DNA from: Candidatus Levyibacteriota bacterium | GTDB taxonomy: Bacteria; Patescibacteriota; Microgenomatia; Levybacterales; UBA12049 | Direction: 5' to 3' | Assembly (NCBI GenBank): GCA_016182425.1 | Contig: JACPGP010000016.1 | Coordinates: 9,353-73,352 of the forward strand | Length of the DNA stretch: 64,000 nucleotides | Part shown: positions 1-64,000 of the stretch, one piece after another | Position numbering within the stretch: the first letter of the stretch is position 1 | How the letters are laid out: each line of letters opens with the position of its first letter | Made by a program: the position numbers and the translations under genes | The notes under the pieces: model-generated | What the model saw: the letters and a program-made list of their open reading frames with translations, nothing else | Databases searched by the model: none | What the model was told of the DNA's origin: nothing

Positions 1-616
1 CGCCAATAACTGATGATATAACAAATGGTTGTTCTATGCCAGGAAGAAGATATGGAAGAAGTGGAAAAACTCCGGCAATAACAAATGCAACAAATGTGGC
101 AATGCCATGCTTAAAAGGACTATCTTTTTCATCAAGCAATATCCCCAACTCATCCTTCATCATTGTGTCAAGCCAAACTTCTCTGTTGCCTGTAATAATT
201 GAAACCGCTTTTTCTAAATCTTGCCCCATGAACCCTTTCTTTTTATAAATATCCCGTACTTCTTCTATTTCCAATTCCCGAAGATTATCTATTTCCCAAT
301 CTTCTTTTTTTAGCTGTGCCCGGGCAAAATCTTTTTCTGACCTGCTGCCTAAAAAATTACTGGCGCCCATTGATACCCCATCTGCCAGAAGATTAGCAAT
401 ACCTAAAATAATAACAATGGTGGGGCTTAAAGAGGCGCCCGAGGCACCAGCCACAACGGCAAAGGTGGTAATTATGCCATCATTTGCGCCATACACTAAA
501 TCGCCAATGTATTTTCCCACTAAGTGGCGGTGGGCCAAAGATTCGAAACGGGAATATTCTTTATTTTCCAGAAGATATTTTTCTTTTCTCTTGAGGGCTT
601 TTTCCAGGATATCCAC
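1..616 (-). CDS. VIT1/CCC1-family iron/manganese transporter; the C-terminus runs off the window start
   Basis: My own minus-strand translation; this ORF is not in the track. It starts at GTG 616 and is open to base 1. It reads ...LVYGANDGIITTFAVVAGASGASLSP...LGIANLLADGVSMGASNFLG...FKHGIATFVAFVIAGVFPLLPYLL. The + ORFs 36..248 and 417..626 are antisense shadows of it. Confidence 0.75.
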   Translation of the reverse strand, partial: MDILEKALKRKEKYLLENKEYSRFESLAHRHLVGKYIGDLVYGANDGIITTFAVVAGASGASLSPTIVIILGIANLLADGVSMGASNFLGSRSEKDFARAQLKKEDWEIDNLRELEIEEVRDIYKKKGFMGQDLEKAVSIITGNREVWLDTMMKDELGILLDEKDSPFKHGIATFVAFVIAGVFPLLPYLLPGIEQPFVISSVIG

Positions 617-655
617 TGTTTTATGATATACGAAGAAAACCTGTTAATCAACCTC

Positions 656-684
656 TTGACAAATCTAATACAATCTAATATAAT
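656..684 (+). promoter_or_regulatory. Consensus sigma70-type promoter of fic
   Basis: TTGACA (656-661), a 17-nt spacer, then TATAAT (679-684), 15 nt upstream of ATG 700. Confidence 0.6.
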
Positions 685-699
685 CTAACCTAGATAGAT

Positions 700-1749
700 A
701 TGTTTAATCCTAGACTCACTCTAATCTCGCCCGAAATTCTAACTAAGATAGCTCGCATAGATGAGCTTAAAGGTCGGTGGATAGCTTCGGCCAATCTTAA
801 TCCTTATTTACTAGGAAGGCTAAAACGCTCTGTACTTATTACTTCAACAGGTGCTTCAACTCGTATAGAAGGGGCTAAGCTTTCTGATGAGAGTGTGGAA
901 AAACTAATACATGGCATTGCTATGCAAAAATTTGCCGACAGAGACAAACAAGAAGTACGAGGATACTATGAACTTCTGCAAAATATATTTGAAGCTTGGG
1001 AAAACATTCGGTTTAGTGAAAGCAGTATTAAACATTTTCATAGAGAGCTATTAAAGTATGTTGAAAAAGATAAACTTCATCGAGGTGAGTATAAAAAGGG
1101 AGAAAATAGAGTTGAAATGGTAGATGCTCAAGGCAAGAGAATAGGTGTTTTATTTGATACAACCCCTGCTTATCTAACACCCAAACAGATGCAAGAACTT
1201 GTAGAGTGGACCCAGGAAGCTTTACGAGGTAAAAAGTATCATCCACTTCTTATAGTTGGTAATTTCCTAGTGGAGTTTTTAAATATTCACCCTTTTGAAG
1301 ATGGAAATGGTAGATTATCCAGAATTTTAACTAACCTTTTGCTTCTTAAAGAAGGCTATTTATATATGTCTTATGTTTCCCATGAGAAGTTAATAGAGAA
1401 TAAAAAGCCAGATTATTATGTAGCTTTAAGAAAAAGCCAAAAGACTTTTAAGACTAAAGACGACAATATCATTGACTGGCTTAATTTCTTTTTAGATATT
1501 ATTTTAGCTCAGTCAGAAGACGCTATTTTGTTATTATCATCTGAAAATTTAGAGACAATTCTTTCCAACAAACAACTTGCTGTATGGAACTATTTACAGG
1601 GTGTCCCCCAGGCTTCGCCGAAAGATTTAGCTGATAAAACAGGTATTGCTCGTCCAACAGTAAATAAGATCACTCTTAGGCTTCTTCAGCTTAAAAAGAT
1701 TGAAAGACTAGGTCTTGGAAGAAGTGTTAGGTATAGAAAACTTAAGTAA
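700..1749 (+). CDS. fic: Fic family protein (AMPylase-type) with a C-terminal wHTH-like tail
   Basis: Fic motif HPFEDGNGRLSR (HxFx[DE]GNGRxxR). The C-terminus reads LADKTGIARPTVNKITLRLLQLKKIERLG. Confidence 0.9.
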   Translation: MFNPRLTLISPEILTKIARIDELKGRWIASANLNPYLLGRLKRSVLITSTGASTRIEGAKLSDESVEKLIHGIAMQKFADRDKQEVRGYYELLQNIFEAWENIRFSESSIKHFHRELLKYVEKDKLHRGEYKKGENRVEMVDAQGKRIGVLFDTTPAYLTPKQMQELVEWTQEALRGKKYHPLLIVGNFLVEFLNIHPFEDGNGRLSRILTNLLLLKEGYLYMSYVSHEKLIENKKPDYYVALRKSQKTFKTKDDNIIDWLNFFLDIILAQSEDAILLLSSENLETILSNKQLAVWNYLQGVPQASPKDLADKTGIARPTVNKITLRLLQLKKIERLGLGRSVRYRKLK

Positions 1750-2451
1750 CTTTAAACAAATCAGCTCAATTGCAAACACCCGGTGTTGACAGTTAGTTGA
1801 CTTTTGCCTTAAATGCCCTGGTCTATTTTTATAATAATCTGGTCCTCCAAGAGCATATCGACGATTAAACCAGGCAATTTCATTAGGAAAAAGTAGTGGC
1901 ATTAAAGATATATTTAGAGTTTGATTTGCTAGATTTTCAAGTTCGCGCCACTCCTCAAGCTGTTTTTGTTCCTCTTCAGATAATACTCTTGGAACAATAA
2001 CTCGTCTATAACCTTCATTATCTTTTTCTATGGAAAAGGATTCTGGTATAGTATGCATTATTTCAAAAATGGTTTGGTTAGCAACTGCCACACCCTCTAA
2101 CAGACCTAATAACGATTGGTCATCGCCCACCTCACGTACAGTACGAGCCTTTTCCTGTAAATCTGGTTGGACATGACTATGTAGTAATCCTACAGCTTCT
2201 GCTTGTTCTCCAAATGGCATGTCAAGAAACACTCTCCTATCATCACCCCTCGCGTTTTTAGAAGTAGCGAATACTTGGATTGCTTCTAAGACTTGTTTAC
2301 CTATTACTTCTCTTAACTCTTGGTCAGTTAAAATAGGAAACTCCGCTCTAAAGTGATTTTCAAGAAACGTAGCTATTCTGTCAGGATAAGGCAATTCTCT
2401 CAAAACAGATTCAAACTGATCTGGATATCGTTTCTCTACCTCTGGTATCAT
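1708..2451 (-). CDS. Hypothetical protein
   Basis: 247-aa ORF with no motif I recognise. Its 3' end overlaps the fic 3' end convergently by 42 nt. Confidence 0.5.
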   Translation of the reverse strand: MIPEVEKRYPDQFESVLRELPYPDRIATFLENHFRAEFPILTDQELREVIGKQVLEAIQVFATSKNARGDDRRVFLDMPFGEQAEAVGLLHSHVQPDLQEKARTVREVGDDQSLLGLLEGVAVANQTIFEIMHTIPESFSIEKDNEGYRRVIVPRVLSEEEQKQLEEWRELENLANQTLNISLMPLLFPNEIAWFNRRYALGGPDYYKNRPGHLRQKSTNCQHRVFAIELICLKLLKFSIPNTSSKT

Positions 2452-2463
2452 ATGTAACTATTT

Positions 2464-3018
2464 CTATTTTCCAACAATAACCAAAGCGTCGGCAGAGGAG
2501 GAGGCGGAGAGGGTGGCGGAGGTTGAGCCGACTGTGTATTGAGAAGATAAGTCACTTTTAAGAAGCGAGAGATATTTTGAAACTTCGGATTTTACCGAAA
2601 TAGTTACATTCTCATATTCAAAATTATTTGCATTGCCGGTCGCAATAACTCTGTAACCAAGGCTTTTTAAGAAATCCGAAGCACGGCTGGCAGCCCCAAC
2701 TTGCCCACTGCCGTTTTGCACTTCAACAGTTAACTCGCTTCTATCTAATCCTGTTGCCGTATCAATGGGACTTGCTGTTGGCTTGGGAGTAGGTGTGGGA
2801 GATTCTTCTGGAGTTGGTGTGACTTCTTCTGTTGGAGTCGGCGCGTCAGTTGGTGTTAATATGATTTTACTTTCTTCCTCTGAATTTCCTCCAAAAAAAG
2901 CGGTTGCTCCAAAATAACCAATTCCTCCAAGTATTAGAAGAAAAACAATAATAGAAACAAGCTTCCTAAAACTTCTCTTCCTTGGGTTGGGATTAAATGA
3001 AGGCAATTGCTCTTCCAT
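2464..3018 (-). CDS. Membrane-anchored LytR_C (LytR/CpsA/Psr C-terminal) domain protein
   Basis: It has a TM helix IIVFLLILGGIGYFGATAFFGG, a Pro/Thr/Glu linker, then VEVQNGSGQVGAASRASDFLKSLGYRV. I moved the start to MEEQL (3018) because the track start at 3060 leaves only 6 nt to the divergent gene. Confidence 0.65.
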   Translation of the reverse strand: MEEQLPSFNPNPRKRSFRKLVSIIVFLLILGGIGYFGATAFFGGNSEEESKIILTPTDAPTPTEEVTPTPEESPTPTPKPTASPIDTATGLDRSELTVEVQNGSGQVGAASRASDFLKSLGYRVIATGNANNFEYENVTISVKSEVSKYLSLLKSDLSSQYTVGSTSATLSASSSADALVIVGK

Positions 3019-3066
3019 AAAACTTGAGGGGAGTATAGCACACGATTTGCTATAATACAACTTACC

Positions 3067-4785
3067 ATGAAGCGTCTGCTCTTTCTATTTTTTTCTTTTG
3101 TTTTTGTTTTCTGTCTGACTGCTGTTTTTGCGCCAAAAATATCATCGGATGAACTTGATGATATCAACACGCAAATTAACGACTTAACGACATCTTTGAA
3201 TATGTCTATTAAGGCAACGCGGCCGCTGGAGTCAGAATTAAATTCCTTACAGAAACGAATTACCGATATAAAAACGCGAGTTAAAACAATAGAAGAAGAC
3301 GTTGCGCAAAAGCGAAAAAATATTGACAAAGGCTACAAAGATCTGGCCAGACAAGAGGCAATTCTCAATCGAACAATTAGAGATTACTACATAAGAAGCT
3401 ACTATGATTCGCCACTTCTGGTTTTGCTATCTGCCCAATCTGCCTCGGAAATTACCCAAATTTTAGCCTACCAAAAAGCAGCAGCAGATCAGGATAAAGC
3501 AATTATCACCAATATAGCGCTTTCCATAGTTGATCTTGAAGAAAAAAAGGGACAACTTGAAATAGAACAAACACGTCTGGCAGCGCTTAAAACAACACTT
3601 GATGAACAATCGGCAAAGTTAGATAAAATAGTTTCTGGCGCCAAAGCCTACCAAGCAGTACTCTCCTCACAGATTGCCCAACTCTCTGCAAAACAGCAAC
3701 AGTTAATTGCCCAAAGATTGGGAAGTTTGAATATCCCAAGATCTGCTGCCACAGCTGCTCCCGCTTGCATTGATGATCGGGATAAAGATTCAGGTTTCTC
3801 TCCTCGTCTGGCATTTTTTACATACGGCGTTCCCAACAGAACCGGACTTAACCAATATGGTGCCTGGGGGAGAGCAAAGGTAGGACAAGGAGAAGATGAT
3901 ATCCTTCGCGCATACTATGAAGGGATTGGTTTTGAAACAAGAGATAATATAACCATAAAAGTCCAGGGGTATGGAGAAATGTCTCTTGAAACGTATCTTT
4001 TAGGCATTTACGAAATGCCTGATTCTTGGTCTGAAAACAACCTGAGCGCTCTTAAGGCGCAGGTTATCGCAGCCAGATCTTATGCTTTGGCCTATACCAA
4101 CAACGGCGCAGATGAGATTTGTACTACTCAATCGTGTCAGGTCTATAAGGGTGGAGATAAAGGTGGCAATTGGAAAAGCGCTGTTGAGCAAACATCTGGA
4201 AAAGTTATGACAAAGGATGGACAAGTTATCAAAGCATGGTATTCATCAACCCATGGAGGATATGCCTTCCCCACCTCCGAATTACCTGGCTGGTCGGCAA
4301 CATCTTGGACAAAAAAGGTAATTGATACAACAACGGGGAGTGTCGGAAGTTTTGGTGAACTGCAAAGCAATGCTTATGATAGAGAATCTCCCTGGTTTTA
4401 CTGTGACTGGGGATCAAGATCTCAATATAATAAAACTGCTTGGCTTAGACCAGAGGAGGTTGCCGACATCGTTAATGTTATTTTGCTCGCACGTGCTGAT
4501 TCTTCGACGAAAGACCATTTTTATCAAACAGACAAACCTCATCCATATGGGGGAGAGGTTTGGAATGAGGAGAGGGTAAAATCCGAACTTCGGTCAAGAA
4601 ATATCACTCCGTACGATACAATATCTGATATCTCTGTGAATGTTGATTTTTCCTCTGGTAAAACAACCTTTGTTAGTGTATCTGGTCAATCGTTTAGCGG
4701 CTCGGAATTTAAGGATTGGTTTAATCTGCGCGCGCCTGCCAATATACAAATTGTCGGCCCGTTGTATAATGTAGAAAGAAAATAA
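3067..4785 (+). CDS. SpoIID/LytB-domain protein with signal peptide and N-terminal coiled coil
   Basis: AQVIAARSYALAYTNNG...CTTQSCQVYKGG...GKVMTKDGQVIKAWYSSTHGGY matches the SpoIID-type signature. A hydrophobic leader is present at the N-terminus. Confidence 0.8.
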   Translation: MKRLLFLFFSFVFVFCLTAVFAPKISSDELDDINTQINDLTTSLNMSIKATRPLESELNSLQKRITDIKTRVKTIEEDVAQKRKNIDKGYKDLARQEAILNRTIRDYYIRSYYDSPLLVLLSAQSASEITQILAYQKAAADQDKAIITNIALSIVDLEEKKGQLEIEQTRLAALKTTLDEQSAKLDKIVSGAKAYQAVLSSQIAQLSAKQQQLIAQRLGSLNIPRSAATAAPACIDDRDKDSGFSPRLAFFTYGVPNRTGLNQYGAWGRAKVGQGEDDILRAYYEGIGFETRDNITIKVQGYGEMSLETYLLGIYEMPDSWSENNLSALKAQVIAARSYALAYTNNGADEICTTQSCQVYKGGDKGGNWKSAVEQTSGKVMTKDGQVIKAWYSSTHGGYAFPTSELPGWSATSWTKKVIDTTTGSVGSFGELQSNAYDRESPWFYCDWGSRSQYNKTAWLRPEEVADIVNVILLARADSSTKDHFYQTDKPHPYGGEVWNEERVKSELRSRNITPYDTISDISVNVDFSSGKTTFVSVSGQSFSGSEFKDWFNLRAPANIQIVGPLYNVERK

Positions 4786-4786
4786 T

Positions 4787-5401
4787 ATGCCTGATATCTT
4801 TACCGAAAAAACCGAAACGATTACTCCTCCTATTAGCAAGCCTACTCATACTCACCACCTTGCTTCTTTCTGTGATCATCCAGAAGGCATCACATTTGAA
4901 AACCAAGAACCCGATGAGGAAATTTTACTTTTCTTACGGAGGCATTTTATCACCAATATTCCATGGATTTTTTTGGCACTTATACTTGCTCTTCTTCCAC
5001 CTCTTCTCTCTCTTATTGCTCCAACAATCCCAACATTTCTCTTTACTTCTCTCCCCACCACCTTCCTTCATATTTTTCTTATTTTCTACTACCTTGTTAT
5101 CTTCACTTTTGTGCTGGTGGAATTTATTACCTGGTATTTTAATATTTCAATTATCACCCAGAAGCGAATTATCGATATTGACTTTTCTGATCTGATCTAC
5201 CACGATGTGGCAGTAACCAAACTTAATCTTGTCGAAGACACCAACTATACCCAGACTGGATTTATCCGCTCTCTTTTTAACTATGGAGACGTCTTTGTCC
5301 AAACAGCAGGAGAAAAGCTCCATTTCGATTTCTTAGCTGTACCAAGACCAACGACAGTTGTTAACATTATTCAGAATTTGATTGGTAAAAATCATGCCTG
5401 A
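4787..5401 (+). CDS. Membrane protein with a membrane-flanked PH-like (YdbS/YdbT-type) domain
   Basis: Two TM helices are followed by ...ITQKRIIDIDFSDLIYHDVAVTKLNLVEDT...GDVFVQTAGEKLHFDFLAVPRP. Assignment is by resemblance only. Confidence 0.45.
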   Translation: MPDIFTEKTETITPPISKPTHTHHLASFCDHPEGITFENQEPDEEILLFLRRHFITNIPWIFLALILALLPPLLSLIAPTIPTFLFTSLPTTFLHIFLIFYYLVIFTFVLVEFITWYFNISIITQKRIIDIDFSDLIYHDVAVTKLNLVEDTNYTQTGFIRSLFNYGDVFVQTAGEKLHFDFLAVPRPTTVVNIIQNLIGKNHA

Positions 5402-5630
5402 CCCGACAAATATAGTTCAACAATTAGTACAGCCTCTTTTTTTGCTCAAAGTGCTCTTTCTTATCGTGCTTTTTCTTTACATTATTTTTACCTTTGTGGT
5501 TTTTAACCAAGTGCGGGTAATGAATCGGGTGGTCACCGAAACACACTCCTCAGCTATTCTTGCCCTTATCGCCCTTCTCAACTTTCTTGCCGCAATTTCG
5601 CTTTTTATTTACGCTCTTGCTATACTGTAA
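5382..5630 (+). CDS. Small two-TM membrane protein
   Basis: 82-aa ORF with two hydrophobic helices. It overlaps the upstream gene by 20 nt. Confidence 0.4.
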   Translation: MVKIMPDPTNIVQQLVQPLFLLKVLFLIVLFLYIIFTFVVFNQVRVMNRVVTETHSSAILALIALLNFLAAISLFIYALAIL

Positions 5631-5633
5631 GCG

Positions 5634-7331
5634 ATGGAAAACAAAAAGCTTACTTTTGCGACAATCGTGGCCACGCCAACAGCTTCTTCTTGGTCACAGG
5701 CTTATACCGCGGGAAACCTTTTTGCTGCTTTCTCGCTTAGGCAAAACAGTGTTGTCAGTGAAGATAAGAATGAGGAGTCTTTAGCCGCGATCGGCAAAGA
5801 TGTTATCAATACTCTTGAGGCAGAATATTTCACTATAGAAGCCAAAAATCTTGATTCTATAAAACAGGCGGTGGAAATTGCGGTAAAATCGGTCTTGGAA
5901 AAAGAAACAATCACTCTCTCTGCTTCTTTTGCGTCGATTATCGACAACGTGCTCTATTTGGTTGTCATCGGCGGCGCCAAAGTATACATAAAAAGAGACG
6001 ACAGCTTGGGGCTTCTGCTCCAATCTGAAGAGATTCAAAAAACTTCTTCTGCTTCCGGCTTCTTGCGCGATTTAGATACTGTCATTATACAAACAGCTCA
6101 ATTTAACAGCATTGTCCCAAAAGAGAAGTTAAAAACAGCAATTGACCACAATACGCCATCTGAAATTGCCGAAAGACTTTCTCCTTTTGTCCACGAACAA
6201 GAAGAGGGCGGCGCGGCGGCACTTGTTATCTCCTACAAAGAACCAATAATTGAGGTTTTGGACGAAAAGGAAGAAAAAAAATTTTTTGATAAGCTACCAA
6301 AATCCACAGACCTAATTTTCCAAGTCCTCATAGTACGGCTTAGCAACAAAAGAAAAATCTTTTTTGCAGCAGCAGTTCTCTTAACACTCTTACTTATAGG
6401 AAGTATCTTGTTTGTTTCAAAACGGAAAGAGGATGCCAAAAACGAAATACTTTTCCAGGAAGTATTTACTGCCGCGCAAAAAAAATACGAAGAGGGGCAA
6501 AGCTTAATTTCTCTCAACAAAAACCTAGCCCGAGACGATTTTTGGGAAGCAAAAAAAATATTAGCCGAAAACAAAAACAAATTTAAGAAAAATTCCAAGC
6601 ACGAAAAAGAATTATTAGAACTTTCAAAGAAAGTAGAAACCTCTTTGGTAGCCGCGTCCTCTGTAAATATAATACCAGCAAAACCTGTTGGAAAAGAAAG
6701 CAGTATACTGCTTGCCACGTCTATAGACAATACTCCAATATCTATAACGCAGGATGAGAAAAATGTATACGGCATTACCAGTGATGTTGTTTTTACAGTC
6801 GATAAAAAGTCTAAAAATAAAAAAACCATTATCCCAAACAAAGATTATTGGGATGATGTGGGCGGGCTCGGCGTATACTTTGGAAACATTTATGTACTTG
6901 ATAAAAGGGCAGGGCAGATTTTTAAGTTTACCGGCTCTGAATTCAATAAGTCCAATTATCTGGTGGGCGGGATGCAAGATTTTTCAAACGTTCAGTCTAT
7001 AACAATTGATGGATCAGTATTTGTTCTTTTTAATGATGGGGTAATCAAAAAGTTTATTCGAGGAAGACAAGAGGATTTTGGAACCAAAGAACTTGATAAA
7101 CCACTCAAAAATCCATCTCTAATCTTCACCGACGCAGAAACCAACAACCTCTACATTTTAGACAAAGGCAATAGCCGTATTGTAGTGTTAAACAAAAGTG
7201 GTGTCTATCAAACCCAATATCAAGCAGATGTGCTTAAAGACGCAAAAGAATTTGATGTAAAGGAAAAAGATAAAAAGATTTTTGTCTTAAGTGGTGGCAA
7301 ACTGTGGCAAATAGATTTGACAAGTCAGTAA
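5634..7331 (+). CDS. Single-pass membrane protein with C-terminal NHL/beta-propeller-like repeats
   Basis: A central TM helix (IFFAAAVLLTLLLIGSILFV) is present. The C-terminus has repeats such as NIYVLDKRAGQIFKF and NNLYILDKGNSRIVVLNKSG. The N-terminal domain is possibly PP2C-like, at low certainty. Confidence 0.5.
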   Translation: MENKKLTFATIVATPTASSWSQAYTAGNLFAAFSLRQNSVVSEDKNEESLAAIGKDVINTLEAEYFTIEAKNLDSIKQAVEIAVKSVLEKETITLSASFASIIDNVLYLVVIGGAKVYIKRDDSLGLLLQSEEIQKTSSASGFLRDLDTVIIQTAQFNSIVPKEKLKTAIDHNTPSEIAERLSPFVHEQEEGGAAALVISYKEPIIEVLDEKEEKKFFDKLPKSTDLIFQVLIVRLSNKRKIFFAAAVLLTLLLIGSILFVSKRKEDAKNEILFQEVFTAAQKKYEEGQSLISLNKNLARDDFWEAKKILAENKNKFKKNSKHEKELLELSKKVETSLVAASSVNIIPAKPVGKESSILLATSIDNTPISITQDEKNVYGITSDVVFTVDKKSKNKKTIIPNKDYWDDVGGLGVYFGNIYVLDKRAGQIFKFTGSEFNKSNYLVGGMQDFSNVQSITIDGSVFVLFNDGVIKKFIRGRQEDFGTKELDKPLKNPSLIFTDAETNNLYILDKGNSRIVVLNKSGVYQTQYQADVLKDAKEFDVKEKDKKIFVLSGGKLWQIDLTSQ

Positions 7332-7361
7332 AAAGTTGTGTATAATTGTTGTGTATTAACT

Positions 7362-7595
7362 ATGCAAACACAACGCATTAACATTAGCCTACCTTATGAA
7401 GTAATTAAACAATTAAATGGAGCGGTTCCGCAGGGAAAACGCAGCCAATTTATTGCCAAAGCAGTTTCCGAAAAGCTGACCAAAAAAAGAAATATCGAAA
7501 AAGAACTCATAAAAAGCCTCAAAGCCAATTCCAAATTCTACAAAAAGGTTGCTAAGGAATGGGAAGTTACAGAAGTTGAGGGATGGCCAGAATGA
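7362..7595 (+). CDS. Ribbon-helix-helix (CopG/MazE-type) antitoxin
   Basis: MQTQRINISLPYEVIKQLNGAVPQGKRSQFIAKAVSEKL. It overlaps the mazF start. A TATAAT at 7341-7346 lies upstream, so ATG 7362 is preferred over GTG 7338. Confidence 0.8.
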   Translation: MQTQRINISLPYEVIKQLNGAVPQGKRSQFIAKAVSEKLTKKRNIEKELIKSLKANSKFYKKVAKEWEVTEVEGWPE

Positions 7596-7933
7596 AACGA
7601 GGCGAGATTTGGATAATAAATCTTGAACCAGGTTTTGGCCGAGAAATCCACAAAAAAAGACCCGCGCTTATCCTATCAGAAAACTCCATTCACACAAACA
7701 GCGACCATGTTATTATTATTCCCGCAAGTTCTCTTGTTCCAAAGCTAATAGGAATAGAAATGGTGTCTATTGGTAAAAAAGAGGGATTAGATAAGGCATC
7801 TGTTTTATTGCCTCTCTACATACGTAGTGTCGATCAAGAACGACTAATAAAAAAGGCTGGTAGAATATCTAAAGTAAAACTAAAAGAAATCGAAGAGGCA
7901 GTAAAAATTGTTCTGGATTTAAAACATGAGTAA
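7583..7933 (+). CDS. mazF: MazF/PemK family endoribonuclease toxin
   Basis: KRGEIWIINLEPGFGREIHKKRPALILS is a typical PemK N-terminus. The gene overlaps the antitoxin by 13 nt. Confidence 0.9.
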   Translation: MARMKRGEIWIINLEPGFGREIHKKRPALILSENSIHTNSDHVIIIPASSLVPKLIGIEMVSIGKKEGLDKASVLLPLYIRSVDQERLIKKAGRISKVKLKEIEEAVKIVLDLKHE

Positions 7934-7936
7934 GCA

Positions 7937-8377
7937 ATGAAAATTAGTAATAGAAGAGCATTTTACGATTACCAAATTTTTGAGCGGTTTGAGGCAGGCG
8001 TTAACCTGTTAGGATCCGAGGTAAAAGCAATAAGAGGCGGTCACGCCGATTTAAGCGGCTCGCACGTTCGAATTATCGGCTCCGAAGCCTACCTTGTCAA
8101 TGCCAAAATTTTTCCCTACAAGTACGCCAGGCCAGAAAATTATGACGAAAGGCGTACTCGAAAGCTGCTTTTACATAAAAAAGAAATTATTACCCTCAAG
8201 TCAAAAATAGAGGGGCAAAATTTAACCATTGTTCCCCTTTCTTTGTACACCAGCAGCCACTTTATTAAGCTCGAACTAGCCTTAGGAAAGGGTAAAAAGA
8301 AGTACGAGAAAAAAGAAGCTAAAAAGCAAAAAGATCTGGAGCGAGAAATAGCCTCAGAACTCGCTACAGGGGAGTAA
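7937..8377 (+). CDS. smpB: SsrA-binding protein SmpB
   Basis: NRRAFYDYQIFERFEAGVNLLGSEVKAIR...RKLLLHKKEI, followed by a basic C-terminal tail. Confidence 0.95.
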   Translation: MKISNRRAFYDYQIFERFEAGVNLLGSEVKAIRGGHADLSGSHVRIIGSEAYLVNAKIFPYKYARPENYDERRTRKLLLHKKEIITLKSKIEGQNLTIVPLSLYTSSHFIKLELALGKGKKKYEKKEAKKQKDLEREIASELATGE

Positions 8378-8384
8378 ATTTTTG

Positions 8385-8756
8385 TGGAGATGTCCGAGAA
8401 TGACTCGGAGTCCAAGAACTAGATTAAAAAACTTCTACAAGCATAGTCGATTTTTAAGAGTCACTTTATTCTTTGCCAATCGACAGGTATGAATAAAATC
8501 AAGGTTTAATAAATAAAATAAGGACAAAAACCAATCTTCCTTACCATTTCTCAACTGTATTTTTGCTCATACCATCCCGTTGAGAAAGAGGATATGAACA
8601 GGCTTAGTTAAGGTATGCTCTTTGAGGAGCATACGCATAAGCTAGACCGCTAAAGGGGTTAACCTTAGCATTTATATTTGATTCTGTTTTACGACTAGTT
8701 ATCAAAGTCGGCTTGCAGCTTTTTAACGTGCATTCTTGTCGATGCAATGCATCCCC
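8385..8756 (-). ncRNA. ssrA: tmRNA (SsrA)
   Basis: Read on the minus strand. The 5' GGGGAUG pairs with the 3' CAUCUCC-A and includes a G3:U70 wobble. An AUCGAC element follows the 5' strand. CGUUAAAAAGCUGCAA...CUAGUCG resembles the E. coli pre-tag region. GGAC precedes the T-arm UCCGA/UCGGA. Length is about 372 nt, the gene is convergent with smpB, and a consensus promoter lies upstream. Confidence 0.85.
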
Positions 8757-8766
8757 AAGTAAAAGT

Positions 8767-8796
8767 ATTATAATCCAAAAGCAAATAAAAAGTCAA
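8767..8796 (-). promoter_or_regulatory. Promoter of tmRNA
   Basis: On the minus strand: TTGACT (8796-8791), an 18-nt spacer, then TATAAT (8772-8767), 10 nt before the GGGGAUG 5' end. Confidence 0.5.
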
Positions 8797-8803
8797 GTCA
8801 AGG

Positions 8804-9427
8804 CTAATCCCTCGCCAGAGCAAGACCCCAGACGCGCTTTACTCCGGCTTTTTTGAGTACCCTAGTAGCCTCAAGCATGGTTGCGCCTGTGGTAAGAATA
8901 TCGTCAACCAGTACGATATTTGTAAATTGAGACATTAAGGCATTGGAAACGACTTCAAAGGCGCCAGCAACGTTTTTCTTTCGCTCCTCCTTTTTTAAAC
9001 CAAATTGTGAAGATGTTTTCTTGATACGCTTTAGCAAGTCGACGTGAGATAAATCTAATCTCTTTGCTAGATCTTCTGCCAGAATCTGGGCATGATTATA
9101 TCCTCTCTTTTGTAATTTAGATTTATGAAGAGGAATGGGCACTAAAATAGGATTTGTCTCTAAAATCTTCATGAATTCCTCTTGCTGAATTAAACTCTCA
9201 TAAAACAACTCTCCTAAAACTGTCCGAAGGTCGGAAAGGTACGGCTTATACTTAAACTGAAAGATAAGCTTCCTAACCACACCTTTGTAAGCAATAGCAG
9301 AAAAAAATCCCTCCTTTGTATTTTGTTCGCTGAACGAAATATAGGAAAAGCAATTGGCACAAAGATACGACCCTGGCTTTTTACAGTTTACGCAGTATTT
9401 GGGGAAGATAAAATCAAGAACTCCCAC
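8804..9427 (-). CDS. ComF family protein (phosphoribosyltransferase-like, N-terminal Cys4 zinc finger)
   Basis: CVNCKKPGSYLCANCF is followed by the PRTase motif VLVDDILTTGATMLEA. Confidence 0.9.
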   Translation of the reverse strand: MGVLDFIFPKYCVNCKKPGSYLCANCFSYISFSEQNTKEGFFSAIAYKGVVRKLIFQFKYKPYLSDLRTVLGELFYESLIQQEEFMKILETNPILVPIPLHKSKLQKRGYNHAQILAEDLAKRLDLSHVDLLKRIKKTSSQFGLKKEERKKNVAGAFEVVSNALMSQFTNIVLVDDILTTGATMLEATRVLKKAGVKRVWGLALARD

Positions 9428-9451
9428 ATAAATAGTGTAGCAAAAAGAGGG

Positions 9452-9537
9452 CGGAGAGGGTGGGATTCGAACCCACGTGAGCTTGCGCCCAATTGGTTTT
9501 CAAGACCAACGCCGTACGACCACTTGGCTACCTCTCC
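9452..9537 (-). tRNA. tRNA-Ser (anticodon UGA)
   Basis: Cloverleaf folded by hand. Acceptor is GGAGAGG/CCTCTCC, anticodon loop CTTGAAA, T-arm GTGGG-TTCGAAT-CCCAC, with a long variable arm. Confidence 0.9.
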
Positions 9538-9580
9538 AAGTGTTCCAAGTATAACAAATTGAGGCTAACACTACAAGAAA

Positions 9581-10006
9581 TTACAGCGAAGATAGCATCA
9601 AAACTTTTAGCTCTTTAACTACTTTAGTTTTCCGATCATTTGTGATAAAAACTTCAGCTTTTTCTTGAATAGCTGTTGCCAATTGAATAGCATCTGGCGT
9701 CCGAAATCCATATATTCTACGAATCTTTGCCGCTCCAACTGCAATTTTTTGATCTATATCAAGAATTGTTAGGTTAGGAATTGTAAGTACCTTTTTTACT
9801 ATATCTTTGGCTGCTTGATCAGAAAGTTTTTTTGAAGAAAGCATCTCAATAAGGGTTGTGATGCTGGTTATTGCTCGTAACTCATTTTCAGCTAAGGCGT
9901 CAAAAATCAATTTCGAAGCTGTTCCAAACTGTGAACTCTCATTAAAATAATAAATAAAAATATTGCTATCTAAAGCTACTTTTTTTAGATTACTTATCCC
10001 ACTCAT
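9581..10006 (-). CDS. vapC: PIN-domain toxin VapC
   Basis: LDSNIFIYYF...LIEML...PDAIQLATA...ITND shows the acidic PIN residues in the expected order. The gene overlaps the upstream antitoxin by 17 nt. Confidence 0.85.
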   Translation of the reverse strand: MSGISNLKKVALDSNIFIYYFNESSQFGTASKLIFDALAENELRAITSITTLIEMLSSKKLSDQAAKDIVKKVLTIPNLTILDIDQKIAVGAAKIRRIYGFRTPDAIQLATAIQEKAEVFITNDRKTKVVKELKVLMLSSL

Positions 10007-10232
10007 CTCTCATTTTTTCAACCTCTGCGATTGGATCTATTCCCTTCCAATATTTTTTAAGAGCGCCGTAATTCTCATCAGACCAGTTTTGTTTGCTTAC
10101 TTTTACTTCAAGCGTTTCCTCATCTATTGGATATACATGAACCTTATTTCCCGGCCTAATGGCCTTTAATTTTTTACGCACCTCTTTAGGAAGAACAATT
10201 TGATATTTTGACCCAATAGTTACTTGCTGCAT
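9990..10232 (-). CDS. vapB: AbrB/SpoVT-type antitoxin (VapB)
   Basis: VTIGSKYQIVLPKEVRKKLKAIRPGNKVHVYPIDEETLEVKV is a swapped-hairpin AbrB-like signature. Confidence 0.8.
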   Translation of the reverse strand: MQQVTIGSKYQIVLPKEVRKKLKAIRPGNKVHVYPIDEETLEVKVSKQNWSDENYGALKKYWKGIDPIAEVEKMRDEWDK

Positions 10233-10301
10233 GGTATGACGATTTTACTATTTTTTGTCATACTTGTCAAGTGGACAAAAAATCTCTATAATACCTTTTA
10301 G

Positions 10302-10385
10302 GGAGGGTGACTCAGACGGTAACGAGAATGGTTTGCTAAACCATGACCCGTAAGGGTCCAGTGGGTTCGACTCCCACACCCTCCG
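10302..10385 (+). tRNA. tRNA-Ser (anticodon GCU)
   Basis: Acceptor is GGAGGGT/ACCCTCC and the anticodon arm is ATGGT-TTGCTAA-ACCAT. The variable arm is GACCCGTAAGGGTCC and the T-arm GTGGG-TTCGACT-CCCAC. Confidence 0.85.
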
Positions 10386-10388
10386 CAG

Positions 10389-12638
10389 CTAGCTCCCAAA
10401 AAATGAGCCGAAGAAACGTTTTATTCTTCCCCACAGAGTAGGTTTTGCAGTTGCCGTTTCGCTACGACTTATTTGTTGCTCGCGCTGGGTTCTTTCAGTT
10501 TCGGTAGAATGATGTACAGCGGCATCACGCCCATACAAATTGTTTTCTGCTTGCTGTTTTTGTATCTGTTCTTCTTTGGGAGTTTCGCTGGTCTTCGGAA
10601 ATATTTGTGGCGCTACCTCCCGGATCCATTCATTCTTTACCATCTGACATGTTTCGGCAATAGTAAGAACCGGCCTATCTCTTCTCCCCCTAACAGCAAT
10701 TGTATCTGCTACAACATACTGATGGTTTTTTCCTAAAAGAGCAGAACGGTTGCCGATTTTAATACCACGAATAGGCCCATACTCCATTGCATACTCACCT
10801 CTACCCGTATGTTTTAGTAACCGATCAACAAATCCTGCAATAACACATTTTTGTATTTCTACCAGAAGCTCATTATTAGCAACATCAAAAACAACATCTC
10901 TTTCTTCTATACCAAAGCTTTGGGCACCTTCTTCATCTATAAAATCATTTTTGGTCTGCTCTACTTCTTTTAAGACGCTGTAGTTAAGTCCATTACTTTT
11001 ACACCAGTCTACTGCTCTGTCTCTATTTTGCACATACCCATTCCAGACGCGAAGCAATGTTATATAATCTGAATCTCTTGATAAAAACTGTGCATATTTC
11101 TGGTCAAAGCGGGATGTACGGGGATTAAAATCAAAAACCGATCTTTGACTACTCAAAAAACCCACAAGCACAGAAACGGCATTCGTTGTTTTTCTTTTTT
11201 TTGCCTCAACAAGCATACGGGCGTAATGCGGATCAACAGGTAATTCTGCCATTTCTTTCCCCATATCTGTTATTGCGCCTCCAGCATCAAGCGCACCTAG
11301 TTTTTTCAGTGTATTTACTGCAGTATCTAAACGATCCTTTCCAGGATGATCGGGGTAATCAAATTCATACACATTGTCAATACCAATATTTTTAATGCGA
11401 AGAACAAGTGAGGTAAGATCAACATGAAAAACTTCAGCTTCTGGAAAATCAGCCCTTGCCTCAGCTTGCGCCTTAGTGAACAAATACCAGCCATCTCCCG
11501 GCGCAACTCTGCCGGCACGCCCGGCACGCTGGCGCCAATCTGCCTTTGTGTGTTCTGTAAGCCGCAGTGATGTTAACCCTGTTCTGTCATCATATCTACT
11601 AACTTTCTCCCATCCCGAATCAATAACATGCTTTAGATTCTGAAACGTTGCTGATTCTTGGCCAACATTAGTCGATATAAAAACCACTCGGTCTTCATCG
11701 GTAATTCTCTCCATTTCCTGTTTCTGCTTGTTATCTCTTGTTCCTCCTGTTAGGGTAATAACTTTTATCTTTTCTTTATCTGGTACGTCTTCCTTCATAC
11801 GCAACTCTTCCTGAAAACTTCTTGCTGTCGCAGCAATATCAGACCTTCCAGGCATAAAAATAAGAATATTTCCGTCTTTTGTCGTATCAGCAAGAATATC
11901 TGCCGCAACTCTTGCTGCTTCTTTTGGTGCTTCTTCATAGGGAATTTCTTTTTCGGCAAAGTGATCGGTAATTGAGTGCATCCTTCCTTCAACATTATGA
12001 ACCACTGCCTTTGGAAAATATTGTCTTAACTTCTTTTCATCTACTGTACCTGATGCAAGAACAAACTTAATTGGCTTCATGCGTTTTTGTCTTCGTAATT
12101 CCTGCACTTTCTTAAAAAGCGCAAGCGTAAGTTGGCCATCAGTGCTTTCTTTATGCGCTTCATCAAACAGTATTGCTATATTTTCTTTGCTATATTCCTC
12201 AAGAAGGGTGCCATTTTTTATTCCTTCCTGCAACATGTTGAGGAGCGACCCGGTAACCATAAAATCAATCTTTGTGGTGGGAGAAACAGTATTTGTACCC
12301 TTGTATCTTTTCCCAACGTTTTCTTTACCAATCTGAAGACCAACAAAGTCTGTCAGGCTATCAACGGCAAATCTGCGCGGTTGAGTTACCAATACTTTTG
12401 CAGACATACGACCATTGTTAGATACAACATCATAGATAAATTGAGGAAGCACCGTACTTTTTCCCGAACCTGTTTGCCCAATAACAATAATTTCATCGTG
12501 TTCATAAAGTGAATTTTTAATATCACTTTCTACCCGATGCATTGGGGTATCCTCTACCAAAGGCGTCTGTCTTGTTGTAGTAAGTTCTCGTCTTGGTTCA
12601 CTTCCAACGCGTGTTCCGGCTTCTATTGCAGCTGGCAT
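10389..12638 (-). CDS. DEAH-box ATP-dependent helicase (HrpA/HrpB-like)
   Basis: Carries GQTGSGKST (motif I), FDEAH (motif II) and QRAGRAGR (motif VI), plus a HA2-like C-terminal region. Confidence 0.85.
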   Translation of the reverse strand: MPAAIEAGTRVGSEPRRELTTTRQTPLVEDTPMHRVESDIKNSLYEHDEIIVIGQTGSGKSTVLPQFIYDVVSNNGRMSAKVLVTQPRRFAVDSLTDFVGLQIGKENVGKRYKGTNTVSPTTKIDFMVTGSLLNMLQEGIKNGTLLEEYSKENIAILFDEAHKESTDGQLTLALFKKVQELRRQKRMKPIKFVLASGTVDEKKLRQYFPKAVVHNVEGRMHSITDHFAEKEIPYEEAPKEAARVAADILADTTKDGNILIFMPGRSDIAATARSFQEELRMKEDVPDKEKIKVITLTGGTRDNKQKQEMERITDEDRVVFISTNVGQESATFQNLKHVIDSGWEKVSRYDDRTGLTSLRLTEHTKADWRQRAGRAGRVAPGDGWYLFTKAQAEARADFPEAEVFHVDLTSLVLRIKNIGIDNVYEFDYPDHPGKDRLDTAVNTLKKLGALDAGGAITDMGKEMAELPVDPHYARMLVEAKKRKTTNAVSVLVGFLSSQRSVFDFNPRTSRFDQKYAQFLSRDSDYITLLRVWNGYVQNRDRAVDWCKSNGLNYSVLKEVEQTKNDFIDEEGAQSFGIEERDVVFDVANNELLVEIQKCVIAGFVDRLLKHTGRGEYAMEYGPIRGIKIGNRSALLGKNHQYVVADTIAVRGRRDRPVLTIAETCQMVKNEWIREVAPQIFPKTSETPKEEQIQKQQAENNLYGRDAAVHHSTETERTQREQQISRSETATAKPTLWGRIKRFFGSFFGS

Positions 12639-12658
12639 GGTATATATTATACTCTAGC

Positions 12659-12688
12659 TTGACTAGAGAAGAGTAATTCAGTTAGGAT
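12659..12688 (+). promoter_or_regulatory. Promoter placing the -10 box 6 nt from the ATG (leaderless type)
   Basis: TTGACT (12659-12664), an 18-nt spacer, TAGGAT (12683-12688), then 6 nt to ATG 12695. The divergent helicase has TATAAT (12651-12646, minus strand) 7 nt before its ATG at 12638. Confidence 0.5.
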
Positions 12689-12694
12689 AAAAGT

Positions 12695-13204
12695 ATGGAT
12701 CAGTCTCCCTTGCACGAGGTAAAAACGCTTCTTTCCTGGAAAGCGCCAGGCAGGCCGTTTCGAAAGAGAGGAAAAGAATACTATCTAAGCGTTTTTTTAA
12801 TTACAATTCTTATTGAAGTTATTCTCTTTCTTTTCTCTCAATATATGCTGATGATTGTTATCCTTTCTTTTGTGGTAATGGCATTTGCTCTAGTTACCGT
12901 TCCTCCACACAATTTTCAATACCGCATCAGCACCGAGGGCATTACCATTGAAGATCACTTTTATCTTTGGCAAGAACTCTACGATTTCTACTTTAAAAAG
13001 CGCGACGGCGTAGAAACATTGTATGTTCGAACACGAGCTTTTCCCGGAGAAATCATCATAAGCTTAGGGGATGTTAATCGGGAACATCTAAAATCTATCC
13101 TTCTACAATTCCTTCCTTATCGGGAAATTATTAAACCCACCTTTATGGAAAAATCTGCCGACTGGCTCTCGCGCAATTTTCCCCTTGAAAAGCGAACTTC
13201 ATAG
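12695..13204 (+). CDS. Hypothetical two-TM membrane protein
   Basis: 169-aa ORF with hydrophobic helices LSVFLITILIEVILFLF and MIVILSFVVMAFALV. No motif recognised. Confidence 0.5.
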   Translation: MDQSPLHEVKTLLSWKAPGRPFRKRGKEYYLSVFLITILIEVILFLFSQYMLMIVILSFVVMAFALVTVPPHNFQYRISTEGITIEDHFYLWQELYDFYFKKRDGVETLYVRTRAFPGEIIISLGDVNREHLKSILLQFLPYREIIKPTFMEKSADWLSRNFPLEKRTS

Positions 13205-13247
13205 AGATTTGGTATATCATACATATTCTTGTATAATAATTGCGATT

Positions 13248-13322
13248 GCACCCATAGCTCAACGGATAGAGTAGCGGCTTGCGGAGCCGTTGATCCCAGT
13301 TCGATTCTGGGTGGGTGCGCCA
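13248..13322 (+). tRNA. tRNA-Arg (anticodon GCG), CCA encoded
   Basis: Hand fold: GCACCCA-TA-GCTC-AACGGATA-GAGT-A-GCGGC-TTGCGGA-GCCGT-TGAT-CCCAG-TTCGATT-CTGGG-TGGGTGC-G-CCA. Confidence 0.85.
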
Positions 13323-13326
13323 AAAA

Positions 13327-13413
13327 GGAGGAGTGCAAGAGAGGCTTATTTGGCCGGTCTCGAAAACCGAGCGAGTCGCAAGATTCACAGAGGTTCGAAT
13401 CCTCTCTCCTCCG
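13327..13413 (+). tRNA. tRNA-Ser (anticodon CGA)
   Basis: Acceptor is GGAGGAG/CTCCTCC and the anticodon loop is CTCGAAA. The variable arm is GAGTC-GCAA-GATTC and the T-arm AGAGG-TTCGAAT-CCTCT. Confidence 0.85.
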
Positions 13414-13419
13414 CAATTA

Positions 13420-13491
13420 GTCCTCGTAGTTCAATGGATAAAACAAAAGCTTCCGGAGCTTTAGTTGCGGGTTCGACTCCCGCCGAGGACG
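13420..13491 (+). tRNA. tRNA-Arg (anticodon CCG)
   Basis: Acceptor is GTCCTCG/CGAGGAC, the anticodon arm AAAGC-TTCCGGA-GCTTT and the T-arm GCGGG-TTCGACT-CCCGC. Confidence 0.85.
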
Positions 13492-13494
13492 CTT

Positions 13495-13926
13495 ATGAAA
13501 TTTGAGTTTTCAGCTGGTGGCATAGTCCTTCGACAAGCTCAGGATAAAAAAATTGAGATACTTGTCGCGCAGCACTCGCAGCACCATGGCTGGGTTTTCC
13601 CAAAAGGCTTAATTGGTGACAGTGGCAAAAAAGAAACAAAAGAAGAAACAGCGGTAAGGGAAGTGCAGGAAGAAACAGGGGTATGGGCAAAAATTATAAA
13701 GCCATTAACGCCAATTTCATACTGGTACCAGTTTGAAGGTCAAAAAATTAAAAAAACCGTGTATTATTTTATTATGGAGTATGTCTCTGGCGATATAAAA
13801 GACCACGACTGGGAAATGGAAAATGTCGAATGGCTGCCAATTGAAGAAGTTGAAAAAAGGTTGACTTACTCGTCTGATAAACAAGTATGGCAAGAGGCAA
13901 AAAAGTTACTAGGAGAGGTCGCATAG
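13495..13926 (+). CDS. NUDIX hydrolase
   Basis: NUDIX box GWVFPKGLIGDSGKKETKEETAVREVQEETG. The start is taken at MKFEFSAGG (13495) because the track start at 13465 lies inside tRNA-Arg. Confidence 0.9.
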   Translation: MKFEFSAGGIVLRQAQDKKIEILVAQHSQHHGWVFPKGLIGDSGKKETKEETAVREVQEETGVWAKIIKPLTPISYWYQFEGQKIKKTVYYFIMEYVSGDIKDHDWEMENVEWLPIEEVEKRLTYSSDKQVWQEAKKLLGEVA

Positions 13927-13999
13927 TTGGTCTAGTGCGCAGCTTTGGAAAAGCTGTATATCCGCAAGGATATCGGGAGTTCGAATCTCCCCCTCTCCG
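13912..13999 (+). tRNA. tRNA-Ser (anticodon GGA)
   Basis: Acceptor is GGAGAGG/CCTCTCC, the anticodon arm CAGCT-TTGGAAA-AGCTG and the T-arm GGGAG-TTCGAAT-CTCCC. The first 15 nt overlap the NUDIX 3' end. Confidence 0.85.
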
Positions 14000-14076
14000 C
14001 AGCGTAAGAAATTTTTTAAAATTTCAACAAATCTAATAAATGGGTGTTCCGATGGAAGGTTTGGTAAAATAATTCT

Positions 14077-15363
14077 ATGAGAGTAAATCTTTCTCGTTGG
14101 ATGGTTGCGATTCTAATAGGACTGATCATAACCGTAGCTGCATTTGTTTTTTTCAAAAATTTTGGGGGAAAGACTGAAGTAAACTGGAAAATAATGAAGG
14201 GGCGGGAAAAACCTCTGCGTGCCGTACACATGGGGGGCAATTGGGGAGGTACTCAAAGGATAGTGGAAAAGCCGGATGAAAAGTACTTTGAATACTTACG
14301 TGATTTAGCGGTCAACTGGGTGGGAATTTCTGTTGCCCTGCATGTTGATGACAGCACGGATTCAAACGTAAAGCGATCGTATTCCGGAGTAGATATCCCG
14401 ACTTTTACGGATGATAATTTGATCCGCATGATTAAACTACTCCGAAAACACGGTTTTCGAGTCTATCTAACATTAGCTTTTGAAGATCAGGAATCTCAAA
14501 AAGCCACTCGCCCAGTCCATCGCTGGCAACTGGGAGATCCTAACGCAGTTGTCAACGGCGAGATTAAAAATTTCCAAGATTGGCCTTGGGCGTCCAACCA
14601 TCCCAACCATACACGGTTTGTGGATGAATTCTGGCGAGCTTACACTGACCAGGCGGTACATTTTGCCCGGATCGCGCAAGAGAGTGGTGTAGAACTTTAC
14701 TCGATTGGCACAGAGACAGAGCAATTATTCAGAAGCCGTTCTGATGCTGACCACCCCAATCATTTTAAAGATCAAATAATGGAAATGGTCAAAGAAACGC
14801 GGCAAGTTTATAGCGGTAAAATCACCTATGACATGCATTACAGTGCCTTGCTCTACGACTGGCCCGGTTCTAAATTTCTTTTTGAAGACATTGACTTTGA
14901 TGTTGTTGGGATAAGCGCTTATTTTGAGCTTGTTGATCATCCTCCCGCCGGAGTCTTAACCGTTAATCAACTAGAAGAGTCTTGGGAGAAAGTATTCCAG
15001 AAATACTTAGTTCCCCTAAAGAATCAGTATCCCCGTAAATCGATCGTGTTCACCGAATTTGGTTACGTGACAGCGGTTGAAGCGCCATATAATCCAGCTT
15101 CCGAGGAACGAAGAAACACGGTTGAAAAGATAGTCGATAGAGACAATAACGGACTTGACGACGCCCAGGAACAACAAGCTCATATTTATGAGGCCTTCTA
15201 TAACACTGTTGAAAAATACCCTGATACGGTAGAAGGAGCATTCACTTGGCAAGAATCTTTCCCTGGAGCATGGGCTCCTGTGGATATTTGGGGTGTATGG
15301 GGCAAACTTGCTAAAGACACTGTAAAAAAATATTACACAAAATGGCGGGGTATTTCTGGATAA
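14077..15363 (+). CDS. Membrane-anchored putative glycoside hydrolase ((beta/alpha)8, GH5/GH113-like)
   Basis: An N-terminal TM helix is present. Candidate catalytic Glu contexts are LYSIGTETEQLF and SIVFTEFGYV. A TAAAAT box (14065-14070) lies 6 nt before the ATG. Confidence 0.55.
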   Translation: MRVNLSRWMVAILIGLIITVAAFVFFKNFGGKTEVNWKIMKGREKPLRAVHMGGNWGGTQRIVEKPDEKYFEYLRDLAVNWVGISVALHVDDSTDSNVKRSYSGVDIPTFTDDNLIRMIKLLRKHGFRVYLTLAFEDQESQKATRPVHRWQLGDPNAVVNGEIKNFQDWPWASNHPNHTRFVDEFWRAYTDQAVHFARIAQESGVELYSIGTETEQLFRSRSDADHPNHFKDQIMEMVKETRQVYSGKITYDMHYSALLYDWPGSKFLFEDIDFDVVGISAYFELVDHPPAGVLTVNQLEESWEKVFQKYLVPLKNQYPRKSIVFTEFGYVTAVEAPYNPASEERRNTVEKIVDRDNNGLDDAQEQQAHIYEAFYNTVEKYPDTVEGAFTWQESFPGAWAPVDIWGVWGKLAKDTVKKYYTKWRGISG

Positions 15364-15441
15364 TATCAACCGTTCGGATATTTCAAACAGGCACCGCTGC
15401 TTGACAGAAATAAAAAAATCATCCACACTATACTAGCCCTT

Positions 15442-17136
15442 ATGAAACTGCCCGCCCTACCCAAGCGTCTAGCGTCTAGCGTTGCGCGTCTAGTTTTTAT
15501 ATTTATTGCATTTTTCATTTTTACAACTCCTGCTTTTGCTCAAACAAGTCCTGCCTTAACCACCAACACTAACCCCGATGTGCCCAAAAATCTCCATACC
15601 TGGACTCAGAATGTCATGATCGAAGTAATGGCTGCCATGTCCTGCCAACTAACCGGTATTGATCCAATAAATCCAAAACAATCATGCCTTGGCGTTGACT
15701 CACAAACTGGCAAAATTGGTTATGTTCCTTCGGCAAATCAGGGACAAGCAGGCGGCGCTATTGGGGTGATGGGAAATCTTATTGCTATGACCTATACGCC
15801 TGCCATGCATACAGGTGATTATTTTGGCTACCTGGCTCAAAACTTTGGTGTTGTCAAGTCGGCCTATGCCCAAACAACAGGGGCAGGGTTTGACAGTCTT
15901 AACCCTATTATTAATCTCTGGATTGCATTTAGAAACCTTGTCTATCTTCTTTTTGTGGCCGTGTTTGCCATAGTAGGATTTGGCATTATGCTTCGCATTA
16001 ATATTGATCCAAGAACTGTGATGACCATTGCCAACCAACTGCCAAAAATGATCATTGCAATATTACTTGTGACTTTCTCCTTTGCCATTTCCGGCTTTCT
16101 TATTGACCTAATGTGGGCATCTATTTATGTGACAACAAATGTTATCGTTTCATCAGATCCAAACCAAGAACTCATATCTCAAGAAACTGCCCAAAAAATC
16201 GTGCAATCAGCAAATCCGATTGAAGCTGCAAATATTGCGGGGGAAGGGAAAGATAAAAAAATTGGAGGTTTAGCAAGGATTGCCTCTGAACCATCCGAAT
16301 CCTTAGGCGAGGTAGTTACTCCTCTTTTTGACAGTGGTATTGGGAAAAGCTCGCTTGGTGTAGCCACAAGCATTATATTTTTTAGCCTGGCGCAAAAAGC
16401 AGCCTCGCCTTTTCAGGAAGCAATCAAAGCGATAGGAAGCTGGACAGGCCTCCCGGGAAAAGCTATTACTCTCACAATATCTACTGCAATTGGCCTCCTT
16501 GCGGGAGTAGCGGGTGGCGCTAATGCTGGGTCTCTTGGGCCATTCTTTGTCAGCTGGATTGTATTTATCGTTATTGTTATCGCAATCCTCTGGGCACTGT
16601 TTCGACTTACTTTTCAGCTCGTTATTGCTTACGTTACTGTGCTTATTCACACTGTATTCTCGCCATTTTGGATTATTGGCGGGCTTTTCCCGGGAAGCCC
16701 CATTGGCTTTGGCGCCTGGTTTCGGGAAATGCTGGGCGCTCTGTCTGTCTTTCCAGTCACCATTGGCATGTTTCTTTTAGGAAGAATATTTATGGCTGCG
16801 TTTGACCAAAATGCACAAACTCACTTTGCTCCGCCCATGACCGGCAATCCCAATGCAGGTAATTTTGGCGCATTTATTGGACTTGGCATTATTCTTTTGA
16901 CACCGCAGGTTGTAACCATCATGAAGGATCTTTTTAAGTCCCCCCAGTTTAAGTACGGCGGCGCTATTGCCCAACCATTAGCCTTTGGGCTTGGTGCGGT
17001 CAACGCACCACAGATAGCACAGAAACTTGGTATGTGGGGATACTACTCTGGCCAGATGAGACATATACCAATAGTCGGTTCGTTTTTTGGCCGAGAGGAA
17101 ACAGCAAGAGGAAGACCACCTCAACCAGGAGGATAG
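15442..17136 (+). CDS. Polytopic membrane protein with signal peptide; possible VirB6/TrbL-like T4SS channel subunit
   Basis: The leader ends ...TPAFAQT and roughly 8-10 hydrophobic helices follow. Assignment rests on topology and neighbourhood only. TATACT (15429-15434) lies 7 nt before the ATG. Confidence 0.4.
   Translation: MKLPALPKRLASSVARLVFIFIAFFIFTTPAFAQTSPALTTNTNPDVPKNLHTWTQNVMIEVMAAMSCQLTGIDPINPKQSCLGVDSQTGKIGYVPSANQGQAGGAIGVMGNLIAMTYTPAMHTGDYFGYLAQNFGVVKSAYAQTTGAGFDSLNPIINLWIAFRNLVYLLFVAVFAIVGFGIMLRINIDPRTVMTIANQLPKMIIAILLVTFSFAISGFLIDLMWASIYVTTNVIVSSDPNQELISQETAQKIVQSANPIEAANIAGEGKDKKIGGLARIASEPSESLGEVVTPLFDSGIGKSSLGVATSIIFFSLAQKAASPFQEAIKAIGSWTGLPGKAITLTISTAIGLLAGVAGGANAGSLGPFFVSWIVFIVIVIAILWALFRLTFQLVIAYVTVLIHTVFSPFWIIGGLFPGSPIGFGAWFREMLGALSVFPVTIGMFLLGRIFMAAFDQNAQTHFAPPMTGNPNAGNFGAFIGLGIILLTPQVVTIMKDLFKSPQFKYGGAIAQPLAFGLGAVNAPQIAQKLGMWGYYSGQMRHIPIVGSFFGREETARGRPPQPGG
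15464..15491 (+). repeat. Heptanucleotide x4 array (AGCGTCT AGCGTCT AGCGTTG CGCGTCT) inside a CDS
   Basis: Read directly. It is 28 nt long and encodes KRLASSVARLV in the signal-peptide n-region. Confidence 0.8.
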
Positions 17137-17149
17137 CAATAGTTAATAA

Positions 17150-20100
17150 TTACGCTGCTTTCTTCAATTGTTCTAACTGCTCGTTAAGCATCATATAAAT
17201 AAATGCGGCGATAAGCATAGGAATCAACGATCTACTCATCGCCAATCCAAGGTGGTACCATTCAGCGCCCAATCGTTTCTTTAACTTTTCGTATTGGTGT
17301 TCATTCACAATTCCTGCCGCGTGCACTTCATGCAGAAATGCCTGTATATCCAGCTCGTCCCAGGCCATTTGCCCTCTTCCAAAGGCAACCTGGGCGTATG
17401 AAGCATCTCCAGAAACAAAACCATGAAACTTTCCTATGCCAAGCGGTAGTCTTCCCACCCAATCTTTTTTGTAAAACTTCGCCACGCCTTCTGCTAGATA
17501 CCGCATTGCTTCGCTAGCCACATCTTTGTCGTGTCCGGAGAGTGTGCTATGCATCTCCTTCATTGCCTTAACAATATCGCCCTGGCTTTTATACTCGGTT
17601 AAATTTTGAATAAACTTACCATACAGCCCGGCAGTGGCAACAACAGGCCCAATATCCGCATCCCAACGTCTCTTTATGGTATCGCCGGTAATAGCAGCAT
17701 AATCAAATGCCTCGTGCGGCATATCATCTGTGCCAAAGATAAAGGGTACTTTCCACCCTTTATGCTCAAGGTTATGCATTAACTTATCCATATGTTTTTC
17801 CTTAAACTCACCACGAATATGTTCTGCTAGTGCCTTAACTCGTTCCTCTTGTTCTTGTTGATGGCGATATTCTTCTGTGCCAACAGCTGCGGTCTTTAAT
17901 AAAGCAAAATCTTGGTTTTCAAGTCCTGTGGGAAAATGCAAATTCTCAATTTGCTCTGGAGGCTTTGGTTGTGGTCTGTCTTTTTCCTTTACTTCTCCCC
18001 GCGCAAGACGTTCGTTAAATTCGCGCAGACGTTCGTTAAAATTACGAAGTTCATCACTATCTAGATATTTTTTGTATGCATCAATGCGTCTTCGCAACAA
18101 GCGTTCCTGCACCAGAGCCAAGGCAGCTAAATCATGTTGTAATTCTTTACTTGTAATAATAATTTGTCCGGGAGAATCAGCTTCTTCTTTAATTTGATCT
18201 TTATAATGTTTTCTAAGCACGCCTTGGCGTAAACTGATAAGGTTGTTAAAAAATTTAAGCGGCGTTGTTTTTTCGGCTACTCCAATGGCACTACGAATAA
18301 CTTGTTCAGCTTGTTGCGCCTTGTTCTTATCATCACCAACTAATTCTCCTCTTTTTGCTTCAATCAAAAGCCCAACACCTATCAAAGGATTATTCTCATC
18401 ATATTGCAATAATCGGGCAGTGGCGCTGGCCAGGGTAACCTTATCACCTTTCCATCGCCAACCGGTCTGGGTAAAGATTGAGCCAATATGAAACGGGTTT
18501 TTCATCTGACCAAGCACATCATCTCCCCTATCGTTTACCAAAATATCAAGAATTTCCGATGAAGACATGGCCTTAAACCGTTTTAGCTCCTCTGTCGACC
18601 AAGGACCCCTGTTTCCCTCCAATTTATATCCAAGTATGGCATTTTGCCGTCCTCCCACGTCAAAACGCACTATCTGCTCGAAAAAGGCGATATTTTTTAC
18701 CAAGCCGTTGGCCCACCAGCTGTTTAAGGGGACATTTTTGGTGATGCCGTGCATGGCGGCAATTTCAAAAAACCGCGCCGTGACAATACCCATGCCCCGG
18801 GCAAGCGATATGGCCCGCTTTATCTCCCACTCATCCATGTCTTTTGGCAACACCCCCATGGCTTTTGCCTTTGTGGCCATATCCAACACCAGTTGCTCAA
18901 CCTCACCATATGTCCCATCCGGATTATTAACCATTGCTCTGGCCGGAAGATAACCGCCGTTTTTTGCCACCACCTCCAGCATGGCCTGCTCGTAAAGGCG
19001 CAGCATTGACGCAGTACCCCTTTTGCTAAACGCAATGTGGGCTTCCTCTCCGGCAAAGCGGCTGGCTGCTTTAATAATATCCTCTGCGCCAAAATTCCTG
19101 TTGACATAGTAGGTGATGGTATGAAGGTATTCTCTAAGCGTTTGCTCCCTATTTAACATTCTTTCTATCCGCCGCACCTTTTCCTGCTGATCTGGAGTTA
19201 ATAAATTACCTGACGGCAAAATCTTGTTTTCCGCCGCACGTGCCAACACATTATGGAAATCTCTAATCTCCATATCTCCTCCCGGGCCAATGGCTTCCCG
19301 CCATTCGTGGTCCGAATCCACATCTGCATATTTGAAAAGCCTGCTAAATTCTTTCTCCACTTCTTGCCATTTTCTCCATCCTTCAGTCCCCTCTGCTGCA
19401 TCGGGATCCGCGGCTAAAACGTTATCTATAAGCTGTTTTTGCTGATCTCTTCCCATGCGAATTTCACCGTACAGACCGGGGTGGAGAATTGATGAATCCG
19501 TATCCATCTGCGAACGAAGGGCTTCTTTTAACCATTGTGCTTTTGACAAGAGTTTCTGGGCTTGAGCTGCCTGTTCGTCTGCACCGCCCGCAATGCGAGA
19601 CAATTCATCAATGTACTCATTTAGACGACTACTATTTACCTCTGTCTCTGTTCTTAGATCTGTGTTTGGACTGGTTAATTCTCTGCTTAGCCGGTCTGCA
19701 ATATCACGGACTCCTCCTGTATATGTATTTTGCTCAAGATCAAAATCAGCAAGCGTTTGAGACTTAAAGTATGTCAGCTCCTGCGGCAGCTCATTTCTGC
19801 CCATTCTTTGATCTGCTTCTCTTCTCCTTCTATCACCCCCTTCTCTTCTTTCCTGCTCTGCTTGCCGCGCCGTTTCTTCTTCTCTTATCTGTCTTCTTAC
19901 CACTACCAACCGCTCGGTTACTCTTTCCAAAAGCTGTTCTTGCTGGGCTTGATCAACACCGGTCAGAGAACTTACGCTTCTTCGAAGCTCCTCTAAAATT
20001 TGTAATTGTTCTTGGAAATTGCCATCCGGAATATCCTCCAGCAATCTATTCGCAGTTCGCTCTTGCAGCCGCAGTTGAAAATCGGTAATACCTGTCTCTG

Positions 20101-20758
20101 GTATCCTTGGTGCTTCTCCACTCATGGGGAAAATGCCGTGTTCAATCATCATCTGCTGGGTTCTTCTCTCGTCAAGGGATAAGGTTTTCCCTTTATTTAC
20201 CTCTTCCCAAGCCTTTCTGAGCGGATCGTTTTCTTGTGATATACCCCCGAGAAGTTTTATGTAGAAACGAAGTGCCTCGTCGCCTATTTTTTCGTACAAC
20301 TCATCAACCAAAAAATATTCATACTCTCGTACTAAATCCCTTAGTCCCTTATCAGCTCCTTCTCTATGAAGCTCGTAGCCAAGAACAAACATCTCTTCTG
20401 CCGCTTTTTTAAGCTCGCCTTCATTCCAACTCTCAATTGGTTTCTCTTTTGCTTTCTTTTGAAAGGCCTCTATTTTTGCTCTTTGCTGACTGTTTGCTTC
20501 CTCTAAAATCTCTTTCTGCTGCAATCTGCTACCGATAAATTCTTTCCTCTGTTTTTTGGCGGCTGCTTCTTTCTTACTTCGTTCTTCTTGTTTTTCTTCT
20601 TCTGTTTGTGGCTTTCCGCCTTTTTTACCTGCGGCAGGTATTTGATGTGATTTGAGTATTTCTGGACTTGCTACTGTACCATCTGGCATAAAAATACCTC
20701 CATCTCCATGGTACGCGGTTCGTGGTTGTATTGTCAATCGAACTTCCTGCTCTTTCAT
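17150..20758 (-). CDS. Very large (1202 aa) Glu/Arg/Gln-rich coiled-coil protein with a single C-terminal TM helix; function unknown
   Basis: The ORF is uninterrupted and has no N-terminal signal. The C-terminus reads LGLAMSRSLIPMLIAAFIYMML. It is GC-richer than its surroundings (58% in the line at 18961). Confidence 0.7.
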   Translation of the reverse strand: MKEQEVRLTIQPRTAYHGDGGIFMPDGTVASPEILKSHQIPAAGKKGGKPQTEEEKQEERSKKEAAAKKQRKEFIGSRLQQKEILEEANSQQRAKIEAFQKKAKEKPIESWNEGELKKAAEEMFVLGYELHREGADKGLRDLVREYEYFLVDELYEKIGDEALRFYIKLLGGISQENDPLRKAWEEVNKGKTLSLDERRTQQMMIEHGIFPMSGEAPRIPETGITDFQLRLQERTANRLLEDIPDGNFQEQLQILEELRRSVSSLTGVDQAQQEQLLERVTERLVVVRRQIREEETARQAEQERREGGDRRRREADQRMGRNELPQELTYFKSQTLADFDLEQNTYTGGVRDIADRLSRELTSPNTDLRTETEVNSSRLNEYIDELSRIAGGADEQAAQAQKLLSKAQWLKEALRSQMDTDSSILHPGLYGEIRMGRDQQKQLIDNVLAADPDAAEGTEGWRKWQEVEKEFSRLFKYADVDSDHEWREAIGPGGDMEIRDFHNVLARAAENKILPSGNLLTPDQQEKVRRIERMLNREQTLREYLHTITYYVNRNFGAEDIIKAASRFAGEEAHIAFSKRGTASMLRLYEQAMLEVVAKNGGYLPARAMVNNPDGTYGEVEQLVLDMATKAKAMGVLPKDMDEWEIKRAISLARGMGIVTARFFEIAAMHGITKNVPLNSWWANGLVKNIAFFEQIVRFDVGGRQNAILGYKLEGNRGPWSTEELKRFKAMSSSEILDILVNDRGDDVLGQMKNPFHIGSIFTQTGWRWKGDKVTLASATARLLQYDENNPLIGVGLLIEAKRGELVGDDKNKAQQAEQVIRSAIGVAEKTTPLKFFNNLISLRQGVLRKHYKDQIKEEADSPGQIIITSKELQHDLAALALVQERLLRRRIDAYKKYLDSDELRNFNERLREFNERLARGEVKEKDRPQPKPPEQIENLHFPTGLENQDFALLKTAAVGTEEYRHQQEQEERVKALAEHIRGEFKEKHMDKLMHNLEHKGWKVPFIFGTDDMPHEAFDYAAITGDTIKRRWDADIGPVVATAGLYGKFIQNLTEYKSQGDIVKAMKEMHSTLSGHDKDVASEAMRYLAEGVAKFYKKDWVGRLPLGIGKFHGFVSGDASYAQVAFGRGQMAWDELDIQAFLHEVHAAGIVNEHQYEKLKKRLGAEWYHLGLAMSRSLIPMLIAAFIYMMLNEQLEQLKKAA

Positions 20759-20800
20759 ATGTACAGCAGTTTAGGGCAAATGGTATTGGACTACTTGATA

Positions 20801-20829
20801 TTTACATTACAAACACCTTACAGTATGAT
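20801..20829 (+). promoter_or_regulatory. Promoter overlapped by 11-bp-phased TTACA(A/G) repeats
   Basis: TTTACA (20801-20806), a 17-nt spacer, TATGAT (20824-20829), then 9 nt to ATG 20839. TTACAA, TTACAG and TTACAA start at 20807, 20818 and 20829. Confidence 0.45.
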
Positions 20830-20838
20830 TACAAAGCT

Positions 20839-22023
20839 ATGGAGCGATTCGAAGCATCTTTTCCCGCAGGCTACAGAAAAGATGACATTGCCAAAATTTG
20901 TGGCTTTGTTTTACAGGGCAAATTCTGTCAACTTGTTTGTCCTCCAGGAGGCGGCAAGGCAACGCTTTTGAAATTACTTGCTAATAACCAAAATGTCAGA
21001 AATTACCATTTGGGAAAGCAGGCAGAAACGACATATTTTTTATACCTAAATCTTCTTGAACTCTCTGATTTTACCGAAAGCAGTATCTATAAATTTCTTC
21101 TCTTATCTTTAAGTCGGATGCAGGGAAAAACACTTGATGCTACCTCATTACCATCAGATCCAGTTATACTGTTACAATTACTTAAAGACAGCATTGACGC
21201 AATTACCAATCAGGAAAAAAGGACCCCTGTGTTACTTCTTGACCATTTTGATGAATATCAAAACCATCTCTCCCGTTCTTTTTTCCAGATGCTGCGGAGT
21301 CTTAAAAGCTTAGCAAAGTATCGTTTTTCCGTTGTCTTTGCCACCCGTCGAGACTTAAAAGACTTAGTTGACCCAGAAATATTGAAAGAATTTTATGATT
21401 TTTTTGTCGATAACACTGTGTACATGAAACTATCCGATCCTGTAGCATCTTCTTTTATGTTCGAGAAAATTGAAAAAATTACCGAAAAAAAGTTAAGGCA
21501 AAAAGAAAAAGATGATCTTCTTACGTTAACAGGAGGACATGCAAAACTTCTTAAAGTATGTACAGAAACTGTTTTGCAAGAACAGACAAAAATAACTCTC
21601 GAAGATCTTCTTAAAAAACCGCTTGTCCGTGCAGCATTATTTGAGCTTTGGTACTTTGATAAGAAAATAATCATACCTCTGTTTAGCGCATTTGTTAAAC
21701 AGCTATCAGCAACGGCAAAAGAAGAACATCTTTCTTTCAATGAACAAACAAAAGAAATTATGAAAGGCACAACAGCAATATCGGATCTTTTTTCTCCACA
21801 AGAGTTCCGATTGCTCAAGTTCTTACTCGAAAATAAAGATCGAATTATCGAACGAGAAGAAATTATTGCAACTGTCTGGAGAGATGCAAAAACAACTGCA
21901 GGAGTTACCGAACAAGCCCTAGATCAGCTTATTTTCCGCCTTCGCCACAAAATCGAAGATTATCCAAATAATCCTGGACATCTGCAAACAATAAAGGGCC
22001 GAGGGTTTCGTTTTACCACTTGA
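20839..22023 (+). CDS. P-loop NTPase fused to a C-terminal OmpR/PhoB-type winged-helix DNA-binding domain
   Basis: Walker A is CPPGGGKAT and Walker B-like is VLLLDHFDE. The C-terminus (EREEIIATVWRD...LDQLIFRLRHKIE...IKGRGFRF) is the trans_reg_C pattern. The start is at MERFEAS, because 20722 would overlap the divergent gene. Confidence 0.75.
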   Translation: MERFEASFPAGYRKDDIAKICGFVLQGKFCQLVCPPGGGKATLLKLLANNQNVRNYHLGKQAETTYFLYLNLLELSDFTESSIYKFLLLSLSRMQGKTLDATSLPSDPVILLQLLKDSIDAITNQEKRTPVLLLDHFDEYQNHLSRSFFQMLRSLKSLAKYRFSVVFATRRDLKDLVDPEILKEFYDFFVDNTVYMKLSDPVASSFMFEKIEKITEKKLRQKEKDDLLTLTGGHAKLLKVCTETVLQEQTKITLEDLLKKPLVRAALFELWYFDKKIIIPLFSAFVKQLSATAKEEHLSFNEQTKEIMKGTTAISDLFSPQEFRLLKFLLENKDRIIEREEIIATVWRDAKTTAGVTEQALDQLIFRLRHKIEDYPNNPGHLQTIKGRGFRFTT

Positions 22024-22048
22024 CAGTTTTGTATATTTTGGCTAAAAT
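22020..22048 (+). promoter_or_regulatory. Promoter of the phd-vapC cassette (leaderless type)
   Basis: TTGACA (22020-22025), a 17-nt spacer, TAAAAT (22043-22048), then 7 nt to ATG 22056. Confidence 0.55.
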
Positions 22049-22055
22049 GTATAAT

Positions 22056-22316
22056 ATGAACAATATATCCATTTCTGCCAGCGATCTTAAAAAACATATT
22101 TCTGATGTTCTCAATGACGTCTACTTTCACAAAAAAGTAGCTGTTATAGAACGCTACGGCAAGCCTATAGCCGAAATTGTACCTATAGAAAAAGGTGAAA
22201 CAAAATCATCCAATATTCAAAAGGCCTTAGATGCAACCTTTGGTATTCTACCCGATTTTCCTGACGTAACAAAGTACAGAAGGTCTCGAAAGAAAAAATT
22301 TGTTTTATCTTTATGA
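22056..22316 (+). CDS. Phd/YefM-type antitoxin
   Basis: ISASDLKKHISDVLNDVYFHKKVAVIERYGKPIAEIVPIE. It overlaps vapC by 4 nt (ATGA). Confidence 0.85.
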   Translation: MNNISISASDLKKHISDVLNDVYFHKKVAVIERYGKPIAEIVPIEKGETKSSNIQKALDATFGILPDFPDVTKYRRSRKKKFVLSL

Positions 22317-22699
22317 AATATCTTCTTGACACCGATATTGTCATTAATCATTTAAGAAAAAGGGTGATGATTAACAAAGCAGTGTTGGAAAGCGGGGCGG
22401 CAATTAGTATTATTACCTTAGGAGAACTTCTCTACGGAGCAGAAAAATCAGATAATCCAGAAACGTCAGTAACGATATTAGAAAAAAGTCTAAACATTTT
22501 AGGATTGGAGTTAGTAAATCTTAGTAAGAATATTATGGTAGAATTTGCCAAAATAAAGACCGTGCTTGAAAAAAATGGTATAAGATTGGAAGATTTTGAT
22601 TTACTTATCGCAGCGACTGCTAAAGCTAACTCGCTAACCTTAGTTACAAAAAACCTACACCACTTTACCAGAGTCCCAAACTTACAGATTATCAACTAA
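22313..22699 (+). CDS. vapC: PIN-domain toxin VapC
   Basis: MKYLLDTDIVINHL...LGELLYGAEKS...DLLIAATAKANSLTLVTKN. Confidence 0.9.
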   Translation: MKYLLDTDIVINHLRKRVMINKAVLESGAAISIITLGELLYGAEKSDNPETSVTILEKSLNILGLELVNLSKNIMVEFAKIKTVLEKNGIRLEDFDLLIAATAKANSLTLVTKNLHHFTRVPNLQIIN

Positions 22700-22703
22700 C
22701 TGC

Positions 22704-24056
22704 TTGCATCTTCCCCTCTTTTTGCTCTACGATGGAAGGGTGAGAAAAGTTTTTTCTATTTTTGTTTTCACATTTTTGTTTTTCTTCTTCTCATTATTTT
22801 TCTCATATAACAAGGCGTATGCTACCTGCTTGCTCAATGCAAACCCAGCAAACATTCCTGGAGGCTTTACAGGGGATATCATATTTACCAACAAATGTTT
22901 TACAGACCAAAGTACAAGCTATCAAATTTTGGTGTACCCCACCTGTCTTGATGACAAAACGTGCGAAGACAAAAACAAGCAGCCTTATGAACAGTATAAA
23001 AATTATCAAGATGGCAATTGGAATAAGAGCTCTAACACAGATGCTAGCGCAATCGAGAGCGTATTTGATTTTACTAATGTAAAATATAAAAATGGTGGCT
23101 CATGGAGAGTTAAATTCTGCCATGATTTAGGAAGAGGAGTAATAAATGAAACATGTAGCGTTAGTCAGGGGGGCACTGGCAATAGTGGAGAAGTTGCACA
23201 AGCAACTCTTACTATCTTTGCAGCCCCAACAGCAACGACTATTCCACCAACTCCTACTCCAACACCTCGCCAGGACCTGCCAAAACTTCTTAAAATTCCC
23301 AATCAATGTGTATACCAAATACCCATTAAGGAACTTCTTATAACTGTCACAAATGTCGTACCAAAAACTCATTACTACTGGTGGTGGCTAGGAGAACGCG
23401 GATCAGATTTTGCTATTGCTATTCCAAGTAATAACGATCAAACAATTACAACTTTTACAATACCAGGAAATAGAATCAGCGCTGGAACAAAAGTGCTTTG
23501 TGTCAACCACACCCTAGACGTTAAAGGAATCGATTTACCAGGGTGTAATATAGGTGATCCAAATACCCTCACATTTCAGTTTTCCGTGAGCACTCCAACT
23601 GGAGATCTCACCTGTGACAGAAGTGCAGGAGGAGCACCAATAGTCCCAACCATTAGCGCTCCAGTCCCCTCTGCCACCCCTGTTCCTCCTGCTCTTCTTC
23701 CTTGCGCTGAAGGACTCTCAAATCCAGATGATCCAAAATCAATAACAACAGATAAAGCTCTCATTAAAAAATGTACCAAGATTGACAGTGCGGTAGGACC
23801 AATAGATACAGACCCTGCGGAGTTTATTAAAAAAATCTTTACTGTGCTTTTGAGCATGGCTGGGGGATGGGCGGTATATCTTATTATTACTGCCGGATAC
23901 CAATTAATGTTTTCTCATGGCGAGGCAGAGCAAGTACAAGAAGCCAGAGACAAAATAACCTCGGCCATTGTCGGTCTTGTCTTTATGTTATTATCACTGG
24001 TGATACTACGAGTTATTGGAGTAGATATATTTCAGTTGCCCACATTTGGGCAATAA
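22704..24056 (+). CDS. Secreted Cys-rich passenger domain fused to a C-terminal VirB2/TrbC-like T4SS pilin module
   Basis: A signal-like N-terminus is followed by ~330 aa with PT-rich linkers (PTATTIPPTPTPTP). The pilin module reads LLSMAGGWAVYLIITAGYQLMFSHGEAEQVQEARDKITSAIVGLVFMLLSLVIL and aligns with the three downstream pilins. The start is TTG 22704 or GTG 22740. Confidence 0.65.
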   Translation: MHLPLFLLYDGRVRKVFSIFVFTFLFFFFSLFFSYNKAYATCLLNANPANIPGGFTGDIIFTNKCFTDQSTSYQILVYPTCLDDKTCEDKNKQPYEQYKNYQDGNWNKSSNTDASAIESVFDFTNVKYKNGGSWRVKFCHDLGRGVINETCSVSQGGTGNSGEVAQATLTIFAAPTATTIPPTPTPTPRQDLPKLLKIPNQCVYQIPIKELLITVTNVVPKTHYYWWWLGERGSDFAIAIPSNNDQTITTFTIPGNRISAGTKVLCVNHTLDVKGIDLPGCNIGDPNTLTFQFSVSTPTGDLTCDRSAGGAPIVPTISAPVPSATPVPPALLPCAEGLSNPDDPKSITTDKALIKKCTKIDSAVGPIDTDPAEFIKKIFTVLLSMAGGWAVYLIITAGYQLMFSHGEAEQVQEARDKITSAIVGLVFMLLSLVILRVIGVDIFQLPTFGQ

Positions 24057-24396
24057 AATTATGAAAGATCTTGCGCAAAATATCAAAATAGATGGGAAAC
24101 CCTTTCCTACTATTCAAAGCCTCCAGCCAATTTTTGACCTTGACAAAGAAGATAAATTTGGTACTAATATTTTGGTCTTCGGCGTGTACGTCATGATGGT
24201 TGTGGCAATTCTTTTGGCACTGGGATTTCTGATCTGGGGAGGGATCAGTTGGATTACCTCCGAAGGCGATAAAACCAAGCTGCAATCGGCCCGAAATACT
24301 GTGGTTATGGCTGTCATCGGGTTAATTATTACGCTCCTTGCATTTACGATTGTAAACGTCATCGGCTTCTTTTTTGGCCTGAAGCTTTTTGGGTAG
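24046..24396 (+). CDS. VirB2/TrbC-like T4SS pilin paralogue
   Basis: LALGFLIWGGISWITSEGDKTKLQSARNTVVMAVIGLIITLLAF: two TM helices joined by a short charged loop. Confidence 0.7.
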   Translation: MGNKIMKDLAQNIKIDGKPFPTIQSLQPIFDLDKEDKFGTNILVFGVYVMMVVAILLALGFLIWGGISWITSEGDKTKLQSARNTVVMAVIGLIITLLAFTIVNVIGFFFGLKLFG

Positions 24397-24402
24397 TGGG
24401 GC

Positions 24403-24431
24403 TTGACAAACCAAAAAAACCTGCTTATGAT
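24403..24431 (+). promoter_or_regulatory. Consensus promoter, leaderless type
   Basis: TTGACA (24403-24408), a 17-nt spacer, TATGAT (24426-24431), then 7 nt to ATG 24439. Confidence 0.55.
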
Positions 24432-24438
24432 TAAAGTA

Positions 24439-24846
24439 ATGAAAAAACTTATAGCTTCTATTCCTAGTCTAACTGCTGCGTTCCTCGCATTTCCTCCCAT
24501 TGCCTATGCTCAGAATATAATTGACTGCAACCAACCAGGAGGAGAACAATTCAAGGCGCTTTGTGCGCTTACCTCAACTGATCTTGGAAAACGCCTTAGT
24601 CAAGTTATCACCTTTGCCTTTGTTATTGCCATTATTATTGCTCTTGCCTTTCTTATTTGGGGAGGCATCAAGTGGATTACCTCGGGAGGAGATAAAACTG
24701 GTGTTGAAGAGGCAAGAAATCACGTCATCGCTGCTGTGGTAGGACTTATTATTGTTTTCTTATCTTATTTTATTCTCAACATCGTCGTTTTCTTCTTTAC
24801 CGGAACTAATCTCACCGACATTAAAATCCCAAAATTTAATCCATAA
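24439..24846 (+). CDS. VirB2/TrbC-like T4SS pilin paralogue with signal peptide
   Basis: The leader is MKKLIASIPSLTAAFLAFPPIAYA|QN. It is followed by ALAFLIWGGIKWITSGGDKTGVEEARNHVIAAVVGLIIVFLSY. Confidence 0.75.
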   Translation: MKKLIASIPSLTAAFLAFPPIAYAQNIIDCNQPGGEQFKALCALTSTDLGKRLSQVITFAFVIAIIIALAFLIWGGIKWITSGGDKTGVEEARNHVIAAVVGLIIVFLSYFILNIVVFFFTGTNLTDIKIPKFNP

Positions 24847-24894
24847 TTTTCTTCTCTCGTTGCTATTTTCCTTTTTTTCTGCTACTTTTAACCT

Positions 24895-25227
24895 ATGGCT
24901 CCCACCTGGGATACTTGTGTTGCTATTATTAAAAACGCAAAAACCGACGTTGCTACCCTTGATTGTTTCCCGGTGATTTTCCAGCGTTTTGTTATTGCCG
25001 CATTCTGGTTTGCCGGTATCACGGCTGTTATTATGATCGCCTTTGCCGGAATTAGGATAATTTTAGCCCAAGGCGATGCCAAGAAACTGGAAGGCGCCCG
25101 CCACACCCTTACCTACGCTATTATTGGATTAGTTGTTATTTTTACAGCAGCGCTTATTGTCAACATTGTCGCTTTTGTTACAGATGTAACATGTATCAAT
25201 ACTGCATGGTACAATAACTGTAAATAA
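24895..25227 (+). CDS. VirB2/TrbC-like T4SS pilin paralogue
   Basis: VIMIAFAGIRIILAQGDAKKLEGARHTLTYAIIGLVVIFTAALIVNIV. Confidence 0.65.
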   Translation: MAPTWDTCVAIIKNAKTDVATLDCFPVIFQRFVIAAFWFAGITAVIMIAFAGIRIILAQGDAKKLEGARHTLTYAIIGLVVIFTAALIVNIVAFVTDVTCINTAWYNNCK

Positions 25228-25278
25228 ATAATATAACTATCTCACAAAGAAAAATGGTAAGAAACAACATGTACTGTC

Positions 25279-27159
25279 TTATGCAGCAAAGTCATGCGCA
25301 AGTGGCTGTGATGTAGCTCTCATACCAGCTCCTCCTAATGCCGCCGCAGAACCAATACCAGCACCAGTTAACGCACTAAGTCCAGCTATTGGTCCACCAA
25401 TAATTCCAAGAAGCACCAGCAGCCACCAAGGATTTCTCCCAACCTCACGAGTCATCCTTTCAACAAGACCTGGCCCACCCAGAGCGCCCGCACCCGCAAG
25501 TCCTTCAATAGCGCTTCTAAGCTCTGTTTTTACTGCTAGTGCTTGTTCAATCATACCTCGGCCCCACTGACTCATAACAATAATCTGCGCGTCTTCTTGC
25601 GTTACGCCGCCACTTAAGATTCTTTTTGCCAAAAGTTGCTTTACAACCTCTGGCTGCATTTTTTCGACATATGCTTTATCTGCAATAATCGCATTTGCCT
25701 CGGCAGTTGTATACGGGGCCCCTGTTGCCGGATTTACTCTCGTTATAAGTAGTCGCCGCATAACCGCGTCTGGGCCTTGCGTTAAAAGCAGATTATAATC
25801 TCTATCAACTGCAGCCCGGTCAATTGGCCGATATGATTCTTTGTGGAAAATACCTCGTCGCCTCTCGGCTCCAAGCCAAACTTGCTGGAGCGCGTCGTAC
25901 ATTGCTTTCTCATCTGGGTTACGATCAGCAGCCTGTTGCTTTAACTTCTCAAGTTCGGCATTTGCTGCATCTAAGTAGGTTTGCACCTCTCCATCTAATA
26001 CTCCATTTGCTGCTTCAGTAAAAACGCTTTGAAAACCATTCACGATATCATCCTCTTGGCTTTCACGCAGACTTCGTGCATCTTGCAATTTACGTTGGGC
26101 TCGTGTTAACTTAAGCATAGTTTCATTCATCTTTACCTCGTATCCTTGTTTTTCCTTATCTTGTATCCTTTTTTGTTCCTCAAGCCGCTGTTCCTCTTGT
26201 TCTAAAGCCGGGAGCTTTAGAAGATCTGCTTGTCGTTTATCTGCCTCGCCTTGAGCTGTCGTTAACTTTGTCCTCTCGGTAGATATTTCAGTATCTATAT
26301 CAAAAAGGGCCCTCCCAGTATAACCAGGCCTAAGCGCTGCTGTTCTTTCTGCCTGAAGCTGTGTTAACCTAAAATTAGCATCGTTAACCTGTGTTTGAAA
26401 GGTCGTAAGCTCTGTCTGTATACTAGTAATGTTTGTTTTTATTCTTTCAATTTCTGTTGCTTTTGCGCCCATAGGCGTTCCTCCACCAGGTCGAGCAAAT
26501 TCAGCAAGCTGTCCATTAGTTCTTGCTAATCTGCGATCAACGTCATCTATGTCCAATTGCCTATTTCTTCTTTCCAAATCTTCATTTTCAACCTCTGCTT
26601 CTGCTTGAGTAATTGCCTCGCCGAGTTTTCCTTGTTCGCTAAGTGTTTGGAGCATTTTTCCAACTTCTCCACCAAAACGCGGATCTCGTAATCTTCGCCT
26701 AGCCCATTCTTGCTGTTGATTAGCGGTCATGCCGTTAAGCTCCATTGCAAACGCGGGGCGAGTTCTTGCTGCTTGTAATATTCTTGTTTCAAGAACGCCT
26801 TGTTCTAGTGCTGTCATACCATTATAGCCATTATCCAGAAACTTAAAAGCAAGTGCTTCTGCGTTTGTTGCGTTTGTATAGCGTACCGCCTCTGGAGTAC
26901 CTGGTGTTCTTAATTTTGCGCCAGTAGTTGGATCTCTGGTTATTCCTATCTCTTCTATAACTTCTCTTGTCTTTTTTCGATCAACCGCCGGTTTTTTTCC
27001 AAGCTCTGCAGCGATACGCCACTCGCTCTGATTTACTCGTTGGTTCATGGCTTTAATAACCGCTTCTCGAGAACCTTGTGGAGGCGCTGCGGGCTGGGGC
27101 ATTGCCTCCCTAACTATAGCTCGTGCAACAAGCTGATCTGGTGTCGGTAGTGATGGCAT
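25279..27159 (-). CDS. Large (626 aa) coiled-coil protein with a C-terminal Gly-zipper TM segment; function unknown
   Basis: No signal peptide is present and there are long heptad-like stretches. The C-terminus reads NPWWLLVLLGIIGGPIAGLSALTGAGIGSAAALGGAG. It is GC-richer than its surroundings (53% in the line at 25321). Confidence 0.7.
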   Translation of the reverse strand: MPSLPTPDQLVARAIVREAMPQPAAPPQGSREAVIKAMNQRVNQSEWRIAAELGKKPAVDRKKTREVIEEIGITRDPTTGAKLRTPGTPEAVRYTNATNAEALAFKFLDNGYNGMTALEQGVLETRILQAARTRPAFAMELNGMTANQQQEWARRRLRDPRFGGEVGKMLQTLSEQGKLGEAITQAEAEVENEDLERRNRQLDIDDVDRRLARTNGQLAEFARPGGGTPMGAKATEIERIKTNITSIQTELTTFQTQVNDANFRLTQLQAERTAALRPGYTGRALFDIDTEISTERTKLTTAQGEADKRQADLLKLPALEQEEQRLEEQKRIQDKEKQGYEVKMNETMLKLTRAQRKLQDARSLRESQEDDIVNGFQSVFTEAANGVLDGEVQTYLDAANAELEKLKQQAADRNPDEKAMYDALQQVWLGAERRRGIFHKESYRPIDRAAVDRDYNLLLTQGPDAVMRRLLITRVNPATGAPYTTAEANAIIADKAYVEKMQPEVVKQLLAKRILSGGVTQEDAQIIVMSQWGRGMIEQALAVKTELRSAIEGLAGAGALGGPGLVERMTREVGRNPWWLLVLLGIIGGPIAGLSALTGAGIGSAAALGGAGMRATSQPLAHDFAA

Positions 27160-27160
27160 T

Positions 27161-27514
27161 TTAGATTTGTCCTCCTGTTTGCTTTGTTACATCTCCTGCA
27201 GTCTGTATTGCTTCTTCTATTTTATTTTCTTTTATAAGGGTTGAGACCTGGTCAATAACTTGTTTTTCGTTTTCCTCTTTAACCCCACCATGTTCTGCTA
27301 TTAAAATCTGAGAGAACATTGGCCACTTTTTAGATAAATCCGAAAGAAAATCCACAAGTTCAGCATTGCTTTTTGTATTGTCTATATTATCTAAAATGTA
27401 AGAGCAAATTGTGGATAGTTCGTTTTCGTTTATTTCCTGATTCTTGAAGGCCTCAATGACCCGTCTCATTACGCGCTCGCCGATTTTATTTTTGTATGCT
27501 TCATCTGGGCCCAT
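27161..27514 (-). CDS. Hypothetical small acidic protein
   Basis: 117-aa ORF whose stop lies 1 nt upstream of the start of the 626-aa gene, which suggests an operon. No motif recognised. Confidence 0.5.
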   Translation of the reverse strand: MGPDEAYKNKIGERVMRRVIEAFKNQEINENELSTICSYILDNIDNTKSNAELVDFLSDLSKKWPMFSQILIAEHGGVKEENEKQVIDQVSTLIKENKIEEAIQTAGDVTKQTGGQI

Positions 27515-27575
27515 ACCTTAAATTGAAACACACTCAAAAACTAAATGCAAGCACTAACCTTCTTAAGAGATACTA

Positions 27576-27614
27576 CTTTTCCCAAAAAACTCTGATTTTG
27601 TACCCTGTTTGACC
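27576..27614. repeat. Left copy of the 39-nt direct repeat flanking the doc cassette
   Basis: cttttcCcaaaaaactctgattttgtAccctgtttgacc. It differs at 2 positions from the copy at 28325-28363. Confidence 0.85.
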
Positions 27615-28009
27615 TACTTTCTTTTTCTGGTGTGGGTTTTAAGCCATTTGGCGATTTCTTCGATAGCTAAATGCTTATTCTCAACACGAAGCGGAAAATC
27701 GATAAACTCCTTTTTATCTACTTTGAATTCGTATCCATTTATGTAAAGAAATCGAGCGGTTGTGGTGATAGACGTGCGTTTGTTTCCATCTGTAAACGCA
27801 TGATTGAAAATAAGCGAATGGAAAAGCGCGGCAGCTTTATCAAGAATTGTTGGATAAAGATCTTCTCCGCCAAATGACGCCTGTGGTCGAGCAAGCGCTG
27901 ACTGAATCAACCCTAAATCTCTTATACCATGACTCCCTCCATATCGCTCTACCATATCGTCATGAATGGCTAAAACAACATCTAAAGTGATATAAATAAT
28001 CCCTTTCAT
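27614..28009 (-). CDS. doc: Doc (death-on-curing) Fic-fold toxin
   Basis: HSLIFNHAFTDGNKRTS is the Doc-type HxFx(D)GNKR motif. The gene overlaps the antitoxin by 4 nt. Confidence 0.9.
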   Translation of the reverse strand: MKGIIYITLDVVLAIHDDMVERYGGSHGIRDLGLIQSALARPQASFGGEDLYPTILDKAAALFHSLIFNHAFTDGNKRTSITTTARFLYINGYEFKVDKKEFIDFPLRVENKHLAIEEIAKWLKTHTRKRK

Positions 28010-28266
28010 TTTTTGGCTAACTCTTTTAACGCATCTTTATATCGCGCGTTAAATCCCTTGAGCCATTTTAAGAATTCCGGCGTAAGAGAGCCCTTTACTA
28101 TTTTAGATTCTACTGGCACAACTGTAAGTGTTTCGGTATCAAAATCTTCATCTACTCTAACTTTCTGTCCTGGTTTTATCCCTATCTCGTCGGCAAATCC
28201 CCGCGGTATGGTTACAGCATATGAATTCCCAACTTGAATTACTTTTTGTAACATAGAACTTTTCAC
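28006..28266 (-). CDS. AbrB/MazE-fold antitoxin partner of Doc
   Basis: VIQVGNSYAVTIPRGFADEIGIKPGQKVRV. Confidence 0.85.
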   Translation of the reverse strand: MKSSMLQKVIQVGNSYAVTIPRGFADEIGIKPGQKVRVDEDFDTETLTVVPVESKIVKGSLTPEFLKWLKGFNARYKDALKELAKK

Positions 28267-28324
28267 CTCCCTTTATTTTGGTTATAACAATATTATAACA
28301 AAGCTGTTGTTCTGTCAATATCGA

Positions 28325-28363
28325 CTTTTCACAAAAAACTCTGATTTTGTCCCCTGTTTGACC
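28325..28363. repeat. Right copy of the 39-nt direct repeat, followed by a palindrome and a re-duplicated GTTTGACCTA
   Basis: cttttcAcaaaaaactctgattttgtCccctgtttgacc is followed by the palindrome CCCAGCTgAGCTGGG. GTTTGACCTAT then appears at 28376-28386. Confidence 0.85.
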
Positions 28364-28396
28364 CAGCTGAGCTGGGTTTGACCTATTTTGATGATC

Positions 28397-28425
28397 TTGA
28401 ATTCGGATTTTTCACATTATATAAA
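28397..28425 (+). promoter_or_regulatory. Promoter of the prgI-virB4 operon (leaderless type)
   Basis: TTGAAT (28397-28402), a 17-nt spacer, TATAAA (28420-28425), then 7 nt to ATG 28433. Confidence 0.5.
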
Positions 28426-28432
28426 GAAAGTA

Positions 28433-29371
28433 ATGGAAAATCACCCTATCCCACAAGATGTAACCGGGTTTCAGTTTAAGTTAATTGGCAACATGACCAT
28501 CAAACAATTTGCCTACCTGGCAACAGGCATTGTTTTGGCTTGGGTTGTGTATGCCTTACCCTTAAGCCGGTTAATAACATTTCCTCTGGCTTTGATCCTT
28601 GGATTCTTGGGATTTGCGTTGGCCTTTCTCCCTATTGACGGCAGGCCAATGGATGCTATGGTAGCATACTTTATCAAGGCGCTCTTTACTCCCAATCAGT
28701 ATGTTTTTCAAAAAACCGCTCTCCAATCTGCTAATACATCGGCTATTCGCGTATTGCTTTCTACGCCCAAACCAGATCAGGCTCCAAAAGAAAACCTGCC
28801 GAAAGAAGAAAAACAACTCCAAACCAAAACAGAACAAACGGCGCCGCCCGAGCCCCAAACTGAAGAAAGCATCACTAGAAGTCAGTATGAATCTGTTATG
28901 GAGGCGCTTGGTCTTGCTAAAGCAGAAAAAGAACGGCTCGAGCAACAAATCCTAGTGCTTAAAGAAGCCCTGGCAAAAACCCAACAGCAAACAACAGCAG
29001 CACCACCGCCTACTGTCAAAAAAATTCCTGTAAAAACCTCACCGGCCACTCGGGGACTGCTTGTTTCCGATGCTCCCAACGTCCTTTCGGGCATTGTAAA
29101 AGATCCTAGAGGAAATGTATTATCAAACATCCTAGTTGAGGTCAAAGATAAAGACGGAAATCCTGTACGGGCTTTCAAAACTAACGCATTTGGTCAGTTT
29201 GCCTCTGCTACGCCGCTTCTTAATGGTGTTTATACACTTGAGTTCGACGATTCGCAAGGAAAGCAAAAATTCGATGCCGCCGAGCTTACCATAACAGGCG
29301 AGATTATTAACCCAATTGAAGTGACAAGTATCGATCAACGAGAAGAACTGCGAAAAACGTTATTTGGATAA
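28433..29371 (+). CDS. PrgI/VirB3-like T4SS membrane protein fused to a carboxypeptidase-regulatory-like beta-sandwich
   Basis: IPQDVTGFQFKLIGNMTIKQFAYLATGIVLAWVVYALPL...FLPIDGRPMDAMVAYFIKALFTP matches the PrgI pattern. The C-terminus reads GIVKDPRGNVLSNILVEVKDKDGNPVRAFKTNAFGQF...GVYTLEF. Confidence 0.65.
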   Translation: MENHPIPQDVTGFQFKLIGNMTIKQFAYLATGIVLAWVVYALPLSRLITFPLALILGFLGFALAFLPIDGRPMDAMVAYFIKALFTPNQYVFQKTALQSANTSAIRVLLSTPKPDQAPKENLPKEEKQLQTKTEQTAPPEPQTEESITRSQYESVMEALGLAKAEKERLEQQILVLKEALAKTQQQTTAAPPPTVKKIPVKTSPATRGLLVSDAPNVLSGIVKDPRGNVLSNILVEVKDKDGNPVRAFKTNAFGQFASATPLLNGVYTLEFDDSQGKQKFDAAELTITGEIINPIEVTSIDQREELRKTLFG

Positions 29372-29386
29372 TAACCATAAATTGCT

Positions 29387-31726
29387 ATGAACACTGCCCG
29401 AAGCATTTCAGCATCAACGCAGAAGTTTACCGAAATACAAGACATACGAGAAAACATTGTTTTACAAACAAGGGGAAACTCATGTTTGATAATCGAAGTG
29501 ACAGCCACCAATTTTTCCCTTCTTTCGCAAGAAGAGCAAGAGGCAAAAATCTTTTCATACGCATCGCTCCTAAACTCTCTCTCCTTCCCTATCCAAATCT
29601 TAATCCGCAATAAGCGCGTCGACATCTCTTCTTACACTAAAAAGTTAGATGAAAATCTGGCAAAACTGGCTCAAGAACAGCCCTCTCACCAGAAAAAAAT
29701 TTCTTACATTCAAAACTACCGATCTTTCGTGCAAGAACTAATTAAAGTAAATACGGTTTTGGACAAAACATTTTATATTATAATCTCTTTCTCTTCCTTG
29801 GAAAGCGGCATAGGCGGCGTGGTGATAAAAAAAGACGATTTTTTCCTCCAGGCCAAAGCAGGACTTCGTACCAAAGCGGAGTCTATTTTAAGCCAGCTGG
29901 GCCGGCTGGGACTTCGCAGTAAAATCCTGGATAAAGAACAGCTTATGCAACTTTTCTACAACATATACAACGATGGGTATGCTGGGGCATTGGCTTTTGA
30001 AACGCCGAATTCTTCCGTGGTTGATCTTATAGCGCCGCCTTCTGTTGAGATTGACTTTCGCTCCGTTCGTGTTGGCACAAAAACCGCTCGCACATTTTTT
30101 ATTGTCGGCTATCCACGTTTTGTTTCCGCGAATTGGCTAGCGCCCTTAGTCGATTTCGACCACGAACTCGATATTTCCTTTTTTATTTATCCCGCGTCAT
30201 CTCCAGACATTCTCTCGGATCTTCGGCGCAAAATCGCCGAGATGGAAGCAACCATCTCATCGCAAGCACAAGCTGGACAAGTTATTGACCCAACGGTAAC
30301 AGCAACCCTTGAGGATGCGCTGGGACTGCAGGAAGAACTGGCTAAGGGAGTTGAACGATTTTTTCTCTTCAGTCTTTATATAACGATATCTGCCGAAAAT
30401 CAAGCCGATCTTGAAAGCTCGGTAAAACGCCTCACAGCTACCATGGCCAGTCTTTTGCTTATAGCCAAACCAGCCACACTGCAAATGGAAGAGGGATATA
30501 AGGCCACTCTTCCATTGGGACAAGACAAGCTTTTTATGACCCGCAATATGGATACGACTTCTCTTGCTTCGATGTTTCCTTTTACCTCGGCCATGCTCAC
30601 GCAGGATAAAGGTACTCTCTACGGCATTAATCAGCAGAATAGTTCTCTTGTTATCTTCGATCGCTTTTCTCTGGAGAATGCCAACGAGGTTGTTTTTGGC
30701 AAGTCGGGCTCTGGCAAATCCTACTGCATTAAGCTGGAGATTCTGCGTCAGTTTATGCTTGGCACCGAGATAATTGTAATTGACCCTGAAGGAGAGTACG
30801 AAACCATTGCTCAAGCCTTAGGCGGCGAATATCTTAATTTTACGCCCTCCTCCCCGATTAAAATTAATCCTTTTGATCTTTCCGGGCTTTATGAAGAGGG
30901 CGAAAACGAGCTGGGACTAAAAATACTTTCTCTCCATGCGCTGTTAAAAATTGTTTTAGGAGAACTGGACGCTTCACACGACGCAATTTTAGATCGCGCG
31001 CTGGTGCAAACCTATCAACAAAAAGGTATTACCCATGATCCTAGCACCCAGAAAAATGAGCCGCCTCTTATGGAAGATCTCTACAAAGTACTTCTGGGCA
31101 TGGAGGACGCGGCAGCTTCGGAACTAGCTCTTCGCCTGGAAAAGTTTATCAAGGGAAGTTTAAGCGGTATTTTTAATCAGCAGTCAAACATCAACCTTGA
31201 CAATCCACTAACCGTCTTCTCCGTTAAACAACTCGAAGATCAGCTGCGGCCAATTGCCATGCACATTATTTTAGATTTTGTCTGGATCAGGATCCGAAAA
31301 ACTCTCAAAAGGCGGCTTTTGGTGTTGGATGAAGCATGGTATATGATGAAGTACGAAGACAGCGCATCCTTTGTCTATGGGATTGCCAAACGCGCCCGTA
31401 AATACTATTTAGGCTTAACAACCGCTACCCAGGACGTTGAGGATTTCCTCTCCACCGATTATGGAAAAGCTGTTTTATCTAATTCCTCACTGCAAATTTT
31501 ACTTAAGCAGGGAACATCAGAAATCGACATTGTCAGTAAAATCTTTTATCTTTCTTCGGGAGAAAAACAATTGCTTCTGGCAGCAAATATTGGTGAAGGG
31601 CTTTTTTTCGCCGGACAAAATCATGTGGCCATGAAGGTGGTAGCAGCGCCATTTGAACACCAACTCATTACCTCAAACCCGCAGGAAATTCTACAAAAAC
31701 AGCAAAATATACCACCAGCAGGATAA
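29387..31726 (+). CDS. virB4: VirB4/TraC/PrgJ-class T4SS ATPase
   Basis: Walker A is VVFGKSGSGKSY and Walker B is RRLLVLDEAWYMM. Size (779 aa) and the position after the prgI-like gene also fit. Confidence 0.9.
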   Translation: MNTARSISASTQKFTEIQDIRENIVLQTRGNSCLIIEVTATNFSLLSQEEQEAKIFSYASLLNSLSFPIQILIRNKRVDISSYTKKLDENLAKLAQEQPSHQKKISYIQNYRSFVQELIKVNTVLDKTFYIIISFSSLESGIGGVVIKKDDFFLQAKAGLRTKAESILSQLGRLGLRSKILDKEQLMQLFYNIYNDGYAGALAFETPNSSVVDLIAPPSVEIDFRSVRVGTKTARTFFIVGYPRFVSANWLAPLVDFDHELDISFFIYPASSPDILSDLRRKIAEMEATISSQAQAGQVIDPTVTATLEDALGLQEELAKGVERFFLFSLYITISAENQADLESSVKRLTATMASLLLIAKPATLQMEEGYKATLPLGQDKLFMTRNMDTTSLASMFPFTSAMLTQDKGTLYGINQQNSSLVIFDRFSLENANEVVFGKSGSGKSYCIKLEILRQFMLGTEIIVIDPEGEYETIAQALGGEYLNFTPSSPIKINPFDLSGLYEEGENELGLKILSLHALLKIVLGELDASHDAILDRALVQTYQQKGITHDPSTQKNEPPLMEDLYKVLLGMEDAAASELALRLEKFIKGSLSGIFNQQSNINLDNPLTVFSVKQLEDQLRPIAMHIILDFVWIRIRKTLKRRLLVLDEAWYMMKYEDSASFVYGIAKRARKYYLGLTTATQDVEDFLSTDYGKAVLSNSSLQILLKQGTSEIDIVSKIFYLSSGEKQLLLAANIGEGLFFAGQNHVAMKVVAAPFEHQLITSNPQEILQKQQNIPPAG

Positions 31727-31732
31727 AAATGT

Positions 31733-33400
31733 ATGGATCCCCAATTACGTATTAAAACTCACCCTCGGCAAGCAGATGTCCTCGCGCGAGAATGGGGCAT
31801 ATTTCTTAAAAAACACCCAGACGCTCCTCATTTTGAGATTAAAGAGCAGTTTGTTTCTTGGGCAAAAGAGCATGATGTTAACCTAAAATTGTGGGAGGGT
31901 AAGGAAATTACAGACGCCTATTTTTCCCTTAGGGAACAGCAGGAAGAAACGCAGATGCAAACAAAAGGATTTATTGACACTACCGATATTCCCATTGAGC
32001 TGACCTTTTTGCCTTTTTTGGCGGCCGCTTTTATCCGGGAAAAGCCTAAAAAGATCATGCAAAATGATGAAGAATACAAAAAAATTGTAGAGAAAAAAAA
32101 GGCGCAGTGGCAAGAGGAAAACCCAGGGAAAGATCAAACAAGTATTGAGTGGATAAACTATCAATATGGATCTCTTGAGAATCCAAATGCGCTAAGCGTT
32201 CATAATATCGCAGAAAAGGAATTCCGAGAAAATCCCCAATATGCAAACCGTGTAAAAAAGCATGATGATGAAAAAAAGAAGATCTATAATAATCCAGCAC
32301 ATGATCCAATTATCGCATGGCAAGAAGAAGAGATAGAAAAACATGCGCGAGCACGCCACGAATATCTTAAAAAACAAGATCCCTTAATAACAATTGGGCA
32401 AACGCGCGAACGGGTTGCTAAACGCGCTTGGGATCAGTTTGTGGAAGATCACCCAACAAAAGCCAAAACGTATGCCTTGGAACATGAAGGAATAAAAACA
32501 GCCATTGCTCGTATTACGGAGCAAAAAAAGCAAATAGCAACGCCAAAAATAGAGCAAAGAGTCATACCACAACCACCACCTTCAATACAGCAACCAAGAA
32601 CCCCACCGGCGAGTACCGGCCGTCCTCCTCTTCCTTTTCCAGGCATTCCGGGCGCAGGACTTACCCAAAAACTTGCTCAAGCCGCAGCAGGAAGAGCCGT
32701 ATTTATTGCATTTATTGGAGGTTTTATTGGTCTCTTTCTAGCAACGCTCGTCATTGTCATGGGAACAGCAACAACCCTCGAAGCCTCCCCAGAAGAAAAC
32801 AAGAGTGGAATATCTCCGACCATATCCCCCCCCTCTCAATCACCTTTATCAGAAACTGCAAAAAAAATACTTGATTGGACAATTAAAATAAGCAATGTCT
32901 TAGAAGAAGGACCGCTTGGTGACTACAATAAGATGATTGCAAATATTACAAATGGCTCTTACAATTCTACGAAACGAACAGGTGAATTCATAAACACAGG
33001 TCCTCGTGGTCTCTACTGGTGTACAAACCTTGTTATTGATGTGTATAATCTTGCTGGTAAATCTGGGCTCAATGATAATCACCAAGCTGTAGTTTCCATG
33101 AGAAATTTCTGGAAAACAGCACCAGGATATATCCACTTAGATTATCTAAGCGGTAATCATCAAAATATTCTATCTACTATCTTTCCCGGCTTTGCAATTT
33201 TTTTTGAATCACAACCAGGTGTTTTTACTGGTAATGAACATGTTGCTATAATTAAATCTAAAAGCCTTGACTCTAGAGGAAATGGATTTATAGAAACATA
33301 TGACGCTAATACTAACGCAAAAACACAACGCTATCCTGTTGTTAACTGGGATGTCAAAAATCAACTGTATACCCTAGTTGCCTTTGGCATTGTACAGTAA
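31733..33400 (+). CDS. Bitopic protein with a C-terminal CHAP/NlpC-P60-like cell-wall hydrolase (VirB1/PrgK functional analogue)
   Basis: A cytoplasmic N-terminal half, a Pro-rich segment and a TM helix AVFIAFIGGFIGLFLATLVIVMG come first. Cys (LYWCTNLVIDVY) and His (GNEHVAIIKS) contexts follow. Confidence 0.55.
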   Translation: MDPQLRIKTHPRQADVLAREWGIFLKKHPDAPHFEIKEQFVSWAKEHDVNLKLWEGKEITDAYFSLREQQEETQMQTKGFIDTTDIPIELTFLPFLAAAFIREKPKKIMQNDEEYKKIVEKKKAQWQEENPGKDQTSIEWINYQYGSLENPNALSVHNIAEKEFRENPQYANRVKKHDDEKKKIYNNPAHDPIIAWQEEEIEKHARARHEYLKKQDPLITIGQTRERVAKRAWDQFVEDHPTKAKTYALEHEGIKTAIARITEQKKQIATPKIEQRVIPQPPPSIQQPRTPPASTGRPPLPFPGIPGAGLTQKLAQAAAGRAVFIAFIGGFIGLFLATLVIVMGTATTLEASPEENKSGISPTISPPSQSPLSETAKKILDWTIKISNVLEEGPLGDYNKMIANITNGSYNSTKRTGEFINTGPRGLYWCTNLVIDVYNLAGKSGLNDNHQAVVSMRNFWKTAPGYIHLDYLSGNHQNILSTIFPGFAIFFESQPGVFTGNEHVAIIKSKSLDSRGNGFIETYDANTNAKTQRYPVVNWDVKNQLYTLVAFGIVQ

Positions 33401-33409
33401 AGGTGTTTT

Positions 33410-33880
33410 ATGTTTAATATTATGTTTAAAAAAATAAGCATTATTACTTTTCTCTCTACCGTTAGTATTTTATTTATAATCGTGCTCTTTAATTACTTTA
33501 CAAAAAAAACAATTAATCAACCGCCACTTTTGCAGAATCCAACCCCTACAACTTTTATTCCTATAAACACAACTCCCTCTATTGAGGATCAATTAAAAAT
33601 TCAAACACAGAGTGACAAGAAGTTTTCTGATTGGCAAAAAGACATTTATAAAAATTATCCGTGGTATAATAGTCTTCCTCTTCAAACAGATAATTATTTT
33701 GTTTATTTTGATTTAGATGAAAAAAAATTTATTGCATACCTATATCCTAAAACATCCTCCAAAGCTTCTCTTGAGGAACAAGTTATCTCTTTCAAAAATG
33801 AAATAATTACACAATTGGGCGTGCTAGGTGCTGATAGCTCTAAATATATTTTTCAATGGATTATTCAGTCTGAACCCTAA
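33410..33880 (+). CDS. Small N-terminally anchored protein (VirB8-position candidate)
   Basis: A TM helix ISIITFLSTVSILFIIVLF is followed by a ~120-aa ectodomain. It overlaps the dnaN 3' end convergently by 20 nt. No motif recognised. Confidence 0.45.
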   Translation: MFNIMFKKISIITFLSTVSILFIIVLFNYFTKKTINQPPLLQNPTPTTFIPINTTPSIEDQLKIQTQSDKKFSDWQKDIYKNYPWYNSLPLQTDNYFVYFDLDEKKFIAYLYPKTSSKASLEEQVISFKNEIITQLGVLGADSSKYIFQWIIQSEP

Positions 33881-34979
33881 TTGGCATGATGAGGTGGAGA
33901 AAGGAGGAATCTCCTTTAATCTTAAATACCCCGGGGCTCGTTGCTGTCGTCATTTCAAATACCAAATCTTGCTCCTCTATATTGGCAAACAGATCAAGAA
34001 GGTAACGCGCGTTAAACGCAATATCATTATCCTCCCCTGTTATTTTTGCTTCAACCTCCACTGTATTTTCTCCTGTTTGGGGAGCGTTTGCAGATACCAC
34101 AATACTATCTTTTTTCAACGAAAGCCTCACAATATTTGCCGATTCCCTGGCAAAAATAGCGCACATTTTAACCGCTTTCTCCATTTCGGTCTTATCAAAA
34201 ATTGCTTTAGTGAGTATATCTTGTGGGATGATTTTCTCATACTCTGGAAATTGCGCCTCAAGAAGCCTCCCTACAATTATCGTATCTCCCTGCTCGAATA
34301 ACACCTGGTTTGTTTTCTCTATCACAAACATTTTTACCAATGTATCTTCGTTATTTTTTACCATGGCTGCTTCTCGTAGCGCTCGGGCGCTGACTAACAG
34401 CGGCTTTTCCAGACTAAAAGGAATTTGATTATATATCAAAGAAAGTCTATATCCATCAGTAGCAACAAGATAAAATTTTTTACCTAAACTTTCTTCTTCT
34501 CTTTTTATATAAATCCCAGACAGGGCAGGACGTGAAGTATCGATGCTGGCGGAAAAAAGTACATGTAAAAGTGTTTTTTGAAACAGGTCTTTTTTTATCT
34601 CTCCCACTCTTTCTCCTTTTTCTTCATATAATTTTGGAAATTCGTCTGATGATATTGTTTGAAAAACGCTTTTGGTATGTTTTGTGGTAATAATAATATT
34701 TTTATCATTTGTCTCTATTAATATTTTTTCCTGGGGTAAAGTGTTTATAAGCTCTGAGAATGATTTTGCGGGGATTGTTGTTTCTCCTTCCTCTTCTATG
34801 TTGGCTGTTATTTTAATGTCAATACCTATTTCTAAATCAGTAGCGCTTATTTTTAATTTTCCATTCCTTGCTTGGAAAAAAATATTTTGTAGTACTGGAA
34901 GCTGGGAATGTGATGATATTGCTTTATTAACAAAAGGAAGCGTTTTTTGTAAATATTCAGATAAGACATATAGTTTCAT
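33861..34979 (-). CDS. dnaN: DNA polymerase III beta sliding clamp
   Basis: LQKTLPFVNKAISSHSQLPVLQNIFFQARNGKLKISATDLEIGI. Size is 372 aa and the gene lies downstream of dnaA. Confidence 0.95.
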   Translation of the reverse strand: MKLYVLSEYLQKTLPFVNKAISSHSQLPVLQNIFFQARNGKLKISATDLEIGIDIKITANIEEEGETTIPAKSFSELINTLPQEKILIETNDKNIIITTKHTKSVFQTISSDEFPKLYEEKGERVGEIKKDLFQKTLLHVLFSASIDTSRPALSGIYIKREEESLGKKFYLVATDGYRLSLIYNQIPFSLEKPLLVSARALREAAMVKNNEDTLVKMFVIEKTNQVLFEQGDTIIVGRLLEAQFPEYEKIIPQDILTKAIFDKTEMEKAVKMCAIFARESANIVRLSLKKDSIVVSANAPQTGENTVEVEAKITGEDNDIAFNARYLLDLFANIEEQDLVFEMTTATSPGVFKIKGDSSFLHLIMPIRVQTE

Positions 34980-35022
34980 ACAATATATTATTCTTTAGTA
35001 GTTTTAGTAGTGTAATAGGAAA

Positions 35023-35065
35023 AGTGGAAAAAAGCAAGAAGAAGAAGGTAGAAAAATGTGGAAAA
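35023..35065. promoter_or_regulatory. DnaA-box-like pair in the dnaA-dnaN spacer (oriC candidate)
   Basis: AGTGGAAAA (35023-35031) matches the TGTGGATAA consensus at 7/9 and TGTGGAAAA (35057-35065) at 8/9. An AT tract tatattttaaaaaaaggttgattttttt follows. Confidence 0.5.
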
Positions 35066-35130
35066 CCAGTTGATAAACATGGGTATATGTTGTTTATATT
35101 TTAAAAAAAGGTTGATTTTTTTAAAGTTAT

Positions 35131-36501
35131 TCATAATGTAATATTGGTTATCCCCATAATTTCCAGAGAAAGATTATTGTTTTTTGTATTTGGTAAAGAT
35201 AATAATTTATCTATTTTTTCAACACCATGCATAATGGTAGTATGATCTCTGCCCCCCAAGACATTTCCTATCTCAACCAAAGGTAATCCAAGCTCCTTTT
35301 TAAGAAGAAACATTGCTATATGTCTTGCTTTTACCAGACGTGAATCACGTTTGGGGCCTTTTATTTGGGTCGATTTTATGTTGTAATAGGAGCAGACCTT
35401 ATTTATTATGTCATCTGGATGACGGTGTTCTTCTGTGCTTCCCCTCTGGTGTTTTAAGATTTTCGCGGCGAATTGTTCGGTGATTTCCTCACTTTTTGTT
35501 TTTGCCTCCGTGATAACTCTTAAAAGCGCCCCTTCCAGACTTCTGGTGTCCAACGAGTTTTGGGCGATGAGTCTTGCTACATCAATCGGCAATTCTATTT
35601 CGTATTTCACCGCTTTGATTAAAAGAATGGCTGTTCTAAGCTCAAAATCTGGTGGCTCAATATCAACAGTAAGCCCAGAGGAAAAACGAGAGGAGAGACG
35701 CCTCTCCAGTTTTTTTATCTCATTGGGAGGGCGATCAGAAGAAAGCACCACCTGCGAGGCATTATCGATTAGGATGTTAAATGTATGAAACAATTCTTCC
35801 TGAATTTTATCTTTTCCCGCAATAAACTGCACATCATCAATTATTAAAAGATCAACTGTTCGAAATCTCCTTTTCATCCTGGCAGTATCATTTGAACGTA
35901 TTGCTCCCACAACATCATTGGTAAATTCCTCGCTGGTAATGTAGATGATTTTTTTATCAGGGTATTTTTCGTACACCTCATTTGCTATTGCCTGCATGAG
36001 ATGGGTTTTGCCAACACCGGTCGGTCCATAAATAAATAGCGGATTATAGGACCGACCTATATTTTTAGCCACTGTTTGCGCTGAAACAAAAGCCAGTTGA
36101 TTACTGGAAGAGACAGCCATTGTTTGGAATCGGAATTCCGGGCGAACACGAGACAAAGATTTGGAAAATGGAGTTTTAAGGAGAGAGTCTTTGGAAATTA
36201 AACTATCCGAAAACAACGGCTCCTCCTTTTTTTCAATGTTTTTTTCAGGCAACGTTTTGGCTATAAACACAAGCAGATAATCTTTACCGGTATGTTTTTT
36301 TAATATCTTTTTAATAACGTCCGAAAATCGCTTCTTAAGCAAATCAATACCAATTGATGAGTGAGCTGCGATTGTTGCCACATTATTTTCCAGCGACACC
36401 AGCGCTGTTTTTTTAAAGAAGGTAAGAAAGTGCGCTTTTGATACTTCTGTTTCGACTTCTCCAAGCGCGGTTTTCCAAAGCTCATCAACATCTGTCCTCA
36501 T
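35131..36501 (-). CDS. dnaA: Chromosomal replication initiator DnaA
   Basis: Carries GPTGVGKTHLMQAI and box VII/VIII-like regions. The C-terminal HTH reads ...RDHTTIMHGVEKI. Start MRTDVDELW (36501) is preferred because the track start at 36555 would put a perfect DnaA box inside the CDS. Confidence 0.93.
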   Translation of the reverse strand: MRTDVDELWKTALGEVETEVSKAHFLTFFKKTALVSLENNVATIAAHSSIGIDLLKKRFSDVIKKILKKHTGKDYLLVFIAKTLPEKNIEKKEEPLFSDSLISKDSLLKTPFSKSLSRVRPEFRFQTMAVSSSNQLAFVSAQTVAKNIGRSYNPLFIYGPTGVGKTHLMQAIANEVYEKYPDKKIIYITSEEFTNDVVGAIRSNDTARMKRRFRTVDLLIIDDVQFIAGKDKIQEELFHTFNILIDNASQVVLSSDRPPNEIKKLERRLSSRFSSGLTVDIEPPDFELRTAILLIKAVKYEIELPIDVARLIAQNSLDTRSLEGALLRVITEAKTKSEEITEQFAAKILKHQRGSTEEHRHPDDIINKVCSYYNIKSTQIKGPKRDSRLVKARHIAMFLLKKELGLPLVEIGNVLGGRDHTTIMHGVEKIDKLLSLPNTKNNNLSLEIMGITNITL

Positions 36502-36528
36502 ACATTTTATGTATGAAGACTTTACTAA

Positions 36529-36567
36529 TGTGGATAACTTTTTGTCAAGAAGCATAAAATGGATAAA
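36529..36567. promoter_or_regulatory. DnaA boxes upstream of dnaA (oriC/autoregulation candidate)
   Basis: TGTGGATAA (36529-36537) is a perfect complement of TTATCCACA. ATGGATAAA (36559-36567) is a 7/9 match. Confidence 0.55.
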
Positions 36568-36586
36568 ACTATATCAAGACTGACGA

Positions 36587-36615
36587 TTTACAAATTTCGC
36601 AATTCTTGCTATACT
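36587..36615 (+). promoter_or_regulatory. rpmH promoter, leaderless type
   Basis: TTTACA (36587-36592), a 17-nt spacer, TATACT (36610-36615), then 7 nt to ATG 36623. Confidence 0.5.
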
Positions 36616-36622
36616 TTGCGTG

Positions 36623-36757
36623 ATGGAGAAATTTGTAAAACTTAAGAAAGTAAAAAGGAAGCGAAAACACGGTTTTCGCAGTCGCATGGAGACCCATACA
36701 GGTAGGAAAGTGTTGAAGCGAAGAAGAGATAAGAAGCGAAAAAGGCTTGCAGTGTAA
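36623..36757 (+). CDS. rpmH: 50S ribosomal protein L34
   Basis: My own translation; at 44 aa it is below the track cutoff. It reads MEKFVKLKKVKRKRKHGFRSRMETHTGRKVLKRRRDKKRKRLAV. The stop overlaps the rnpA ATG. Confidence 0.95.
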   Translation: MEKFVKLKKVKRKRKHGFRSRMETHTGRKVLKRRRDKKRKRLAV

Positions 36758-37086
36758 TGTTTAAGAAAAAATACCGCTTGAGCGCAAGGGTTTACTTACG
36801 CCAGGCCTTAGTTATTCATACTCTGTTTTTTACGCTTCGCATTGCCAAGAGCAGTCTCCCTTTCAGCAGGTTTGGCTTTGTTGTTTCCAAAAAGATCGAC
36901 CAGCGCTCGGTAGTAAGAAATAAAGTTAAGAGAAAGGTAAGGTTATGCATAGAGGAACTAATAACTCGTATAAAGGGAGGTTATGATATGTTGTTCTATA
37001 TCAAAAATCGCGCGGTCGAAGATAAACAGATGATTATTTGTAAAGAAACACAAAGGGTGTTTGAGGAGAACAAGTTGTTAATATGA
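36757..37086 (+). CDS. rnpA: RNase P protein component
   Basis: FGFVVSKKIDQRSVVRNKVKRKVR. The rpmH-rnpA-yidD-yidC order is conserved. Confidence 0.9.
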   Translation: MFKKKYRLSARVYLRQALVIHTLFFTLRIAKSSLPFSRFGFVVSKKIDQRSVVRNKVKRKVRLCIEELITRIKGGYDMLFYIKNRAVEDKQMIICKETQRVFEENKLLI

Positions 37087-37298
37087 AACACTTTTTTATT
37101 TTTGGAATAACAGTATATCAGCAGATATTTTCGAATCTTCTAAAAACATTGATTGGAACAACTCAAGTGTGCCGTTATTTCCCTACCTGTTCGGAGTACG
37201 CCAAGCAGTCAATAATAAAGTATGGCGTAATTAAAGGGGGCTATTTTTCAGTTAAGAGGATACTAAGCTGCCAACCATTTAGTAAGCTTTATGTTTGA
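37083..37298 (+). CDS. yidD: Membrane protein insertion efficiency factor YidD
   Basis: YQQIFSNLL...CRYFPTCSEYAKQSIIKYGVIKG. Confidence 0.9.
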   Translation: MKHFFIFGITVYQQIFSNLLKTLIGTTQVCRYFPTCSEYAKQSIIKYGVIKGGYFSVKRILSCQPFSKLYV

Positions 37299-38106
37299 TC
37301 AATTGCTAGTTTACCCACTACTTAATATACTTGTTGGTATTTATCAAGGGTTAACGTTTCTGCATATCCCTTATGCTCTGGGATTTTCTATTGTTATTCT
37401 AACTGCTCTTATTAGGCTTGTTATGTATCCCATGATTACTTCACAGCTTAGAGCGTCAAAAAAAATGCAGGATTTAGCTCCGCACATTTCGGCATTGAAA
37501 GACAAACACAAGGGGGACAATACAAAACTTCATCAGGAAACAATGCGTCTTTACAAAGAGCACGGAGTAAACCCGGCGGCCGGCTGTCTGTCGGCAGTTG
37601 TCCAAATGGCTATTATTATTTTTGGACTTTATCCGGCATTTATTAAAGTTATAAACCTTGATCCGGCAAAGGCACTTGCCGAGGTAAACAACAATATTAT
37701 TTACACAGATTTTATTCGGCTTACAAAACCATGGGACACTTTATTTTTTGGTGTTCCTCTTGCCAAAAACCCATCAGAGTTGATGGCGGTGATGCCGATG
37801 GTAGCAATTCTTATACCGCTTATGACAGGGCTCTTGCAATTTATTCAGTCGAAGATGATGTTTAGTAAACCAAAAGAAGCATTGCAGAAAGAACAGCAGA
37901 ATAAAAAGGAAGATTTTGCCACCGCGTTTCAGGCGCAATCGCTCTACATATTTCCTGTTATGATTGGCTTTTTTTCCTACACGTTTCCCGTTGGACTATC
38001 TTTATATTGGAATACGTTTACTGTTTTTGGTATACTGCAGCAGTATCATGTTTCAGGTCTTGGAGGCTTGGTAAGTTGGAATATATGGAAAAGGGAGAAA
38101 AAGTAA
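37291..38106 (+). CDS. yidC: Membrane insertase YidC (short form)
   Basis: LTALIRLVMYPMITSQLRASKKMQDLAPHISALKDKHKGD...GCLSAVVQMAIIIFGLY. Confidence 0.9.
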   Translation: MFDQLLVYPLLNILVGIYQGLTFLHIPYALGFSIVILTALIRLVMYPMITSQLRASKKMQDLAPHISALKDKHKGDNTKLHQETMRLYKEHGVNPAAGCLSAVVQMAIIIFGLYPAFIKVINLDPAKALAEVNNNIIYTDFIRLTKPWDTLFFGVPLAKNPSELMAVMPMVAILIPLMTGLLQFIQSKMMFSKPKEALQKEQQNKKEDFATAFQAQSLYIFPVMIGFFSYTFPVGLSLYWNTFTVFGILQQYHVSGLGGLVSWNIWKREKK

Positions 38107-38537
38107 TAAAGAAAGTTATAGAAGGCGTATTAAAATCACTTGATATAGAGGGCGATTTTTCGTTTGTTATCAGCGAAGACGTAATTGATGTAACGCTTAA
38201 TACAAACGACACAGGTATAGTGATTGGATATCACGGAGAAATTCTTGAGGCACTACAGCTTGTTCTTTCTCTTTGCGTCTCAAAGAAAATTGGCAAGTTT
38301 TTGCGAGTCTCGATAGAGGTGGGAGATTATAAGAAAAATAGAACAGACTACCTTTTTCAGCTGGCGTCACAGACTAAACAGCGCGTTCTTTTGGAAAAGA
38401 AAGAAGCATCTATTCCCAATTTGCGTTCGTGGGAAAGAAGAATCGTTCATGTCTTCTTCCAGGAAGATCCGGATGTTGTTTCGGAGTCAGCCGGAGAAGG
38501 CAGAGACCGGACACTCGTGGTTAAGCCGAGGGAATAA
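38085..38537 (+). CDS. jag: Jag/KhpB-like KH + R3H RNA-binding protein
   Basis: A KH-like segment (GIVIGYHGEILEALQ) and an R3H-like segment (WERRIVHVFFQEDPDVVSESAGEG) are present. The start is at MEKGEKV (38085), after the end of yidC. Confidence 0.8.
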   Translation: MEKGEKVIKKVIEGVLKSLDIEGDFSFVISEDVIDVTLNTNDTGIVIGYHGEILEALQLVLSLCVSKKIGKFLRVSIEVGDYKKNRTDYLFQLASQTKQRVLLEKKEASIPNLRSWERRIVHVFFQEDPDVVSESAGEGRDRTLVVKPRE

Positions 38538-38540
38538 AAT

Positions 38541-39803
38541 CTGCAAAATTTTATTTTTTACTCTATTGTTCTTTTTTTACCTACGCAACTTGGTCGTCAC
38601 TTCTGGCCGTCTTGGGCGTATATTTCTGGACTTAGAGTTGATTATCTTTCTCCCACTCTTTATCTTACAGATATTTTAATTGGAATTTTGTTCGTTTTGT
38701 GGTTATTGAAAAATCTTTCTTTTGTAAAGTTGCTATTTTCAAATTTCCCGCCTGCCAAGGCCCGGCACTGGCGGGCAGGCAAATTTAAAATTTTATTTTT
38801 CATTCTCATTGTTATATTTGGTATTATTTTCTCAAAAAGCCCAATGGCAGGACTATATGGTTTATTGAAATTATTGGAGTTTAGTTTTTTTGGATTTTAT
38901 ACATCGAGAGCAATTAGGAATCAAAAAGACGTAAAAGCGCTTATAATCATGCTGTCATTAGGGGTCTTGTTTGAGTCTTTATTGGCTGCTTTGCAATTTC
39001 TTAAACAGAGTTCGCTAGGGGGTGTGTTTTATTTTTTTGGCGAGAGAACTTTTACGTCTCAAACTCCTGGTATTGCTAATGCATCAATAGAAGGAAAACT
39101 TATATTGCGTCCCTATGGTACTTTTTCTCACCCGAATGTTTTGGCGGGATATTTAATCATTGCTCTGGCGATGGTAATATCAAACATCAAATATCAAAAA
39201 GCAAATATAATGAAAATATTTTTTTTAAGCTCAATAGCAATAGGTTCAATCGCACTCCTTTTAACTATGAGTAGAACAGCTATTATTTTGTGGATAGCAA
39301 TTTTATTTTATCTATTAAAACCCTTAACGCTTAATACAAAATACTTAATACTTTTTCTGGTATGTATTGGTAGCATTTTTTTTTCTCCTTTTGGCTCTCG
39401 TTTTTTTAATGCTGCTCAAACTGATGAATCTTTTATTCGCAGAAAAGAATTAACCATTACCGCTTTAGAAATGATAAAATCCAGCCCGATTATTGGTGTG
39501 GGACTTATGAATTTTCTTCCAAATCTACCATTGTTTCAAGAAACATCTGCAAGTTCGCTGTTTACGCAATTGCAGCCCGTACACAACATTTTTCTTTTGG
39601 TATTTGCGGAAACTGGTATAATTGGATTATCTTTTTTTCTGTGGTTTCTTAAGAAAACCTTCAAAAGATTTACGATTTTTTCTATTGTTTTAATTCTCGG
39701 TTTTTTTGATCATTATTTTTTAACTCTGCAACAGGGACAGTTGCTTTTTTCGTTTGTTTTTGGATATTGTTGGACGAGAAGTTTTGAGTTACACTCCATT
39801 TAA
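38541..39803 (+). CDS. O-antigen ligase/polymerase (Wzy_C-like) family membrane protein; start unresolved
   Basis: The protein is multi-TM with LLLTMSRTAIILWIAILF and PVHNIFLLVFAETGIIG. The frame is open from 38538 and encodes ...PTQLGRHFWPSWAYISGLRVDYLSPTLYLTDIL upstream of the track start at 38688. No ATG, GTG or TTG lies in that stretch. Confidence 0.7.
   Translation: MQNFIFYSIVLFLPTQLGRHFWPSWAYISGLRVDYLSPTLYLTDILIGILFVLWLLKNLSFVKLLFSNFPPAKARHWRAGKFKILFFILIVIFGIIFSKSPMAGLYGLLKLLEFSFFGFYTSRAIRNQKDVKALIIMLSLGVLFESLLAALQFLKQSSLGGVFYFFGERTFTSQTPGIANASIEGKLILRPYGTFSHPNVLAGYLIIALAMVISNIKYQKANIMKIFFLSSIAIGSIALLLTMSRTAIILWIAILFYLLKPLTLNTKYLILFLVCIGSIFFSPFGSRFFNAAQTDESFIRRKELTITALEMIKSSPIIGVGLMNFLPNLPLFQETSASSLFTQLQPVHNIFLLVFAETGIIGLSFFLWFLKKTFKRFTIFSIVLILGFFDHYFLTLQQGQLLFSFVFGYCWTRSFELHSI
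38747..38780. repeat. GC-rich 34-nt palindromic mini-element inside a CDS
   Basis: CCCGCCTGCCAAGGCCCGGCACTGGCGGGCAGGC is flanked on both sides by AAATTT. Its termini CCCGCCTGC and CGGGCAGGCA recur at 62880-62922. Confidence 0.75.
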
Positions 39804-39885
39804 TTTTGTCAAAATTGATTGCCAACACAATCTATTACGCATATCGGGTTCGATAATTTTTGCATAAATAGAGTATAATGTTAAT

Positions 39886-40314
39886 ATGATATGTGTTTAT
39901 ACCGATGGGGGCGCGCGGGGAAATCCTGGAGCTGCTGCTATTGGTGTTTTTATCACCGACGAGAAAGAGAAGGTTATAGTCGAGTTTGGTAAAGCAATAG
40001 GAGAAGCAACAAATAATGTGGCCGAGTACGAGGCAGTCAATGCTGCTTTGAGGTGGCTTCTTTTGAATAAACACGTGCTTTGGGGACAGAAAGAAATCCA
40101 TGTTTTTTTAGATTCATTGCTTCTTGTTTCTCAAATAAACAGATTGTACAAAGTAAAAAGCCCAAACCTTAGATTGTTGCTTTTTAGTCTTCGAGAAAAA
40201 GAATCTTTATTGTCTCTTCCGATCCGCTATTTTCATATACCGCGGGAGAAAAATAAACGAGCAGATAAACTCGTAAACATAGCCCTTGATCAAGATGTTG
40301 ATTCCTCTTTTTAA
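39886..40314 (+). CDS. rnhA: Ribonuclease HI family protein
   Basis: YTDGGARGNPGAAAIG...ATNNVAEYEAVNAALRW...DSLLLVSQI...NKRADKLVN shows the DEDD residues in order. TATAAT (39874-39879) lies 6 nt before the ATG. Confidence 0.9.
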   Translation: MICVYTDGGARGNPGAAAIGVFITDEKEKVIVEFGKAIGEATNNVAEYEAVNAALRWLLLNKHVLWGQKEIHVFLDSLLLVSQINRLYKVKSPNLRLLLFSLREKESLLSLPIRYFHIPREKNKRADKLVNIALDQDVDSSF

Positions 40315-40339
40315 AGCTGGCGTGCTACAATAAACGGTA

Positions 40340-42892
40340 ATGGCAAAAATTACAGCAGGCAAAACCATTTTGCTTCTTGTTGATAAGCAGGCAATTATAG
40401 GAAGCGCTGTTGTTTCCGAAATACAAAAAGAGCAAAGCCAACAGCAAGTAGTATTTGTAACAGGAGCTATTTTTTTTGACCAAAAAGAGAACGTGTTTAC
40501 GCTTTCCTATAGCAGAAAACTCCCTGTTATCCCAGATGGAGACTATTCACATATTATGGTGGTATACGCCGGAGAACAGGAAATCCTTGGGTCTTTAGAT
40601 TCTTTAATTAAAAAAGCACAAGAAACAAAAGGCAGATTTATTTTTGTTCTTCCCCAAGTGCTTAGCGAGAATAAAATTGTTAATGATGTTCTTTCTTCTT
40701 ACGGGGAAGCGGTGGTTGTTTTTGTTGGCGATGTTTTTGGAGCAAACAGCAAGCAACAAACAGTTGTGGAGCAATTCTTGCATCAAGCAAAGACAGAAGA
40801 GCGCCTCGTTATTGAAGGCATGGGACTTGGGAAGACGCATCCGGTGTTTGTTGGGGATGTTGCCCAGGGAATACTGGAAGTGCTGTTTGGAAATATTGGA
40901 AAAGAGCGCAGGTTTTTTCTTTTTCCTAAGCACCCACCAACTAAACTCGGCTTAGCCAGAATCTTGCAGAAGATAGACCCAATTTTACGTATTGACTTTG
41001 TTGGCCAGGAGAAAGAGGAAAAAGAAAAAAAAACAAAAGAAGGGAAGTTTCTTTTGCCCGATTCCTACCCATTGGCAAAACGGATAAAGGAAGCATATGA
41101 GTCGTTGAGTTTGGAAGAAAAGCAAACACTTGACAATACCAGGGTCAGGCAGCGGATAAAAACTATTTTCTTTTTTAGCACATACTTTTTGTTTATCTTC
41201 TTTTTTTTACTATTTGCGGCCACATTTTTATTTTCGTTTGCTGGAGTAAAAAAGCTAGAGATGGCGATAGATGCGGTAAAAACAGGAGATATTCCCAAGG
41301 CTCGTGAAAGCGCTTCGTTAGCATCTGCCCTTTTTGTAACCGCTCAAAAAACGGCAACGGTTTTTTCAATGGATATGCTACAGGATAGGATTAAAGCGGG
41401 AAAAGACACGGCGTTTCTAATTGCTACGTTTATTCGTGGACTCGATGCTTTTTTCAAAGAAGAGGGAGAAGTTGCCGTTTCTCATTTTAGACAAGCACTT
41501 CAGTTGTGGCAGGTAATGAGAGCATCAGGGGATGTTCCTCAAGAAGCGTTTTATCTTTCAACAGAAAAGGTCACCGGTATTATTGATGTTTTGCCTAAAC
41601 TACTTGGTTTTTATGAAGATAGAGTATATTTGGTATTGTTTCAAAACAACATGGAGCTGCGTCCCGGCGGCGGATTTATTGGGTCGTATGCCATTGCAAA
41701 GCTTAAAAAAGGGAAGCTTTTAGATTTTTCTATTCACGACGTCTATGATGCCGACGGACAGTTAAAAGGACATATTGAGCCTCCATTTGCCATTCGTCGC
41801 CACTTACCCTCTGTCCATTGGTACCTAAGAGACAGCAATTTTAATGTTGATTTTCCAAAAAGCGCATCTGCTTCTTCTTTTTTCCTAAAAACAGAAACCG
41901 GAACAAACGTAGATGGGGTAATTGCTGTAGATGTTTCTTTTGTCCGGCTTTTGCTTTCGGTAATAGGCAAGGTTGAGGTTTCCGATTATAAAGAGACAGT
42001 GGATGCAGAAAATTTGTATCTTCTCACACAAAAACACGCACAAGAGAATTTTTTTCCTGGCAGCAATCAAAAGAAGGATTTTTTACGCTCTCTTTTCCAA
42101 GCTGTACAGATGCGTCTCTCTTCGGATAAATCTATTTCTTATATTGCGCTTCTTGAAGCACTTGTCAAAGGAATAAAAGAAAAACATTTACTTTTTGTAT
42201 TTACCAATCAAAGCATACAGAATGTATTTACTGTCAATAGAATGTCCTCATCGCTTTGGGATGCGCGCGAAAAACAAAAGGATGACCTTAACGATTTCTT
42301 GGGTATTAGCGAGGTAAACCTGGGGGTAAATAAGGCAAATTACTTTGTGACAAGAAAGATAAAGCAGGAAGTGACTCTTACAAAAGATTTGGCAATCTTA
42401 GAAAAACTTACTATTAGATACAAAAATAATAGTGAAGACAAAATCCTGGGCGGAGATTATAAAAATTACATCCGTCTTATTCTTCCTTTAGGAACAAAGC
42501 TTTCCGAAATTACAATTGATAATGCTCCTCAGTCTATTATCAAAGCAGTGACAGACCCAAGCGTGTATGAAGGAAAACGTTTTGTAGCGCCTGTAGGATT
42601 AGAAGTAGAACAAACACAAGAAAATACGAAGGCGCTGTTTGGCTTTCTTCTTACTGTGCCACAGGGAAAAGAGGTAACAGTTGTGGTTTCGTATGAGTTG
42701 CCTAAAAAAGAGCTTCTTAATAATCAGTTTTATTATAATTTATGGCTTTTTAAGCAGCCGGGCACAGACGAATACCCATATGAATTTTCTATTTCTTACC
42801 CAGATTCAATAAAGGTGATTAAGGGGAGAGTCTTTGTTAAAAAGACTATCTCTGAGGACGAGCTGATTGATGTTTCTTTTGCAAAGAAGTAG
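40340..42892 (+). CDS. DUF4012-domain membrane protein with an N-terminal Rossmann-like region
   Basis: MELRPGGGFIGSYAIAKLKKGKLLDFSIHDVYDADGQL matches the DUF4012 core as I recall it. A central TM helix is present. Confidence 0.7.
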   Translation: MAKITAGKTILLLVDKQAIIGSAVVSEIQKEQSQQQVVFVTGAIFFDQKENVFTLSYSRKLPVIPDGDYSHIMVVYAGEQEILGSLDSLIKKAQETKGRFIFVLPQVLSENKIVNDVLSSYGEAVVVFVGDVFGANSKQQTVVEQFLHQAKTEERLVIEGMGLGKTHPVFVGDVAQGILEVLFGNIGKERRFFLFPKHPPTKLGLARILQKIDPILRIDFVGQEKEEKEKKTKEGKFLLPDSYPLAKRIKEAYESLSLEEKQTLDNTRVRQRIKTIFFFSTYFLFIFFFLLFAATFLFSFAGVKKLEMAIDAVKTGDIPKARESASLASALFVTAQKTATVFSMDMLQDRIKAGKDTAFLIATFIRGLDAFFKEEGEVAVSHFRQALQLWQVMRASGDVPQEAFYLSTEKVTGIIDVLPKLLGFYEDRVYLVLFQNNMELRPGGGFIGSYAIAKLKKGKLLDFSIHDVYDADGQLKGHIEPPFAIRRHLPSVHWYLRDSNFNVDFPKSASASSFFLKTETGTNVDGVIAVDVSFVRLLLSVIGKVEVSDYKETVDAENLYLLTQKHAQENFFPGSNQKKDFLRSLFQAVQMRLSSDKSISYIALLEALVKGIKEKHLLFVFTNQSIQNVFTVNRMSSSLWDAREKQKDDLNDFLGISEVNLGVNKANYFVTRKIKQEVTLTKDLAILEKLTIRYKNNSEDKILGGDYKNYIRLILPLGTKLSEITIDNAPQSIIKAVTDPSVYEGKRFVAPVGLEVEQTQENTKALFGFLLTVPQGKEVTVVVSYELPKKELLNNQFYYNLWLFKQPGTDEYPYEFSISYPDSIKVIKGRVFVKKTISEDELIDVSFAKK

Positions 42893-42897
42893 CTTTT

Positions 42898-43809
42898 ATG
42901 GAATTTGCCTCAATTATTTTAACCATACTTGGTTTAGCGTTGTTTGAAACAGTAAGTTCTGTTGATAATGCCATCATTAACGCAGAGGTGCTTTCTACCA
43001 TGCAGCAAAAAGCGCGAAAATGGTTTTTGCTCTGGGGAATCTTGTTTGCGGTATTTATTATGCGTGGTCTTTTACCAACTGTTATTATTTGGGCGACAAA
43101 CCCGTCCTTGGGACCAATTGAGGCGATCACAGCCACATTTAGCAATGATCCCAAGGTTATCGAGTCAATTGAAGCATCTTCTCCCATACTTTTAATGGGA
43201 GGCGGTGTTTTTTTGCTCTTTCTCTTTTTCCACTGGCTTTTTGTCGAGCCAAAACACTATGGTTTAAAAGGGGAGCGGTTTTTCTACTCCCAAGCTCCGT
43301 GGTTTTACGCAGTCGTTTCGGTGCTGCTAACAATTATTGTGTGGTTTGCTCTCCAAGAAAACCCGCTCGTGGCATTTGGCGCGGTTGTTGGTTCTACAGC
43401 CTTTTTTATCACCCATGGATTTAAACAGAACGCCGAGGCAGAAGAAAAACGACTGATGGAAAAAGGAAGATCAGACATAAGTAAAATTTTGTATCTGGAA
43501 GTTATTGATGCCACGTTTTCTATAGATGGTGTTTTGGGAGCTTTTGCCTTTACGCTTTCTGTGCCACTCATTCTTCTTGGTAATGGCTTAGGATCTATAG
43601 TATTGCGTCAGTTAACTATTGGTAATATAGAGCGGATTAAAAAATATATCTATTTAAAAAATGGCGCCATGTATTCAATTTTGTTTTTAGGAACAATTAT
43701 GGTGCTCGATGCTTTTGGATTTCACATTCCACCTTACGCCTCACCTGTTGCCACATTTGGCGCGGTTGGATACTTCTTTTATCGCTCAACAAAAGAGAAG
43801 AAAGAATAA
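42898..43809 (+). CDS. TerC/DUF475 family integral membrane protein
   Basis: ETVSSVDNAIINAEVL and a second half with VIDATFSIDGVLGAFAF. The protein is multi-TM. Confidence 0.65.
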   Translation: MEFASIILTILGLALFETVSSVDNAIINAEVLSTMQQKARKWFLLWGILFAVFIMRGLLPTVIIWATNPSLGPIEAITATFSNDPKVIESIEASSPILLMGGGVFLLFLFFHWLFVEPKHYGLKGERFFYSQAPWFYAVVSVLLTIIVWFALQENPLVAFGAVVGSTAFFITHGFKQNAEAEEKRLMEKGRSDISKILYLEVIDATFSIDGVLGAFAFTLSVPLILLGNGLGSIVLRQLTIGNIERIKKYIYLKNGAMYSILFLGTIMVLDAFGFHIPPYASPVATFGAVGYFFYRSTKEKKE

Positions 43810-43811
43810 GC

Positions 43812-44453
43812 TTACTTTTTTAAAATTTGCGCAATAAGTGAAACAAATACCACGCGAAGTTGCGCTCGTTGCTCCTTGGTTTTTACTGCCTGATAAATAC
43901 CAGGGGCGATAGATATAAGAATAATAGCAGCAATAATTGGAAGAAGATACCGATCAACATCTGGGATGGTTTTCCCTAAGTAAAATCCTGCCAAGGGTAA
44001 TCCCACTGCCCAGAGAAACGCACCAACAATATTGTAGGAGAGAAATTTTACATAAGGCATATCGCCCATACCGGCAACGATTGGCGCAAAAGTACGAATA
44101 AGTGGCATGAATCGTGCCAGAATAATTGTTTTACCTCCGTGTTTGTCATAAAAGTTTTTTGCCCGGATAAGATGATCTTTATGGAAGAAAAATGAATCCG
44201 AACGTCGAAAAAGTCGTTTTCCCACCCGGTGTCCAAACGCATACCCCGTACTGTCTCCTAGAACAGCAGCAAGAAAAAGAAGAGCACAGACAGCTCTTAT
44301 ATCTAAATATCCTTGTGAGGCTATAAAGCCTGTGGTAAAAAGAAGACTGTCGCCTGGAAGAAAAAATCCAACCAAAAGCCCTGTCTCTGCAAAGACAATG
44401 GAAAAAATACCAACGTAACCAACGGTTTTAATGAACACCTCTAAATCAGGCAC
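43812..44453 (-). CDS. DedA family membrane protein
   Basis: VFAETGLLVGFFLPGDSLLFTTGFIASQG...ARFMPLIRTFAPIVAG. Confidence 0.9.
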   Translation of the reverse strand: MPDLEVFIKTVGYVGIFSIVFAETGLLVGFFLPGDSLLFTTGFIASQGYLDIRAVCALLFLAAVLGDSTGYAFGHRVGKRLFRRSDSFFFHKDHLIRAKNFYDKHGGKTIILARFMPLIRTFAPIVAGMGDMPYVKFLSYNIVGAFLWAVGLPLAGFYLGKTIPDVDRYLLPIIAAIILISIAPGIYQAVKTKEQRAQLRVVFVSLIAQILKK

Positions 44454-45561
44454 TTTTCCTCCTTAGGGCTTCGATGCCGGGAAGGGTGCCTTTTTCGATC
44501 AGCTCCAGCATGGCGCCGCCGCCTGTTGAAACATGGGTGATTTTGTCAAGGTCTTTGTTTCCAGAAACAGATGCAAGCGTATCTCCACCACCAACAAGAG
44601 AAAACGCACGCTTATTATTTACAACTGCCCTAAAAATTGCATTGGTGCCTTTGGCAAATCGTTTATCTTCAACAAGCCCCACAGGCCCATTCCAGACAAT
44701 TGTTTTTGCTTTACTGATTACATCAGTAAATGCTTTTGCTGTTCTCGGGCCAATATCAAGAATTTTGTTTTCAAGACCAGCTGTGTCTATGGGTAAGAGA
44801 AGAGAAACATTTTTTTTCTTGGCAAGATTTAATATTTTTTGGGTTATTTCTGGTTCTTGGTTTTGAAGAAATGCATTGGCAATGCCTCCTCCTAAAAGAA
44901 GATAATCAACAACATCAAGAAGCTTGGAAAGCAGAATAATTTTGGTGGAGATTTTTGCTCCTCCAATTATTGCCACTACCGGTTTTTGGGGTTTTTGCAT
45001 AAGTTTTTGAATTGCTCGTATTTCTTTTTCCAAAAGTAATCCAGCGTAAGAGGGGAGAAGTCTGGTAATACCAACAACAGATGCAGCATCTCTGTGTGAA
45101 ACCCCAAATGCATCATTAACATATACAGTTCCTAACTGGCTAAGTTTTTGGGCAAAAATATCGTCGTTTATTTTCTCGCCTGGATAGAACCGAATATTTT
45201 CCAGAAGAACAATATCGTTTGCGGTTTGTTTTTGAAGAGTTAGCTTTTCTTTTCCCGAAAGAAAATCCTCAATAAGTATGATATGTTTTTTAGACAAGAG
45301 TTTTTGCAGATACAAAACCACAGGTTTAAGGGAGAACTTATGCTCGCGTCCATTTGGACGGCCAAGATGAGAAACGAGGATGACTTTGTTTTTTTGTTTG
45401 AGTAGTAATTCTATAGTTGGGAGAGATTTAATAATGCGAATACCATCAGCGACTGTTTGTTTTTCGGTTAGGGGCACATTAAAGTCAACACGCAAAAGCA
45501 CACGTTTTCCTTCAATTTTATTTTGACTAAGCAGTCTTATACCCCTGAGAAGATTATTCAT
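44446..45561 (-). CDS. pgk: Phosphoglycerate kinase
   Basis: KRVLLRVDFNVPL...SHLGRP...GGGDT...STGGGAMLE. Confidence 0.95.
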   Translation of the reverse strand: MNNLLRGIRLLSQNKIEGKRVLLRVDFNVPLTEKQTVADGIRIIKSLPTIELLLKQKNKVILVSHLGRPNGREHKFSLKPVVLYLQKLLSKKHIILIEDFLSGKEKLTLQKQTANDIVLLENIRFYPGEKINDDIFAQKLSQLGTVYVNDAFGVSHRDAASVVGITRLLPSYAGLLLEKEIRAIQKLMQKPQKPVVAIIGGAKISTKIILLSKLLDVVDYLLLGGGIANAFLQNQEPEITQKILNLAKKKNVSLLLPIDTAGLENKILDIGPRTAKAFTDVISKAKTIVWNGPVGLVEDKRFAKGTNAIFRAVVNNKRAFSLVGGGDTLASVSGNKDLDKITHVSTGGGAMLELIEKGTLPGIEALRRKSA

Positions 45562-46510
45562 GTATTATCTTGAGGAATTCTTTCACATTTTCCTTACTAC
45601 CTATAGCAATCGGAACTCGTTGGCTTATGCTCGTTGGCTCAATAGAGAGGGGATTTTTCCCGTTTGATACTGCCATGCCGCCTGCTTTTTCCACAATAAA
45701 ACTCATTGGATTTACCTCAAGTAAGAGACGCAGTTTCCCCTCTTTGTTTTTGGCATCAGCAGGGTAGAGAAAAATACCCCCCCTAAGAAGCGTTCTGTGT
45801 ATATCCGCCACCATAGCGCCTATATAGCGCGCTTTATAAGTTTTAGAGGTTTTTAAGTGGGTAAGGTAGCGTTTTATTGGCTCGTCGTACAGTTCGTAAT
45901 TACCCTCGTTTAGAGAATAGATGTTTCCCTTTTCTGGCATTTTTAGGTTAGGGGAGGAGAGAAGAAAGCTGCCAATGGCCGGATCGAGAGTGAATCCATT
46001 TATTGAATATTTAGAAGCATAGATAAATACAGTGCTTGGGCCGTAGAGGATGTAGCCGGCGGCAACTTGGTTTTCTCCCTTTTGCAAAATATTAGAGTTT
46101 CTGTGGTAGATAGAAAAAATTGTGCCGATAGGGCTATTACTGTCTATATTTGAGGAACCATCGAGCGGGTCAAAAAAAACGATGTAATTACCAGCATTAC
46201 TTTTTGGTGTGTAGATAATATCAGGAAGCTCTTCGGAGGCAATGGCAAAGACCTGCCCGCTTTCCAAAAGTATCTTGACAAGTAAGTCATTGCTGTATTC
46301 ATCCAGCTTCTGCACCTCCTCGTCGTAAGCATTTTTATTGCCAGTTTTCCCCAAGATATCCACAAGGCCACTGCAACGAACATGACTGGCGATAATTTTA
46401 GCAGCATCCTGAATTTGCATCATGAGTATTGTAAAGCTGCCAGAAGCAGTTTTGGCTTTTCGTTCTTCTTCAAGAATAATGTCGCTTAAGGTTTTTATGT
46501 GATTAAACAT
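45554..46510 (-). CDS. fbp: Fructose-1,6-bisphosphatase class 1
   Basis: FDPLDGSSNID...ARYIGAMVADIHRTLLRGGIFLYP. Confidence 0.9.
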   Translation of the reverse strand: MFNHIKTLSDIILEEERKAKTASGSFTILMMQIQDAAKIIASHVRCSGLVDILGKTGNKNAYDEEVQKLDEYSNDLLVKILLESGQVFAIASEELPDIIYTPKSNAGNYIVFFDPLDGSSNIDSNSPIGTIFSIYHRNSNILQKGENQVAAGYILYGPSTVFIYASKYSINGFTLDPAIGSFLLSSPNLKMPEKGNIYSLNEGNYELYDEPIKRYLTHLKTSKTYKARYIGAMVADIHRTLLRGGIFLYPADAKNKEGKLRLLLEVNPMSFIVEKAGGMAVSNGKNPLSIEPTSISQRVPIAIGSKENVKEFLKIIHE

Positions 46511-46513
46511 AAT

Positions 46514-47506
46514 CTAAAGTTTACCCTGCCTTGCAAGAGAGACCTTTTTACACCTTGCTAAAAATGAACCTTGGGCAAGTTTTATATTTTCATCTTTTCC
46601 AGCCCATGAAATTATGGCTTCATCTTGCAGTGCCCTGCCATAGGAATAACTTAATTGCCACCGTCTACCAGGAATTAAGTTTATCTCATACAAATTTTCT
46701 GTTGCCTGATTGGGTGTTTGTCCGCCGGAAAGAAATACTATTCCCGGCACTTCTTTTGGTACTACTTCCAAAAATGTTTCAACTGTGGCTTTAGCAATTT
46801 CTTTTGCAGAAGCTTTTGTAGTAGACAATTTAGCAGAAATTATCATGTTTGGCTTTAAAATAACTCCTTCCAAAACTACTTTATGGGCTCTCAACTTTTC
46901 AAAAGTCTTTTTTAAAGTTTTAGTGGAAACCTCCTTACATTTTTCTAAATCAAAGTCTCCATCCATCAATACTTCTGGCTCAACTATGGGAACAATGCTT
47001 TGCTCCTGACAGAAAGCTGCATATATTGCTAAATTTTGGGCATTTGCTTCAATACAAGTATCTGTTGGTATGCCTTCACCAATTGTAATAACTGCTCTCC
47101 ATTTGGCAAACTTTGCCCCAAAAGCTTTATACTCTTCTAGACGGCTCCTTAAGGAATCCAAACCTTCTGTGATTTTTTCCCCTGTGAAGTTAGGTAGATC
47201 AACAACGCCACGATCGACCTTTATTCCCGCTATTACACCTTTTCTTTGCAAATATTGCGGCACAGGAGTGCCATCAATACTTTGTCTTATGGTTTCATCA
47301 TACAAAATCACGCCTGAAATATATTTCTCAAATTGAGGAGTTGAAAAAAGCATCTTTCTATAAGAAATATTTGTCTCGGGAGTTGATTTAAGGCCAATTT
47401 TGTCAAACCTTTTCTGAATGGTTTTAGAAGATTCATCTGCGGCCAAGATACCTTTGCCTTTTGCAACCATAGCTTGAGCTGTCGATTTAAGAATTGTTAT
47501 GTCCAT
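46514..47506 (-). CDS. fba: Fructose-bisphosphate aldolase, class I
   Basis: GILAADESSKTIQKRF...ILKPNM...FLSGGQ. Confidence 0.9.
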   Translation of the reverse strand: MDITILKSTAQAMVAKGKGILAADESSKTIQKRFDKIGLKSTPETNISYRKMLFSTPQFEKYISGVILYDETIRQSIDGTPVPQYLQRKGVIAGIKVDRGVVDLPNFTGEKITEGLDSLRSRLEEYKAFGAKFAKWRAVITIGEGIPTDTCIEANAQNLAIYAAFCQEQSIVPIVEPEVLMDGDFDLEKCKEVSTKTLKKTFEKLRAHKVVLEGVILKPNMIISAKLSTTKASAKEIAKATVETFLEVVPKEVPGIVFLSGGQTPNQATENLYEINLIPGRRWQLSYSYGRALQDEAIISWAGKDENIKLAQGSFLARCKKVSLARQGKL

Positions 47507-47519
47507 AATTTAGCAGCAA

Positions 47520-48782
47520 TTATTTTTGCTGTTTTTTCCAAGCTTTCTGTATTCTTTCCAGCGCTACAATATATGCTGCGTCGCGCAAACTCACCTGTCT
47601 TTTAGACTTCGCCATAAATACATCATCAACCGCTTTTTTCATATATGTTTTTAGTTTTTTATTTACCTTGTCTTCTGTCCAATCCTGGTTATGCATATTT
47701 TGATACCACTCAAAATACGATACGCAAACACCACCAGCATTGGCTAAAATATCGGGTATTACTATAACGTTGTTTTTTTTCAATATCACATCAGCTTCAT
47801 TTGTGGTTGGGCCATTGGCCAGCTCTAAGATAATTTTTGCCGATGTTTTTGCCGCGTTTGAGGCAGTAATAACATTTTCCAAAGCAGCGGGGACAAGTAT
47901 GTCAACAGGAAGAGTTAGAAGCTCTTGGTTTTGGATCCATTTACCATTTTTTATATCACACACAGAGCCAACACAGTAGCAACCGGCAAGCATGCCCTTT
48001 TCCTTTTTACATTCAAGTGTTTTTTCTGGGCTTAATCCTTTTTCAACATATATACCTTCTTTTGAATCTGATACGGCTACAACTTTCATACCAGCTTCTG
48101 CTAAAAAAAGAGCAGTATGATAGCCCACATTACCAAATCCTTGAACAGCAACAGTCATGCCTTTTGGATTTAGCCCAAGCTTTTGTAGTGTATGGAGAAG
48201 TGCGTAGCAACCGCCTCTTCCCGTTGCTTCATTTCTGCCAAGAGATCCACCTTCGTCAACTGGTTTTCCCGTAACCACAGCCGGAGAATTTTTTCCTGCA
48301 ATTTTACTGTATTCATCAACCAGCCAACCCATAATTTTTGCATTTGTATTGACATCCGGAGCAGGAACGTCAGTGGTTGGACCCAAAATAGGGAAGAGTT
48401 TTTGCGTAAACGCTCGGGTTAATGTTTCGAGTTCTCTTTCCGAAAGTATTTTTGGATCAACTGTAATACCGCCTTTTCCGCCACCAAAGGGAACATTAAT
48501 AACAGCACATTTTATTGTCATCCAAAAAGCCAGAGCTTTAACCTCGTCCATGGAGACGTGGGGATGATAGCGAATTCCGCCTTTATATGGCCCAAGGGCG
48601 TTATTGTGCTGAACGCGGTAAGCAGGAAATGTAGTTATTGTGCCATCGTCGCGGCGAATTGGTAAAGAAACAGTAACAATCCTTTCCGGTTCGATAAGCG
48701 ATGCAAGAAGAAGGGGGTCAAGGTTAATTTGCGATGCAACGCTATGGAGTTTTTGCTGGGCGCGCTTCCAAGGATTGTCCAT
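47520..48782 (-). CDS. gdhA: Glutamate dehydrogenase (Glu/Leu/Phe/Val dehydrogenase family)
   Basis: GPYKGGIRYHP...PFGGGKGG...VQGFGNVG. Confidence 0.9.
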   Translation of the reverse strand: MDNPWKRAQQKLHSVASQINLDPLLLASLIEPERIVTVSLPIRRDDGTITTFPAYRVQHNNALGPYKGGIRYHPHVSMDEVKALAFWMTIKCAVINVPFGGGKGGITVDPKILSERELETLTRAFTQKLFPILGPTTDVPAPDVNTNAKIMGWLVDEYSKIAGKNSPAVVTGKPVDEGGSLGRNEATGRGGCYALLHTLQKLGLNPKGMTVAVQGFGNVGYHTALFLAEAGMKVVAVSDSKEGIYVEKGLSPEKTLECKKEKGMLAGCYCVGSVCDIKNGKWIQNQELLTLPVDILVPAALENVITASNAAKTSAKIILELANGPTTNEADVILKKNNVIVIPDILANAGGVCVSYFEWYQNMHNQDWTEDKVNKKLKTYMKKAVDDVFMAKSKRQVSLRDAAYIVALERIQKAWKKQQK

Positions 48783-48833
48783 GAAAGAAATTATATCATA
48801 TTCTTGATATCTTCTGCTACAATAGAGAGTATC

Positions 48834-49805
48834 ATGAGGATACTTGTTACCGGCGGAGCAGGGTATATTGGCAGTTTTGCTACTAAGGCACTTTTGGATA
48901 AGGGTTATAGCGTTGTTGTTTTAGATAGTTTGGAGAGAGGATATAAAGATGCAATTGATAAACGAGCAGAAATTGTTGAGCTAGATATTTTAGATGCACA
49001 ACGTCTTAGTAATGTTTTTGACAAGTATAGTTTTGAAGGAGTCATGCATTTTGCAGGCTATATTTCTATGGAAGAATCAATGCAAGATCCAGGACTGTAT
49101 TTTCATAAAAACACCACTGGTGGGCAAATGTTGATAGAGCAGGCAATAAAACATAACGTAAAATATTTTATTTTCTCCTCCACAGCTGGTGTATATGGTA
49201 ATCCAGTAAAAGTGCCAATCCCAGAAGATCATCCTAAAAATCCCACCAATCCATATGGAGAAAGTAAGCTAATGGTGGAGAGAGTTCTTTCTTGGTATCA
49301 AAAAATTCATGGGATTAGTTTTGCTGCGCTTCGTTATTTTAATGCTGCGGGAGCTTCTCTTGATGGAACCTTAGGCGAAGACCATCAGCCAGAAACTCAT
49401 ATTATTCCGCTGGCCATTAAAGCAGCATTAACAGGAGAAGAATTCATTTTATACGGCAGTGATTATAATACTAAAGATGGTAGTTGTGTTCGTGATTACA
49501 TTCATGTCATAGATTTGGTAGAGGCACATCTTTTAGCCCTTCAGAAACTACAAAGAGAAAAGGGTGACTACTTCTACAACGTGGGAACGGGCAAAGGTTA
49601 CTCCAACAAAGAAGTTATAGCAACGGTACAAAAAATCAGCGGCATTAATTTTGCTATAAAAGAAGCGTCAAGACGAGCAGGTGACGCAGAAACACTTATT
49701 GCCGATCCAACTCATATCCAAAAAGATCTTGGATTTTCCCCAAAGTACTCGGATCTTGAAACAATTGTGAAATCTGCCTGGAAGTGGCATAGAAGGAAGC
49801 AGTAG
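48834..49805 (+). CDS. galE: UDP-glucose 4-epimerase
   Basis: MRILVTGGAGYIGS...YGESK...DGSCVRDYIHV. The track start at 48729 overlaps gdh, so ATG 48834 is used. Confidence 0.9.
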   Translation: MRILVTGGAGYIGSFATKALLDKGYSVVVLDSLERGYKDAIDKRAEIVELDILDAQRLSNVFDKYSFEGVMHFAGYISMEESMQDPGLYFHKNTTGGQMLIEQAIKHNVKYFIFSSTAGVYGNPVKVPIPEDHPKNPTNPYGESKLMVERVLSWYQKIHGISFAALRYFNAAGASLDGTLGEDHQPETHIIPLAIKAALTGEEFILYGSDYNTKDGSCVRDYIHVIDLVEAHLLALQKLQREKGDYFYNVGTGKGYSNKEVIATVQKISGINFAIKEASRRAGDAETLIADPTHIQKDLGFSPKYSDLETIVKSAWKWHRRKQ

Positions 49806-49812
49806 AAGTAGT

Positions 49813-50883
49813 TTAGGAAACAAGCTTCGTGGCCCCAATAATTGGGCTGTTTGGAATCTCCACAAACGTAACTGTATACTCTGGCACAAGTTTTTTCACA
49901 GTTTCCTCAACAATTTGTTTGTAGGAAAGACCTTTCCAAAAAAGACTTCCTTCCATAACAAACGTAATGTCAGTTTGTTTGAATCTAGTAATACCTGCTA
50001 TTTGGCAAGCGATCAGCTGGGCAGATTGCCTAATGGTATTTTGGGCAAGTTTTGAAACTGCAGGTTTGCCGGTTAACATAACTATATCAAGTTCTTTTGT
50101 TTCAGAAAGAGGAGGAAACGATACTTTCTGTTTCTCTATCATGTGATTGAAGTGTTTGTAAAGATATGCTCCTGATGTTTCCTTTTCAAATAGAGACGAT
50201 CCTGGTCTGACTGAGGCTTTGTCTATAAGTTTTCCCTCTTCAGTTTGGGGGAATTTATTAAAATTTCCTGCTTCCAGATTGATGATGTGATTTTCTGTGG
50301 TAAAAAAAGAAAAATTAACGCCTGTTCCCACAATCCCACCGGCCAATTCTCGCCAGGGGTATTTTATGAGCCCTGAAAGCAGTAGGCAAACAGCATCGTT
50401 TGCCAAAGAGACGGTAATGCGTCTTCCTTTCTTGGCAAAATAAGCCTCAATTGTTTGCCCAACCGCTTTACCAATAAGCCCCTTAAAGGCGCTTTCTTTT
50501 GTTCCATTAAGCAGAATCCCATCTAGTCTGTTATGCTTAAAAACTGGAGTAATGGCCTGGGCAAAGTTAAGAGCAAGAGTTGTTACGGAAGGAGCCAGGT
50601 GCGTTTCTACACAGCTAAGGAAATCCTGCAAAGTTTTGAAGGGAGGCTGTTGAAATGTAAGCTGCTTGAGAAGACAGTGTGTGCCCTTTTGTTTTTTTAT
50701 AAGCGCAACTTTTGTTACACCTCCGCCAATACTTAACACTTGAAAGAGTTGTCCATCTTTAACAAGCGCAGTTGTGGGAAGTTGATTGACAATAAAAGAC
50801 AAACTTGATTTTTTCCCACTCTTCGCAGTCTCTAATTCTTTGACAAAATTTCTCTGTATTACCTTAAGCACAGGAAGATCCAT
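49813..50883 (-). CDS. Hexokinase-family sugar kinase
   Basis: LSIGGGVTKVAL, SLANDAVCLL, GGIVGTGVNFSF and VMEGSLF parallel the hexokinase phosphate-1, connect, phosphate-2 and adenosine motifs. Confidence 0.6.
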   Translation of the reverse strand: MDLPVLKVIQRNFVKELETAKSGKKSSLSFIVNQLPTTALVKDGQLFQVLSIGGGVTKVALIKKQKGTHCLLKQLTFQQPPFKTLQDFLSCVETHLAPSVTTLALNFAQAITPVFKHNRLDGILLNGTKESAFKGLIGKAVGQTIEAYFAKKGRRITVSLANDAVCLLLSGLIKYPWRELAGGIVGTGVNFSFFTTENHIINLEAGNFNKFPQTEEGKLIDKASVRPGSSLFEKETSGAYLYKHFNHMIEKQKVSFPPLSETKELDIVMLTGKPAVSKLAQNTIRQSAQLIACQIAGITRFKQTDITFVMEGSLFWKGLSYKQIVEETVKKLVPEYTVTFVEIPNSPIIGATKLVS

Positions 50884-50943
50884 AGAAAATATTATATCTT
50901 ATTTAGACTTATAAAAATAGATTTGATATACTAGTATTCCTTT

Positions 50944-51822
50944 ATGTCAAGAGAGTTTTTCAATTCTAAAACACATGCATTTTTGCGAGAGGAAAGTTTA
51001 AGAAGCGAGTATTCTTATGAGGCACGGCAAGCCCTTGAGGGTTTTTATAACAGTCTTTTTAGAGAAGCACCGCCTCTTCTTCGAGAATGGCACTCACAAC
51101 ATCATGGTATTGTTATGCCTTTTGGTTCTGTTTTGTTTGGAACAGCAATAAAGGGCATTTCAGATATAGATGAGTTTGGTATTTATGATGGGGAATTATC
51201 AATAGGTGAAAGAAATGCTGTTGGAAACGCTCTCTTGGGTAATGTTTTGTTAGGAGAAGAAACGATAAATCAGTCAAAAAAGCTAGATGAAGTCCTTTTG
51301 GCAATTCGCAGTGTGTATGATAGTCCTCCTATTACCGTAGGCCTGCTCTCGCAAGAACAGATTATAGCTGCGATAAGAGACCCTCTTTACGCAGATCCTT
51401 ATTTTAATTCTTTACCAAGCGATGAAGATAAACTGCAGACAATAGCCATCGTTACACTTTTTGTTATTCCAGATCATCTAGTATTGCCTAACAATGTAGA
51501 TCTTGCGCCAGTAACGCTACAAAATCTACGGCATCATAGACTACAGGTTGCTCGAGCGTTAATACGCGCAACTGAGAATAATCCACGATACTATGATATG
51601 CAGACAGCTCTTAACAAGGCGTACCTAAATTCTTTTAATCGATCTTTAAGAAAACATCCAGAGGAGTGGAGACAGCTTGCGCAGCAAATATTTGCTTTTA
51701 GAAATAAACAGAGAGCAAGCAAAAATCCAAAACGAGCTGCTGATTTATTAGTTAGATTGAGAAGAGAGCCAAAAAATTTTCCTTCGCCAGCGCAAATAAT
51801 TGGATGGCTAAGTGAAATATAA
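50944..51822 (+). CDS. Stand-alone Pol-beta-superfamily nucleotidyltransferase with a long helical C-terminal region
   Basis: PFGSVLFGTAIKGISDIDEFGIY is the G[GS]x9-13DxD NTase signature. Confidence 0.5.
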   Translation: MSREFFNSKTHAFLREESLRSEYSYEARQALEGFYNSLFREAPPLLREWHSQHHGIVMPFGSVLFGTAIKGISDIDEFGIYDGELSIGERNAVGNALLGNVLLGEETINQSKKLDEVLLAIRSVYDSPPITVGLLSQEQIIAAIRDPLYADPYFNSLPSDEDKLQTIAIVTLFVIPDHLVLPNNVDLAPVTLQNLRHHRLQVARALIRATENNPRYYDMQTALNKAYLNSFNRSLRKHPEEWRQLAQQIFAFRNKQRASKNPKRAADLLVRLRREPKNFPSPAQIIGWLSEI

Positions 51823-51838
51823 TATCTTTCCCAAAGAT

Positions 51839-53227
51839 CTAAAGAAGCATTTTTCTTTCGATAATATCTTTGTACCAATAATAGCTTTTTTTAGGAGTTC
51901 GTTTTAAGGTTTCTCGGTCAATGTGAATAAGGCCAAAATTTGATCCGGGCTTATGTCCTAGATCCCATTCATAATTATCCATTAATGTCCATAAAAAATA
52001 CGCTTTTACAGGTATGCCAGCCAAAATTGCTTTTTGCACTTGGCGTAAATGTTTGTGAACATAGTAAATTCTAAATTCATCGTCTACTTTTCCTTTTTTA
52101 TCAACCTTATCATCCCAACATGTGCCATTTTCTGTTATGTAGATTTGCTTCATGCCAAAGTTTTCATACTTGTGATAGAGTTCGCAAAGAAGGTCATAGA
52201 AGGCTTCAGGATAGGTAGGAGGAATGCTTACAGGCCAACCGAGACCATTCGTTACACCTTGAGGATATCGTACCTCAGAAAATTTAATGTCCTTTTCTCC
52301 ATCATAACGAACAATTCTGCCTCGGTAAAAATTAATCCCAAAGGCATGAAGGTTTGAACCAACCTTAATTATTTCCATATCGTTTTTTTCTATTTTTGGC
52401 ATTTTATTTCCAAAGAGTTCTGCCATGTACTCTGGATATCTCCCAAGATATAAAGGGTCAGTAAACATACCTGTTTGATAGCCAAATTGGTATTGAGCAG
52501 CTTTTATATCTTCTGGAGAGCTACTTGCAGCATAGCTTATGGTGGTATTAAATGCTGTACTTAACTTTATATTTTTATCTTCATTTTTTAGAGCTCGAAA
52601 AACCATCCCCTGCGCTAAAAGGATATGATGTACTGCGGCTAGCGCTCCTTTTAAATCTTTTTCACCCGGCGCATGAACGCCCAGGTGATAACTTTCAAAA
52701 GTTGCTTGATACGGTTCGTTAAGAATAAAGTATTCATCAATAAATTCACCTAAGTATTTATGAACAATTTTTGCATGCTCAACAAGATACAATGTTGTTT
52801 CTCTATTTTTCCAACCTCCTTTTTTTGAAAGATATTGGGGCAACTCCCAGTGATAGAGCGTTGCGTATATTTTTATCCCGTTTTTTTGTAATTCCGCGAA
52901 GTATTTTTTGTACCATTCAAGCGCTTTTTTATTAGGCGTTTTATCTTGCGTCATGATTCTTGCCATAGAAATAGAAGTTCTATAGTCTTTTATTCCAAGC
53001 TCTTTCATTAAGATTATGTCTTCTTTCCATCTATGGTACCGATCAATGCCTTCAAGTGGGGTTTGATTTTGATAAACTCTAGGAGATGATTTTGCAAAAT
53101 GCGTCCACATGGTTGGTTCTGAATTTTCATTCTTCAATGTATATTGTTCTCCGATGACCTGCAGGTCTGCATCGGCAACGCCAAATTTGAAATTAGAAGG
53201 AAAATTAAAGTATTGAAGTTGATACAT
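51839..53227 (-). CDS. GH1 beta-glucosidase
   Basis: FKFGVADADLQVIGE...ILNEP...YITENG: both catalytic Glu contexts are present. Confidence 0.9.
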   Translation of the reverse strand: MYQLQYFNFPSNFKFGVADADLQVIGEQYTLKNENSEPTMWTHFAKSSPRVYQNQTPLEGIDRYHRWKEDIILMKELGIKDYRTSISMARIMTQDKTPNKKALEWYKKYFAELQKNGIKIYATLYHWELPQYLSKKGGWKNRETTLYLVEHAKIVHKYLGEFIDEYFILNEPYQATFESYHLGVHAPGEKDLKGALAAVHHILLAQGMVFRALKNEDKNIKLSTAFNTTISYAASSSPEDIKAAQYQFGYQTGMFTDPLYLGRYPEYMAELFGNKMPKIEKNDMEIIKVGSNLHAFGINFYRGRIVRYDGEKDIKFSEVRYPQGVTNGLGWPVSIPPTYPEAFYDLLCELYHKYENFGMKQIYITENGTCWDDKVDKKGKVDDEFRIYYVHKHLRQVQKAILAGIPVKAYFLWTLMDNYEWDLGHKPGSNFGLIHIDRETLKRTPKKSYYWYKDIIERKMLL

Positions 53228-53272
53228 AGGGTAGACTCTATTATAGCAAAGTCATTAGGGGCAGGATTGACT

Positions 53273-55075
53273 CTATCTTTGAAATACGACAACTTCTGAG
53301 CCTGGATGATTTTTTATTGACGCCTGTGCTGGAACATACTCAACGACAGGATAGTTACCTCTTTGTATGAGTTTTTGCGCCTCAATGATAACAGTAGGCA
53401 TGGCGTCTAAAACATCTGCAAAAAAGTTTAATTGTCGAGCAACCTCTCTGTTTAAATGATAATAAAATGTTTCAAAACTAGAACCACCTAATTTTCTTTT
53501 GATAGATCCTAAAACATCAAGGTATTTATCCGTTTTCTCGGCAATGTCTCTTAAGTCTTCTGGCGCGCTTGTTGCTAGTTTTCGTGATGATAAATCTTTT
53601 AATTTCCTTGTACATATTTCAGCTAAGCCATCCATTAAGCTATAAACTTGCTCAGCATGATCTCTGGGGGCAACATAGTCTGGATCAACTCGAGTCATGC
53701 GTATTCTTACAGCAGAAGGATCAAAATGAAGACGTCTTGAAGCTTCTAATGCGGCAATATTGCCAACTAAAGAGGCAGTTGCTTGTTCGTGAAGGTCAGG
53801 TCTGTATCCTGTTCGAGCGCGATTATGATATACCTGTGTATCTATGCCAGAAAGATAGGCATACTGTTGACCTATCCGTTCATATACTACCTGTAGCCAA
53901 ACAGGAAGTAATTCGTTGTCAGCTCGGTAATGTCCTGTGACTGTCTGAAGAGGGTTCTCTCGAGATATTCTATCATTTGAAACAAACCACCATGGCCAAA
54001 AAGCAGTATTTTCATCGATTTGTCTTGCAATACACGCAGAATCGACATTTGTATCAGCTTTTCTATAAACGAAGAGCTCACTTGGGCCTGAAGGATAAGA
54101 ACTTATCGGGATTTCTTCTTCTGGAAATTCAGCTTCTAAATGTGCTTGCGCTATTTTTACAGTCCGATAATCAGGAACACCATGTTTTGTGGCGGTAGTT
54201 GCTACAATTAGTGAATTATCTGCATCTGGAAGATCATCTTCTTCTATGTCTGCATGAGTTACCACAAACTGGGCAGATTCACCTTTTATTGCTTTTTCTA
54301 ATTCTCCGTGCATAGTATCTTTAAACTTATGCGTTGCTCTCATTCCTGGATGTTTTTGTCTAACTTCACCGACAGTTTTTCCAAGTTCAGTAAAGAATGG
54401 ACTTATTGTATTTGTTATAACATCAAACATTTTTTCTGAAAGAGCTTCTCTGTCATCAAGGAGTACTTGACTATTTGGTTTTCGAGTAAGACCGTGAGGC
54501 AAAACGTCTTCTTTTAATACTCCATAGTGTTCTGGAATTATTGTGTCGTCATCAAGCTCTAATGTCTTTAATGGTCGATTTGCAACGAGGGCAAGTCCGC
54601 CCGCAACTACATCAAGTTTGGCCCGTTGGCTTGCATAACCAGTCATAGTTAAAACAGCGTCAACAATCTCTCGGGGAATTTTTGCCTTTCCCGCTATAAT
54701 ATCCGCAGTTTTTCTTTGAGTTTCAGGTGTGAGAAGAAATAATCGTGAAGGATGTGGAATTTCATGAAGACGTTGTAGGGTAGAAAGGCGGGCAACATCT
54801 GTTCCAGGTTGATTAGAGGCATCACCAAGAATTACCCATGTATCTTTAATTAATCCTTCTCGACTTAAAGCACCTTGGACAGAATAAAGCATGTTGGGAA
54901 GATGTGCGGGTTGACCATTTATTCCCCAGCGATTCATCGTAGGACTTAAAACAATGTTATCTGGAGCATCAGGAGGTAAAGTGGTGGTAATAAGTTCGCC
55001 AGCAGCATTAGGGCTATGTCCATGTATAGGAAGATGGCCATTAGGCGCAATAATTCCCTTATATGCCTCTTTCAT
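53273..55075 (-). CDS. Large (600 aa) uncharacterised soluble protein with a DxD-like motif
   Basis: The ORF is uninterrupted and GC-richer than its surroundings (52% in the line at 53761). It contains LELDDDTIIP. No family recognised. Confidence 0.6.
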   Translation of the reverse strand: MKEAYKGIIAPNGHLPIHGHSPNAAGELITTTLPPDAPDNIVLSPTMNRWGINGQPAHLPNMLYSVQGALSREGLIKDTWVILGDASNQPGTDVARLSTLQRLHEIPHPSRLFLLTPETQRKTADIIAGKAKIPREIVDAVLTMTGYASQRAKLDVVAGGLALVANRPLKTLELDDDTIIPEHYGVLKEDVLPHGLTRKPNSQVLLDDREALSEKMFDVITNTISPFFTELGKTVGEVRQKHPGMRATHKFKDTMHGELEKAIKGESAQFVVTHADIEEDDLPDADNSLIVATTATKHGVPDYRTVKIAQAHLEAEFPEEEIPISSYPSGPSELFVYRKADTNVDSACIARQIDENTAFWPWWFVSNDRISRENPLQTVTGHYRADNELLPVWLQVVYERIGQQYAYLSGIDTQVYHNRARTGYRPDLHEQATASLVGNIAALEASRRLHFDPSAVRIRMTRVDPDYVAPRDHAEQVYSLMDGLAEICTRKLKDLSSRKLATSAPEDLRDIAEKTDKYLDVLGSIKRKLGGSSFETFYYHLNREVARQLNFFADVLDAMPTVIIEAQKLIQRGNYPVVEYVPAQASIKNHPGSEVVVFQR

Positions 55076-55230
55076 AAATCCACAAGATTACTTTGTTAGA
55101 GGATACTTTTCGTATTGTATCTTATGTCATTAGTCCACCTGCTTGACTATTGGGGAATTTTTTACAGACAGCAACCTGACAAATAGTCCTTGCTAAAAGG
55201 GTAAAAACGCATTACAATACATTGGTCTAT

Positions 55231-56538
55231 ATGGAAAATTTGGTTGTCGAGGCAACCTATCCGATTACCTTTCGCCAAGATGATGCGCAAACGCTTGGAA
55301 AATACCTCCAAGGCCATCACTCGGTAGTTCTTATTGGCATGAAGCGGGTAGGAATCAGCAATTTTTTGAGATTTTTCCTTAATCACAAGGACATTATTCC
55401 AACCTACATTAGTAGAACCGATAAACACCTTTTTATTCCCGTTGACTTAAGCGATCTGGTGGAGCGGGAAATTTTTCCATTCTGGATATTAACCCTAAAG
55501 CGAATCTCCGATACTGTAGCGCAATCTTCTCTTGTTGACAGGAAAGTAAAAAAAGAAATTGAAGGGCTTTTTCTCAGCAGCATTCAGTCGAAAGATCTTT
55601 TTTTGGTTATTGATAATGTCAGAAGAAGCTTGCGTGTTATTATTCAGAGCGGTGTCTACCCAACGCTTTTTTTTCTGCGGTTTGATAGGATAAAAGAAGT
55701 AGTAACTGCTGAATTTTTCGATAATCTGCAGGGGTTAAAAGACGCCACGCATCAGAAGATGTCGTATGTGTTCACAAGCTACAGAGGGCTTGATAAACTC
55801 GCTCCATCAGTTTTTACCAAATCGTCTCTTTCCATGTTTTCGCACGATATGTACATAAAACCCGTAAGACAAGAGGATGTGCGGGTTGTTTGCAAGTCGT
55901 ATCAAAAAATGTATCGGCAACATCTCCCGTTAGATGTGCGCAGTTGGTTACACGAAATTGTCGATGGATACATTCAGTATTTGCAGCTGGGGCTTATTTT
56001 GTTGCGCACAAAGCACATTGCAATAAAAAGCAAGGAAGATCTTTTTAGTTTTGTTATGAATGATGAGCAAATCAATCTGCAGTCAGAGGAGTTATGGGAG
56101 AGTTTTGATCCGGCAGAACAGGGACTTCTTATAAAAGTTGTCCAAGGTGCAAGAATAAGCAGTGAAGACAAAACAGCGGCTAAATACCTTTGGGATACTG
56201 GTGTCTTGACGGAAAAAGCAGAGAAGCAGATATTCTTTAGCCCCCTATTTTTGTATTATGTAAAGCAAAAAATAGATAAGAAGGTGGATCAAAACGGCAT
56301 TGAGTTCACAAAAAAAGAACACCTCCTTTTTCAGGTGCTCAAAGAGCAGCAAAACCAGGTGTGCGAGCGGGAGATTATTATTGAACGTGTTTGGAAAGAA
56401 GCAGAAAGCTTTGGTGTTTCTGATTGGGCAATAGATCGTTTGGTAGCTAGAGTTAGAGGAAAATTAAAAAGACAGGGAAGTGAGTACGAAATTCAAACAA
56501 TTAAAACCAGAGGATATAAACTCGTAAGTAGTAAGTAG
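55231..56538 (+). CDS. Paralogue of 20839..22023: degenerate NTPase domain + OmpR/PhoB-type wHTH
   Basis: The C-terminus reads EREIIIERVWKE...IDRLVARVRGKLKR...IKTRGYKL. The Walker A position reads GMKRVGIS, so the conserved Lys is absent. The promoter is TTGCTA-17-TACAAT (55190-55218). Confidence 0.7.
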   Translation: MENLVVEATYPITFRQDDAQTLGKYLQGHHSVVLIGMKRVGISNFLRFFLNHKDIIPTYISRTDKHLFIPVDLSDLVEREIFPFWILTLKRISDTVAQSSLVDRKVKKEIEGLFLSSIQSKDLFLVIDNVRRSLRVIIQSGVYPTLFFLRFDRIKEVVTAEFFDNLQGLKDATHQKMSYVFTSYRGLDKLAPSVFTKSSLSMFSHDMYIKPVRQEDVRVVCKSYQKMYRQHLPLDVRSWLHEIVDGYIQYLQLGLILLRTKHIAIKSKEDLFSFVMNDEQINLQSEELWESFDPAEQGLLIKVVQGARISSEDKTAAKYLWDTGVLTEKAEKQIFFSPLFLYYVKQKIDKKVDQNGIEFTKKEHLLFQVLKEQQNQVCEREIIIERVWKEAESFGVSDWAIDRLVARVRGKLKRQGSEYEIQTIKTRGYKLVSSK

Positions 56539-56547
56539 TAAGGGATT

Positions 56548-57036
56548 TTATTCATTGAAATCAATTTCTTCAATTTTCCCGTCTTTTATTACTAATAATA
56601 CTCCTGTTTTTGGGTAATCATATAATTGAAATAAGGTAAATTTGTTTCTTAAAACCAGGTTTTTTATTGCAGCAATAACAGCGCCGTGGGTGCAGATAAG
56701 AACACTTTGGTAATTTGATTTCTCAATATATTGCAGAAAATCTTTTACCCGATCACGTAAATCATTAAATGATTCTTCGTTGTATTCATTCAGCCGTTTG
56801 TCAAAAGTAAATTTCTTTCCGGTTTTTTTGGTTACAATGGCTGCAGTTTGGCGGCATCTAACAAACTCTGAACATACATTGAATTGGGATGGTATCTTTT
56901 TTAGATAATTTGCCATTTTTTCTATTGGCGGTTTGCCTTCAGCAAGAAGCTCTGCGGTGACAATTTTGTCTCCGTACCCAAACAAGCTTTTTGTTGCCAG
57001 GCCGTGGCGGAATATATAAAAAGTTTTGTTGCTCAT
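56548..57036 (-). CDS. Histidine phosphatase (phosphoglycerate mutase-like) family protein
   Basis: FYIFRHGLAT carries the RHG motif and ...LICTHGAVI the second His. Confidence 0.85.
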   Translation of the reverse strand: MSNKTFYIFRHGLATKSLFGYGDKIVTAELLAEGKPPIEKMANYLKKIPSQFNVCSEFVRCRQTAAIVTKKTGKKFTFDKRLNEYNEESFNDLRDRVKDFLQYIEKSNYQSVLICTHGAVIAAIKNLVLRNKFTLFQLYDYPKTGVLLVIKDGKIEEIDFNE

Positions 57037-58271
57037 AATAGTTTTTTATACGCTGTTGTAACTTGTTTTGCAACGTTTTTCCAAGAGAGTGTTTCAACTC
57101 GTTTGTGAACAAGTTTGCTTATTTTTTCATACTCATTTGTATTTGTAAGCAAAAACGCAATTTGAGAAGCAAGAAGAAGGGGATTATTAACAGAGGTAAT
57201 TAATCTCTGGTATTGTTTATCAAAAAGACTTGTTATGCCTGAAACATTTGTTGTTATAACAGGTGTTCCGCAGCTCATTGCTTCAAGTGCACTCATCCCG
57301 AATGATTCATAGTGTGACGGCATAACGACCACCTCTGCTGCATTGTAATAGTAGGGAAGTTTGTGTTGATGCTTTTTACCTACAAAATATACAACTGTTT
57401 CCATGTTAAGAAGGTTTCTTAATTTTTCAAGTCTTTGAAGCTCTTTTGACCAAAGATGTTTTTTTTGGGATATGTCGCCACCAATAATCCATAAACACAC
57501 CTTAATGTTTGGATTTTGTTTAAGTAAAATTTTTAATGCATACAAAAGCATATCAATGCCTTTAAGCGGTTCTATTCTTCCAACGAATAAAACAAGTTTG
57601 TGGTCAGGACTTGCGCCGATATGTTTTTTTGCCTTTACTTTATCCATAGGTTGAAAAAGTGTTGTGTCAACGCCCGGGTAGACAACTATTATTTTTTCTT
57701 TAGGACAGTTGTAAAGATACTGCAGGTATTGAGCATCGGTTTGGCTTGATGCAACAATGTGATTTGCTTCTTTTACTAGCGTTATTTCAGCATCAATACG
57801 TTCTTTTTCTTCGCGTTCAAGCTCGTCCCTTGCAACTAAGTTTTTCATAAGAGCTAGGGTATGAAAGTTGATAATAAACGGTGTGTCGGCAAACTCTTTT
57901 TGTTGTAGTTTTTGACACACCATGCCTGAAAGGTAGTAATGTGCATGAAATAAATTATAGGATACAGTTTCTTTATGAGTAAAGGAGAGAAAACTTTCTA
58001 CAAACTCGTCTACGTACGCAATAACTTGTTTTTTGGGTATGGGTTTTTCAGGGCCTGCGACAAGATGAATAACTCGGAGGTTTTTATTGACAGCAACGAT
58101 CTTAGGATGGACTTTGCTTTGCGATCTTGTAAAGATATCAATAATAAACCCACGTTTTGCAAGCTCTTTTGAGAGCGCCATAACATATACATTCATGCCG
58201 CCGGTTTCCTTGCCTTCCTGGAAAGCTAGAGGACAGGTATGAACCGAGAATATGGCGATTCGCTTTTGCAT
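57033..58271 (-). CDS. GT4-family glycosyltransferase (MshA/sucrose-phosphate-synthase-like N-terminus)
   Basis: IAIFSVHTCPLAFQEGKETGGMNVYV...VVMPSHYESFGMSALEAMSCGTPVI carries the EX7E motif. Confidence 0.85.
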   Translation of the reverse strand: MQKRIAIFSVHTCPLAFQEGKETGGMNVYVMALSKELAKRGFIIDIFTRSQSKVHPKIVAVNKNLRVIHLVAGPEKPIPKKQVIAYVDEFVESFLSFTHKETVSYNLFHAHYYLSGMVCQKLQQKEFADTPFIINFHTLALMKNLVARDELEREEKERIDAEITLVKEANHIVASSQTDAQYLQYLYNCPKEKIIVVYPGVDTTLFQPMDKVKAKKHIGASPDHKLVLFVGRIEPLKGIDMLLYALKILLKQNPNIKVCLWIIGGDISQKKHLWSKELQRLEKLRNLLNMETVVYFVGKKHQHKLPYYYNAAEVVVMPSHYESFGMSALEAMSCGTPVITTNVSGITSLFDKQYQRLITSVNNPLLLASQIAFLLTNTNEYEKISKLVHKRVETLSWKNVAKQVTTAYKKLL

Positions 58272-58368
58272 ATCTGGATATTATAGCATTCGGGAATATA
58301 TCGGGGAATATGCGGGAATTATGATCTCATTGAGCACCTAAGCTTCTTATGTTAGAATTAGCTTCAGC

Positions 58369-60462
58369 ATGGATAAAGTGTACAACCATAAAGAAATTGA
58401 GGAGAAAATTTATAAAGAGTGGGAAGAGAAGAGATATTTTAAACCAGAAATAAATCCAAACGGAAAACCCTACACAATTATTTTGCCCCCCCCAAACGCC
58501 AACGGCGCATTGCATTTTGGCCATGCCATGTTTACGGTTGAGGATATTTTAATTCGCTACCACCGAATGAAGGGTGATGCTGCGTTGTGGCTTCCGGGAA
58601 CAGATCATGCGGGAATTGAAACACAGTTTGTCTTTGAGAGAAAATTAAAGCTCGAGGGGAAATCTAGATTAGACTATGACCAAGAAACATTTTATAAAAT
58701 GATTTGGGGATATGTCGAAGAGCACAGGGGAGGAATACAAAATCAACTTCGAAAACTTGGGTTTTCTTTAGACTGGAGCCGGGAAAAATATACCCTTGAT
58801 CCGGCAGTTATTAAATTAGTTTACAAAACATTTAAAAGAATGTTTGATGAAGGAATTGCTTATCGAGACTACAGACTTGTAAATTACTGCACAAGAGATG
58901 GTACCAGCTTTTCGGATTTAGAAGTTAAGCAAGTTGAACAAAAAGACCCGCTTTATTACCTGAAATACGGTCCGTTTGTCTTGGCAACTGTCCGTCCTGA
59001 AACAAAATTTGGCGACACAGCAGTGGCTGTTAATCCAAATGACAAAAGATATCAAAAATGGATTGGAAGGGAAATAGAAGTAGAAGGACTACTTGGAAAG
59101 TTTAAGCTAAAAGTAATTGCCGATGATGTGATAGATCCAAATTTTGGAACAGGTGTTGCTAAAGTAACTCCATCTATTGACATGAAAGATTTTGAAATAG
59201 GGAAGCGGCATAATTTGCCACTTAAACTTATTGTTGGTTTTGATGGAAAACTAACAGATATCGCAGGGCCGTATGCTGGTTTGTATGTTAAAGAAGCTAG
59301 GAAAAAAGTTGTCCAAGATTTGCAAAAGAAAGGTCTTATTGAAAAAATTGATGACAATTATATACATACTATTGCTACTTGCTACAAATGCGGTATGACA
59401 CTTGAGCCATTACCCAAAGAGCAATGGTTTGTGAAGGTAAAGCCACTTGCGCAGCGGGCAATAGAGGTGGTTAAAAAAGGAGAAATTAAAATTACGCCAA
59501 GAAATTTTGAAAACACATATTTTCAATGGCTTGAAAATCTGCGCGACTGGAATATTTCTCGTCAGATTGTTTGGGGGATTCGTATTCCTGCATGGAGAAA
59601 CAAAAAAACAGGAGAGTGGGTAGTAACAGAAGGTGATATACCAAGTGGTAATGAATGGGAGCAAGATACAGATACATTTGACACCTGGTTTTCATCAGGA
59701 CAATGGCCATATATAACGCTTCTAACAACGAAACCAGGTGATTTTGAAAAGTTTTACCCAACATCGGTTATGGAAACTGGCTACGATATTCTCAAAGCAT
59801 GGGTAAGCAGAATGATGATGATGGGAATTTATGCTACCGGAAAAGTTCCATTCAGAGATATCGTATTGCATGGATTGGTGAATGATCCATATGGCAAAAA
59901 AATGAGCAAAAGCAAGGGAAATGTGGTAAATCCTCTAGAACTTGTGGAGCAGTACGGCGCAGATGCAGTGCGTTTTGCCTTAATGTATGGGAATGCCACA
60001 GGAAATGATCAGAGTTTGTCATATCCAAAACTTGACGCAGCACGCAAGTTTACTAATAAACTATGGAACATAGGTCGTTTCATTAATATGAAACGGATTT
60101 ACGATTTACGATTTACGATTTACGATTCAAGAGACGAGTTACTAAAACATGCGATACATGAGAAGGACAGAGAGATGGTTAAACGGGTAGAAAAACTTGC
60201 AAAAGAAATAACTAAAGATATTGATAATTATAACTTTAATTTCGCCGCGGAAAAGTTGTATGATTTTATCTGGCATATGTTTGCAGATAAGTATATAGAA
60301 GATGTCAAAACTCGCATTGATGAAAATTCTTGCTTAGTACTTACTACTTTATACTTAATACTGTTAAAATTACTGCATCCTTTTATGCCGTTTGTGACAG
60401 AAGAGATATATAAACGTCTTGGTGGGCAAGAATCAATTATGATATCAAAATGGCCAAAGTAA
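58369..60462 (+). CDS. valS: Valine--tRNA ligase, short form (697 aa)
   Basis: PPPNANGALHFGHAM (HIGH), KMSKSKGN (KMSKS) and ETGYDILKAWVSRM. Confidence 0.85.
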   Translation: MDKVYNHKEIEEKIYKEWEEKRYFKPEINPNGKPYTIILPPPNANGALHFGHAMFTVEDILIRYHRMKGDAALWLPGTDHAGIETQFVFERKLKLEGKSRLDYDQETFYKMIWGYVEEHRGGIQNQLRKLGFSLDWSREKYTLDPAVIKLVYKTFKRMFDEGIAYRDYRLVNYCTRDGTSFSDLEVKQVEQKDPLYYLKYGPFVLATVRPETKFGDTAVAVNPNDKRYQKWIGREIEVEGLLGKFKLKVIADDVIDPNFGTGVAKVTPSIDMKDFEIGKRHNLPLKLIVGFDGKLTDIAGPYAGLYVKEARKKVVQDLQKKGLIEKIDDNYIHTIATCYKCGMTLEPLPKEQWFVKVKPLAQRAIEVVKKGEIKITPRNFENTYFQWLENLRDWNISRQIVWGIRIPAWRNKKTGEWVVTEGDIPSGNEWEQDTDTFDTWFSSGQWPYITLLTTKPGDFEKFYPTSVMETGYDILKAWVSRMMMMGIYATGKVPFRDIVLHGLVNDPYGKKMSKSKGNVVNPLELVEQYGADAVRFALMYGNATGNDQSLSYPKLDAARKFTNKLWNIGRFINMKRIYDLRFTIYDSRDELLKHAIHEKDREMVKRVEKLAKEITKDIDNYNFNFAAEKLYDFIWHMFADKYIEDVKTRIDENSCLVLTTLYLILLKLLHPFMPFVTEEIYKRLGGQESIMISKWPK
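60097..60127 (+). repeat. Heptanucleotide array (ATTTACG)x4 + ATT inside valS
   Basis: Read directly. It encodes IYDLRFTIYDS. Confidence 0.9.
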
Positions 60463-60800
60463 AATTACATTTACCGAGCATTTTCCGATCTTTTTCCGAC
60501 AAACTATTTGGGATATTAGTTTTTTTGCTCTTAATTGCAGTAATTGCATCTGGTATCCGAGTCTACGATCATTTTCAGAAGCGTCAATTTGTGCTGGGAG
60601 AACGACTTGCTATTTTAGAAAAAATAACCTTCTGGGAAGAAGTTGCAAAAAAATATAAAGGATACAGAGATGGATATTTCCAGCTGGCAGTTTTAGAGTA
60701 TCAATTAGGAGAGAAAGAAAAGGCAAAAATGTATCTTGAGAAAGTCTTTGAGCTTGATCCGAATTTTGAAGAAGGAAGGAGCTTGGAAAAACTACTCTGA
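60450..60800 (+). CDS. Small N-terminally anchored TPR-like protein
   Basis: A TM helix LFGILVFLLLIAVIASGI is followed by GYFQLAVLEYQLGEKEKAKMYLEKVFELDPNF. It overlaps the valS end by 13 nt. Confidence 0.5.
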   Translation: MAKVKLHLPSIFRSFSDKLFGILVFLLLIAVIASGIRVYDHFQKRQFVLGERLAILEKITFWEEVAKKYKGYRDGYFQLAVLEYQLGEKEKAKMYLEKVFELDPNFEEGRSLEKLL

Positions 60801-61520
60801 CTTTTCCTCAGGCTTCTTATTCTCTTTCTGTGCTTCTGCGGGTTTTTCTCCTTCTGTCTTTGCTTCTCCTTCGGCTGGAGCCTCACCTTCCGCAGGAGCA
60901 GCTTCGGCTTTTGCTGCTTCTTTGGCTGCAGCTTCAGCTGCTGCCTCTTTCTCAGCCTCTTTGGTGACAAGTTCGGCTATTTTTACAACAATCTGCGCGG
61001 GCTCTGTTAAAACAGTAACGCCGCTTCCAACTTTTAGATCGCCAATAGTTATTTGATCGCCAACATTTGTCAAATGTTCGATGTTAACCTCGATTTTTTC
61101 TGGTAGATCTGCTGGAAGCGCCTCTACTTCAACTTCATTGAGAGTTTGCATAAGAAGTCCAAGCTTGTCTGTAATGGCTTTTGGTTCACCAATAGTGGTA
61201 ACAGGCACAAACGTTTTTACTTTTTCTTTTAGGTTTACTTGGTAAAAATCTGCATGAAGAGGAATTTTTGTGATGTAGTCTTTTTGGACATTATGAATAA
61301 GAACAGGGCGTGTCTCTCCACCTACTTCAAGATCAATAAGACCGGTTTCCCCAGCTTCTTTATACGTTGCTTCAAAATCTTTAAATGGAGCTTGAACAGC
61401 AAGAGACTTAATGCCTTTTCCGTAAATATTAGCAGGGAAAATACCGTTTTTGCGCAGTTTCTTAACTTTTTTTCCAAGTGCATCTCGTTTTTCAGCTTTT
61501 AATGTTGGTTTTTTCGCCAT
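60792..61520 (-). CDS. rplY: 50S ribosomal protein L25/Ctc with an Ala/Glu/Lys-rich tail
   Basis: LKAEKRDALGKKVKKLRKNGIFPANIYGKG...VLIHNVQKD...PLHADFYQV. Confidence 0.9.
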   Translation of the reverse strand: MAKKPTLKAEKRDALGKKVKKLRKNGIFPANIYGKGIKSLAVQAPFKDFEATYKEAGETGLIDLEVGGETRPVLIHNVQKDYITKIPLHADFYQVNLKEKVKTFVPVTTIGEPKAITDKLGLLMQTLNEVEVEALPADLPEKIEVNIEHLTNVGDQITIGDLKVGSGVTVLTEPAQIVVKIAELVTKEAEKEAAAEAAAKEAAKAEAAPAEGEAPAEGEAKTEGEKPAEAQKENKKPEEKSE

Positions 61521-61564
61521 AAAGATTAGTATAGCATATTTAGGTGGTATAATCTACTTATGTT

Positions 61565-62062
61565 ATGGTTGTTTTAGGAATTGATCCGGGGATTGGAAGA
61601 ATGGGGTGGGGAGCTATAATAGTGCAAAGTTCAAAGTGCAAAGTTCAAAGCTGCGGATGCATTGAAACGGCGGCGAAGTTAAGGACCGAAGAACGGTTGC
61701 TGCAAATTTATCAAGACCTCACAAAGATTATAAAAGAATATCAGCCGGATGTATTGGCAATTGAGGAGCTTTTTTTTGGCGCAAATGCCAAGACAGCCTT
61801 AGTTGTTGGTCAGGCGCGAGGAGTTGCGCTTTTGGTTGCAGGACAAAATAAATTACCTATTGCAGTCTACACACCGCTTCAAGTAAAAGTTGCCTTAACT
61901 GGGTATGGAAGAGCAGAAAAAAATCAAATTGGGCAGATGGTCAAAGTATTACTCAAGCTTTCATCAATCCCAAAACCAGATGATACAGCAGATGCCCTAG
62001 CTGTTGCCCTCACCCACGCATTTTCGAGAAAATACGGCGTTTTGACAAGCAAGAAAAGATAG
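61565..62062 (+). CDS. ruvC: Holliday junction resolvase RuvC
   Basis: VLGIDPGIGRMGWG...LAIEELFF...GQARG...PDDTADALAVALTH. Confidence 0.9.
   Translation: MVVLGIDPGIGRMGWGAIIVQSSKCKVQSCGCIETAAKLRTEERLLQIYQDLTKIIKEYQPDVLAIEELFFGANAKTALVVGQARGVALLVAGQNKLPIAVYTPLQVKVALTGYGRAEKNQIGQMVKVLLKLSSIPKPDDTADALAVALTHAFSRKYGVLTSKKR
61622..61649 (+). repeat. Heptanucleotide array (GTGCAAA GTTCAAA)x2 inside ruvC
   Basis: Read directly. It is 28 nt long and encodes VQSSKCKVQS in the first beta-hairpin. Confidence 0.9.
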
Positions 62063-62079
62063 ACTACAATGCACTTGTT

Positions 62080-62301
62080 ATGAAAAAGATACAACAAACG
62101 TTACAAAGCAGTATCGAACAAGAAACCCTCTTTAGAAATTGGGAAAAATATAGAGGGAGCATTGTTATGGTGGTGGGCAACGAAGTTTTTTCGACAAAAC
62201 GAGCAAAAAATGTTGATAAAATGCTTATGGAGATAGAAGACAAATACCATAAACAACCACTCATTACCTATATTCCAAAAGAAGGAACCCTTATTCTTTA
62301 G
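62080..62301 (+). CDS. Small DUF5678-like protein
   Basis: WEKYRGSIVMVVGNEVFSTKRAKNVDKMLMEIEDKYHKQPLITYIPKEGTLIL resembles DUF5678 as I recall it. The call is low certainty. Confidence 0.45.
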   Translation: MKKIQQTLQSSIEQETLFRNWEKYRGSIVMVVGNEVFSTKRAKNVDKMLMEIEDKYHKQPLITYIPKEGTLIL

Positions 62302-62304
62302 TAT

Positions 62305-62715
62305 ATGGCTATATCCTTTCCATTTAAGGAGGAGCACTCGCCGATATTTGGCAAAATTCGTCGCCCAGTAGCAGAAGTTTACTTTAAGCATACAAATATT
62401 GCTATTTGGCGAAAAGCAACAATGATCGTTGATACAGGAGCAGATTACACGCTTTTACCGCATTTCTTCGCTTCGACATTAGGTATTGCTGTTACAAAAG
62501 ATTGCCGAGTTATTGATACACAAGGAGTGGGAGGAAAAAGCAGGGTGTATCTTGTAAAAGAAAAAATGCATGTAAAAATTGGGGAGTTTGAGCGGAAAAT
62601 TCCGTTGGGATTTCTCGCTAACGATTACATTCCGCCTCTTTTAGGAAGACAGGAATTCTTTGAGACATTTCGAGTGGTGTTTGAAAAATTCTCTCCCACC
62701 TTTGAGGAGACATAG
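62305..62715 (+). CDS. Retropepsin-like (clan AA) aspartic protease
   Basis: ATMIVDTGADYTLLP carries the D-T-G-A active-site motif, and ...PPLLGRQEFFETFRVVFE is present. Confidence 0.75.
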   Translation: MAISFPFKEEHSPIFGKIRRPVAEVYFKHTNIAIWRKATMIVDTGADYTLLPHFFASTLGIAVTKDCRVIDTQGVGGKSRVYLVKEKMHVKIGEFERKIPLGFLANDYIPPLLGRQEFFETFRVVFEKFSPTFEET

Positions 62716-62755
62716 CCCATGCACTTTCCTAGAAGCTCAAAAATACCCCATAATA

Positions 62756-62784
62756 TTGACTTATACTTCATTTTCTGTTAGGAT
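62756..62784 (+). promoter_or_regulatory. Orphan promoter in the ruvC-ruvA insertion
   Basis: TTGACT (62756-62761), a 17-nt spacer, TAGGAT (62779-62784). This is the same hexamer pair as the promoter at 12659. A TTG lies 6 nt downstream, at 62791. Confidence 0.45.
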
Positions 62785-62878
62785 AGGATATTGCAGATAG
62801 ATAAATCCAGGCGTATTTTGCTGCCTGTTTACCCTGAGCATTGTCGAAGGGTTTTTTGTCTTTTTGTATTTTATTTTT

Positions 62879-62922
62879 GCCCGCCTGCAGCGCTTTATTG
62901 CGCAGCAATTAACGGGCAGGCA
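62879..62922. repeat. Second copy of the GC-rich palindromic mini-element
   Basis: GCCCGCCTGCAGCGCTTTATTGCGCAGCAATTAACGGGCAGGCA shares its termini with 38747-38781 but has a different interior. Confidence 0.7.
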
Positions 62923-63017
62923 CGTTGATAAGTTGCGGAAAGTTTAAGTGGATGCTACTTTGGATATCTTAAGAAAGGTATGTAGAGTGGTGTCCACTTA
63001 GCGAAAAGGAGGTCATA

Positions 63018-63197
63018 GTGTCTACCCCTGATCTGATAGCCATTGAAAAGGTTCTTGCAGAGAGCCTTAGAGGAGGAGGTGGTTCAGTTGCTGTACAGGC
63101 AATAGCTATCCTGCTCAAAGCGCTCGATGAGCTGGCAAGACAAGCACAGCTGATCAAGGAAGAACTGCAATCGGCAAAAGCGGCTGCTTCACAATAA
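63018..63197 (+). CDS. Small helical protein (59 aa) of the GC-rich island
   Basis: My own translation; the ORF is below the track cutoff. It starts at GTG 63018, 5 nt after AAGGAGG (63006-63012). It reads VSTPDLIAIEKVLAESLRGGGGSVAVQAIAILLKALDELARQAQLIKEELQSAKAAASQ. Confidence 0.55.
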   Translation: MSTPDLIAIEKVLAESLRGGGGSVAVQAIAILLKALDELARQAQLIKEELQSAKAAASQ

Positions 63198-63260
63198 GTA
63201 GAATATTCGCCATGTGTCGTGGCAAGATCCAGCACGTGCTGATATAAACAGGAGTAAATC

Positions 63261-63665
63261 ATGGTTAGCATTCCTCCCTACGAGGTAGAATTCAAGAAGA
63301 TTGATCCGCTCCTGCTCGAGGTAGAAGTACGAATGTTTTTGCCAATCGTGCTACATCTATCGATCATGCCTGGACACCCTATCGGCCTAATGGTAGGCGA
63401 GCTCACGGGTAAAGTGGGGCCAGGAGTTGGCTTCACTAACGGAACCAACAGTGCCCTCAAAGTGAGTATCACCTATGTCAATGGTGACGAGCCGATGGAT
63501 ATTGATCTCTCGCCAAACAGGCTTGAGGTGGTAGGATTTGATCTGCAAGGTGTCGGGCCATTCACGGCGACCTTCTCCGTGGTAAGGAAAAGGCGTGGTC
63601 GTCCTCTGCCGACAATCATTGTACATGTTCGTCCTCCCTTTTTCGGTCCCCCGCGGAACAACTAA
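63261..63665 (+). CDS. Hypothetical 134-aa protein of the GC-rich island
   Basis: ATG is preceded by AGGAG (63250-63254) with a 6-nt spacer. One line counted about 60% GC. No motif recognised. Confidence 0.6.
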   Translation: MVSIPPYEVEFKKIDPLLLEVEVRMFLPIVLHLSIMPGHPIGLMVGELTGKVGPGVGFTNGTNSALKVSITYVNGDEPMDIDLSPNRLEVVGFDLQGVGPFTATFSVVRKRRGRPLPTIIVHVRPPFFGPPRNN

Positions 63666-63672
63666 CTTTCCA

Positions 63673-63764
63673 ACGATCAACGTGCATAATGCACTCCCAC
63701 CCGTAAGGGTTCCAACGAAAGTTGGGTGTTTGGATCGTCACGATTCAAATAGGGGGTGCTTTTT
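63673..63764 (+). terminator. Multi-hairpin RNA element / complex intrinsic terminator candidate
   Basis: ACGATC (63673-63678) and GATCGT (63733-63738) enclose three hairpins: GTGCA-TAA-TGCAC, ACCC-GTAA-GGGT and CCAAC-GAAA-GTTGG. An alternative pairing is GCACTCCC (63691-63698) with GGGGGTGC (63752-63759), followed by TTTTT. Confidence 0.4.
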
Positions 63765-63801
63765 GCTGTTTATGGGGTATGTTATAATCGAGCTACTTTT
63801 T

Positions 63802-64000
63802 ATGATTGCTGCCTTAAAAGGAATAGTAGATAGCATTGATGCTCCATATATTATTGTTGATGTCCAAGGCGTTGGGTATAAAGTTTTGGTGCCAACAACA
63901 TTGCTTTCCTCGGTATCAGCAGGACAAACCATAAAACTGTTTACCTACACTCATGTTCGGGAAGATATTTTAGAGCTTTTTGGTTTTTTGCAGCAACAGG
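63802..64000 (+). CDS. ruvA: Holliday junction helicase subunit RuvA; the N-terminal part continues past the window end
   Basis: My own translation: MIAALKGIVDSIDAPYIIVDVQGVGYKVLVPTTLLSSVSAGQTIKLFTYTHVREDILELFGF. TGTTATAAT (63781-63789) lies upstream. Confidence 0.9.
   Translation, partial: MIAALKGIVDSIDAPYIIVDVQGVGYKVLVPTTLLSSVSAGQTIKLFTYTHVREDILELFGFLQQQ

Follow-up and report, generated by a model that had tools for sequence, protein, structure and literature searches.

In the tufB operon of Escherichia coli (thrU-tyrU-glyT-thrT-tufB), a single promoter serves several tRNA genes and a downstream protein gene, and tRNA processing frees the mRNA; the spacer is roughly 100 nt long and carries a Shine-Dalgarno (SD) sequence. 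E. coli also places a tRNA behind a protein gene, in secG-leuU, where RNase P parts the secG mRNA from leuU over a 14-nt spacer and the mRNA decays in less than 30 s (PMC2241853). In animal mitochondria, tRNA punctuation, as attributed in PMC4633059 (refs 24-25) to Ojala, Montoya and Attardi (1981), gives leaderless mRNAs that are directly flanked by tRNAs, have 5' UTRs of 0-3 nt and have ends made by RNase P and RNase Z. Where the tRNA gene lacks an encoded CCA, RNase Z cleaves the precursor 3' of the discriminator (PMC1874595), a pathway that the same source credits in Bacillus subtilis to Pellegrini et al. (2003). Bacteria are already known to have mixed tRNA-mRNA operons and, separately, leaderless mRNAs.

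Here we analyse a locus in a 64,000-nt stretch (the window) of the genome of an uncultured groundwater bacterium, Candidatus Levyibacteriota, in which tRNA genes are packed against both ends of a NUDIX hydrolase gene. The features discussed below are as follows.

7937-8377: SmpB (E 3e-47)
8382-8756, minus strand: tmRNA (Rfam, 106 bits)
13209-13237, plus strand: promoter-like site (-35 TTGGTA 13209-13214, 17-nt spacer, -10 TATAAT 13232-13237; 10/12 matches)
13248-13319, plus strand: tRNA-Arg(GCG), encoded CCA 13320-13322 (63.4 bits; ARAGORN, Rfam)
13327-13413, plus strand: tRNA-Ser(CGA), class II, discriminator G13413, C74 13414 (43.4 bits with permissive Rfam filters; ARAGORN)
13420-13491, plus strand: tRNA-Arg(CCG), discriminator G13491, C74 13492, no CCA (63.2 bits; ARAGORN, Rfam)
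13485-13489, plus strand: SD-like GAGGA in the 3' strand of the tRNA-Arg(CCG) acceptor stem, 5 nt before ATG 13495
13495-13926, plus strand: CDS of a predicted Ap4A-hydrolase-like NUDIX hydrolase, 143 aa (Pfam NUDIX and PDB 3i7u matches)
13912-13926, plus strand: 15-nt overlap, codons GGA GAG GTC GCA TAG (G-E-V-A-stop), nucleotides 1-15 of tRNA-Ser(GGA)
13912-13999, plus strand: tRNA-Ser(GGA), class II, discriminator G13999, C74 14000 (55.3 bits; ARAGORN, Rfam)
14008-14025, plus strand: AT-rich hairpin GAAAUUU-UUUA-AAAUUUC after the last tRNA (predicted fold; outside the terminator consensus)
14065-14070, plus strand: -10 box TAAAAT, with a 6-nt gap to the start codon (ATG 14077) of the following, GH113-like gene

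Re-reading the sequence reproduced exactly every coordinate and spacer that the initial annotation had given for a tRNA-punctuated NUDIX locus. The order is TATAAT, 10 nt, tRNA-Arg(GCG), 4 nt, tRNA-Ser(CGA), 6 nt, tRNA-Arg(CCG), 3 nt, NUDIX, tRNA-Ser(GGA), and the 3-nt gap between the discriminator G13491 and the ATG at 13495 reads CTT, which places the ATG 2 nt past the encoded C74 of tRNA-Arg(CCG). ARAGORN and the Rfam tRNA covariance model (gathering score 29 bits) are concordant on all four tRNA boundaries, tRNA-Ser(CGA) being invisible to the Rfam default filters and recovered with permissive ones, and both put the 5' end of tRNA-Ser(GGA) at 13912 and not downstream of 13926. Four independent assemblies, built from four sequencing runs, share an identical junction sequence, and the packing is therefore not an assembly artefact; the groundwater sites behind SRR4343428/SRR4343430 and SRR12113425/SRR12113431 yield this exact sequence.

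Compared with tufB, the spacer ahead of the protein gene is here reduced to 3 nt, no SD sequence appears to be used and the gene is bounded at its end by another tRNA. With secG-leuU the locus shares a small protein gene followed by a tRNA with no promoter or terminator between them and, as we propose, a co-transcript on which a single RNase P cut would make both the tRNA 5' end and the mRNA 3' end, leaving an unprotected mRNA that would decay fast; the secG-leuU spacer is also close to the median of 16 nt that we find in Levybacteria. The two differ in that the secG stop lies 14 nt upstream of the cut and permits normal termination, whereas here the stop is inside the tRNA, and in that secG has a 5' UTR and promoter of its own, whereas here a tRNA abuts the AUG. 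In our analysis the NUDIX unit is best read as an extreme, leaderless form of secG-leuU, which is a closer precedent than mitochondria.

The gene between the tRNAs matches Pfam NUDIX (PF00293) with 73.6 bits against a cutoff of 21.1 (E 2e-20), and its Nudix box (GX5EX7REUXEEXGU) is intact, reading GDSGKKETKEETAVREVQEETGV at residues 41-63 (nt 13615-13683). Its product aligns with the Ap4A hydrolase of Aquifex aeolicus (PDB 3i7u; E 4e-25, query 1-138, chain 1-128), and the similarity to this enzyme and to Ndx1 of T. thermophilus is full-length; the N-terminal motif MK.EFSAGG is identical and the Nudix box is shared, but, unlike in these enzymes, the last four residues come from codons within a tRNA gene. 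The NCBIfam equivalogs MutT1, RppH, MutT and YtkD all scored far under their cutoffs, and by these comparisons the protein is similar to Ap4A hydrolase. An MKF start in 85 of the 120 best homologues, together with the pairing of residue 1 with residue 1 of the solved Aquifex enzyme, makes the start codon at 13495 secure. Relative to its closest counterpart, in relative L081, the protein has 86% amino acid identity, at dS ~1.9 and dN/dS 0.04, and on this measure the gene is under purifying selection. A functional tie between an Ap4A-hydrolase-like enzyme and tRNA genes, through Ap4A made by aminoacyl-tRNA synthetases or through decapping of Np4A-capped leaderless RNA, is speculation.

The NUDIX stop codon, TAG at 13924-13926, occupies positions 13-15 of tRNA-Ser(GGA), 12 nt inside the tRNA, and the only reading frame of this tRNA with an early stop is the NUDIX frame. 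The fold-level alignment with 3i7u stops at residue 138, indicating that the GEVA tail is not part of the NUDIX domain; a G-x-[VI]-A tail is found in 8/120 homologues. As first pointed out in the initial annotation, an RNase P cut at 13912 would leave the mRNA with no in-frame stop, the TAG lying beyond the cut. Completion of a stop by A-tailing in the mitochondrial manner was considered and rejected, since ...UUA CUA followed by A residues gives AAA and no stop. Ahead of the RNase P site the window has the codon CUA, L006 has CAC, L011 ATT and L030 AAA, none of them A-completable, and A-addition likewise makes no stop in L019 and L048. As a separate observation, gene callers that mask tRNAs would truncate or miss genes like this one and others extend them into the upstream tRNA: P0002 was called from a start within tRNA-Arg(CCG), and P0090 probably likewise.

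The parallel with mitochondria drawn at the outset therefore stands in part. There is a tRNA directly on both sides of the message, which would be leaderless, with a 5' UTR of 0-3 nt and with ends that we propose to be made by RNase P and RNase Z. It fails on two points that define the mitochondrial arrangement: the stop is not A-completable, and the rest of the host genome has many individual promoters (22/56 window ORFs have a -10 box of their own), not a few giant polycistrons. In addition, the stop lies within the tRNA instead of being cut short, and the ribosome and the tmRNA system are bacterial. The SmpB and tmRNA genes lie 5 kb from the NUDIX locus, the tmRNA being found by Rfam and not called by ARAGORN.

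Three of the four tRNAs, namely tRNA-Arg(CCG), tRNA-Ser(CGA) and tRNA-Ser(GGA), have no encoded CCA and hence need endo- or exonucleolytic removal of the trailer followed by CCA addition. CCA-less genes are shared with B. subtilis; the two differ in that C74 is always encoded here (285/285 tRNA genes examined), whereas the B. subtilis CCA-less genes presented in PMC1874595 include a U74 example. A Pfam scan of the 34 larger ORFs of the window returned no RNase Z, RNase P protein or CCA-adding enzyme, so that the processing enzymes are assumed. RNase J is retained in CPR genomes (PMC12641178), and a NUDIX mRNA with a 5'-monophosphate would be a good substrate for it, which could make the processed mRNA very short-lived.

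The promoter-like site at 13209-13237 ends 10 nt upstream of tRNA-Arg(GCG), and in ~15 relatives a -35/-10 pair (TTTGCT..TAAAAT) ends 9-13 nt before the same tRNA, indicating that the position of the promoter is conserved. The proposal that NUDIX has no separate promoter or terminator was borne out by a consensus scan of 12500-14500, which returned no terminator-like site, and by a hexamer search, which found no -10-like hexamer 4-14 nt upstream of either 13495 or 13912 in the window. No internal promoter lies at a plausible distance, and a 9/12 site, TTAAAA-16-TATTAT at 13748-13775, was rejected as Tyr-Tyr codons. Beyond the last tRNA, the predicted hairpin at 14008-14025 may form a weak end of the unit, and the TAAAAT box at 14065-14070 marks, from its sequence and position, where the following transcription unit begins; this unit is of the leaderless type and bounds the NUDIX operon. 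Promoter and processing sites are consensus-level predictions throughout; at this level, one upstream promoter serves the whole tRNA-NUDIX unit.

Translation in the window shows little sign of depending on SD sequences. An SD-like core precedes 6/56 ORFs, against 4.8 expected by chance, which is no enrichment, whereas a -10 box lies 4-13 nt before the ATG in 22/56 window ORFs, with a peak spacing of 7 nt, and the first two 10-nt bins before the ATG hold 18 and 14 -10 sites against 3.3 expected. The -10 boxes cluster 6-13 nt before ATGs, in agreement with the leaderless context suggested earlier for the window, and the two observations together point to leaderless initiation as the norm: the host would typically translate most of its genes without SD sequences, from leaderless transcripts. 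The internal cistrons of the window also lack SD sequences; SD-less internal initiation must therefore exist, and endonucleolytic release of a message is not strictly required.

It had also been proposed that the NUDIX junction leaves no room for an SD sequence. This is not literally so, as GAGGA is present at 13485-13489; it is, however, paired in the 7-bp acceptor stem of tRNA-Arg(CCG) in the predicted precursor fold. A counterpart is absent from L038, L060, L069 and L089, where the pyrimidine-rich tail of tRNA-Ser(CGA) abuts the ATG. As it is paired, is unconserved at equally tight junctions and belongs to a window with no SD enrichment, GAGGA is unlikely to be the SD sequence of NUDIX, and we retain it only within the alternative of internal initiation discussed below. 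In the predicted precursor fold both flanking tRNAs form cloverleaves, and the NUDIX AUG is unpaired both there and in the predicted fold of the processed RNA. The geometry of tRNA 3' cleavage allows the AUG to lie 0-3 nt from the RNA 5' end.

The NUDIX-tRNA gene order recurs in ~80 species-level genomes, and 80 loci of Levybacteria/Microgenomates could be assessed. tRNA-Ser(GGA) lies ≤300 nt downstream of NUDIX in 76/80 loci, on the same strand in 67; in 9 loci it is inverted though adjacent, indicating that adjacency can persist without co-transcription. The spacer between NUDIX and tRNA-Ser(GGA) has a median of 16 nt, is ≤5 nt in 18 loci and becomes an overlap in 6. Upstream, a same-strand tRNA ends ≤20 nt from the gene in 25 loci (≤3 nt in 7), and both flanks are packed to ≤20 nt in 13. 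The overlap recurs in relatives: L081 keeps the window's packing, and true stop-in-tRNA overlaps of -15 are found in the window, L081, L006, L011, L030 and L089, with -5 in L019 and L048. L031, L064 and L075 were discarded as -15 overlaps, their stops actually lying 3 nt before the tRNA, across which tblastn had aligned. The overlaps occupy at least three separate places on a neighbour-joining tree. In L002 and L003, the closest relatives in the genome collection, the gene ends at an ordinary stop, 48 and 5 nt short of the tRNA, respectively. On these distributions, the overlap is the tail of a spacer continuum and not a designed punctuation mark.

The upstream junction behaves in a similar manner. 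In at least five lineages the gap between an abutting tRNA and NUDIX is down to 1-3 nt past the discriminator, or 0-2 nt past C74; in four of them the abutting sequence is a pyrimidine-rich tRNA-Ser tail that is unable to act as an SD sequence. L089 has the -15 overlap together with a gap of 0 nt past C74. Several relatives with no abutting tRNA have a -10 box of their own, 6-8 nt ahead of the NUDIX start codon (e.g. L007, L032, L036, L037), and other genes lie 0-3 nt from a tRNA C74 in L018, L033 and L078. A clear NUDIX promoter of its own is found in 14/52 relatives; tRNA-Ser(GGA) has one in 7/29 relatives with spacers of at least 20 nt, a count that rests on a strict hexamer rule and that argues, by its scarcity, for co-transcription. 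Between the window and L081, tRNA-Arg(CCG) is identical and tRNA-Ser(GGA) carries compensatory acceptor-stem changes, and the packing is shared despite dS ~1.9. Judged from these comparisons, the tRNA-NUDIX-tRNA layout is real, old and recurrent in Levybacteria and no accident, and the 1-3 nt gaps before the ATG and the stop-in-tRNA overlaps each arose several times.

We favour a reading, to which we assign a probability of roughly 0.6, in which the locus is expressed as a single tRNA-mRNA-tRNA transcript and tRNA processing sets both ends of a leaderless mRNA. The promoter at 13209-13237 would give one transcript spanning tRNA-Arg(GCG), tRNA-Ser(CGA), tRNA-Arg(CCG), nudix and tRNA-Ser(GGA), and RNase P would cut at every tRNA 5' end, which would suffice to separate the three upstream tRNAs with their 4-6 nt spacers. 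The nudix mRNA would have no 5' UTR of its own; RNase Z-type 3' maturation of the CCA-less tRNA-Arg(CCG) would give an mRNA starting 0-3 nt before the AUG, and in a host whose genes are mostly translated without SD sequences, typically from leaderless messages, such a cut would be equivalent to a transcription start. The message is probably releasable only by tRNA-trimming enzymes. At its other end nudix has lost its own stop and reads four codons into tRNA-Ser(GGA), to the TAG at positions 13-15, so that full-length protein would come only from RNA that RNase P had left uncut, most plausibly during or just after transcription, with the terminating ribosome holding the acceptor stem open. The cut at 13911/13912 would then leave a stop-less nudix mRNA with no protective 3' structure, which would undergo 3'-to-5' decay while stalled ribosomes were rescued by tmRNA-SmpB. 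We infer that the genes are co-transcribed, which nucleases act and in which sequence, that translation of the processed RNA starts at a leaderless AUG and that tmRNA tags the products.

The same transcript might instead be translated as an unprocessed chimera, with ribosomes starting internally at AUG 13495 and no free leaderless mRNA ever formed, either without an SD sequence, as on other internal cistrons, or by means of GAGGA 13485-13489 exposed transiently before the stem closes; tRNA-Arg(CCG) would then be trimmed by 3'-to-5' exonucleases that consume the mRNA after the RNase P cut, as in secG-leuU. We think this unlikely, although credible. GAGGA is 5 nt from the ATG but is paired in the predicted 7-bp acceptor stem and has no equivalent in L038, L060, L069 and L089. 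The SD-less internal ORFs of the window mean that such initiation must exist, and the AUG is unpaired in the predicted precursor fold; set against this, gaps converge repeatedly on 0-2 nt after C74, a better fit to a 5'-terminal AUG, and the relatives' own promoters are positioned for transcripts that start at the AUG. In favour of trimming, exonucleases remove secG mRNA once RNase P has cut (PMC2241853), and the tRNA-tRNA junctions of 4-6 nt need only RNase P and trimming.

Two further explanations can be set beside these. In one, cryptic promoters in the tRNA cluster or the NUDIX CDS drive separate transcription units and the packing is compaction, as might be read from the inverted tRNA in 9 loci and from the relatives in which tRNA-Ser(GGA) (7/29, longer spacers) or NUDIX (14/52) has its own promoter. 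The 9/12 site at 13748-13775 is the one candidate on offer, but its sequence is that of conserved Tyr-Tyr-Phe-Ile codons, and a transcript from it would have a leader of ~130 nt. In the window neither 13495 nor 13912 has a -10-like hexamer 4-14 nt upstream, the identity of tRNA-Arg(CCG) in L081 gives no sign of promoter accommodation, and even with a separate tRNA-Ser(GGA) promoter RNase P would still cut any read-through mRNA; we regard this explanation as improbable. In the other, the overlap arose recently as a mildly deleterious accident, or is an artefact of annotation, and the NUDIX gene is decaying. The position of the GEVA tail outside the conserved fold and the ordinary stops of L002 and L003 would suit such an origin, but a dN/dS of 0.04 with packing kept in L081 over dS ~1.9, an intact Nudix box, overlaps in at least three other lineages and in 8/120 homologues, and four identical independent assemblies largely refute it, and we give it very little credence.

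More tentatively, the single processed transcript that we favour could exemplify a regular route. It is possible, though we hold this to be rather doubtful, that in Levybacteria, and perhaps in wider Microgenomates, tRNA maturation is a regular way of making mRNAs. Given largely leaderless translation, trimming the 3' end of a CCA-less tRNA, possibly just past the universally encoded C74, would create an mRNA beginning with a 5'-AUG, and the RNase P site of the next tRNA would end it. Wherever the stop has shifted into that tRNA, the terminating ribosome and RNase P would compete over one 15-nt segment, and a transcript would give a single tRNA-Ser(GGA) and only such protein as is made before cleavage, with tmRNA-SmpB clearing the remainder.

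Our literature searches found nothing relevant on leaderless translation or tRNA punctuation in CPR/Patescibacteria or on leaderless mRNAs made by RNase Z, no described bacterial message with both ends supplied by tRNA processing, and no bacterial stop codon within a downstream tRNA that is kept over saturated synonymous divergence. The NUDIX locus, with its phylum-wide conservation, offers a concrete place for tests of RNA processing in uncultivated CPR bacteria by means of groundwater metatranscriptomes. Confirmation would mean that organelles are not the only setting for the logic of tRNA punctuation, which can emerge in a lineage that has given up Shine-Dalgarno initiation, that a tRNA 3' cut can replace a transcription start, and that an obligatory source of non-stop mRNA is tolerated or exploited by the cell. 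If tRNA maturation is indeed a regular mRNA-making route in these bacteria, it would constitute a bacterial, independently evolved tRNA punctuation, with a built-in coupling of tRNA output, protein output and trans-translation.

The locus was read directly and its tRNAs were called with ARAGORN and the Rfam tRNA covariance model (gathering score 29), which gave the following features:

13248–13319, plus strand: tRNA-Arg(GCG), with an encoded CCA to 13322 (Rfam 63.4 bits)
13327–13413, plus strand: tRNA-Ser(CGA) (Rfam 43.4 bits, with permissive filters only)
13420–13491, plus strand: tRNA-Arg(CCG) (Rfam 63.2 bits)
ATG 13495 to TAG 13924–13926, plus strand: NUDIX ORF, 143 aa (Pfam NUDIX, E 2e-20)
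13912–13999, plus strand: tRNA-Ser(GGA) (Rfam 55.3 bits)

The placement of the four tRNAs in the initial annotation is thus borne out, as is the 15-nt overlap it described, the end of the NUDIX gene (GGA GAG GTC GCA TAG) being nucleotides 1–15 of tRNA-Ser(GGA). ARAGORN and Rfam both put the 5′ end of this tRNA at 13912, and not downstream of 13926. The NUDIX start codon is secure, since 85 of 120 homologues begin MKF and the alignment to 3i7u, an Ap4A hydrolase structure from Aquifex aeolicus (E 4e-25, query residues 1–138), pairs the first residues of the two proteins. The Nudix box (residues 41–63) is perfect, and the G-E-V-A tail falls outside the conserved fold in the alignment to 3i7u. 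The predicted product is a bona fide Nudix protein, nearest to Ap4A hydrolases, and reaches none of the curated equivalog thresholds.

All four tRNA-Ser isoacceptors (TGA, GCT, CGA, GGA) lie together with tRNA-Arg(GCG) and tRNA-Arg(CCG) within 4.6 kb (9449–14000). The Arg tRNA for CGY codons, for which the ACG (inosine) form is the usual bacterial anticodon, carries GCG in the window and in 55 relatives. In the stretch 10302–10391, the end of tRNA-Ser(GCT) (10386) and the stop codon (10389–10391) of a convergent DEAH/HA2 helicase gene (749 aa) are 2 nt apart, without a terminator. Other features of the window include:

29387–31726: TraG-like P-loop ATPase
33861–34979, minus strand: dnaN
35131–36555, minus strand: dnaA
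44446–47506: glycolysis cluster (PGK, FBPase, class I aldolase)

The presence of both dnaN and dnaA makes it probable that the window includes the region of the replication origin.

The NUDIX protein is 100% identical to an entry from Candidatus Levybacteria, which are CPR/Patescibacteria within Microgenomates. Four independent assemblies, built from four sequencing runs, agree at every base from tRNA-Arg(CCG) into the beginning of tRNA-Ser(GGA), across both junctions, and the contigs of two of these extend to the end of tRNA-Ser(GGA), matching all of 13420–14000. The closest distinct relative, locus L081 (86% amino acid identity), shares the exact tRNA-Arg(CCG) sequence and the 15-nt overlap; 2 nt separate that tRNA from the ATG, and the tRNA-Ser(GGA) acceptor stem carries compensatory changes. 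Comparison of the two NUDIX genes gives a dS of approximately 1.9 and a dN/dS of 0.04, indicating that the gene is under strong purifying selection and that the packing has outlived saturating synonymous divergence. On these grounds, and given the four identical assemblies, we reject an artefact or a fresh lesion as the origin of the packing. In L081 the gene caller had run the NUDIX ORF (protein P0002) upstream into tRNA-Arg(CCG), and the resulting N-terminal extension, MDKTKASGALVAGSTPAEDA-MKFEF, exemplifies mis-annotation at a tRNA/ATG junction; the protein sequence alone of another homologue, P0090, has a similar ...TPEDA extension ahead of MKFEF.

Eighty loci encoding a NUDIX homologue, drawn from a genome-collection scan, were re-annotated with ARAGORN and tblastn, and the order Arg(GCG)-Ser(CGA)-Arg(CCG)-NUDIX-Ser(GGA) recurs widely among them. 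tRNA-Ser(GGA) lies no more than 300 nt downstream of NUDIX in 76 of the 80 assessable loci and on the same strand in 67; the same-strand spacer has a median of 16 nt, is at most 5 nt in 18 loci and gives way to an overlap in six. Upstream, a same-strand tRNA is found within 150 nt in 43 of 78 loci, within 20 nt of the ATG in 25 and within 3 nt in seven, and in 13 loci neither side of the gene has a gap above 20 nt. The overlap, which the initial annotation had marked for comparison with relatives, recurs: true 15-nt stop-in-tRNA overlaps occur in the window, L081, L006, L011, L030 and L089, and 5-nt overlaps in L019 and L048. A G-x-[VI]-A C-terminus is present in 8 of the best 120 homologues, and the overlap cases occupy at least three separate places on a neighbour-joining tree. 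tRNA-Ser(GGA) has an early stop in only one reading frame (TAG at positions 13–15), which accounts for the recurrence of the identical 15-nt overlap. L089 is tighter than the window, its ATG following at once on C74 of tRNA-Ser(CGA) (the first C of the CCA end, directly after the discriminator) and its stop also lying within tRNA-Ser(GGA). The window lies at the tight end of a compaction continuum around a conserved operon.

Short stop-rich tandem repeats (for example TTATTAG-TTATTAG, CTAAGAG-CTAAGAG and ATTTGAAATT) extend over both the NUDIX stop codon and the spacer ahead of tRNA-Ser(GGA) in L003, L010, L015, L016, L029, L043, L050 and L060; they might act as slippage-prone spacers, moving the position of the stop. 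In L024, L074, L078 and L079, the first ~13 nt of tRNA-Ser(GGA) (GGAGGGGTCGCAT) are repeated once or twice upstream of the real tRNA, in spacers of 83–100 nt; these copies could be duplication or integration remnants, or decoy RNase P sites. The tRNA-then-ATG junction is not specific to NUDIX, since unrelated genes begin 0–3 nt after C74 in the flanks of loci L018, L033 and L078 (tRNA-Ser(TGA) to a 138-aa ORF, tRNA-Ser(GGA) to a 94-aa ORF and tRNA-Met to a 261-aa ORF).

A consensus scan found TTGGTA-17-TATAAT at 13209–13237 and no terminator-like site in 12500–14500, and neither 13495 nor 13912 has a -10-like hexamer at a workable spacing in the window, in agreement with the earlier proposal that NUDIX lacks a separate promoter and terminator. 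A -35/-10 pair (TTTGCT...TAAAAT) ends 9–13 nt before tRNA-Arg(GCG) in approximately 15 relatives, where the window's own pair also lies, and tRNA-Ser(GGA) has a clear promoter of its own in only 7 of the 29 relatives with spacers of at least 20 nt. Together these observations make co-transcription of the locus the economical reading. Adjacency can also be kept without co-transcription, since tRNA-Ser(GGA) is on the opposite strand, 3–115 nt from the NUDIX stop, in nine loci (L005, L008, L014, L036, L045, L047, L049, L069, L080), a sign that the tRNA gene by itself has been inverted locally more than once.

Shine-Dalgarno use is not evident in the window, where 6 of the 56 ORFs have an SD-like core at -18 to -5 and chance alone would give 4.8. 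A -10-like hexamer ends 4–13 nt before the ATG in 22 of the 56, with a peak at 7 nt, and 18 and 14 such hexamers fall in the two proximal 10-nt bins, where 3.3 would be expected. The neighbours of the locus follow the same pattern (TAGGAT 6 nt before ATG 12695, TAAAAT 6 nt before ATG 14077). This pile-up is the predicted signature of leaderless or near-leaderless transcripts; leaderless-type starts dominate the window (1–64000). Among relatives in which no tRNA abuts NUDIX there is no conserved SD, and several (for example L007, L032, L036 and L037) have TATAAT 6–8 nt before the NUDIX ATG.

Position 74, anchored on the T-loop, is C in 285 of 285 tRNA genes (L001–L084 plus window 9449–14000), a count that samples only 6–7 isoacceptor families. 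It is the sole invariant CCA base, position 75 being C in just 35% and position 76 being A in 52%, and the rule holds for all six window tRNAs. In bacteria, the RNA of RNase P pairs with both C74 and C75 (PMC1874595), and encoding of C74 possibly reflects either base pairing to the L15 loop of RNase P or a 3′-processing rule. If 3′ cleavage occurs after C74, the mRNA would start exactly at the AUG in L054, L060, L069 and L089.

We conclude that the locus would form one transcription unit, with mRNA ends set by tRNA maturation; we infer every processing step, so far from sequence alone. The tRNA-tRNA junctions, with spacers of 4–6 nt, would be resolved by RNase P alone. For the 5′ end we prefer endonucleolytic trailer removal from the CCA-less tRNA-Arg(CCG), which would leave an mRNA starting 0–3 nt before the AUG. 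Alternatively, ribosomes may start internally at AUG 13495 on the unprocessed tRNA-mRNA-tRNA precursor. In the predicted precursor fold the AUG is unpaired and GAGGA (13485–13489), the 3′ acceptor strand of tRNA-Arg(CCG), is paired; no SD is possible where the pyrimidine-rich tail of tRNA-Ser(CGA) adjoins the NUDIX ATG.

For the 3′ end, an RNase P cut at 13911/13912 would be needed to make tRNA-Ser(GGA), probably the organism's only one, and would necessarily yield a NUDIX mRNA without a stop and with an unprotected end. Escherichia coli secG-leuU is a direct precedent for RNase P separation of an mRNA from a downstream tRNA: a single cut parts the two over a 14-nt spacer, after which the mRNA half-life is below 30 s (PMC2241853). 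By analogy, NUDIX protein would mostly be made before cleavage, and the truncated mRNAs degraded or rescued. SmpB (7937–8377) and tmRNA (8382–8756, minus strand; Rfam match of 106 bits, not reported by ARAGORN) are encoded 5 kb upstream. A MazF/PemK toxin gene (7583–7933) precedes SmpB, and the convergent tmRNA lies 4 nt from the latter.

The interpretation in the initial annotation is supported in part, and its anatomy in full. Its likening of the locus to mitochondrial punctuation is sound for the tRNAs on either side and for the short 5′ end, but not for stop-codon completion, as A residues added to CUA give AAA, nor for genome-wide polycistrony, as many window ATGs have their own -10 boxes nearby (22 of 56 ORFs). 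We found no description in the literature of leaderless translation or tRNA-defined mRNAs in CPR bacteria. At sequence level the locus passes the tests for a mixed tRNA-mRNA operon, from which it differs in having neither a retained stop nor a 5′ UTR. It would thus be a variant of the bacterial tRNA-mRNA operon, and the tRNA-NUDIX-tRNA locus draws interest as a conserved, recurrent arrangement open to direct testing.

Follow-up and report, generated by a model that had tools for sequence, protein, structure and literature searches.

A conserved block of 11-bp-phased direct repeats as candidate operator of an NTPase-winged helix regulator in the type IV secretion-like locus of Microgenomates

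Introduction

Transcription factors of the OmpR/PhoB family, such as PhoB with its pho boxes, PhoP of M. tuberculosis and TorR with its tor boxes, act on direct repeats of 6-7 bp that have an 11-bp period and overlap promoter elements. The TorR sites lie in a divergent intergenic region (torR-torCAD), beside the regulator's own gene. PhoB, OmpR and M. tuberculosis PhoP are described as binding direct repeats of about 7 bp separated by a 4-bp spacer (PMC4832192). The regulator that we consider here, encoded in a 64,000-nucleotide stretch of DNA (the window) from an ultra-small, uncultivated member of the Microgenomates, has the same DNA-binding fold, and a block of DNA beside its gene, which on sequence grounds is a candidate for its binding sites, has repeats of the same kind. 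However, the regulator has neither a receiver domain nor a partner kinase and carries an N-terminal P-loop NTPase-like module instead, and while pho boxes cover the -35 region and DNA upstream of it, the repeats in the window fall on the promoter spacer, the -10 box and the start site.

A winged helix and a STAND/NOD-type NTPase are likewise combined in one polypeptide in the SARP/AfsR proteins, which consist of an OmpR-type winged helix, a BTAD, an NB-ARC-type NOD and TPRs; AfsR is described as binding direct repeats at promoters (PMC10936776). Compared with these proteins the regulator has the reverse domain order, with the winged helix at the C-terminus, has no BTAD or TPR sensor by Pfam, and belongs to a family that is far smaller (394-460 aa), comes from another phylum and is associated with another target system. 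The MalT/LAL and GutR-type STAND factors have the same layout as the regulator, that is an N-terminal NTPase, lid and winged helix followed by a C-terminal DNA-binding domain, and likely a common logic of nucleotide- or ligand-dependent self-association on repeated sites, although the DNA-binding domain of the regulator is OmpR-type and not LuxR-type, there is no large sensor arm and the Walker motifs are degenerate. An AAA+-like core, a lid and a DNA-binding winged helix or HTH are also found in ORC/Cdc6, PabY2304 (Pfam ATPase_2) and DnaA, the last of which fills arrays of same-orientation boxes cooperatively with an 11-bp period. Here, however, sequence similarity to the regulator is 10-16%, Foldseek TM-scores are 0.3-0.56, the regulator's catalytic motifs are non-canonical, its context is transcriptional and the genome has its own DnaA. 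Finally, the same fusion as in the regulator occurs where nSTAND1, nSTAND2 or AAA_35 NTPases are joined to Trans_reg_C in conflict-type systems, but there the partners are a kinase, TIR, TCAD9 or HATPase and not secretion loci. Our literature search turned up no operator described for such nSTAND-type fusions, nor any publication that deals with the regulator or with proteins in which an NTPase precedes a C-terminal Trans_reg_C, and the published survey of these secretion loci does not mention the regulator.

In the life of candidate-phyla-radiation bacteria on their hosts, a central role is ascribed to type IV secretion-like systems and pilin arrays, and to our knowledge nothing is known about how these loci are regulated. 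The regulator family is tied to the secretion locus throughout a whole class of this radiation, the Microgenomates, and comes with a precisely defined candidate operator of about 40 bp and fixed geometry. We hypothesise, with a probability of about 0.6, that this block is the operator of the regulator at a bidirectional, leaderless promoter, and that the regulator is a one-component transcription factor acting on 11-bp repeats.

Results

The regulator gene (20839..22023, + strand; 394 aa) is embedded, as originally predicted, in a conserved type IV secretion-like locus, in the order large divergent gene, regulator, four pilin genes, PrgI-like gene and VirB4. The divergent gene (17150..20758, - strand) encodes a 1202-aa protein that has a C-terminal hydrophobic helix and no sequence match in Pfam, NCBIfam or PDB. 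In nearly all loci the same position is taken by a large ORF, also divergent, which has 770-1600 aa and often starts MKEQ; tblastn similarity is seen in 5 loci only. Downstream on the + strand are four T4SS_pilin genes (22704-24056, 24046-24396, 24403-24846 and 24895-25227; Pfam PF18895), the PrgI-like gene (28388-29371; Pfam PrgI) and a VirB4/TraG-type P-loop ATPase (29387-31726; Pfam P-loop_TraG, CagE_TrbE_VirB). VirB4, PrgI and a T4SS_pilin array thus stand in one neighbourhood, the combination that marks a Patescibacteria type IV secretion-like locus (monoderm conjugation-type). Among 77 orthologous loci, T4SS_pilin genes lie downstream of the regulator in 47-49 and PrgI-like and VirB4 synteny is kept in 47-50, while a 564-aa neighbour (15442..17136, + strand), also with no sequence match in Pfam, NCBIfam or PDB, is conserved in 58. 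The genes dnaA and dnaN and the GC-skew minimum are about 14 kb away, in agreement with the reported position of the type IV secretion-like locus near dnaA in this class; several type IV secretion-like and pilin genes have been found essential in the few cultivated strains (PMC12102498).

Between the divergent genes lies a conserved cis-regulatory block (20794..20834, + strand), which reads CTTGATAT and then three phased repeats. A conserved -35-like hexamer, TTGATA (20795..20800, + strand), is picked up by the promoter scan as TTGATA-18-TACAGT. Repeat 1, TTACAA (20807..20812, + strand), sits in the promoter spacer; repeat 2, TTACAG (20818..20823, + strand), follows 11 bp later and overlaps the candidate -10 box TACAGT (20819-24); and repeat 3, TTACAA (20829..20834, + strand), a further 11 bp on, is at the expected transcription start. 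TTACA thus starts at 20802, 20807, 20818 and 20829, and the exact 11-bp phasing that had been claimed is confirmed for the last three. The first copy (20802..20806, + strand), also noted at the outset, is present but is no member of the phased array, being 5 bp from the next copy; it is part of a partly conserved 'ATTTAC' at block positions 6-11. The consensus is T-(T/A)-A-(C/T)-A-A for repeat 1 (block positions 13-18) and T-(T/A)-A-C-A-(A/G) for repeat 2 (24-29), with weaker conservation of repeat 3 (35-39).

The original prediction had hung on whether this phasing is conserved in orthologous promoters, and it is kept across Microgenomates, in the fixed geometry CTTGAT-N7-T(T/A)A(C/T)AA-N5-T(T/A)ACA(A/G), to which a further copy at +11 is often added. 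Using CTTGA as the search anchor we obtained 49 instances with identical geometry, in which the anchor is followed by T in 45/49 and then by A in 44/49. The third phased copy is clear in L013, L015, L017, L020, L037, L050, L053, L059, L065, L067, L071, L087, L098 and L102. In L098 and L102 positions 20794-20846 (53 nt) are 100% identical to the window, although the proteins are only 63% and 82% identical and the DNA just upstream of this 53-nt promoter has diverged. Identity of the promoter in the face of protein divergence indicates, at the level of sequence comparison, selection on the DNA itself.

That the repeats are non-coding follows from the homologues, an alignment of 22 of which fixes the start of the regulator at ATG 20839. 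The alternative start raised beforehand, 20722, which would have made the repeats coding, is therefore rejected, as is TTG 20731: the homologues begin at the Met of 20839, not at the GTG of 20722, and the apparent 'protein' conservation upstream is really conservation of DNA. Genes of the window typically have 6-10 nt between the -10 box and ATG and no Shine-Dalgarno site, and the TATGAT (20824-29) of the promoter first proposed, TTTACA-17-TATGAT (20801..20829, + strand; promoter scan score 10/12), being 9 nt before ATG 20839, fits this leaderless habit; its -35 hexamer fares less well, the conserved one being TTGATA and not TTTACA. On the other side, the divergent gene has a -10 box, TAAACT (20768..20773, - strand), 9 nt before its ATG (20758), and the corresponding GTTTA (block positions -25 to -21) is conserved, its spacing to the block being the same in all 49 instances. 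Through this rigid spacing the divergent gene's -10 box is physically coupled to the block, which bears out the proposal of a shared promoter. Compact, leaderless, back-to-back promoters of this design are thereby documented in these genomes.

Could the block be no more than a strong core promoter for the pilin operon, with -35 TTGATA, spacer, -10 TACAAT and leaderless start, so that the repeats are a by-product and the regulator binds elsewhere? TTACAAT does contain the -10-like TACAAT, TTGATA-18-TACAGT/TACAAT matches sigma-70 geometry, a leaderless promoter with its -10 box 6-10 nt before ATG is the rule in the window, and because parts of the block coincide with an ordinary -35 and -10, some of the conservation must reflect promoter function. 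Yet repeat 1, in the spacer, is about as conserved as the hexamers, and sigma-70 does not read the promoter spacer; moreover, the third copy at +11 recurs in many loci, and other promoters of the window have no TTACA repeats. The relation of the block to the -10 box also changes between lineages. In Levybacteria-type loci repeat 2 doubles as the -10 TACAAT, 6 nt before ATG, whereas Curtissbacteria-type loci have a separate TATAAT downstream of both repeats, and TTGATA, about 26 nt from this TATAAT, is too far away to be its -35. Since its form stays constant while this relation changes, the block is more than a sigma-70 promoter, and we regard the core promoter explanation as unlikely.

The distribution of the block connects it with the regulator gene. 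Our scan covered 77 orthologous loci, with flanks of about 6 kb to either side of the gene, and the one 64-kb window. The block adjoins the orthologue in 59/68 species-level loci and is almost absent elsewhere in 885 kb. The two-repeat pattern has 53 matches in these 885 kb, counting both strands, of which 30 are at most 150 nt upstream of the orthologue, 9 are about 450-550 nt upstream, before an inserted small gene, and 6 are just beyond the orthologue's stop codon, in loci where this gene alone is inverted. Of the 66 matches of a weight-matrix scan, 58 are the block, and no other position recurs within 6 kb of the 77 orthologues. The further copies once suggested for the pilin and prgI promoters were found neither in the window nor in the orthologous loci, and no other promoter in the 64-kb window has a copy of the operator; the only other two-repeat match there, at 28285, was set aside, being TTATAACAA twice before a toxin-antitoxin pair. 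Exact matches in metagenomes, from a search that went from motif to gene, amount to about 37 independent sequences when grouped by eye. The orthologue is adjacent in 19 (HMM, E <= 1e-22), and five more loci (L089, L093, L090, L129 and L081) carry neighbours from the locus; two end at a contig edge.

These data also bear on the idea that the block is the operator of a different DNA-binding protein, either a global regulator or one encoded elsewhere, and that the targets of the regulator are outside the regions examined. With flanks of about 6 kb and a single 64-kb window there is room for distant targets, and in the inverted loci the block is absent from the regulator's own promoter, remaining instead with the divergent gene and the direction of the pilins. 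Against this, the distance between block and gene stays at 40-600 bp despite small-gene insertion and regulator inversion, the metagenome matches, collected without bias, fall mostly in the neighbourhood of the regulator gene, and direct repeats with an 11-bp period are the form that OmpR-type domains bind. We therefore consider a different binder improbable, to much the same degree as a bare core promoter. Autoregulation is not universal, because the block is away from the regulator's 5' end in the inverted loci. An invertible DNA switch was considered for these loci and rejected; there are no convincing flanking inverted repeats, and the inversion is therefore an evolutionary rearrangement.

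The regulator consists of an NTPase module, a helical lid, the remnant of a winged-helix subdomain and a C-terminal OmpR/PhoB-type winged helix, and Pfam agrees with the order that had been read from the sequence, NTPase first and winged helix last. The database contains a 394-aa protein (P0001) identical to it, and the AlphaFold model of the regulator has a pLDDT of 93.8. Trans_reg_C matches aa 319-392 (E 8.7e-18, 64.6 bits against a cut-off of 26.2) and is found in 64/64 family members. The DNA-binding domain (21724..22020, + strand; aa ~296-394) is made of a beta-sheet, three helices and a C-terminal hairpin wing (E298-301, E306-309, H320-331, H339-346, H358-372, E382-385 and E389-392, with pLDDT above 85). 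This domain alone has sequence matches in PDB, where the profile hits are only to DNA-binding domains of the OmpR/PhoB family (PhoB, RegX3, KdpE and WalR) and the N-terminal module matches nothing. No Response_reg match was found in the regulator by Pfam, and the NCBIfam response-regulator models align only to aa ~290-394, with scores far under their cut-offs. In the recognition helix, A-x-D-Q-x-x-F-R-L-R-x-K-x-E, the A, D, Q, R, R, K and E are invariant among 64 homologues, F is present in 58/64 and L in 61/64, so that a near-invariant recognition helix accompanies the conserved DNA motif.

The N-terminal module is less easily classified. Both motifs reported originally, CPPGGGKAT and VLLLDHFDE, can be read in the protein, each in a form that departs from the canonical one. 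The Walker A, P-G-G-G-K-A-T (20944..20964, + strand; aa 36-42), follows the family pattern P-G-x-G-[K/R]-[A/S]-[T/N], with GKAT in 51/64 and GRSN in 12/64. In the Walker B region, VLLLDHFDE (21229..21255, + strand; aa 131-139), D135 is invariant and is followed by His (50) or Arg (14) in place of Glu, and then by F-[D/E]-E; the motif resembles the NACHT hhhhDGhDE. The forms canonical for AAA+ ORC/Cdc6 proteins, GK[ST] in Walker A and hhhhDE in Walker B, are not found. Because Walker A has no Ser/Thr after Lys and Walker B has no catalytic Glu, the earlier description of the protein as nucleotide-gated is doubtful, and ATP hydrolysis, judged from these motifs, is doubtful too. An HMM comparison of AAA/ORC-like with STAND models had been suggested; it gives only weak AAA (22.6 bits, cut-off 21.2) and AAA_22 (26.4 bits, cut-off 27) matches for the window protein and no STAND match. 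Across 64 homologues the sub-threshold or marginal matches are NACHT 12, NPHP3_N 12, nSTAND1 6 and AAA_16 3, against AAA_22 32 and AAA 13, and several remote relatives pass the Pfam thresholds for nSTAND1 or nSTAND2. The three-part STAND module (nucleotide-binding, helical and winged-helix) is complete in the relative P0005, which has CED-4 among its structural matches (rank 38), but incomplete in the window protein, where about 35 aa of the winged-helix subdomain kept by relatives are missing between lid and DNA-binding domain. The window copy, having lost this subdomain, may work differently from its relatives. Pfam detects no C-terminal repeat sensor arm (TPR, WD40 or LRR) in the regulator, the winged helix being the end of the protein. 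Ten remote homologues of the N-terminal module were scanned and 10/10 have a C-terminal Trans_reg_C, so that as an architecture the fusion is older and more widespread.

By Foldseek the regulator matches PabY2304 (2qen), Cdc6 (1fnn), archaeal ORC2 (1w5s, 1w5t) and ORC4 with E-values of 1e-7 to 1e-8, and TnsC, MuB and DnaA domain III are also among the best structural matches. Together with the direct, phased repeats and the descent of the secretion locus from conjugation machinery (PMC12102498), this could suggest that a former mobile element had the protein as its initiator, of ORC/Cdc6 or DnaA type, and the repeats as iterons for replication or partition. We think this very unlikely, given that there are only two or three repeats, placed exactly on promoter elements between divergent genes, that the DNA-binding domain is of transcription-factor type (Trans_reg_C), and that the locus is part of the chromosome and keeps its synteny throughout the class. 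The distant dnaA, dnaN and GC-skew minimum, which are the chromosome's own, speak against an initiator and led us to reject a replication-origin role for the block. Least credible of all is that the phasing is a chance feature of AT-rich intergenic DNA, since, although any 5-mer three times at 10 or 11 bp is expected 0.105 times per 64 kb (about 10% of random sequences of the same composition), the figure for this one 80-bp region is about 1.3e-4, the window has a single TTACA-N6-TTACA-N6-TTACA even when one mismatch is tolerated, against 0/100 shuffles with the pattern, and chance is refuted by the same phased motif in the 59/68 orthologous loci.

Discussion

We infer from this evidence that the regulator binds the block, and also the sign of regulation, the part played by nucleotide and, where the gene is not inverted, autoregulation. 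In the mechanism that we propose, the C-terminal OmpR/PhoB-type winged helix would recognise direct repeats T(T/A)ACA(A/G) at 11-bp spacing and, by analogy with the OmpR/PhoB family, two or three subunits would probably form a head-to-tail array on them. A rigid block of about 55 bp would join the divergent gene's -10 box to the core promoter that serves the regulator-pilin operon, and as the repeats in the window appear to lie on the spacer, -10 box and start site of the leaderless transcript, their occupancy would block RNA polymerase and so repress the regulator and the pilin genes behind it. The same repeats are about 45-60 bp upstream of the putative start site of the divergent gene, which a bound factor could activate. 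The most likely role of the ORC/Cdc6- or STAND-like module is to bring about self-association on the phased sites or to sense a ligand; it is probably not an ATP-hydrolysing motor. The block would thus be a likely control switch for the secretion and pilin machinery that lends itself to testing in vitro, and the regulator an example of an NTPase-OmpR-type winged helix fusion with an order opposite to that of SARPs.

A more tentative extension, which we put forward as a possibility of low probability, is an initiator-like switch in which the degenerate ORC/STAND module polymerises head-to-tail on the 11-bp repeats, as DnaA does on low-affinity boxes, and sets the direction of the bidirectional promoter. 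If true, the choice would be between a fast-evolving giant tail-anchored protein and a variable pilin array, giving a master on/off control of the host-contact machinery across Microgenomates, and in lineages with the inverted gene the same promoter would read antisense through the regulator.

Helix and repeat sequences vary together to some extent. In the clade with helix (I/V)SDEAIDQM repeat 1 has TAACA, and in the clade with VT(D/E)QALDQL mostly TTACA or TTATA. This covariation is weak, essentially a single clade split with L017, L033 and L043 as exceptions.

Between the regulator and the pilin genes of the window there is also a Phd-like antitoxin and PIN toxin pair (22056..22699, + strand; Pfam). 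It is limited to the window's lineage, being absent from the 77 genome loci and present in L098, and it has a leaderless promoter of its own, TTGACA-17-TAAAAT-7-ATG.

Phased repeats and their conservation

The sequence directly ahead of the regulator gene (20839-22023, forward strand), whose product joins an N-terminal NTPase module to a C-terminal OmpR-type winged helix, is CTTGATATTTACATTACAAACACCTTACAGTATGATTACAAAGCTATG. Read directly, TTACA starts at 20802, 20807, 20818 and 20829, with the regulator ATG at 20839. The last three copies (repeats 1 to 3: TTACAA, TTACAG and TTACAA) are spaced by exactly 11 bp, as in the original prediction; the further copy that it listed at 20802 is also present, but lies 5 bp before that at 20807 and so falls outside the 11-bp period. 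With one mismatch tolerated, the three-copy pattern occurs once in the window and in 0 of 100 shuffles. This test was chosen post hoc, the pattern having already been seen, and therefore any 5-mer tripled at a 10- or 11-bp period was counted too, giving 0.105 cases per 64 kb of random sequence of the same composition, or about 1.3e-4 for one 80-bp region. The phased repeats are real and far beyond chance. At only one other place in the window is a 5-mer tripled at such a period, in an AATCTAA array with an exact 10-bp period (662, 672 and 682, within 656-702), which sits inside TTGACA(656)-17-TATAAT(679) ahead of a gene with a Fic domain (700-1749).

Translation from the methionine at 20839 gives 394 aa. 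When 22 homologues are aligned, this residue proves to be their shared start (M-E-x-F-E-S-x-F-P), so the repeats are non-coding. A GTG at 20722, which would have made them coding, was rejected as a start, since homologues begin at the 20839 methionine and the longer frame would overlap the divergent gene, a 1202-aa reading frame at 17150-20758 on the reverse strand.

A species-level scan with one genome per species gave 77 loci, and within the 110 nt upstream of each orthologue in this set we found a recurring block (20794-20834 in the window) of the form CTTGAT-N7-T(T/A)A(C/T)AA-N5-T(T/A)ACA(A/G), whose geometry is identical in all 49 instances. A looser two-repeat pattern has 53 matches in 885 kb, both strands included: 30 lie at most 150 nt upstream of an orthologue, 9 lie about 450-550 nt upstream because a small gene is inserted, and 6 lie on the opposite strand, directly after the stop codon of the orthologue, because the regulator alone is inverted. 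A relaxed pattern places the block in 59 of 68 loci, several of the remaining nine carrying visibly degenerate versions, and the phasing is thus conserved in orthologous promoters. Weight-matrix scanning returned 66 matches, 58 of them the block itself, with no second recurrent position among them; within the window and the 6 kb on either side of the 77 orthologues, the suggestion of further copies at pilin, prgI or other promoters was not borne out. The information profile peaks at CTTGATAT, repeat 1 and repeat 2 and is near zero in the flanks; at +11, where repeat 3 lies, a weaker TTAC is seen. The two main repeat peaks owe part of their height to the search pattern, unlike the third copy and an upstream GTTTA. 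At least 14 other loci have a clear third phased copy.

The search was also run from motif to gene, using the exact pattern CTTGATAT-N5-TTACAA-N5-TTACA in a metagenome collection, with the gene not used as a criterion. The 59 matches, which include 13 copies of one unrelated coding sequence and 4 of a second, were grouped by eye into about 37 independent sequences. An orthologue adjoins the motif in 19 loci (HMM built from the regulator family, E <= 1e-22), and another five have secretion-locus neighbour genes, two of these being cut by a contig end. Two loci, L098 and L102, share the 53 nt at 20794-20846 with the window, their regulator proteins being just 63% and 82% identical to the window's and the 35 nt directly upstream having diverged. 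In three metagenome contigs (L078, L096 and L105) a block-like CTTGATATT..CCTTACAAAATC.TTACAA is followed by ..TGTAAAGATATTGAC, with no detectable regulator orthologue on these contigs; these may belong to a related operator used by another lineage, or may have arisen by chance.

Promoter architecture and predicted control

Upstream of most genes in the window a -10-like (TATAAT-like) box stands 6-10 nt from the ATG, with no Shine-Dalgarno sequence (for example at 10389, 15442, 39886, 47520, 49813 and 57033), which suggests that transcripts in this organism are normally leaderless. A promoter scan recovered the originally predicted TTTACA-17-TATGAT (10/12 matches) as well as TTGATA(20795)-18-TACAGT (9/12). 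By the leaderless rule TATGAT, which stands 9 nt from the ATG, is the better -10 candidate for this lineage. Loci of the Levybacteria type use repeat 2 in this role (TACAAT, 6 nt from the ATG, preceded at 18 nt by TTGATA), and those of the Curtissbacteria type have a separate TATAAT downstream of the two repeats. That the form of the block is constant while its relation to the -10 varies is our chief reason to see in it a protein-binding module, and more than a promoter.

Nearly all 49 instances carry GTTTA at block positions -25 to -21, with zero length variation. Its opposite strand reads TAAAC(T), which serves the divergent gene as its -10 box (TAAACT, 20768-20773, reverse strand, 9 nt before the divergent ATG), and the fixed spacing makes the two promoters one rigid back-to-back unit. 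The shared promoter of the original prediction is thereby supported. In the window the repeats cover the promoter spacer, -10 box and start site of the rightward transcript, which predicts that their occupation would repress the regulator-pilin transcript; they also lie about 45-60 bp upstream of the divergent gene start site, a distance from which a bound factor could activate that gene.

We regard a function for the cis element as nearly certain. Most likely the adjacent NTPase-OmpR-type regulator uses it as an operator at the bidirectional promoter of a secretion-pilin locus; the regulator itself would then bind there, and the proposed control by nucleotide is doubtful. The block fits repeat recognition by the OmpR family. 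Across 64 homologues most named residues of the recognition helix (A-x-D-Q-x-x-F-R-L-R-x-K-x-E) and wing (T-x-K-G-x-G-x-x-F) are invariant, in keeping with a conserved DNA motif. Among loci of the clade whose helix reads (I/V)SDEAIDQM, 16 of 17 have TAACA as repeat 1 (L017 excepted), and the clade with VT(D/E)QALDQL has mostly TTACA or TTATA (exceptions L033 and L043), a covariation of sequences that is only suggestive of a tie between regulator and motif because it amounts to essentially one phylogenetic split.

The inverted loci (L037, L039, L044, L047, L061, L064, L065; also L082, L112, L114) bear on the target. In these the block lies next to the large divergent gene, on the strand opposite the regulator and 37-58 nt beyond the regulator stop codon; it faces across the regulator in the direction of the pilins, so that transcription from its promoter would run antisense over the regulator to the pilin genes. 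Since the block stays with the divergent gene, the conserved target looks like the pair of divergent gene and pilin operon, of which the regulator is normally the first gene. No inverted repeats were found in the flanks of the inverted gene. The small gene inserted between block and regulator elsewhere (L001, L002, L004, L010, L014-L017, L020, L036, L043, L045, L049, L050, L059) encodes 119-134 aa, spans about 80-550 nt upstream of the orthologue and by eye resembles the four-helix-bundle proteins of 23S rRNA intervening sequences; its copies are of several different sequence types, suggesting repeated insertions at the same spot.

The NTPase-winged-helix regulator

The predicted domain order was confirmed, with Pfam placing Trans_reg_C at aa 319-392 (E 8.7e-18) and, over aa 28-184, P-loop matches that are all weak (AAA 22.6 bits, cut-off 21.2; AAA_22 26.4, cut-off 27). 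NCBIfam response-regulator models cover just the C-terminal 100 residues, and Pfam and NCBIfam profile searches found no receiver domain. A database search gave 395 homologues, one an identical 394-aa protein, the named ones being from Curtissbacteria, Levybacteria and other Patescibacteria.

The choice between an AAA/ORC-like and a STAND NTPase, left by the original prediction to profile HMMs, is ambiguous at family level (AAA_22 32, AAA 13, NACHT 12, NPHP3_N 12, nSTAND1 6 and AAA_35 6 among 64 homologues). The best PDB matches to the AlphaFold model of the regulator (pLDDT 93.8) are PabY2304, archaeal Cdc6/ORC, ORC4/5, TnsC, MuB and DnaA domain III. In the model of a relative, P0005 (pLDDT 92.1), the lid and the DNA-binding domain are separated by an additional winged-helix subdomain, and the STAND protein CED-4 ranks 38th among the matches to this model. 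Most homologues have this subdomain, with the consensus LTPQEQQ...L..L.K; from the window regulator it is missing, some 35 aa being deleted at about 21655-21665 (aa 273-276), and in the closest relatives, P0002 and P0003, the segment is partly deleted. Walker A is P-G-x-G-[K/R]-[A/S]-[T/N] and Walker B D-[H/R]-F-[D/E]-E across the 64 homologues, GKAT covarying with DHFDE and GRSN with DRFEE. The hhhhDxFDE motif and the ATRRD or SLNRP at the end of strand 4 are similar to the NACHT signatures hhhhDGhDE and TSRP. We place the module at the border between ORC/Cdc6 and STAND; to judge from its motifs, ATP hydrolysis is doubtful.

Searching with aa 1-290 against 1.84 billion representatives gave 398 clusters. 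All ten of the remote homologues scanned end in Trans_reg_C, so the fusion is older and wider than the secretion locus. Some pass nSTAND1 or nSTAND2 thresholds, some have kinase or TCAD9-TIR additions, and one adjoins AAA_35-HATPase and receiver-TCAD9 genes. On contig L137 (36-9356) the remote homologue P0203 (AAA_35 + Trans_reg_C) forms a four-gene cluster with a STAND-like NTPase, a 1490-aa AAA_35-GAF-HATPase protein and a receiver-TCAD9 protein, an arrangement like the NTP-dependent conflict systems reportedly described by Kaur et al. in 2020. A literature search found no paper on an NTPase with a C-terminal Trans_reg_C fusion. The regulator resembles SARP/AfsR and MalT as an NTPase-coupled one-component regulator, and what is new is its domain order, lineage and target system.

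Genomic setting

The conserved gene order is a 564-aa protein of no assigned function, the divergent gene, the regulator, four T4SS_pilin genes, a PrgI-like gene and a VirB4-type ATPase. In about 17 loci less than 55 nt separate the regulator from the next gene, which fits one operon including the pilins. The divergent gene is large (770-1600 aa), fast-evolving, on the opposite strand and often starts MKEQ; the 1202-aa protein diverges so quickly that tblastn recovered it in just 5 of 77 syntenic loci, although a large reading frame occupies that position in nearly all of them. In the window's copy the N-terminal region is rich in Lys and Glu and there is one hydrophobic helix, at the C terminus, by which it may be tail-anchored.

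About 14 kb from the regulator, at the cumulative GC skew minimum, lie dnaN (33861-34979, reverse), dnaA (35131-36555, reverse) and yidC (37291-38106, forward). This region (33861-38106) is the chromosomal origin region, which puts the secretion locus 2-15 kb from oriC, in agreement with the origin-proximal position reported for such loci in this class (PMC12102498), in a paper that does not mention the regulator.

Two toxin-antitoxin pairs are inserted in the secretion locus, Phd/PIN (22056-22699) and AbrB-like/Doc of the Fic family (27614-28266). The Phd gene is seemingly leaderless, with TTGACA-17-TAAAAT-7-ATG at 22056, and the promoter region of the AbrB-like/Doc pair carries the direct repeat TTATAACAA twice at about 28283-28303.

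Follow-up and report, generated by a model that had tools for sequence, protein, structure and literature searches.

Repeated promoter sequence around a Doc toxin-antitoxin cassette points to insertion with long target duplication upstream of a prgI-virB4 operon in Levybacteria

How chromosomal toxin-antitoxin (TA) pairs move without a mobility gene is a long-standing gap, and their mobility is usually inferred from patchy distribution. In a 64,000-nt stretch of DNA from a Candidatus Levyibacteriota bacterium (the whole stretch analysed, hereafter the window), a Doc TA cassette stands between two near-identical direct repeats in front of a T4SS-like operon for PrgI and VirB4, which raises the question of how the cassette came to lie there and where the repeats come from. 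The features that bear on this question are the following.

27161-27514, minus strand: 117-aa gene, function not assigned; the native left neighbour
27575-27620, plus strand: left copy of the PrgI promoter-distal segment, read here as the duplicate (40-nt core and TACTTT)
27614-28009, minus strand: doc toxin gene, 131 aa, Fic/DOC (PF02661, E = 2.1e-19)
28006-28254, minus strand: MazE/AbrB (SpoVT)-type antitoxin gene, 82 aa (PF04014)
28282-28318, minus strand: TA promoter, with -35 TTGACA at 28318-28313, a 17-nt spacer and -10 TAATAT ending at 28290
28324-28363, resuming at 28384-28389, plus strand: right copy, read here as the native one, with the distal TTTTCAC box at one end and the GTTTGACC box at the other
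28364-28383, plus strand: 20-nt unit CAGCTGAGCTGGGTTTGACC, a 12-nt palindromic core CAGCTGAGCTGG and a second GTTTGACC, interrupting the right copy
28384-28425, plus strand: rest of the PrgI-VirB4 promoter, with a TATTTTGAT box, -35 TTGAAT at 28397-28402 and -10 TATAAA at 28420-28425
28433-29371, plus strand: prgI, 312 aa, PrgI and CarboxypepD_reg domains; first gene of the operon
29387-31726, plus strand: virB4/traC-like ATPase gene, 779 aa; the anchor for the comparative loci

By its domains, motif and operon layout the cassette is classed as an ordinary Doc type II TA pair. The Doc motif, HAFTDGNKR, is intact and fits HxFx(D/N)(A/G)N(K/G)R; among 46 homologues its H, F, D, G, N, K and R were invariant and its A was present in at least 90%. 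The antitoxin gene comes first in the operon, starting at the ATG at 28254 behind a GGAGGTG ribosome-binding site (an 86-aa form from the GTG at 28266 was also called), and doc overlaps the antitoxin stop by 4 nt. Two TTGTTATAA direct repeats at 28282-28290 and 28293-28301, in the TA promoter region, are a likely operator, and the same architecture (TTGACA-17-TAATAT with TTGTTATAA repeats) was found repeatedly in cassettes of the Doc family. The -35 element of this promoter lies only 5 nt from the right repeat copy. The insert as a whole measures 709 nt (27615-28323) and holds doc, abrB and their own promoter and operator, and nothing else. It sits in core chromosome, with dnaA, dnaN and yidC 5-9 kb to its right; on its left, the 117-aa gene had just two homologues, both distant and both on short contigs.

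An earlier note on this DNA had reported a direct repeat matching at 37 of 39 positions and bracketing the doc-antitoxin operon exactly. Both observations held, and the repeat proved longer: 27575-27614 and 28324-28363 match at 38 of 40 positions (95%) with a spacing of 749 nt, and the doc stop codon (27614-27616) lies in the left copy, overlapping the last base of the 40-nt core. The similarity resumes past the 20-nt unit, where TACTTT at 27615-27620 faces TATTTT at 28384-28389, so that the full repeat comprises 46 nt with 43 matches once that unit is set aside. The palindrome CCCAGCTGAGCTGGG to the right of the repeat and the further GTTTGACCTA (28376-28385), which the note had also described at the right copy, were likewise present. 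The unit CAGCTGAGCTGGGTTTGACC was found in the right copy and not in the left, and was therefore inserted after the duplication; similar units occur at L026, L065 and L069, three of the comparative loci described below. The left copy has a mutated box, TTTTCCC in place of TTTTCAC. In a search that allowed up to 3 mismatches, the 39-mer occurred at two sites in the 64-kb window and at none in 100 shuffles, and the pair was the sole direct repeat of at least 22 nt and >82% identity within 4 kb found anywhere in the window. The 40-mer folds no better than shuffled sequence (z = -1.0), and Rfam returned only a chance match for it. Ten distinct Logan contigs (L011 repeats L001), retrieved with the exact 117-aa and Doc proteins, were 100% identical to the window, and 6 of the 10 cover the cassette in whole or in part; with this agreement among independent contigs, the arrangement is not a misassembly. 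In Logan, contigs end near the cassette at positions that a graph branch at the repeat would not explain.

The origin of the two copies emerged from a comparison with 52 VirB4-anchored loci from species-representative genomes and five nearer relatives obtained through PrgI. Upstream of prgI, Levybacteria have a common architecture, in which a distal TTTTCAC(A/G) box is followed by a variable spacer of ~25 nt, by TTTGACCYAYTTTGAT and by a core promoter in the order CTTGMA (-35), a second TTTTTCAC box and TAYAMW (-10). In the window this proximal TTTTTCAC box occupies 28408-28415, between the -35 and -10 elements. The promoter that the earlier note had placed at 28397-28425 is borne out by more than 20 related loci in which TTGMA-N17-TAYAMW is conserved together with the TTTTTCAC box inside it, while a strict sigma-70 scan made no call there. 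Within this native region, the stretch bounded by the distal box and the TTTGACC box corresponds exactly to the right copy. By this correspondence the right copy is evidently native promoter-distal sequence and the left copy its apparent duplicate. The note's placement of the cassette upstream of the prgI-virB4 promoter thus stands, but not its description of the landing site as spacer, since the right copy is native promoter sequence and the spacer was not neutral. A generic promoter or intergenic repeat was considered and rejected, as the boxes occur at this one site only within the window.

Related genomes that lack the cassette carry the segment once, and these are empty sites of the kind the note had proposed to look for, all of them in other species. 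A single copy lies between homologues of the 117-aa and 626-aa genes and prgI in L022, L025, L038 and L145, and beside other left neighbours in L144 and L149/L150; more distant loci (L052, L034, L056 and others) are also single-copy. The five nearest relatives (L144, L145, L146, L147 and L149, VirB4 78-84% identical in amino acids) all lack the cassette, and four of them (L144, L145, L146 and L149) have the single copy, L147 being uninformative. The left copy stands ~60 nt from the start of the 117-aa gene, and the single copy of L022 ~52 nt from the start of the homologue. The single copy and these distances in L022 indicate that the left copy with the left flank, and the right copy with the core promoter, are the halves of one intergenic region. 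No empty site or excision product from the same species was found in the Logan contigs, all contigs of this population there carrying the cassette, and the best PrgI homologue was just 58% identical. The distribution of the cassette among Levybacteria is patchy.

The same cassette is present at the same insertion point in a second species (L012; CP066685.1, a single-record chromosome of 762,565 bp), whose VirB4 is 79% identical in amino acids to that of the window and whose Doc and antitoxin are 94% and 87% identical. Its repeat, homologous to that of the window, comprises 44 nt with 39 matches at a spacing of 752 nt and, the 20-nt unit being absent, continues without a break through the doc stop codon. 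A block of ~92% nucleotide identity between the two genomes extends from precisely the outer boundary of the left copy to the -10 element of the prgI promoter; their left neighbours are unrelated, and in L012 the left copy adjoins the 3' end of a convergent gene. At fourfold-degenerate sites the identity between the two was 84.6% for doc and 69% for abrB but 43.6% for virB4, and since the cassette is so much more alike than virB4 at these sites, it was exchanged recently. The suggestion that the cassette behaves as a small mobile unit is well supported by this excess of similarity over the flanking genes, whereas the note's further idea, that it could stabilise or regulate the T4SS locus, is speculative.

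The repeats tell a different history from the cassette. Their identity is 74-76% when the window is compared with L012 but 95% within the window and 89% within L012, and the central spacer of both copies is genome-specific (AACTCTGA in the window, ATTCCCAA in L012). The single copy at the empty site of L149 is ~90% identical to the L012 version. The repeats, unlike the cassette, thus look host-derived, judging from these identities. Transfer of the cassette together with both repeats as one block was rejected, because the repeats have diverged much more between the genomes than the cassette has. In both genomes the TTTTCAC box of the left copy has lost its A.

In approximately 40 Levybacteria prgI promoters the sequence upstream was scanned for a second copy of the promoter's own distal region, and five (the window among them) were found to have a TA cassette between duplicated promoter sequence, as listed here with the spacing of the copies.

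Window: spacing 749; Doc and MazE-AbrB
L012: spacing 752; Doc and MazE-AbrB
L053: spacing 735; Doc 55% identical, with a MazE-type antitoxin; a deep separate lineage
L026: spacing 1076; a 91-aa gene and AbiEii, on the same strand as prgI
L029: spacing 840; DUF6922 and AbiEii

Three of the five are Doc/MazE cassettes and two are of AbiE type, the latter in the opposite orientation; the upstream copy in L026 and L029 includes promoter elements that would drive the cassette. The prgI promoter is therefore a recurrent hotspot, with five cassettes of two TA families. The earlier note had also allowed that its 39-mer might prove to be a common intergenic repeat unrelated to TA cassettes; in the window the boxes are confined to this promoter, and elsewhere the segment flanks TA cassettes in L012, L053, L026 and L029. 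At four further loci (L065, L068, L069 and L070) Doc cassettes abut the distal box with no left copy, and an AbiEii gene adjoins doc in L065 and L068. L069 has the same gene order as the window, no left copy and no space for a decayed one. The Doc cassettes at the prgI promoter (the L053 lineage apart) belong to a single clade, and of its members only a sister pair, the window and L012, have the left copy. The copies of L053 and L029 are perfect over 21 and 16 nt, respectively, and ~70% identical elsewhere, a pattern that in L053 has P ~0.01 under uniform decay and that looks like the product of hybrid recombination sites or of selection on the boxes.

Flanking repeats are not confined to this promoter. 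In a survey of 80 metagenomic Doc loci, 39 had full flanks, and the sequence upstream of the antitoxin was compared with that downstream of doc. A direct repeat scoring at least 15 was found in 6 of the 39, whereas none of 192 control placements, equal in geometry but shifted along the same loci, reached that score (control maximum 14; Fisher p ~2e-5). These repeats measure 15-68 nt, their sequences are unrelated between most sites, and the DNA between them (690-778 nt) has imprecise ends: the insert starts anywhere from 2 nt inside the cassette -35 element (L097, where the repeat overlaps the TTGAC match) to 24 nt upstream of it, and ends from 1 nt before to 80 nt after the doc stop. The targets include coding sequence. 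In L119 a membrane-protein gene supplies the repeat with its first 68 nt, of which the copy upstream is a 27-codon stump and the one downstream opens an ORF still open after 117 codons in the stretch translated; in L090 and L092 it is the 3' end of a PBP2 gene, and in L092 four copies separate three inserted segments. The repeats of L076 are nested, which suggests, from their arrangement, that an older flank travelled with the cassette. The flanking repeats of the family are thus target-derived.

No Pfam match to an integrase or transposase was found in sixteen of the larger ORFs (at least 142 aa) between 14 and 46 kb or in the seven ORFs beside the cassette. An insertion sequence or transposon was rejected for want of a transposase and of terminal inverted repeats, and the family repeats of 15-68 nt are not short and of fixed length; a 20-nt inverted pair (27615-27634 and 28413-28432, 80%) extends past the right copy into the conserved promoter and was attributed to chance. 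A candidate recombinase site, ACAAAA-N8-TTTTGT, was set aside, since relatives conserve TTTTCAC alone and the arms measure 5-6 bp. No similar DNA was found in plasmid or phage collections that might identify a transfer vehicle, and viral contigs yielded only Doc relatives of 28-36% identity.

The arrangement comes closest to one described for restriction-modification (RM) genes as "insertion with long target duplication" (Nobusato et al. 2000, Gene 259:99; Furuta, Abe and Kobayashi 2010, NAR 38:2428, PMC2853133). In those cases RM genes with no mobility gene are flanked by direct repeats >30 bp that are single-copy in empty genomes (PMC2853133). The repeats measured 46 bp in two H. influenzae cases and more in others, and often span a gene start, a gene stop or a regulatory region, the target staying intact (PMC2853133). 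Most cases come from naturally competent bacteria; the authors described the mechanism as unknown and proposed DNA breakage by the RM system as the cause (PMC2853133). A 2013 review credits this behaviour to RM systems and reports none for TA systems (PMC3874152), and our literature search, which was not exhaustive, found no report of long target duplication for TA cassettes or for CPR bacteria.

In the window, the insert is under 20 kb and consists of an addiction module alone with no linked mobility gene among the ORFs scanned; it is flanked by a direct repeat >30 bp (40 nt with 38 matches, or 46 nt with 43), otherwise unique within the 64 kb; and the segment is single-copy at the same place in insert-free genomes, here of other species (VirB4 at most 84% identical in amino acids). 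As in the RM cases, the cassette is a small addiction unit with no mobility gene, the repeat spans a gene stop (that of doc) and a regulatory region, and repeat length and sequence vary between Doc insertion sites. Doc is a kinase that acts on the translation factor EF-Tu and cuts no DNA. The Doc cargo, unlike an RM system, therefore brings no DNA-cutting activity, which argues that the mechanism belongs to the host and not to the element. Two further differences are that one promoter segment has been used repeatedly, by two TA families and with the same segment duplicated, so that the process looks more targeted, and that the empty sites of the window come from other species and not from conspecific strains.

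Against this background we consider it probable that a self-contained TA cassette was inserted upstream of the PrgI-VirB4 operon with duplication of ~46 nt of target, and that it was moved by the host. The segment duplicated by the insertion would have the distal TTTTCAC box at one end and the TTTGACCTAYTTT box at the other. Of its two copies, the right one would have stayed joined to the core promoter, so that prgI-virB4 would keep its whole upstream region; the left one would have stayed at its native distance from the divergent 117-aa gene and would now supply the doc stop codon. With no recombinase gene of its own and no inverted ends, the cassette must depend on host functions for its movement. 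We infer that a linear cassette joined the target at two offset points, which could be the two sides of a staggered break that was then filled in, or two short-homology joints made in crossed order. A 7-nt match between the 3' end of doc (AAAGTAG) and the TTTGACCTACTTT box, together with the conserved ACTTTTCACAAAAA at the other junction, could fix the same boundaries in independent insertions. Once flanked by copies of a conserved promoter, the cassette may spread among Levybacteria by recombination after DNA uptake, and its addictive TA function would favour retention. On this basis the earlier note's alternative of a site-specific or duplicative insertion can be divided: the duplicative part is supported, by the empty sites among other things, while there is no evidence for a dedicated site-specific recombinase.

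Several observations count against duplication at insertion. The empty sites are all in other species; the copies of L053 and L029 combine a perfect core with diverged arms; in the Doc clade at this promoter only the window and L012 have the left copy; and the same ~46-nt segment surrounds unrelated cassettes in four species (the window, L012, L053 and L029), which a random staggered break would not predict. This last observation favours the strongest competing explanation, in which the segment is an attachment site, circular cassettes bearing a copy integrate by a single reciprocal crossover, catalysed by RecA acting on short homology or by a tyrosine or serine recombinase encoded elsewhere, and the repeats are attL/attR hybrids. 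This explanation, which we judge unlikely, draws further strength from the occurrence of the segment around cassettes in both orientations, from the perfect core and diverged arms of L053 and L029, from tandem accretion between copies of one target (the four copies of L092, and AbiE with Doc in L065/L068) and from the nested repeats of L076, which suggest that cassettes carry old flanks. The Doc sites do resemble elements that carry the 3' end of a target tRNA or protein gene between attL and attR in their target-restoring direct repeats of 15-60 nt, as well as in the accretion and the core-and-arms pattern just mentioned. They differ from such elements, however, in having no integrase in or near them, a length of only 0.7 kb and many unrelated targets. 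An integrative element with a linked integrase was rejected on the first and last of these grounds: no recombinase gene lies within ~15 kb among the ORFs scanned, and the repeats at other Doc sites are unrelated and of 15-68 nt, so that there is no common att core. The imprecise cassette ends also speak against a defined crossover. Moreover, the central sequence is that of the host genome in each of the two copies, in the window as in L012, which a single crossover with a foreign copy would not produce, and a crossover gives no account of how a cassette first gains the target sequence.

A related comparison is with integron gene cassettes and the pdif modules of Acinetobacter, small TA or resistance modules that encode no recombinase and depend on one supplied in trans. 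Like these cassettes of one or two genes, often a TA pair, the window cassette has no recombinase of its own and has short repeated bounding sites, and Doc-family cassettes, like integron cassettes, can accumulate in tandem (L092; L065/L068). Unlike them, it has no attC-like imperfect palindrome, no IntI and no XerC/D-type 11-6-11 sites, and Doc flanks are direct copies of the local target that differ from site to site. Membership in either class was rejected because the flanks in the window are direct copies of the local promoter with no significant fold and no IntI- or Xer-like gene is nearby among the ORFs scanned, the sites having been assessed by inspection. As to the cargo, the cassette resembles Phd/Doc of the phage P1 family in its Fic/DOC motif, its two overlapping genes with the antitoxin first and its repeated operator-like sites; unlike Phd/Doc of P1, it has an antitoxin of MazE/AbrB (SpoVT) and not Phd type, and it is chromosomal, in a CPR genome, and by its flanks a discrete movable unit of 0.7 kb.

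A further explanation reverses the order of events: the Doc cassette would be an old resident, and the left copy a later local duplication or conversion kept as a regulatory site, serving the divergent operon of the 117-aa and 626-aa genes or a regulator that needs two sites. Several observations agree with it. The Doc cassettes at the promoter are monophyletic with a left copy only in the window and L012, L069 has the same gene order without one, the distance between the left copy and the start of the 117-aa gene (~60 nt) is the native one seen in L022, and the copies are more alike within than between genomes, as co-evolution with one regulator would give. Yet the left copy of L012 lies against the 3' end of a convergent gene, a place that needs no promoter; both left copies have a mutated TTTTCAC box; the five nearest VirB4 relatives lack the cassette, four of the five being single-copy; the flanking-repeat pattern recurs at unrelated targets, coding sequence included; and no simple mutational path would put a copy exactly on the far side of the cassette. 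We regard this order of events as quite improbable. Chance similarity or an assembly artefact has a negligible probability: the window does come from a metagenome-assembled genome (MAG), and misassembly can yield short repeats, but shuffling gave zero matches in 100 trials, independent assemblies of several sequencing runs show the identical arrangement, and a homologous one occurs in the single-record chromosome CP066685.1.

Returning to duplication at insertion, each of two routes fits part of the evidence. Duplication by offset joints and fill-in would account for the host-specific repeats and the unrelated targets, whereas a crossover between cassette-borne and host copies would account for the recurring segment, the tandem accretion and the perfect-core pattern. 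We think that offset-joint duplication creates these structures and that crossover spreads them among Levybacteria, the evidence being split between the routes. The duplication may also postdate the first arrival of a cassette at the prgI promoter, since only the window and L012 of the clade have the left copy and L069 has none.

What is new here, as far as the sequences indicate, would be the extension of insertion with long target duplication from RM genes to TA cassettes in CPR bacteria. For the question of how such pairs move, the junctions at this locus are readable: a 0.7-kb unit, a duplicated target, empty sites, a second species and a family-wide excess of repeats. A bolder proposal, which we find doubtful but state for its consequences, is that TA cassettes of CPR bacteria home to the ~46-nt segment of a T4SS- or DNA-uptake-like promoter, cycle by host recombination and spread after DNA uptake. 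If so, recombination between the flanking copies would keep both alike within each genome, the promoter would be a dedicated landing pad for addiction modules, and insertion with long target duplication would need no DNA cutting encoded by the element. The prgI promoter offers a concrete system for surveying such insertions in metagenomes.

Units composed of TTT(T)GAYC followed by a 12-13-nt palindrome occur within the prgI promoter's TTTGACC box in the window, in the AbiE-type locus L026, and in L065 and L069, two loci with a Doc cassette at the prgI promoter and no left repeat copy.

Palindromic units in the prgI promoter
Window, 28356-28389: one unit
L026, 5581-5640 and 6630-6716 (two copies of the promoter segment): two and three units, respectively
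L065, upstream of prgI: one unit
L069, upstream of prgI: one unit

In every case the palindrome starts with ACC and ends with GGT, and a T run follows. The inner 5 nt vary with perfect compensation (ACCCAGCT/AGCTGGGT, ACCAAGTC/GACTTGGT, ACCGCGTC/GACGCGGT), and the unit in the window folds with a z of -3.5. These units may act as small terminators or be the footprints of insertions.

A gene for a 23S-rRNA-intervening-sequence protein (PF05635) lies between the prgI promoter and prgI in several species and is a further small insert at this promoter.

PF05635 genes at the prgI promoter
L012 (CP066685.1, with the same Doc cassette at the same point as the window), 6470-6975: domain confirmed here
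L146 (a near relative without the cassette): domain taken from an existing record

Judged by sequence resemblance, L017, L037, L029, L044, L053 and L147 probably also carry the gene at this position. Inverted GCGTATAG/CTATACGC repeats flank either the PF05635 gene or the prgI start in L012 and L147.

Repeats also surround some metagenomic Doc cassettes at other targets. A PBP2 3' end is present in four copies at L092 (258-304, 975-1006, 1213-1259 and 2697-2738), with three segments between them.

Segments between the PBP2 3'-end copies of L092
Doc toxin-antitoxin cassette
215 nt with a long palindrome
About 1.4 kb with a PaaX/Cas2-like gene

This arrangement looks like inserts accreted in tandem at one target; at the orthologous site, L090, the toxin-antitoxin cassette alone is present. 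The repeats of L076 (1124-1175 and 1885-1955) are nested as R1-R2-cassette-R2-R1, as though the duplicated flank of a previous insertion site had moved along with the cassette to a new site. The motif TTTCTAAGGCAGAAGAATTAA is common to the flanking repeats of L072, L073 and L097/L101, loci that are otherwise different, and may represent either a shared target or a dispersed element; CTTCGACTTCGCTCAGGAC is also common to the repeats of L072 and L073.

Within the T4SS-like locus of the window there is a second toxin-antitoxin pair, with a regulator gene on one side and the T4SS pilin genes on the other, and a search of the window detected no direct repeats flanking it.

Regulator gene and second toxin-antitoxin pair
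Window 20722-22023: Trans_reg_C + AAA ATPase gene, same locus as prgI-virB4
Window about 22040-22699, plus strand: PhdYeFM-like antitoxin and PIN toxin (22313-22699)

The locus adjoins dnaN and dnaA of the chromosomal origin region (33861-36555), and a six-tRNA gene cluster lies about 14 kb to the left (9449-14000); the locus is core chromosome and does not itself look like an integrative element.

A comparison of window 28324-28425 with about 25 related loci shows strong conservation of the prgI-virB4 promoter region across Levybacteria; the region contains two TTTTCAC boxes, one distal and the other between -35 and -10. The A of TTTTCAC is gone from the left, non-promoter repeat copy in both the window (27582) and L012 (5642) by separate substitutions, to C and to G, respectively; by our estimate the chance of coincidence is about 0.2, so this shared loss alone is not significant. 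The conservation of the promoter region, together with its two boxes, suggests that prgI-virB4 is served by a dedicated regulator.
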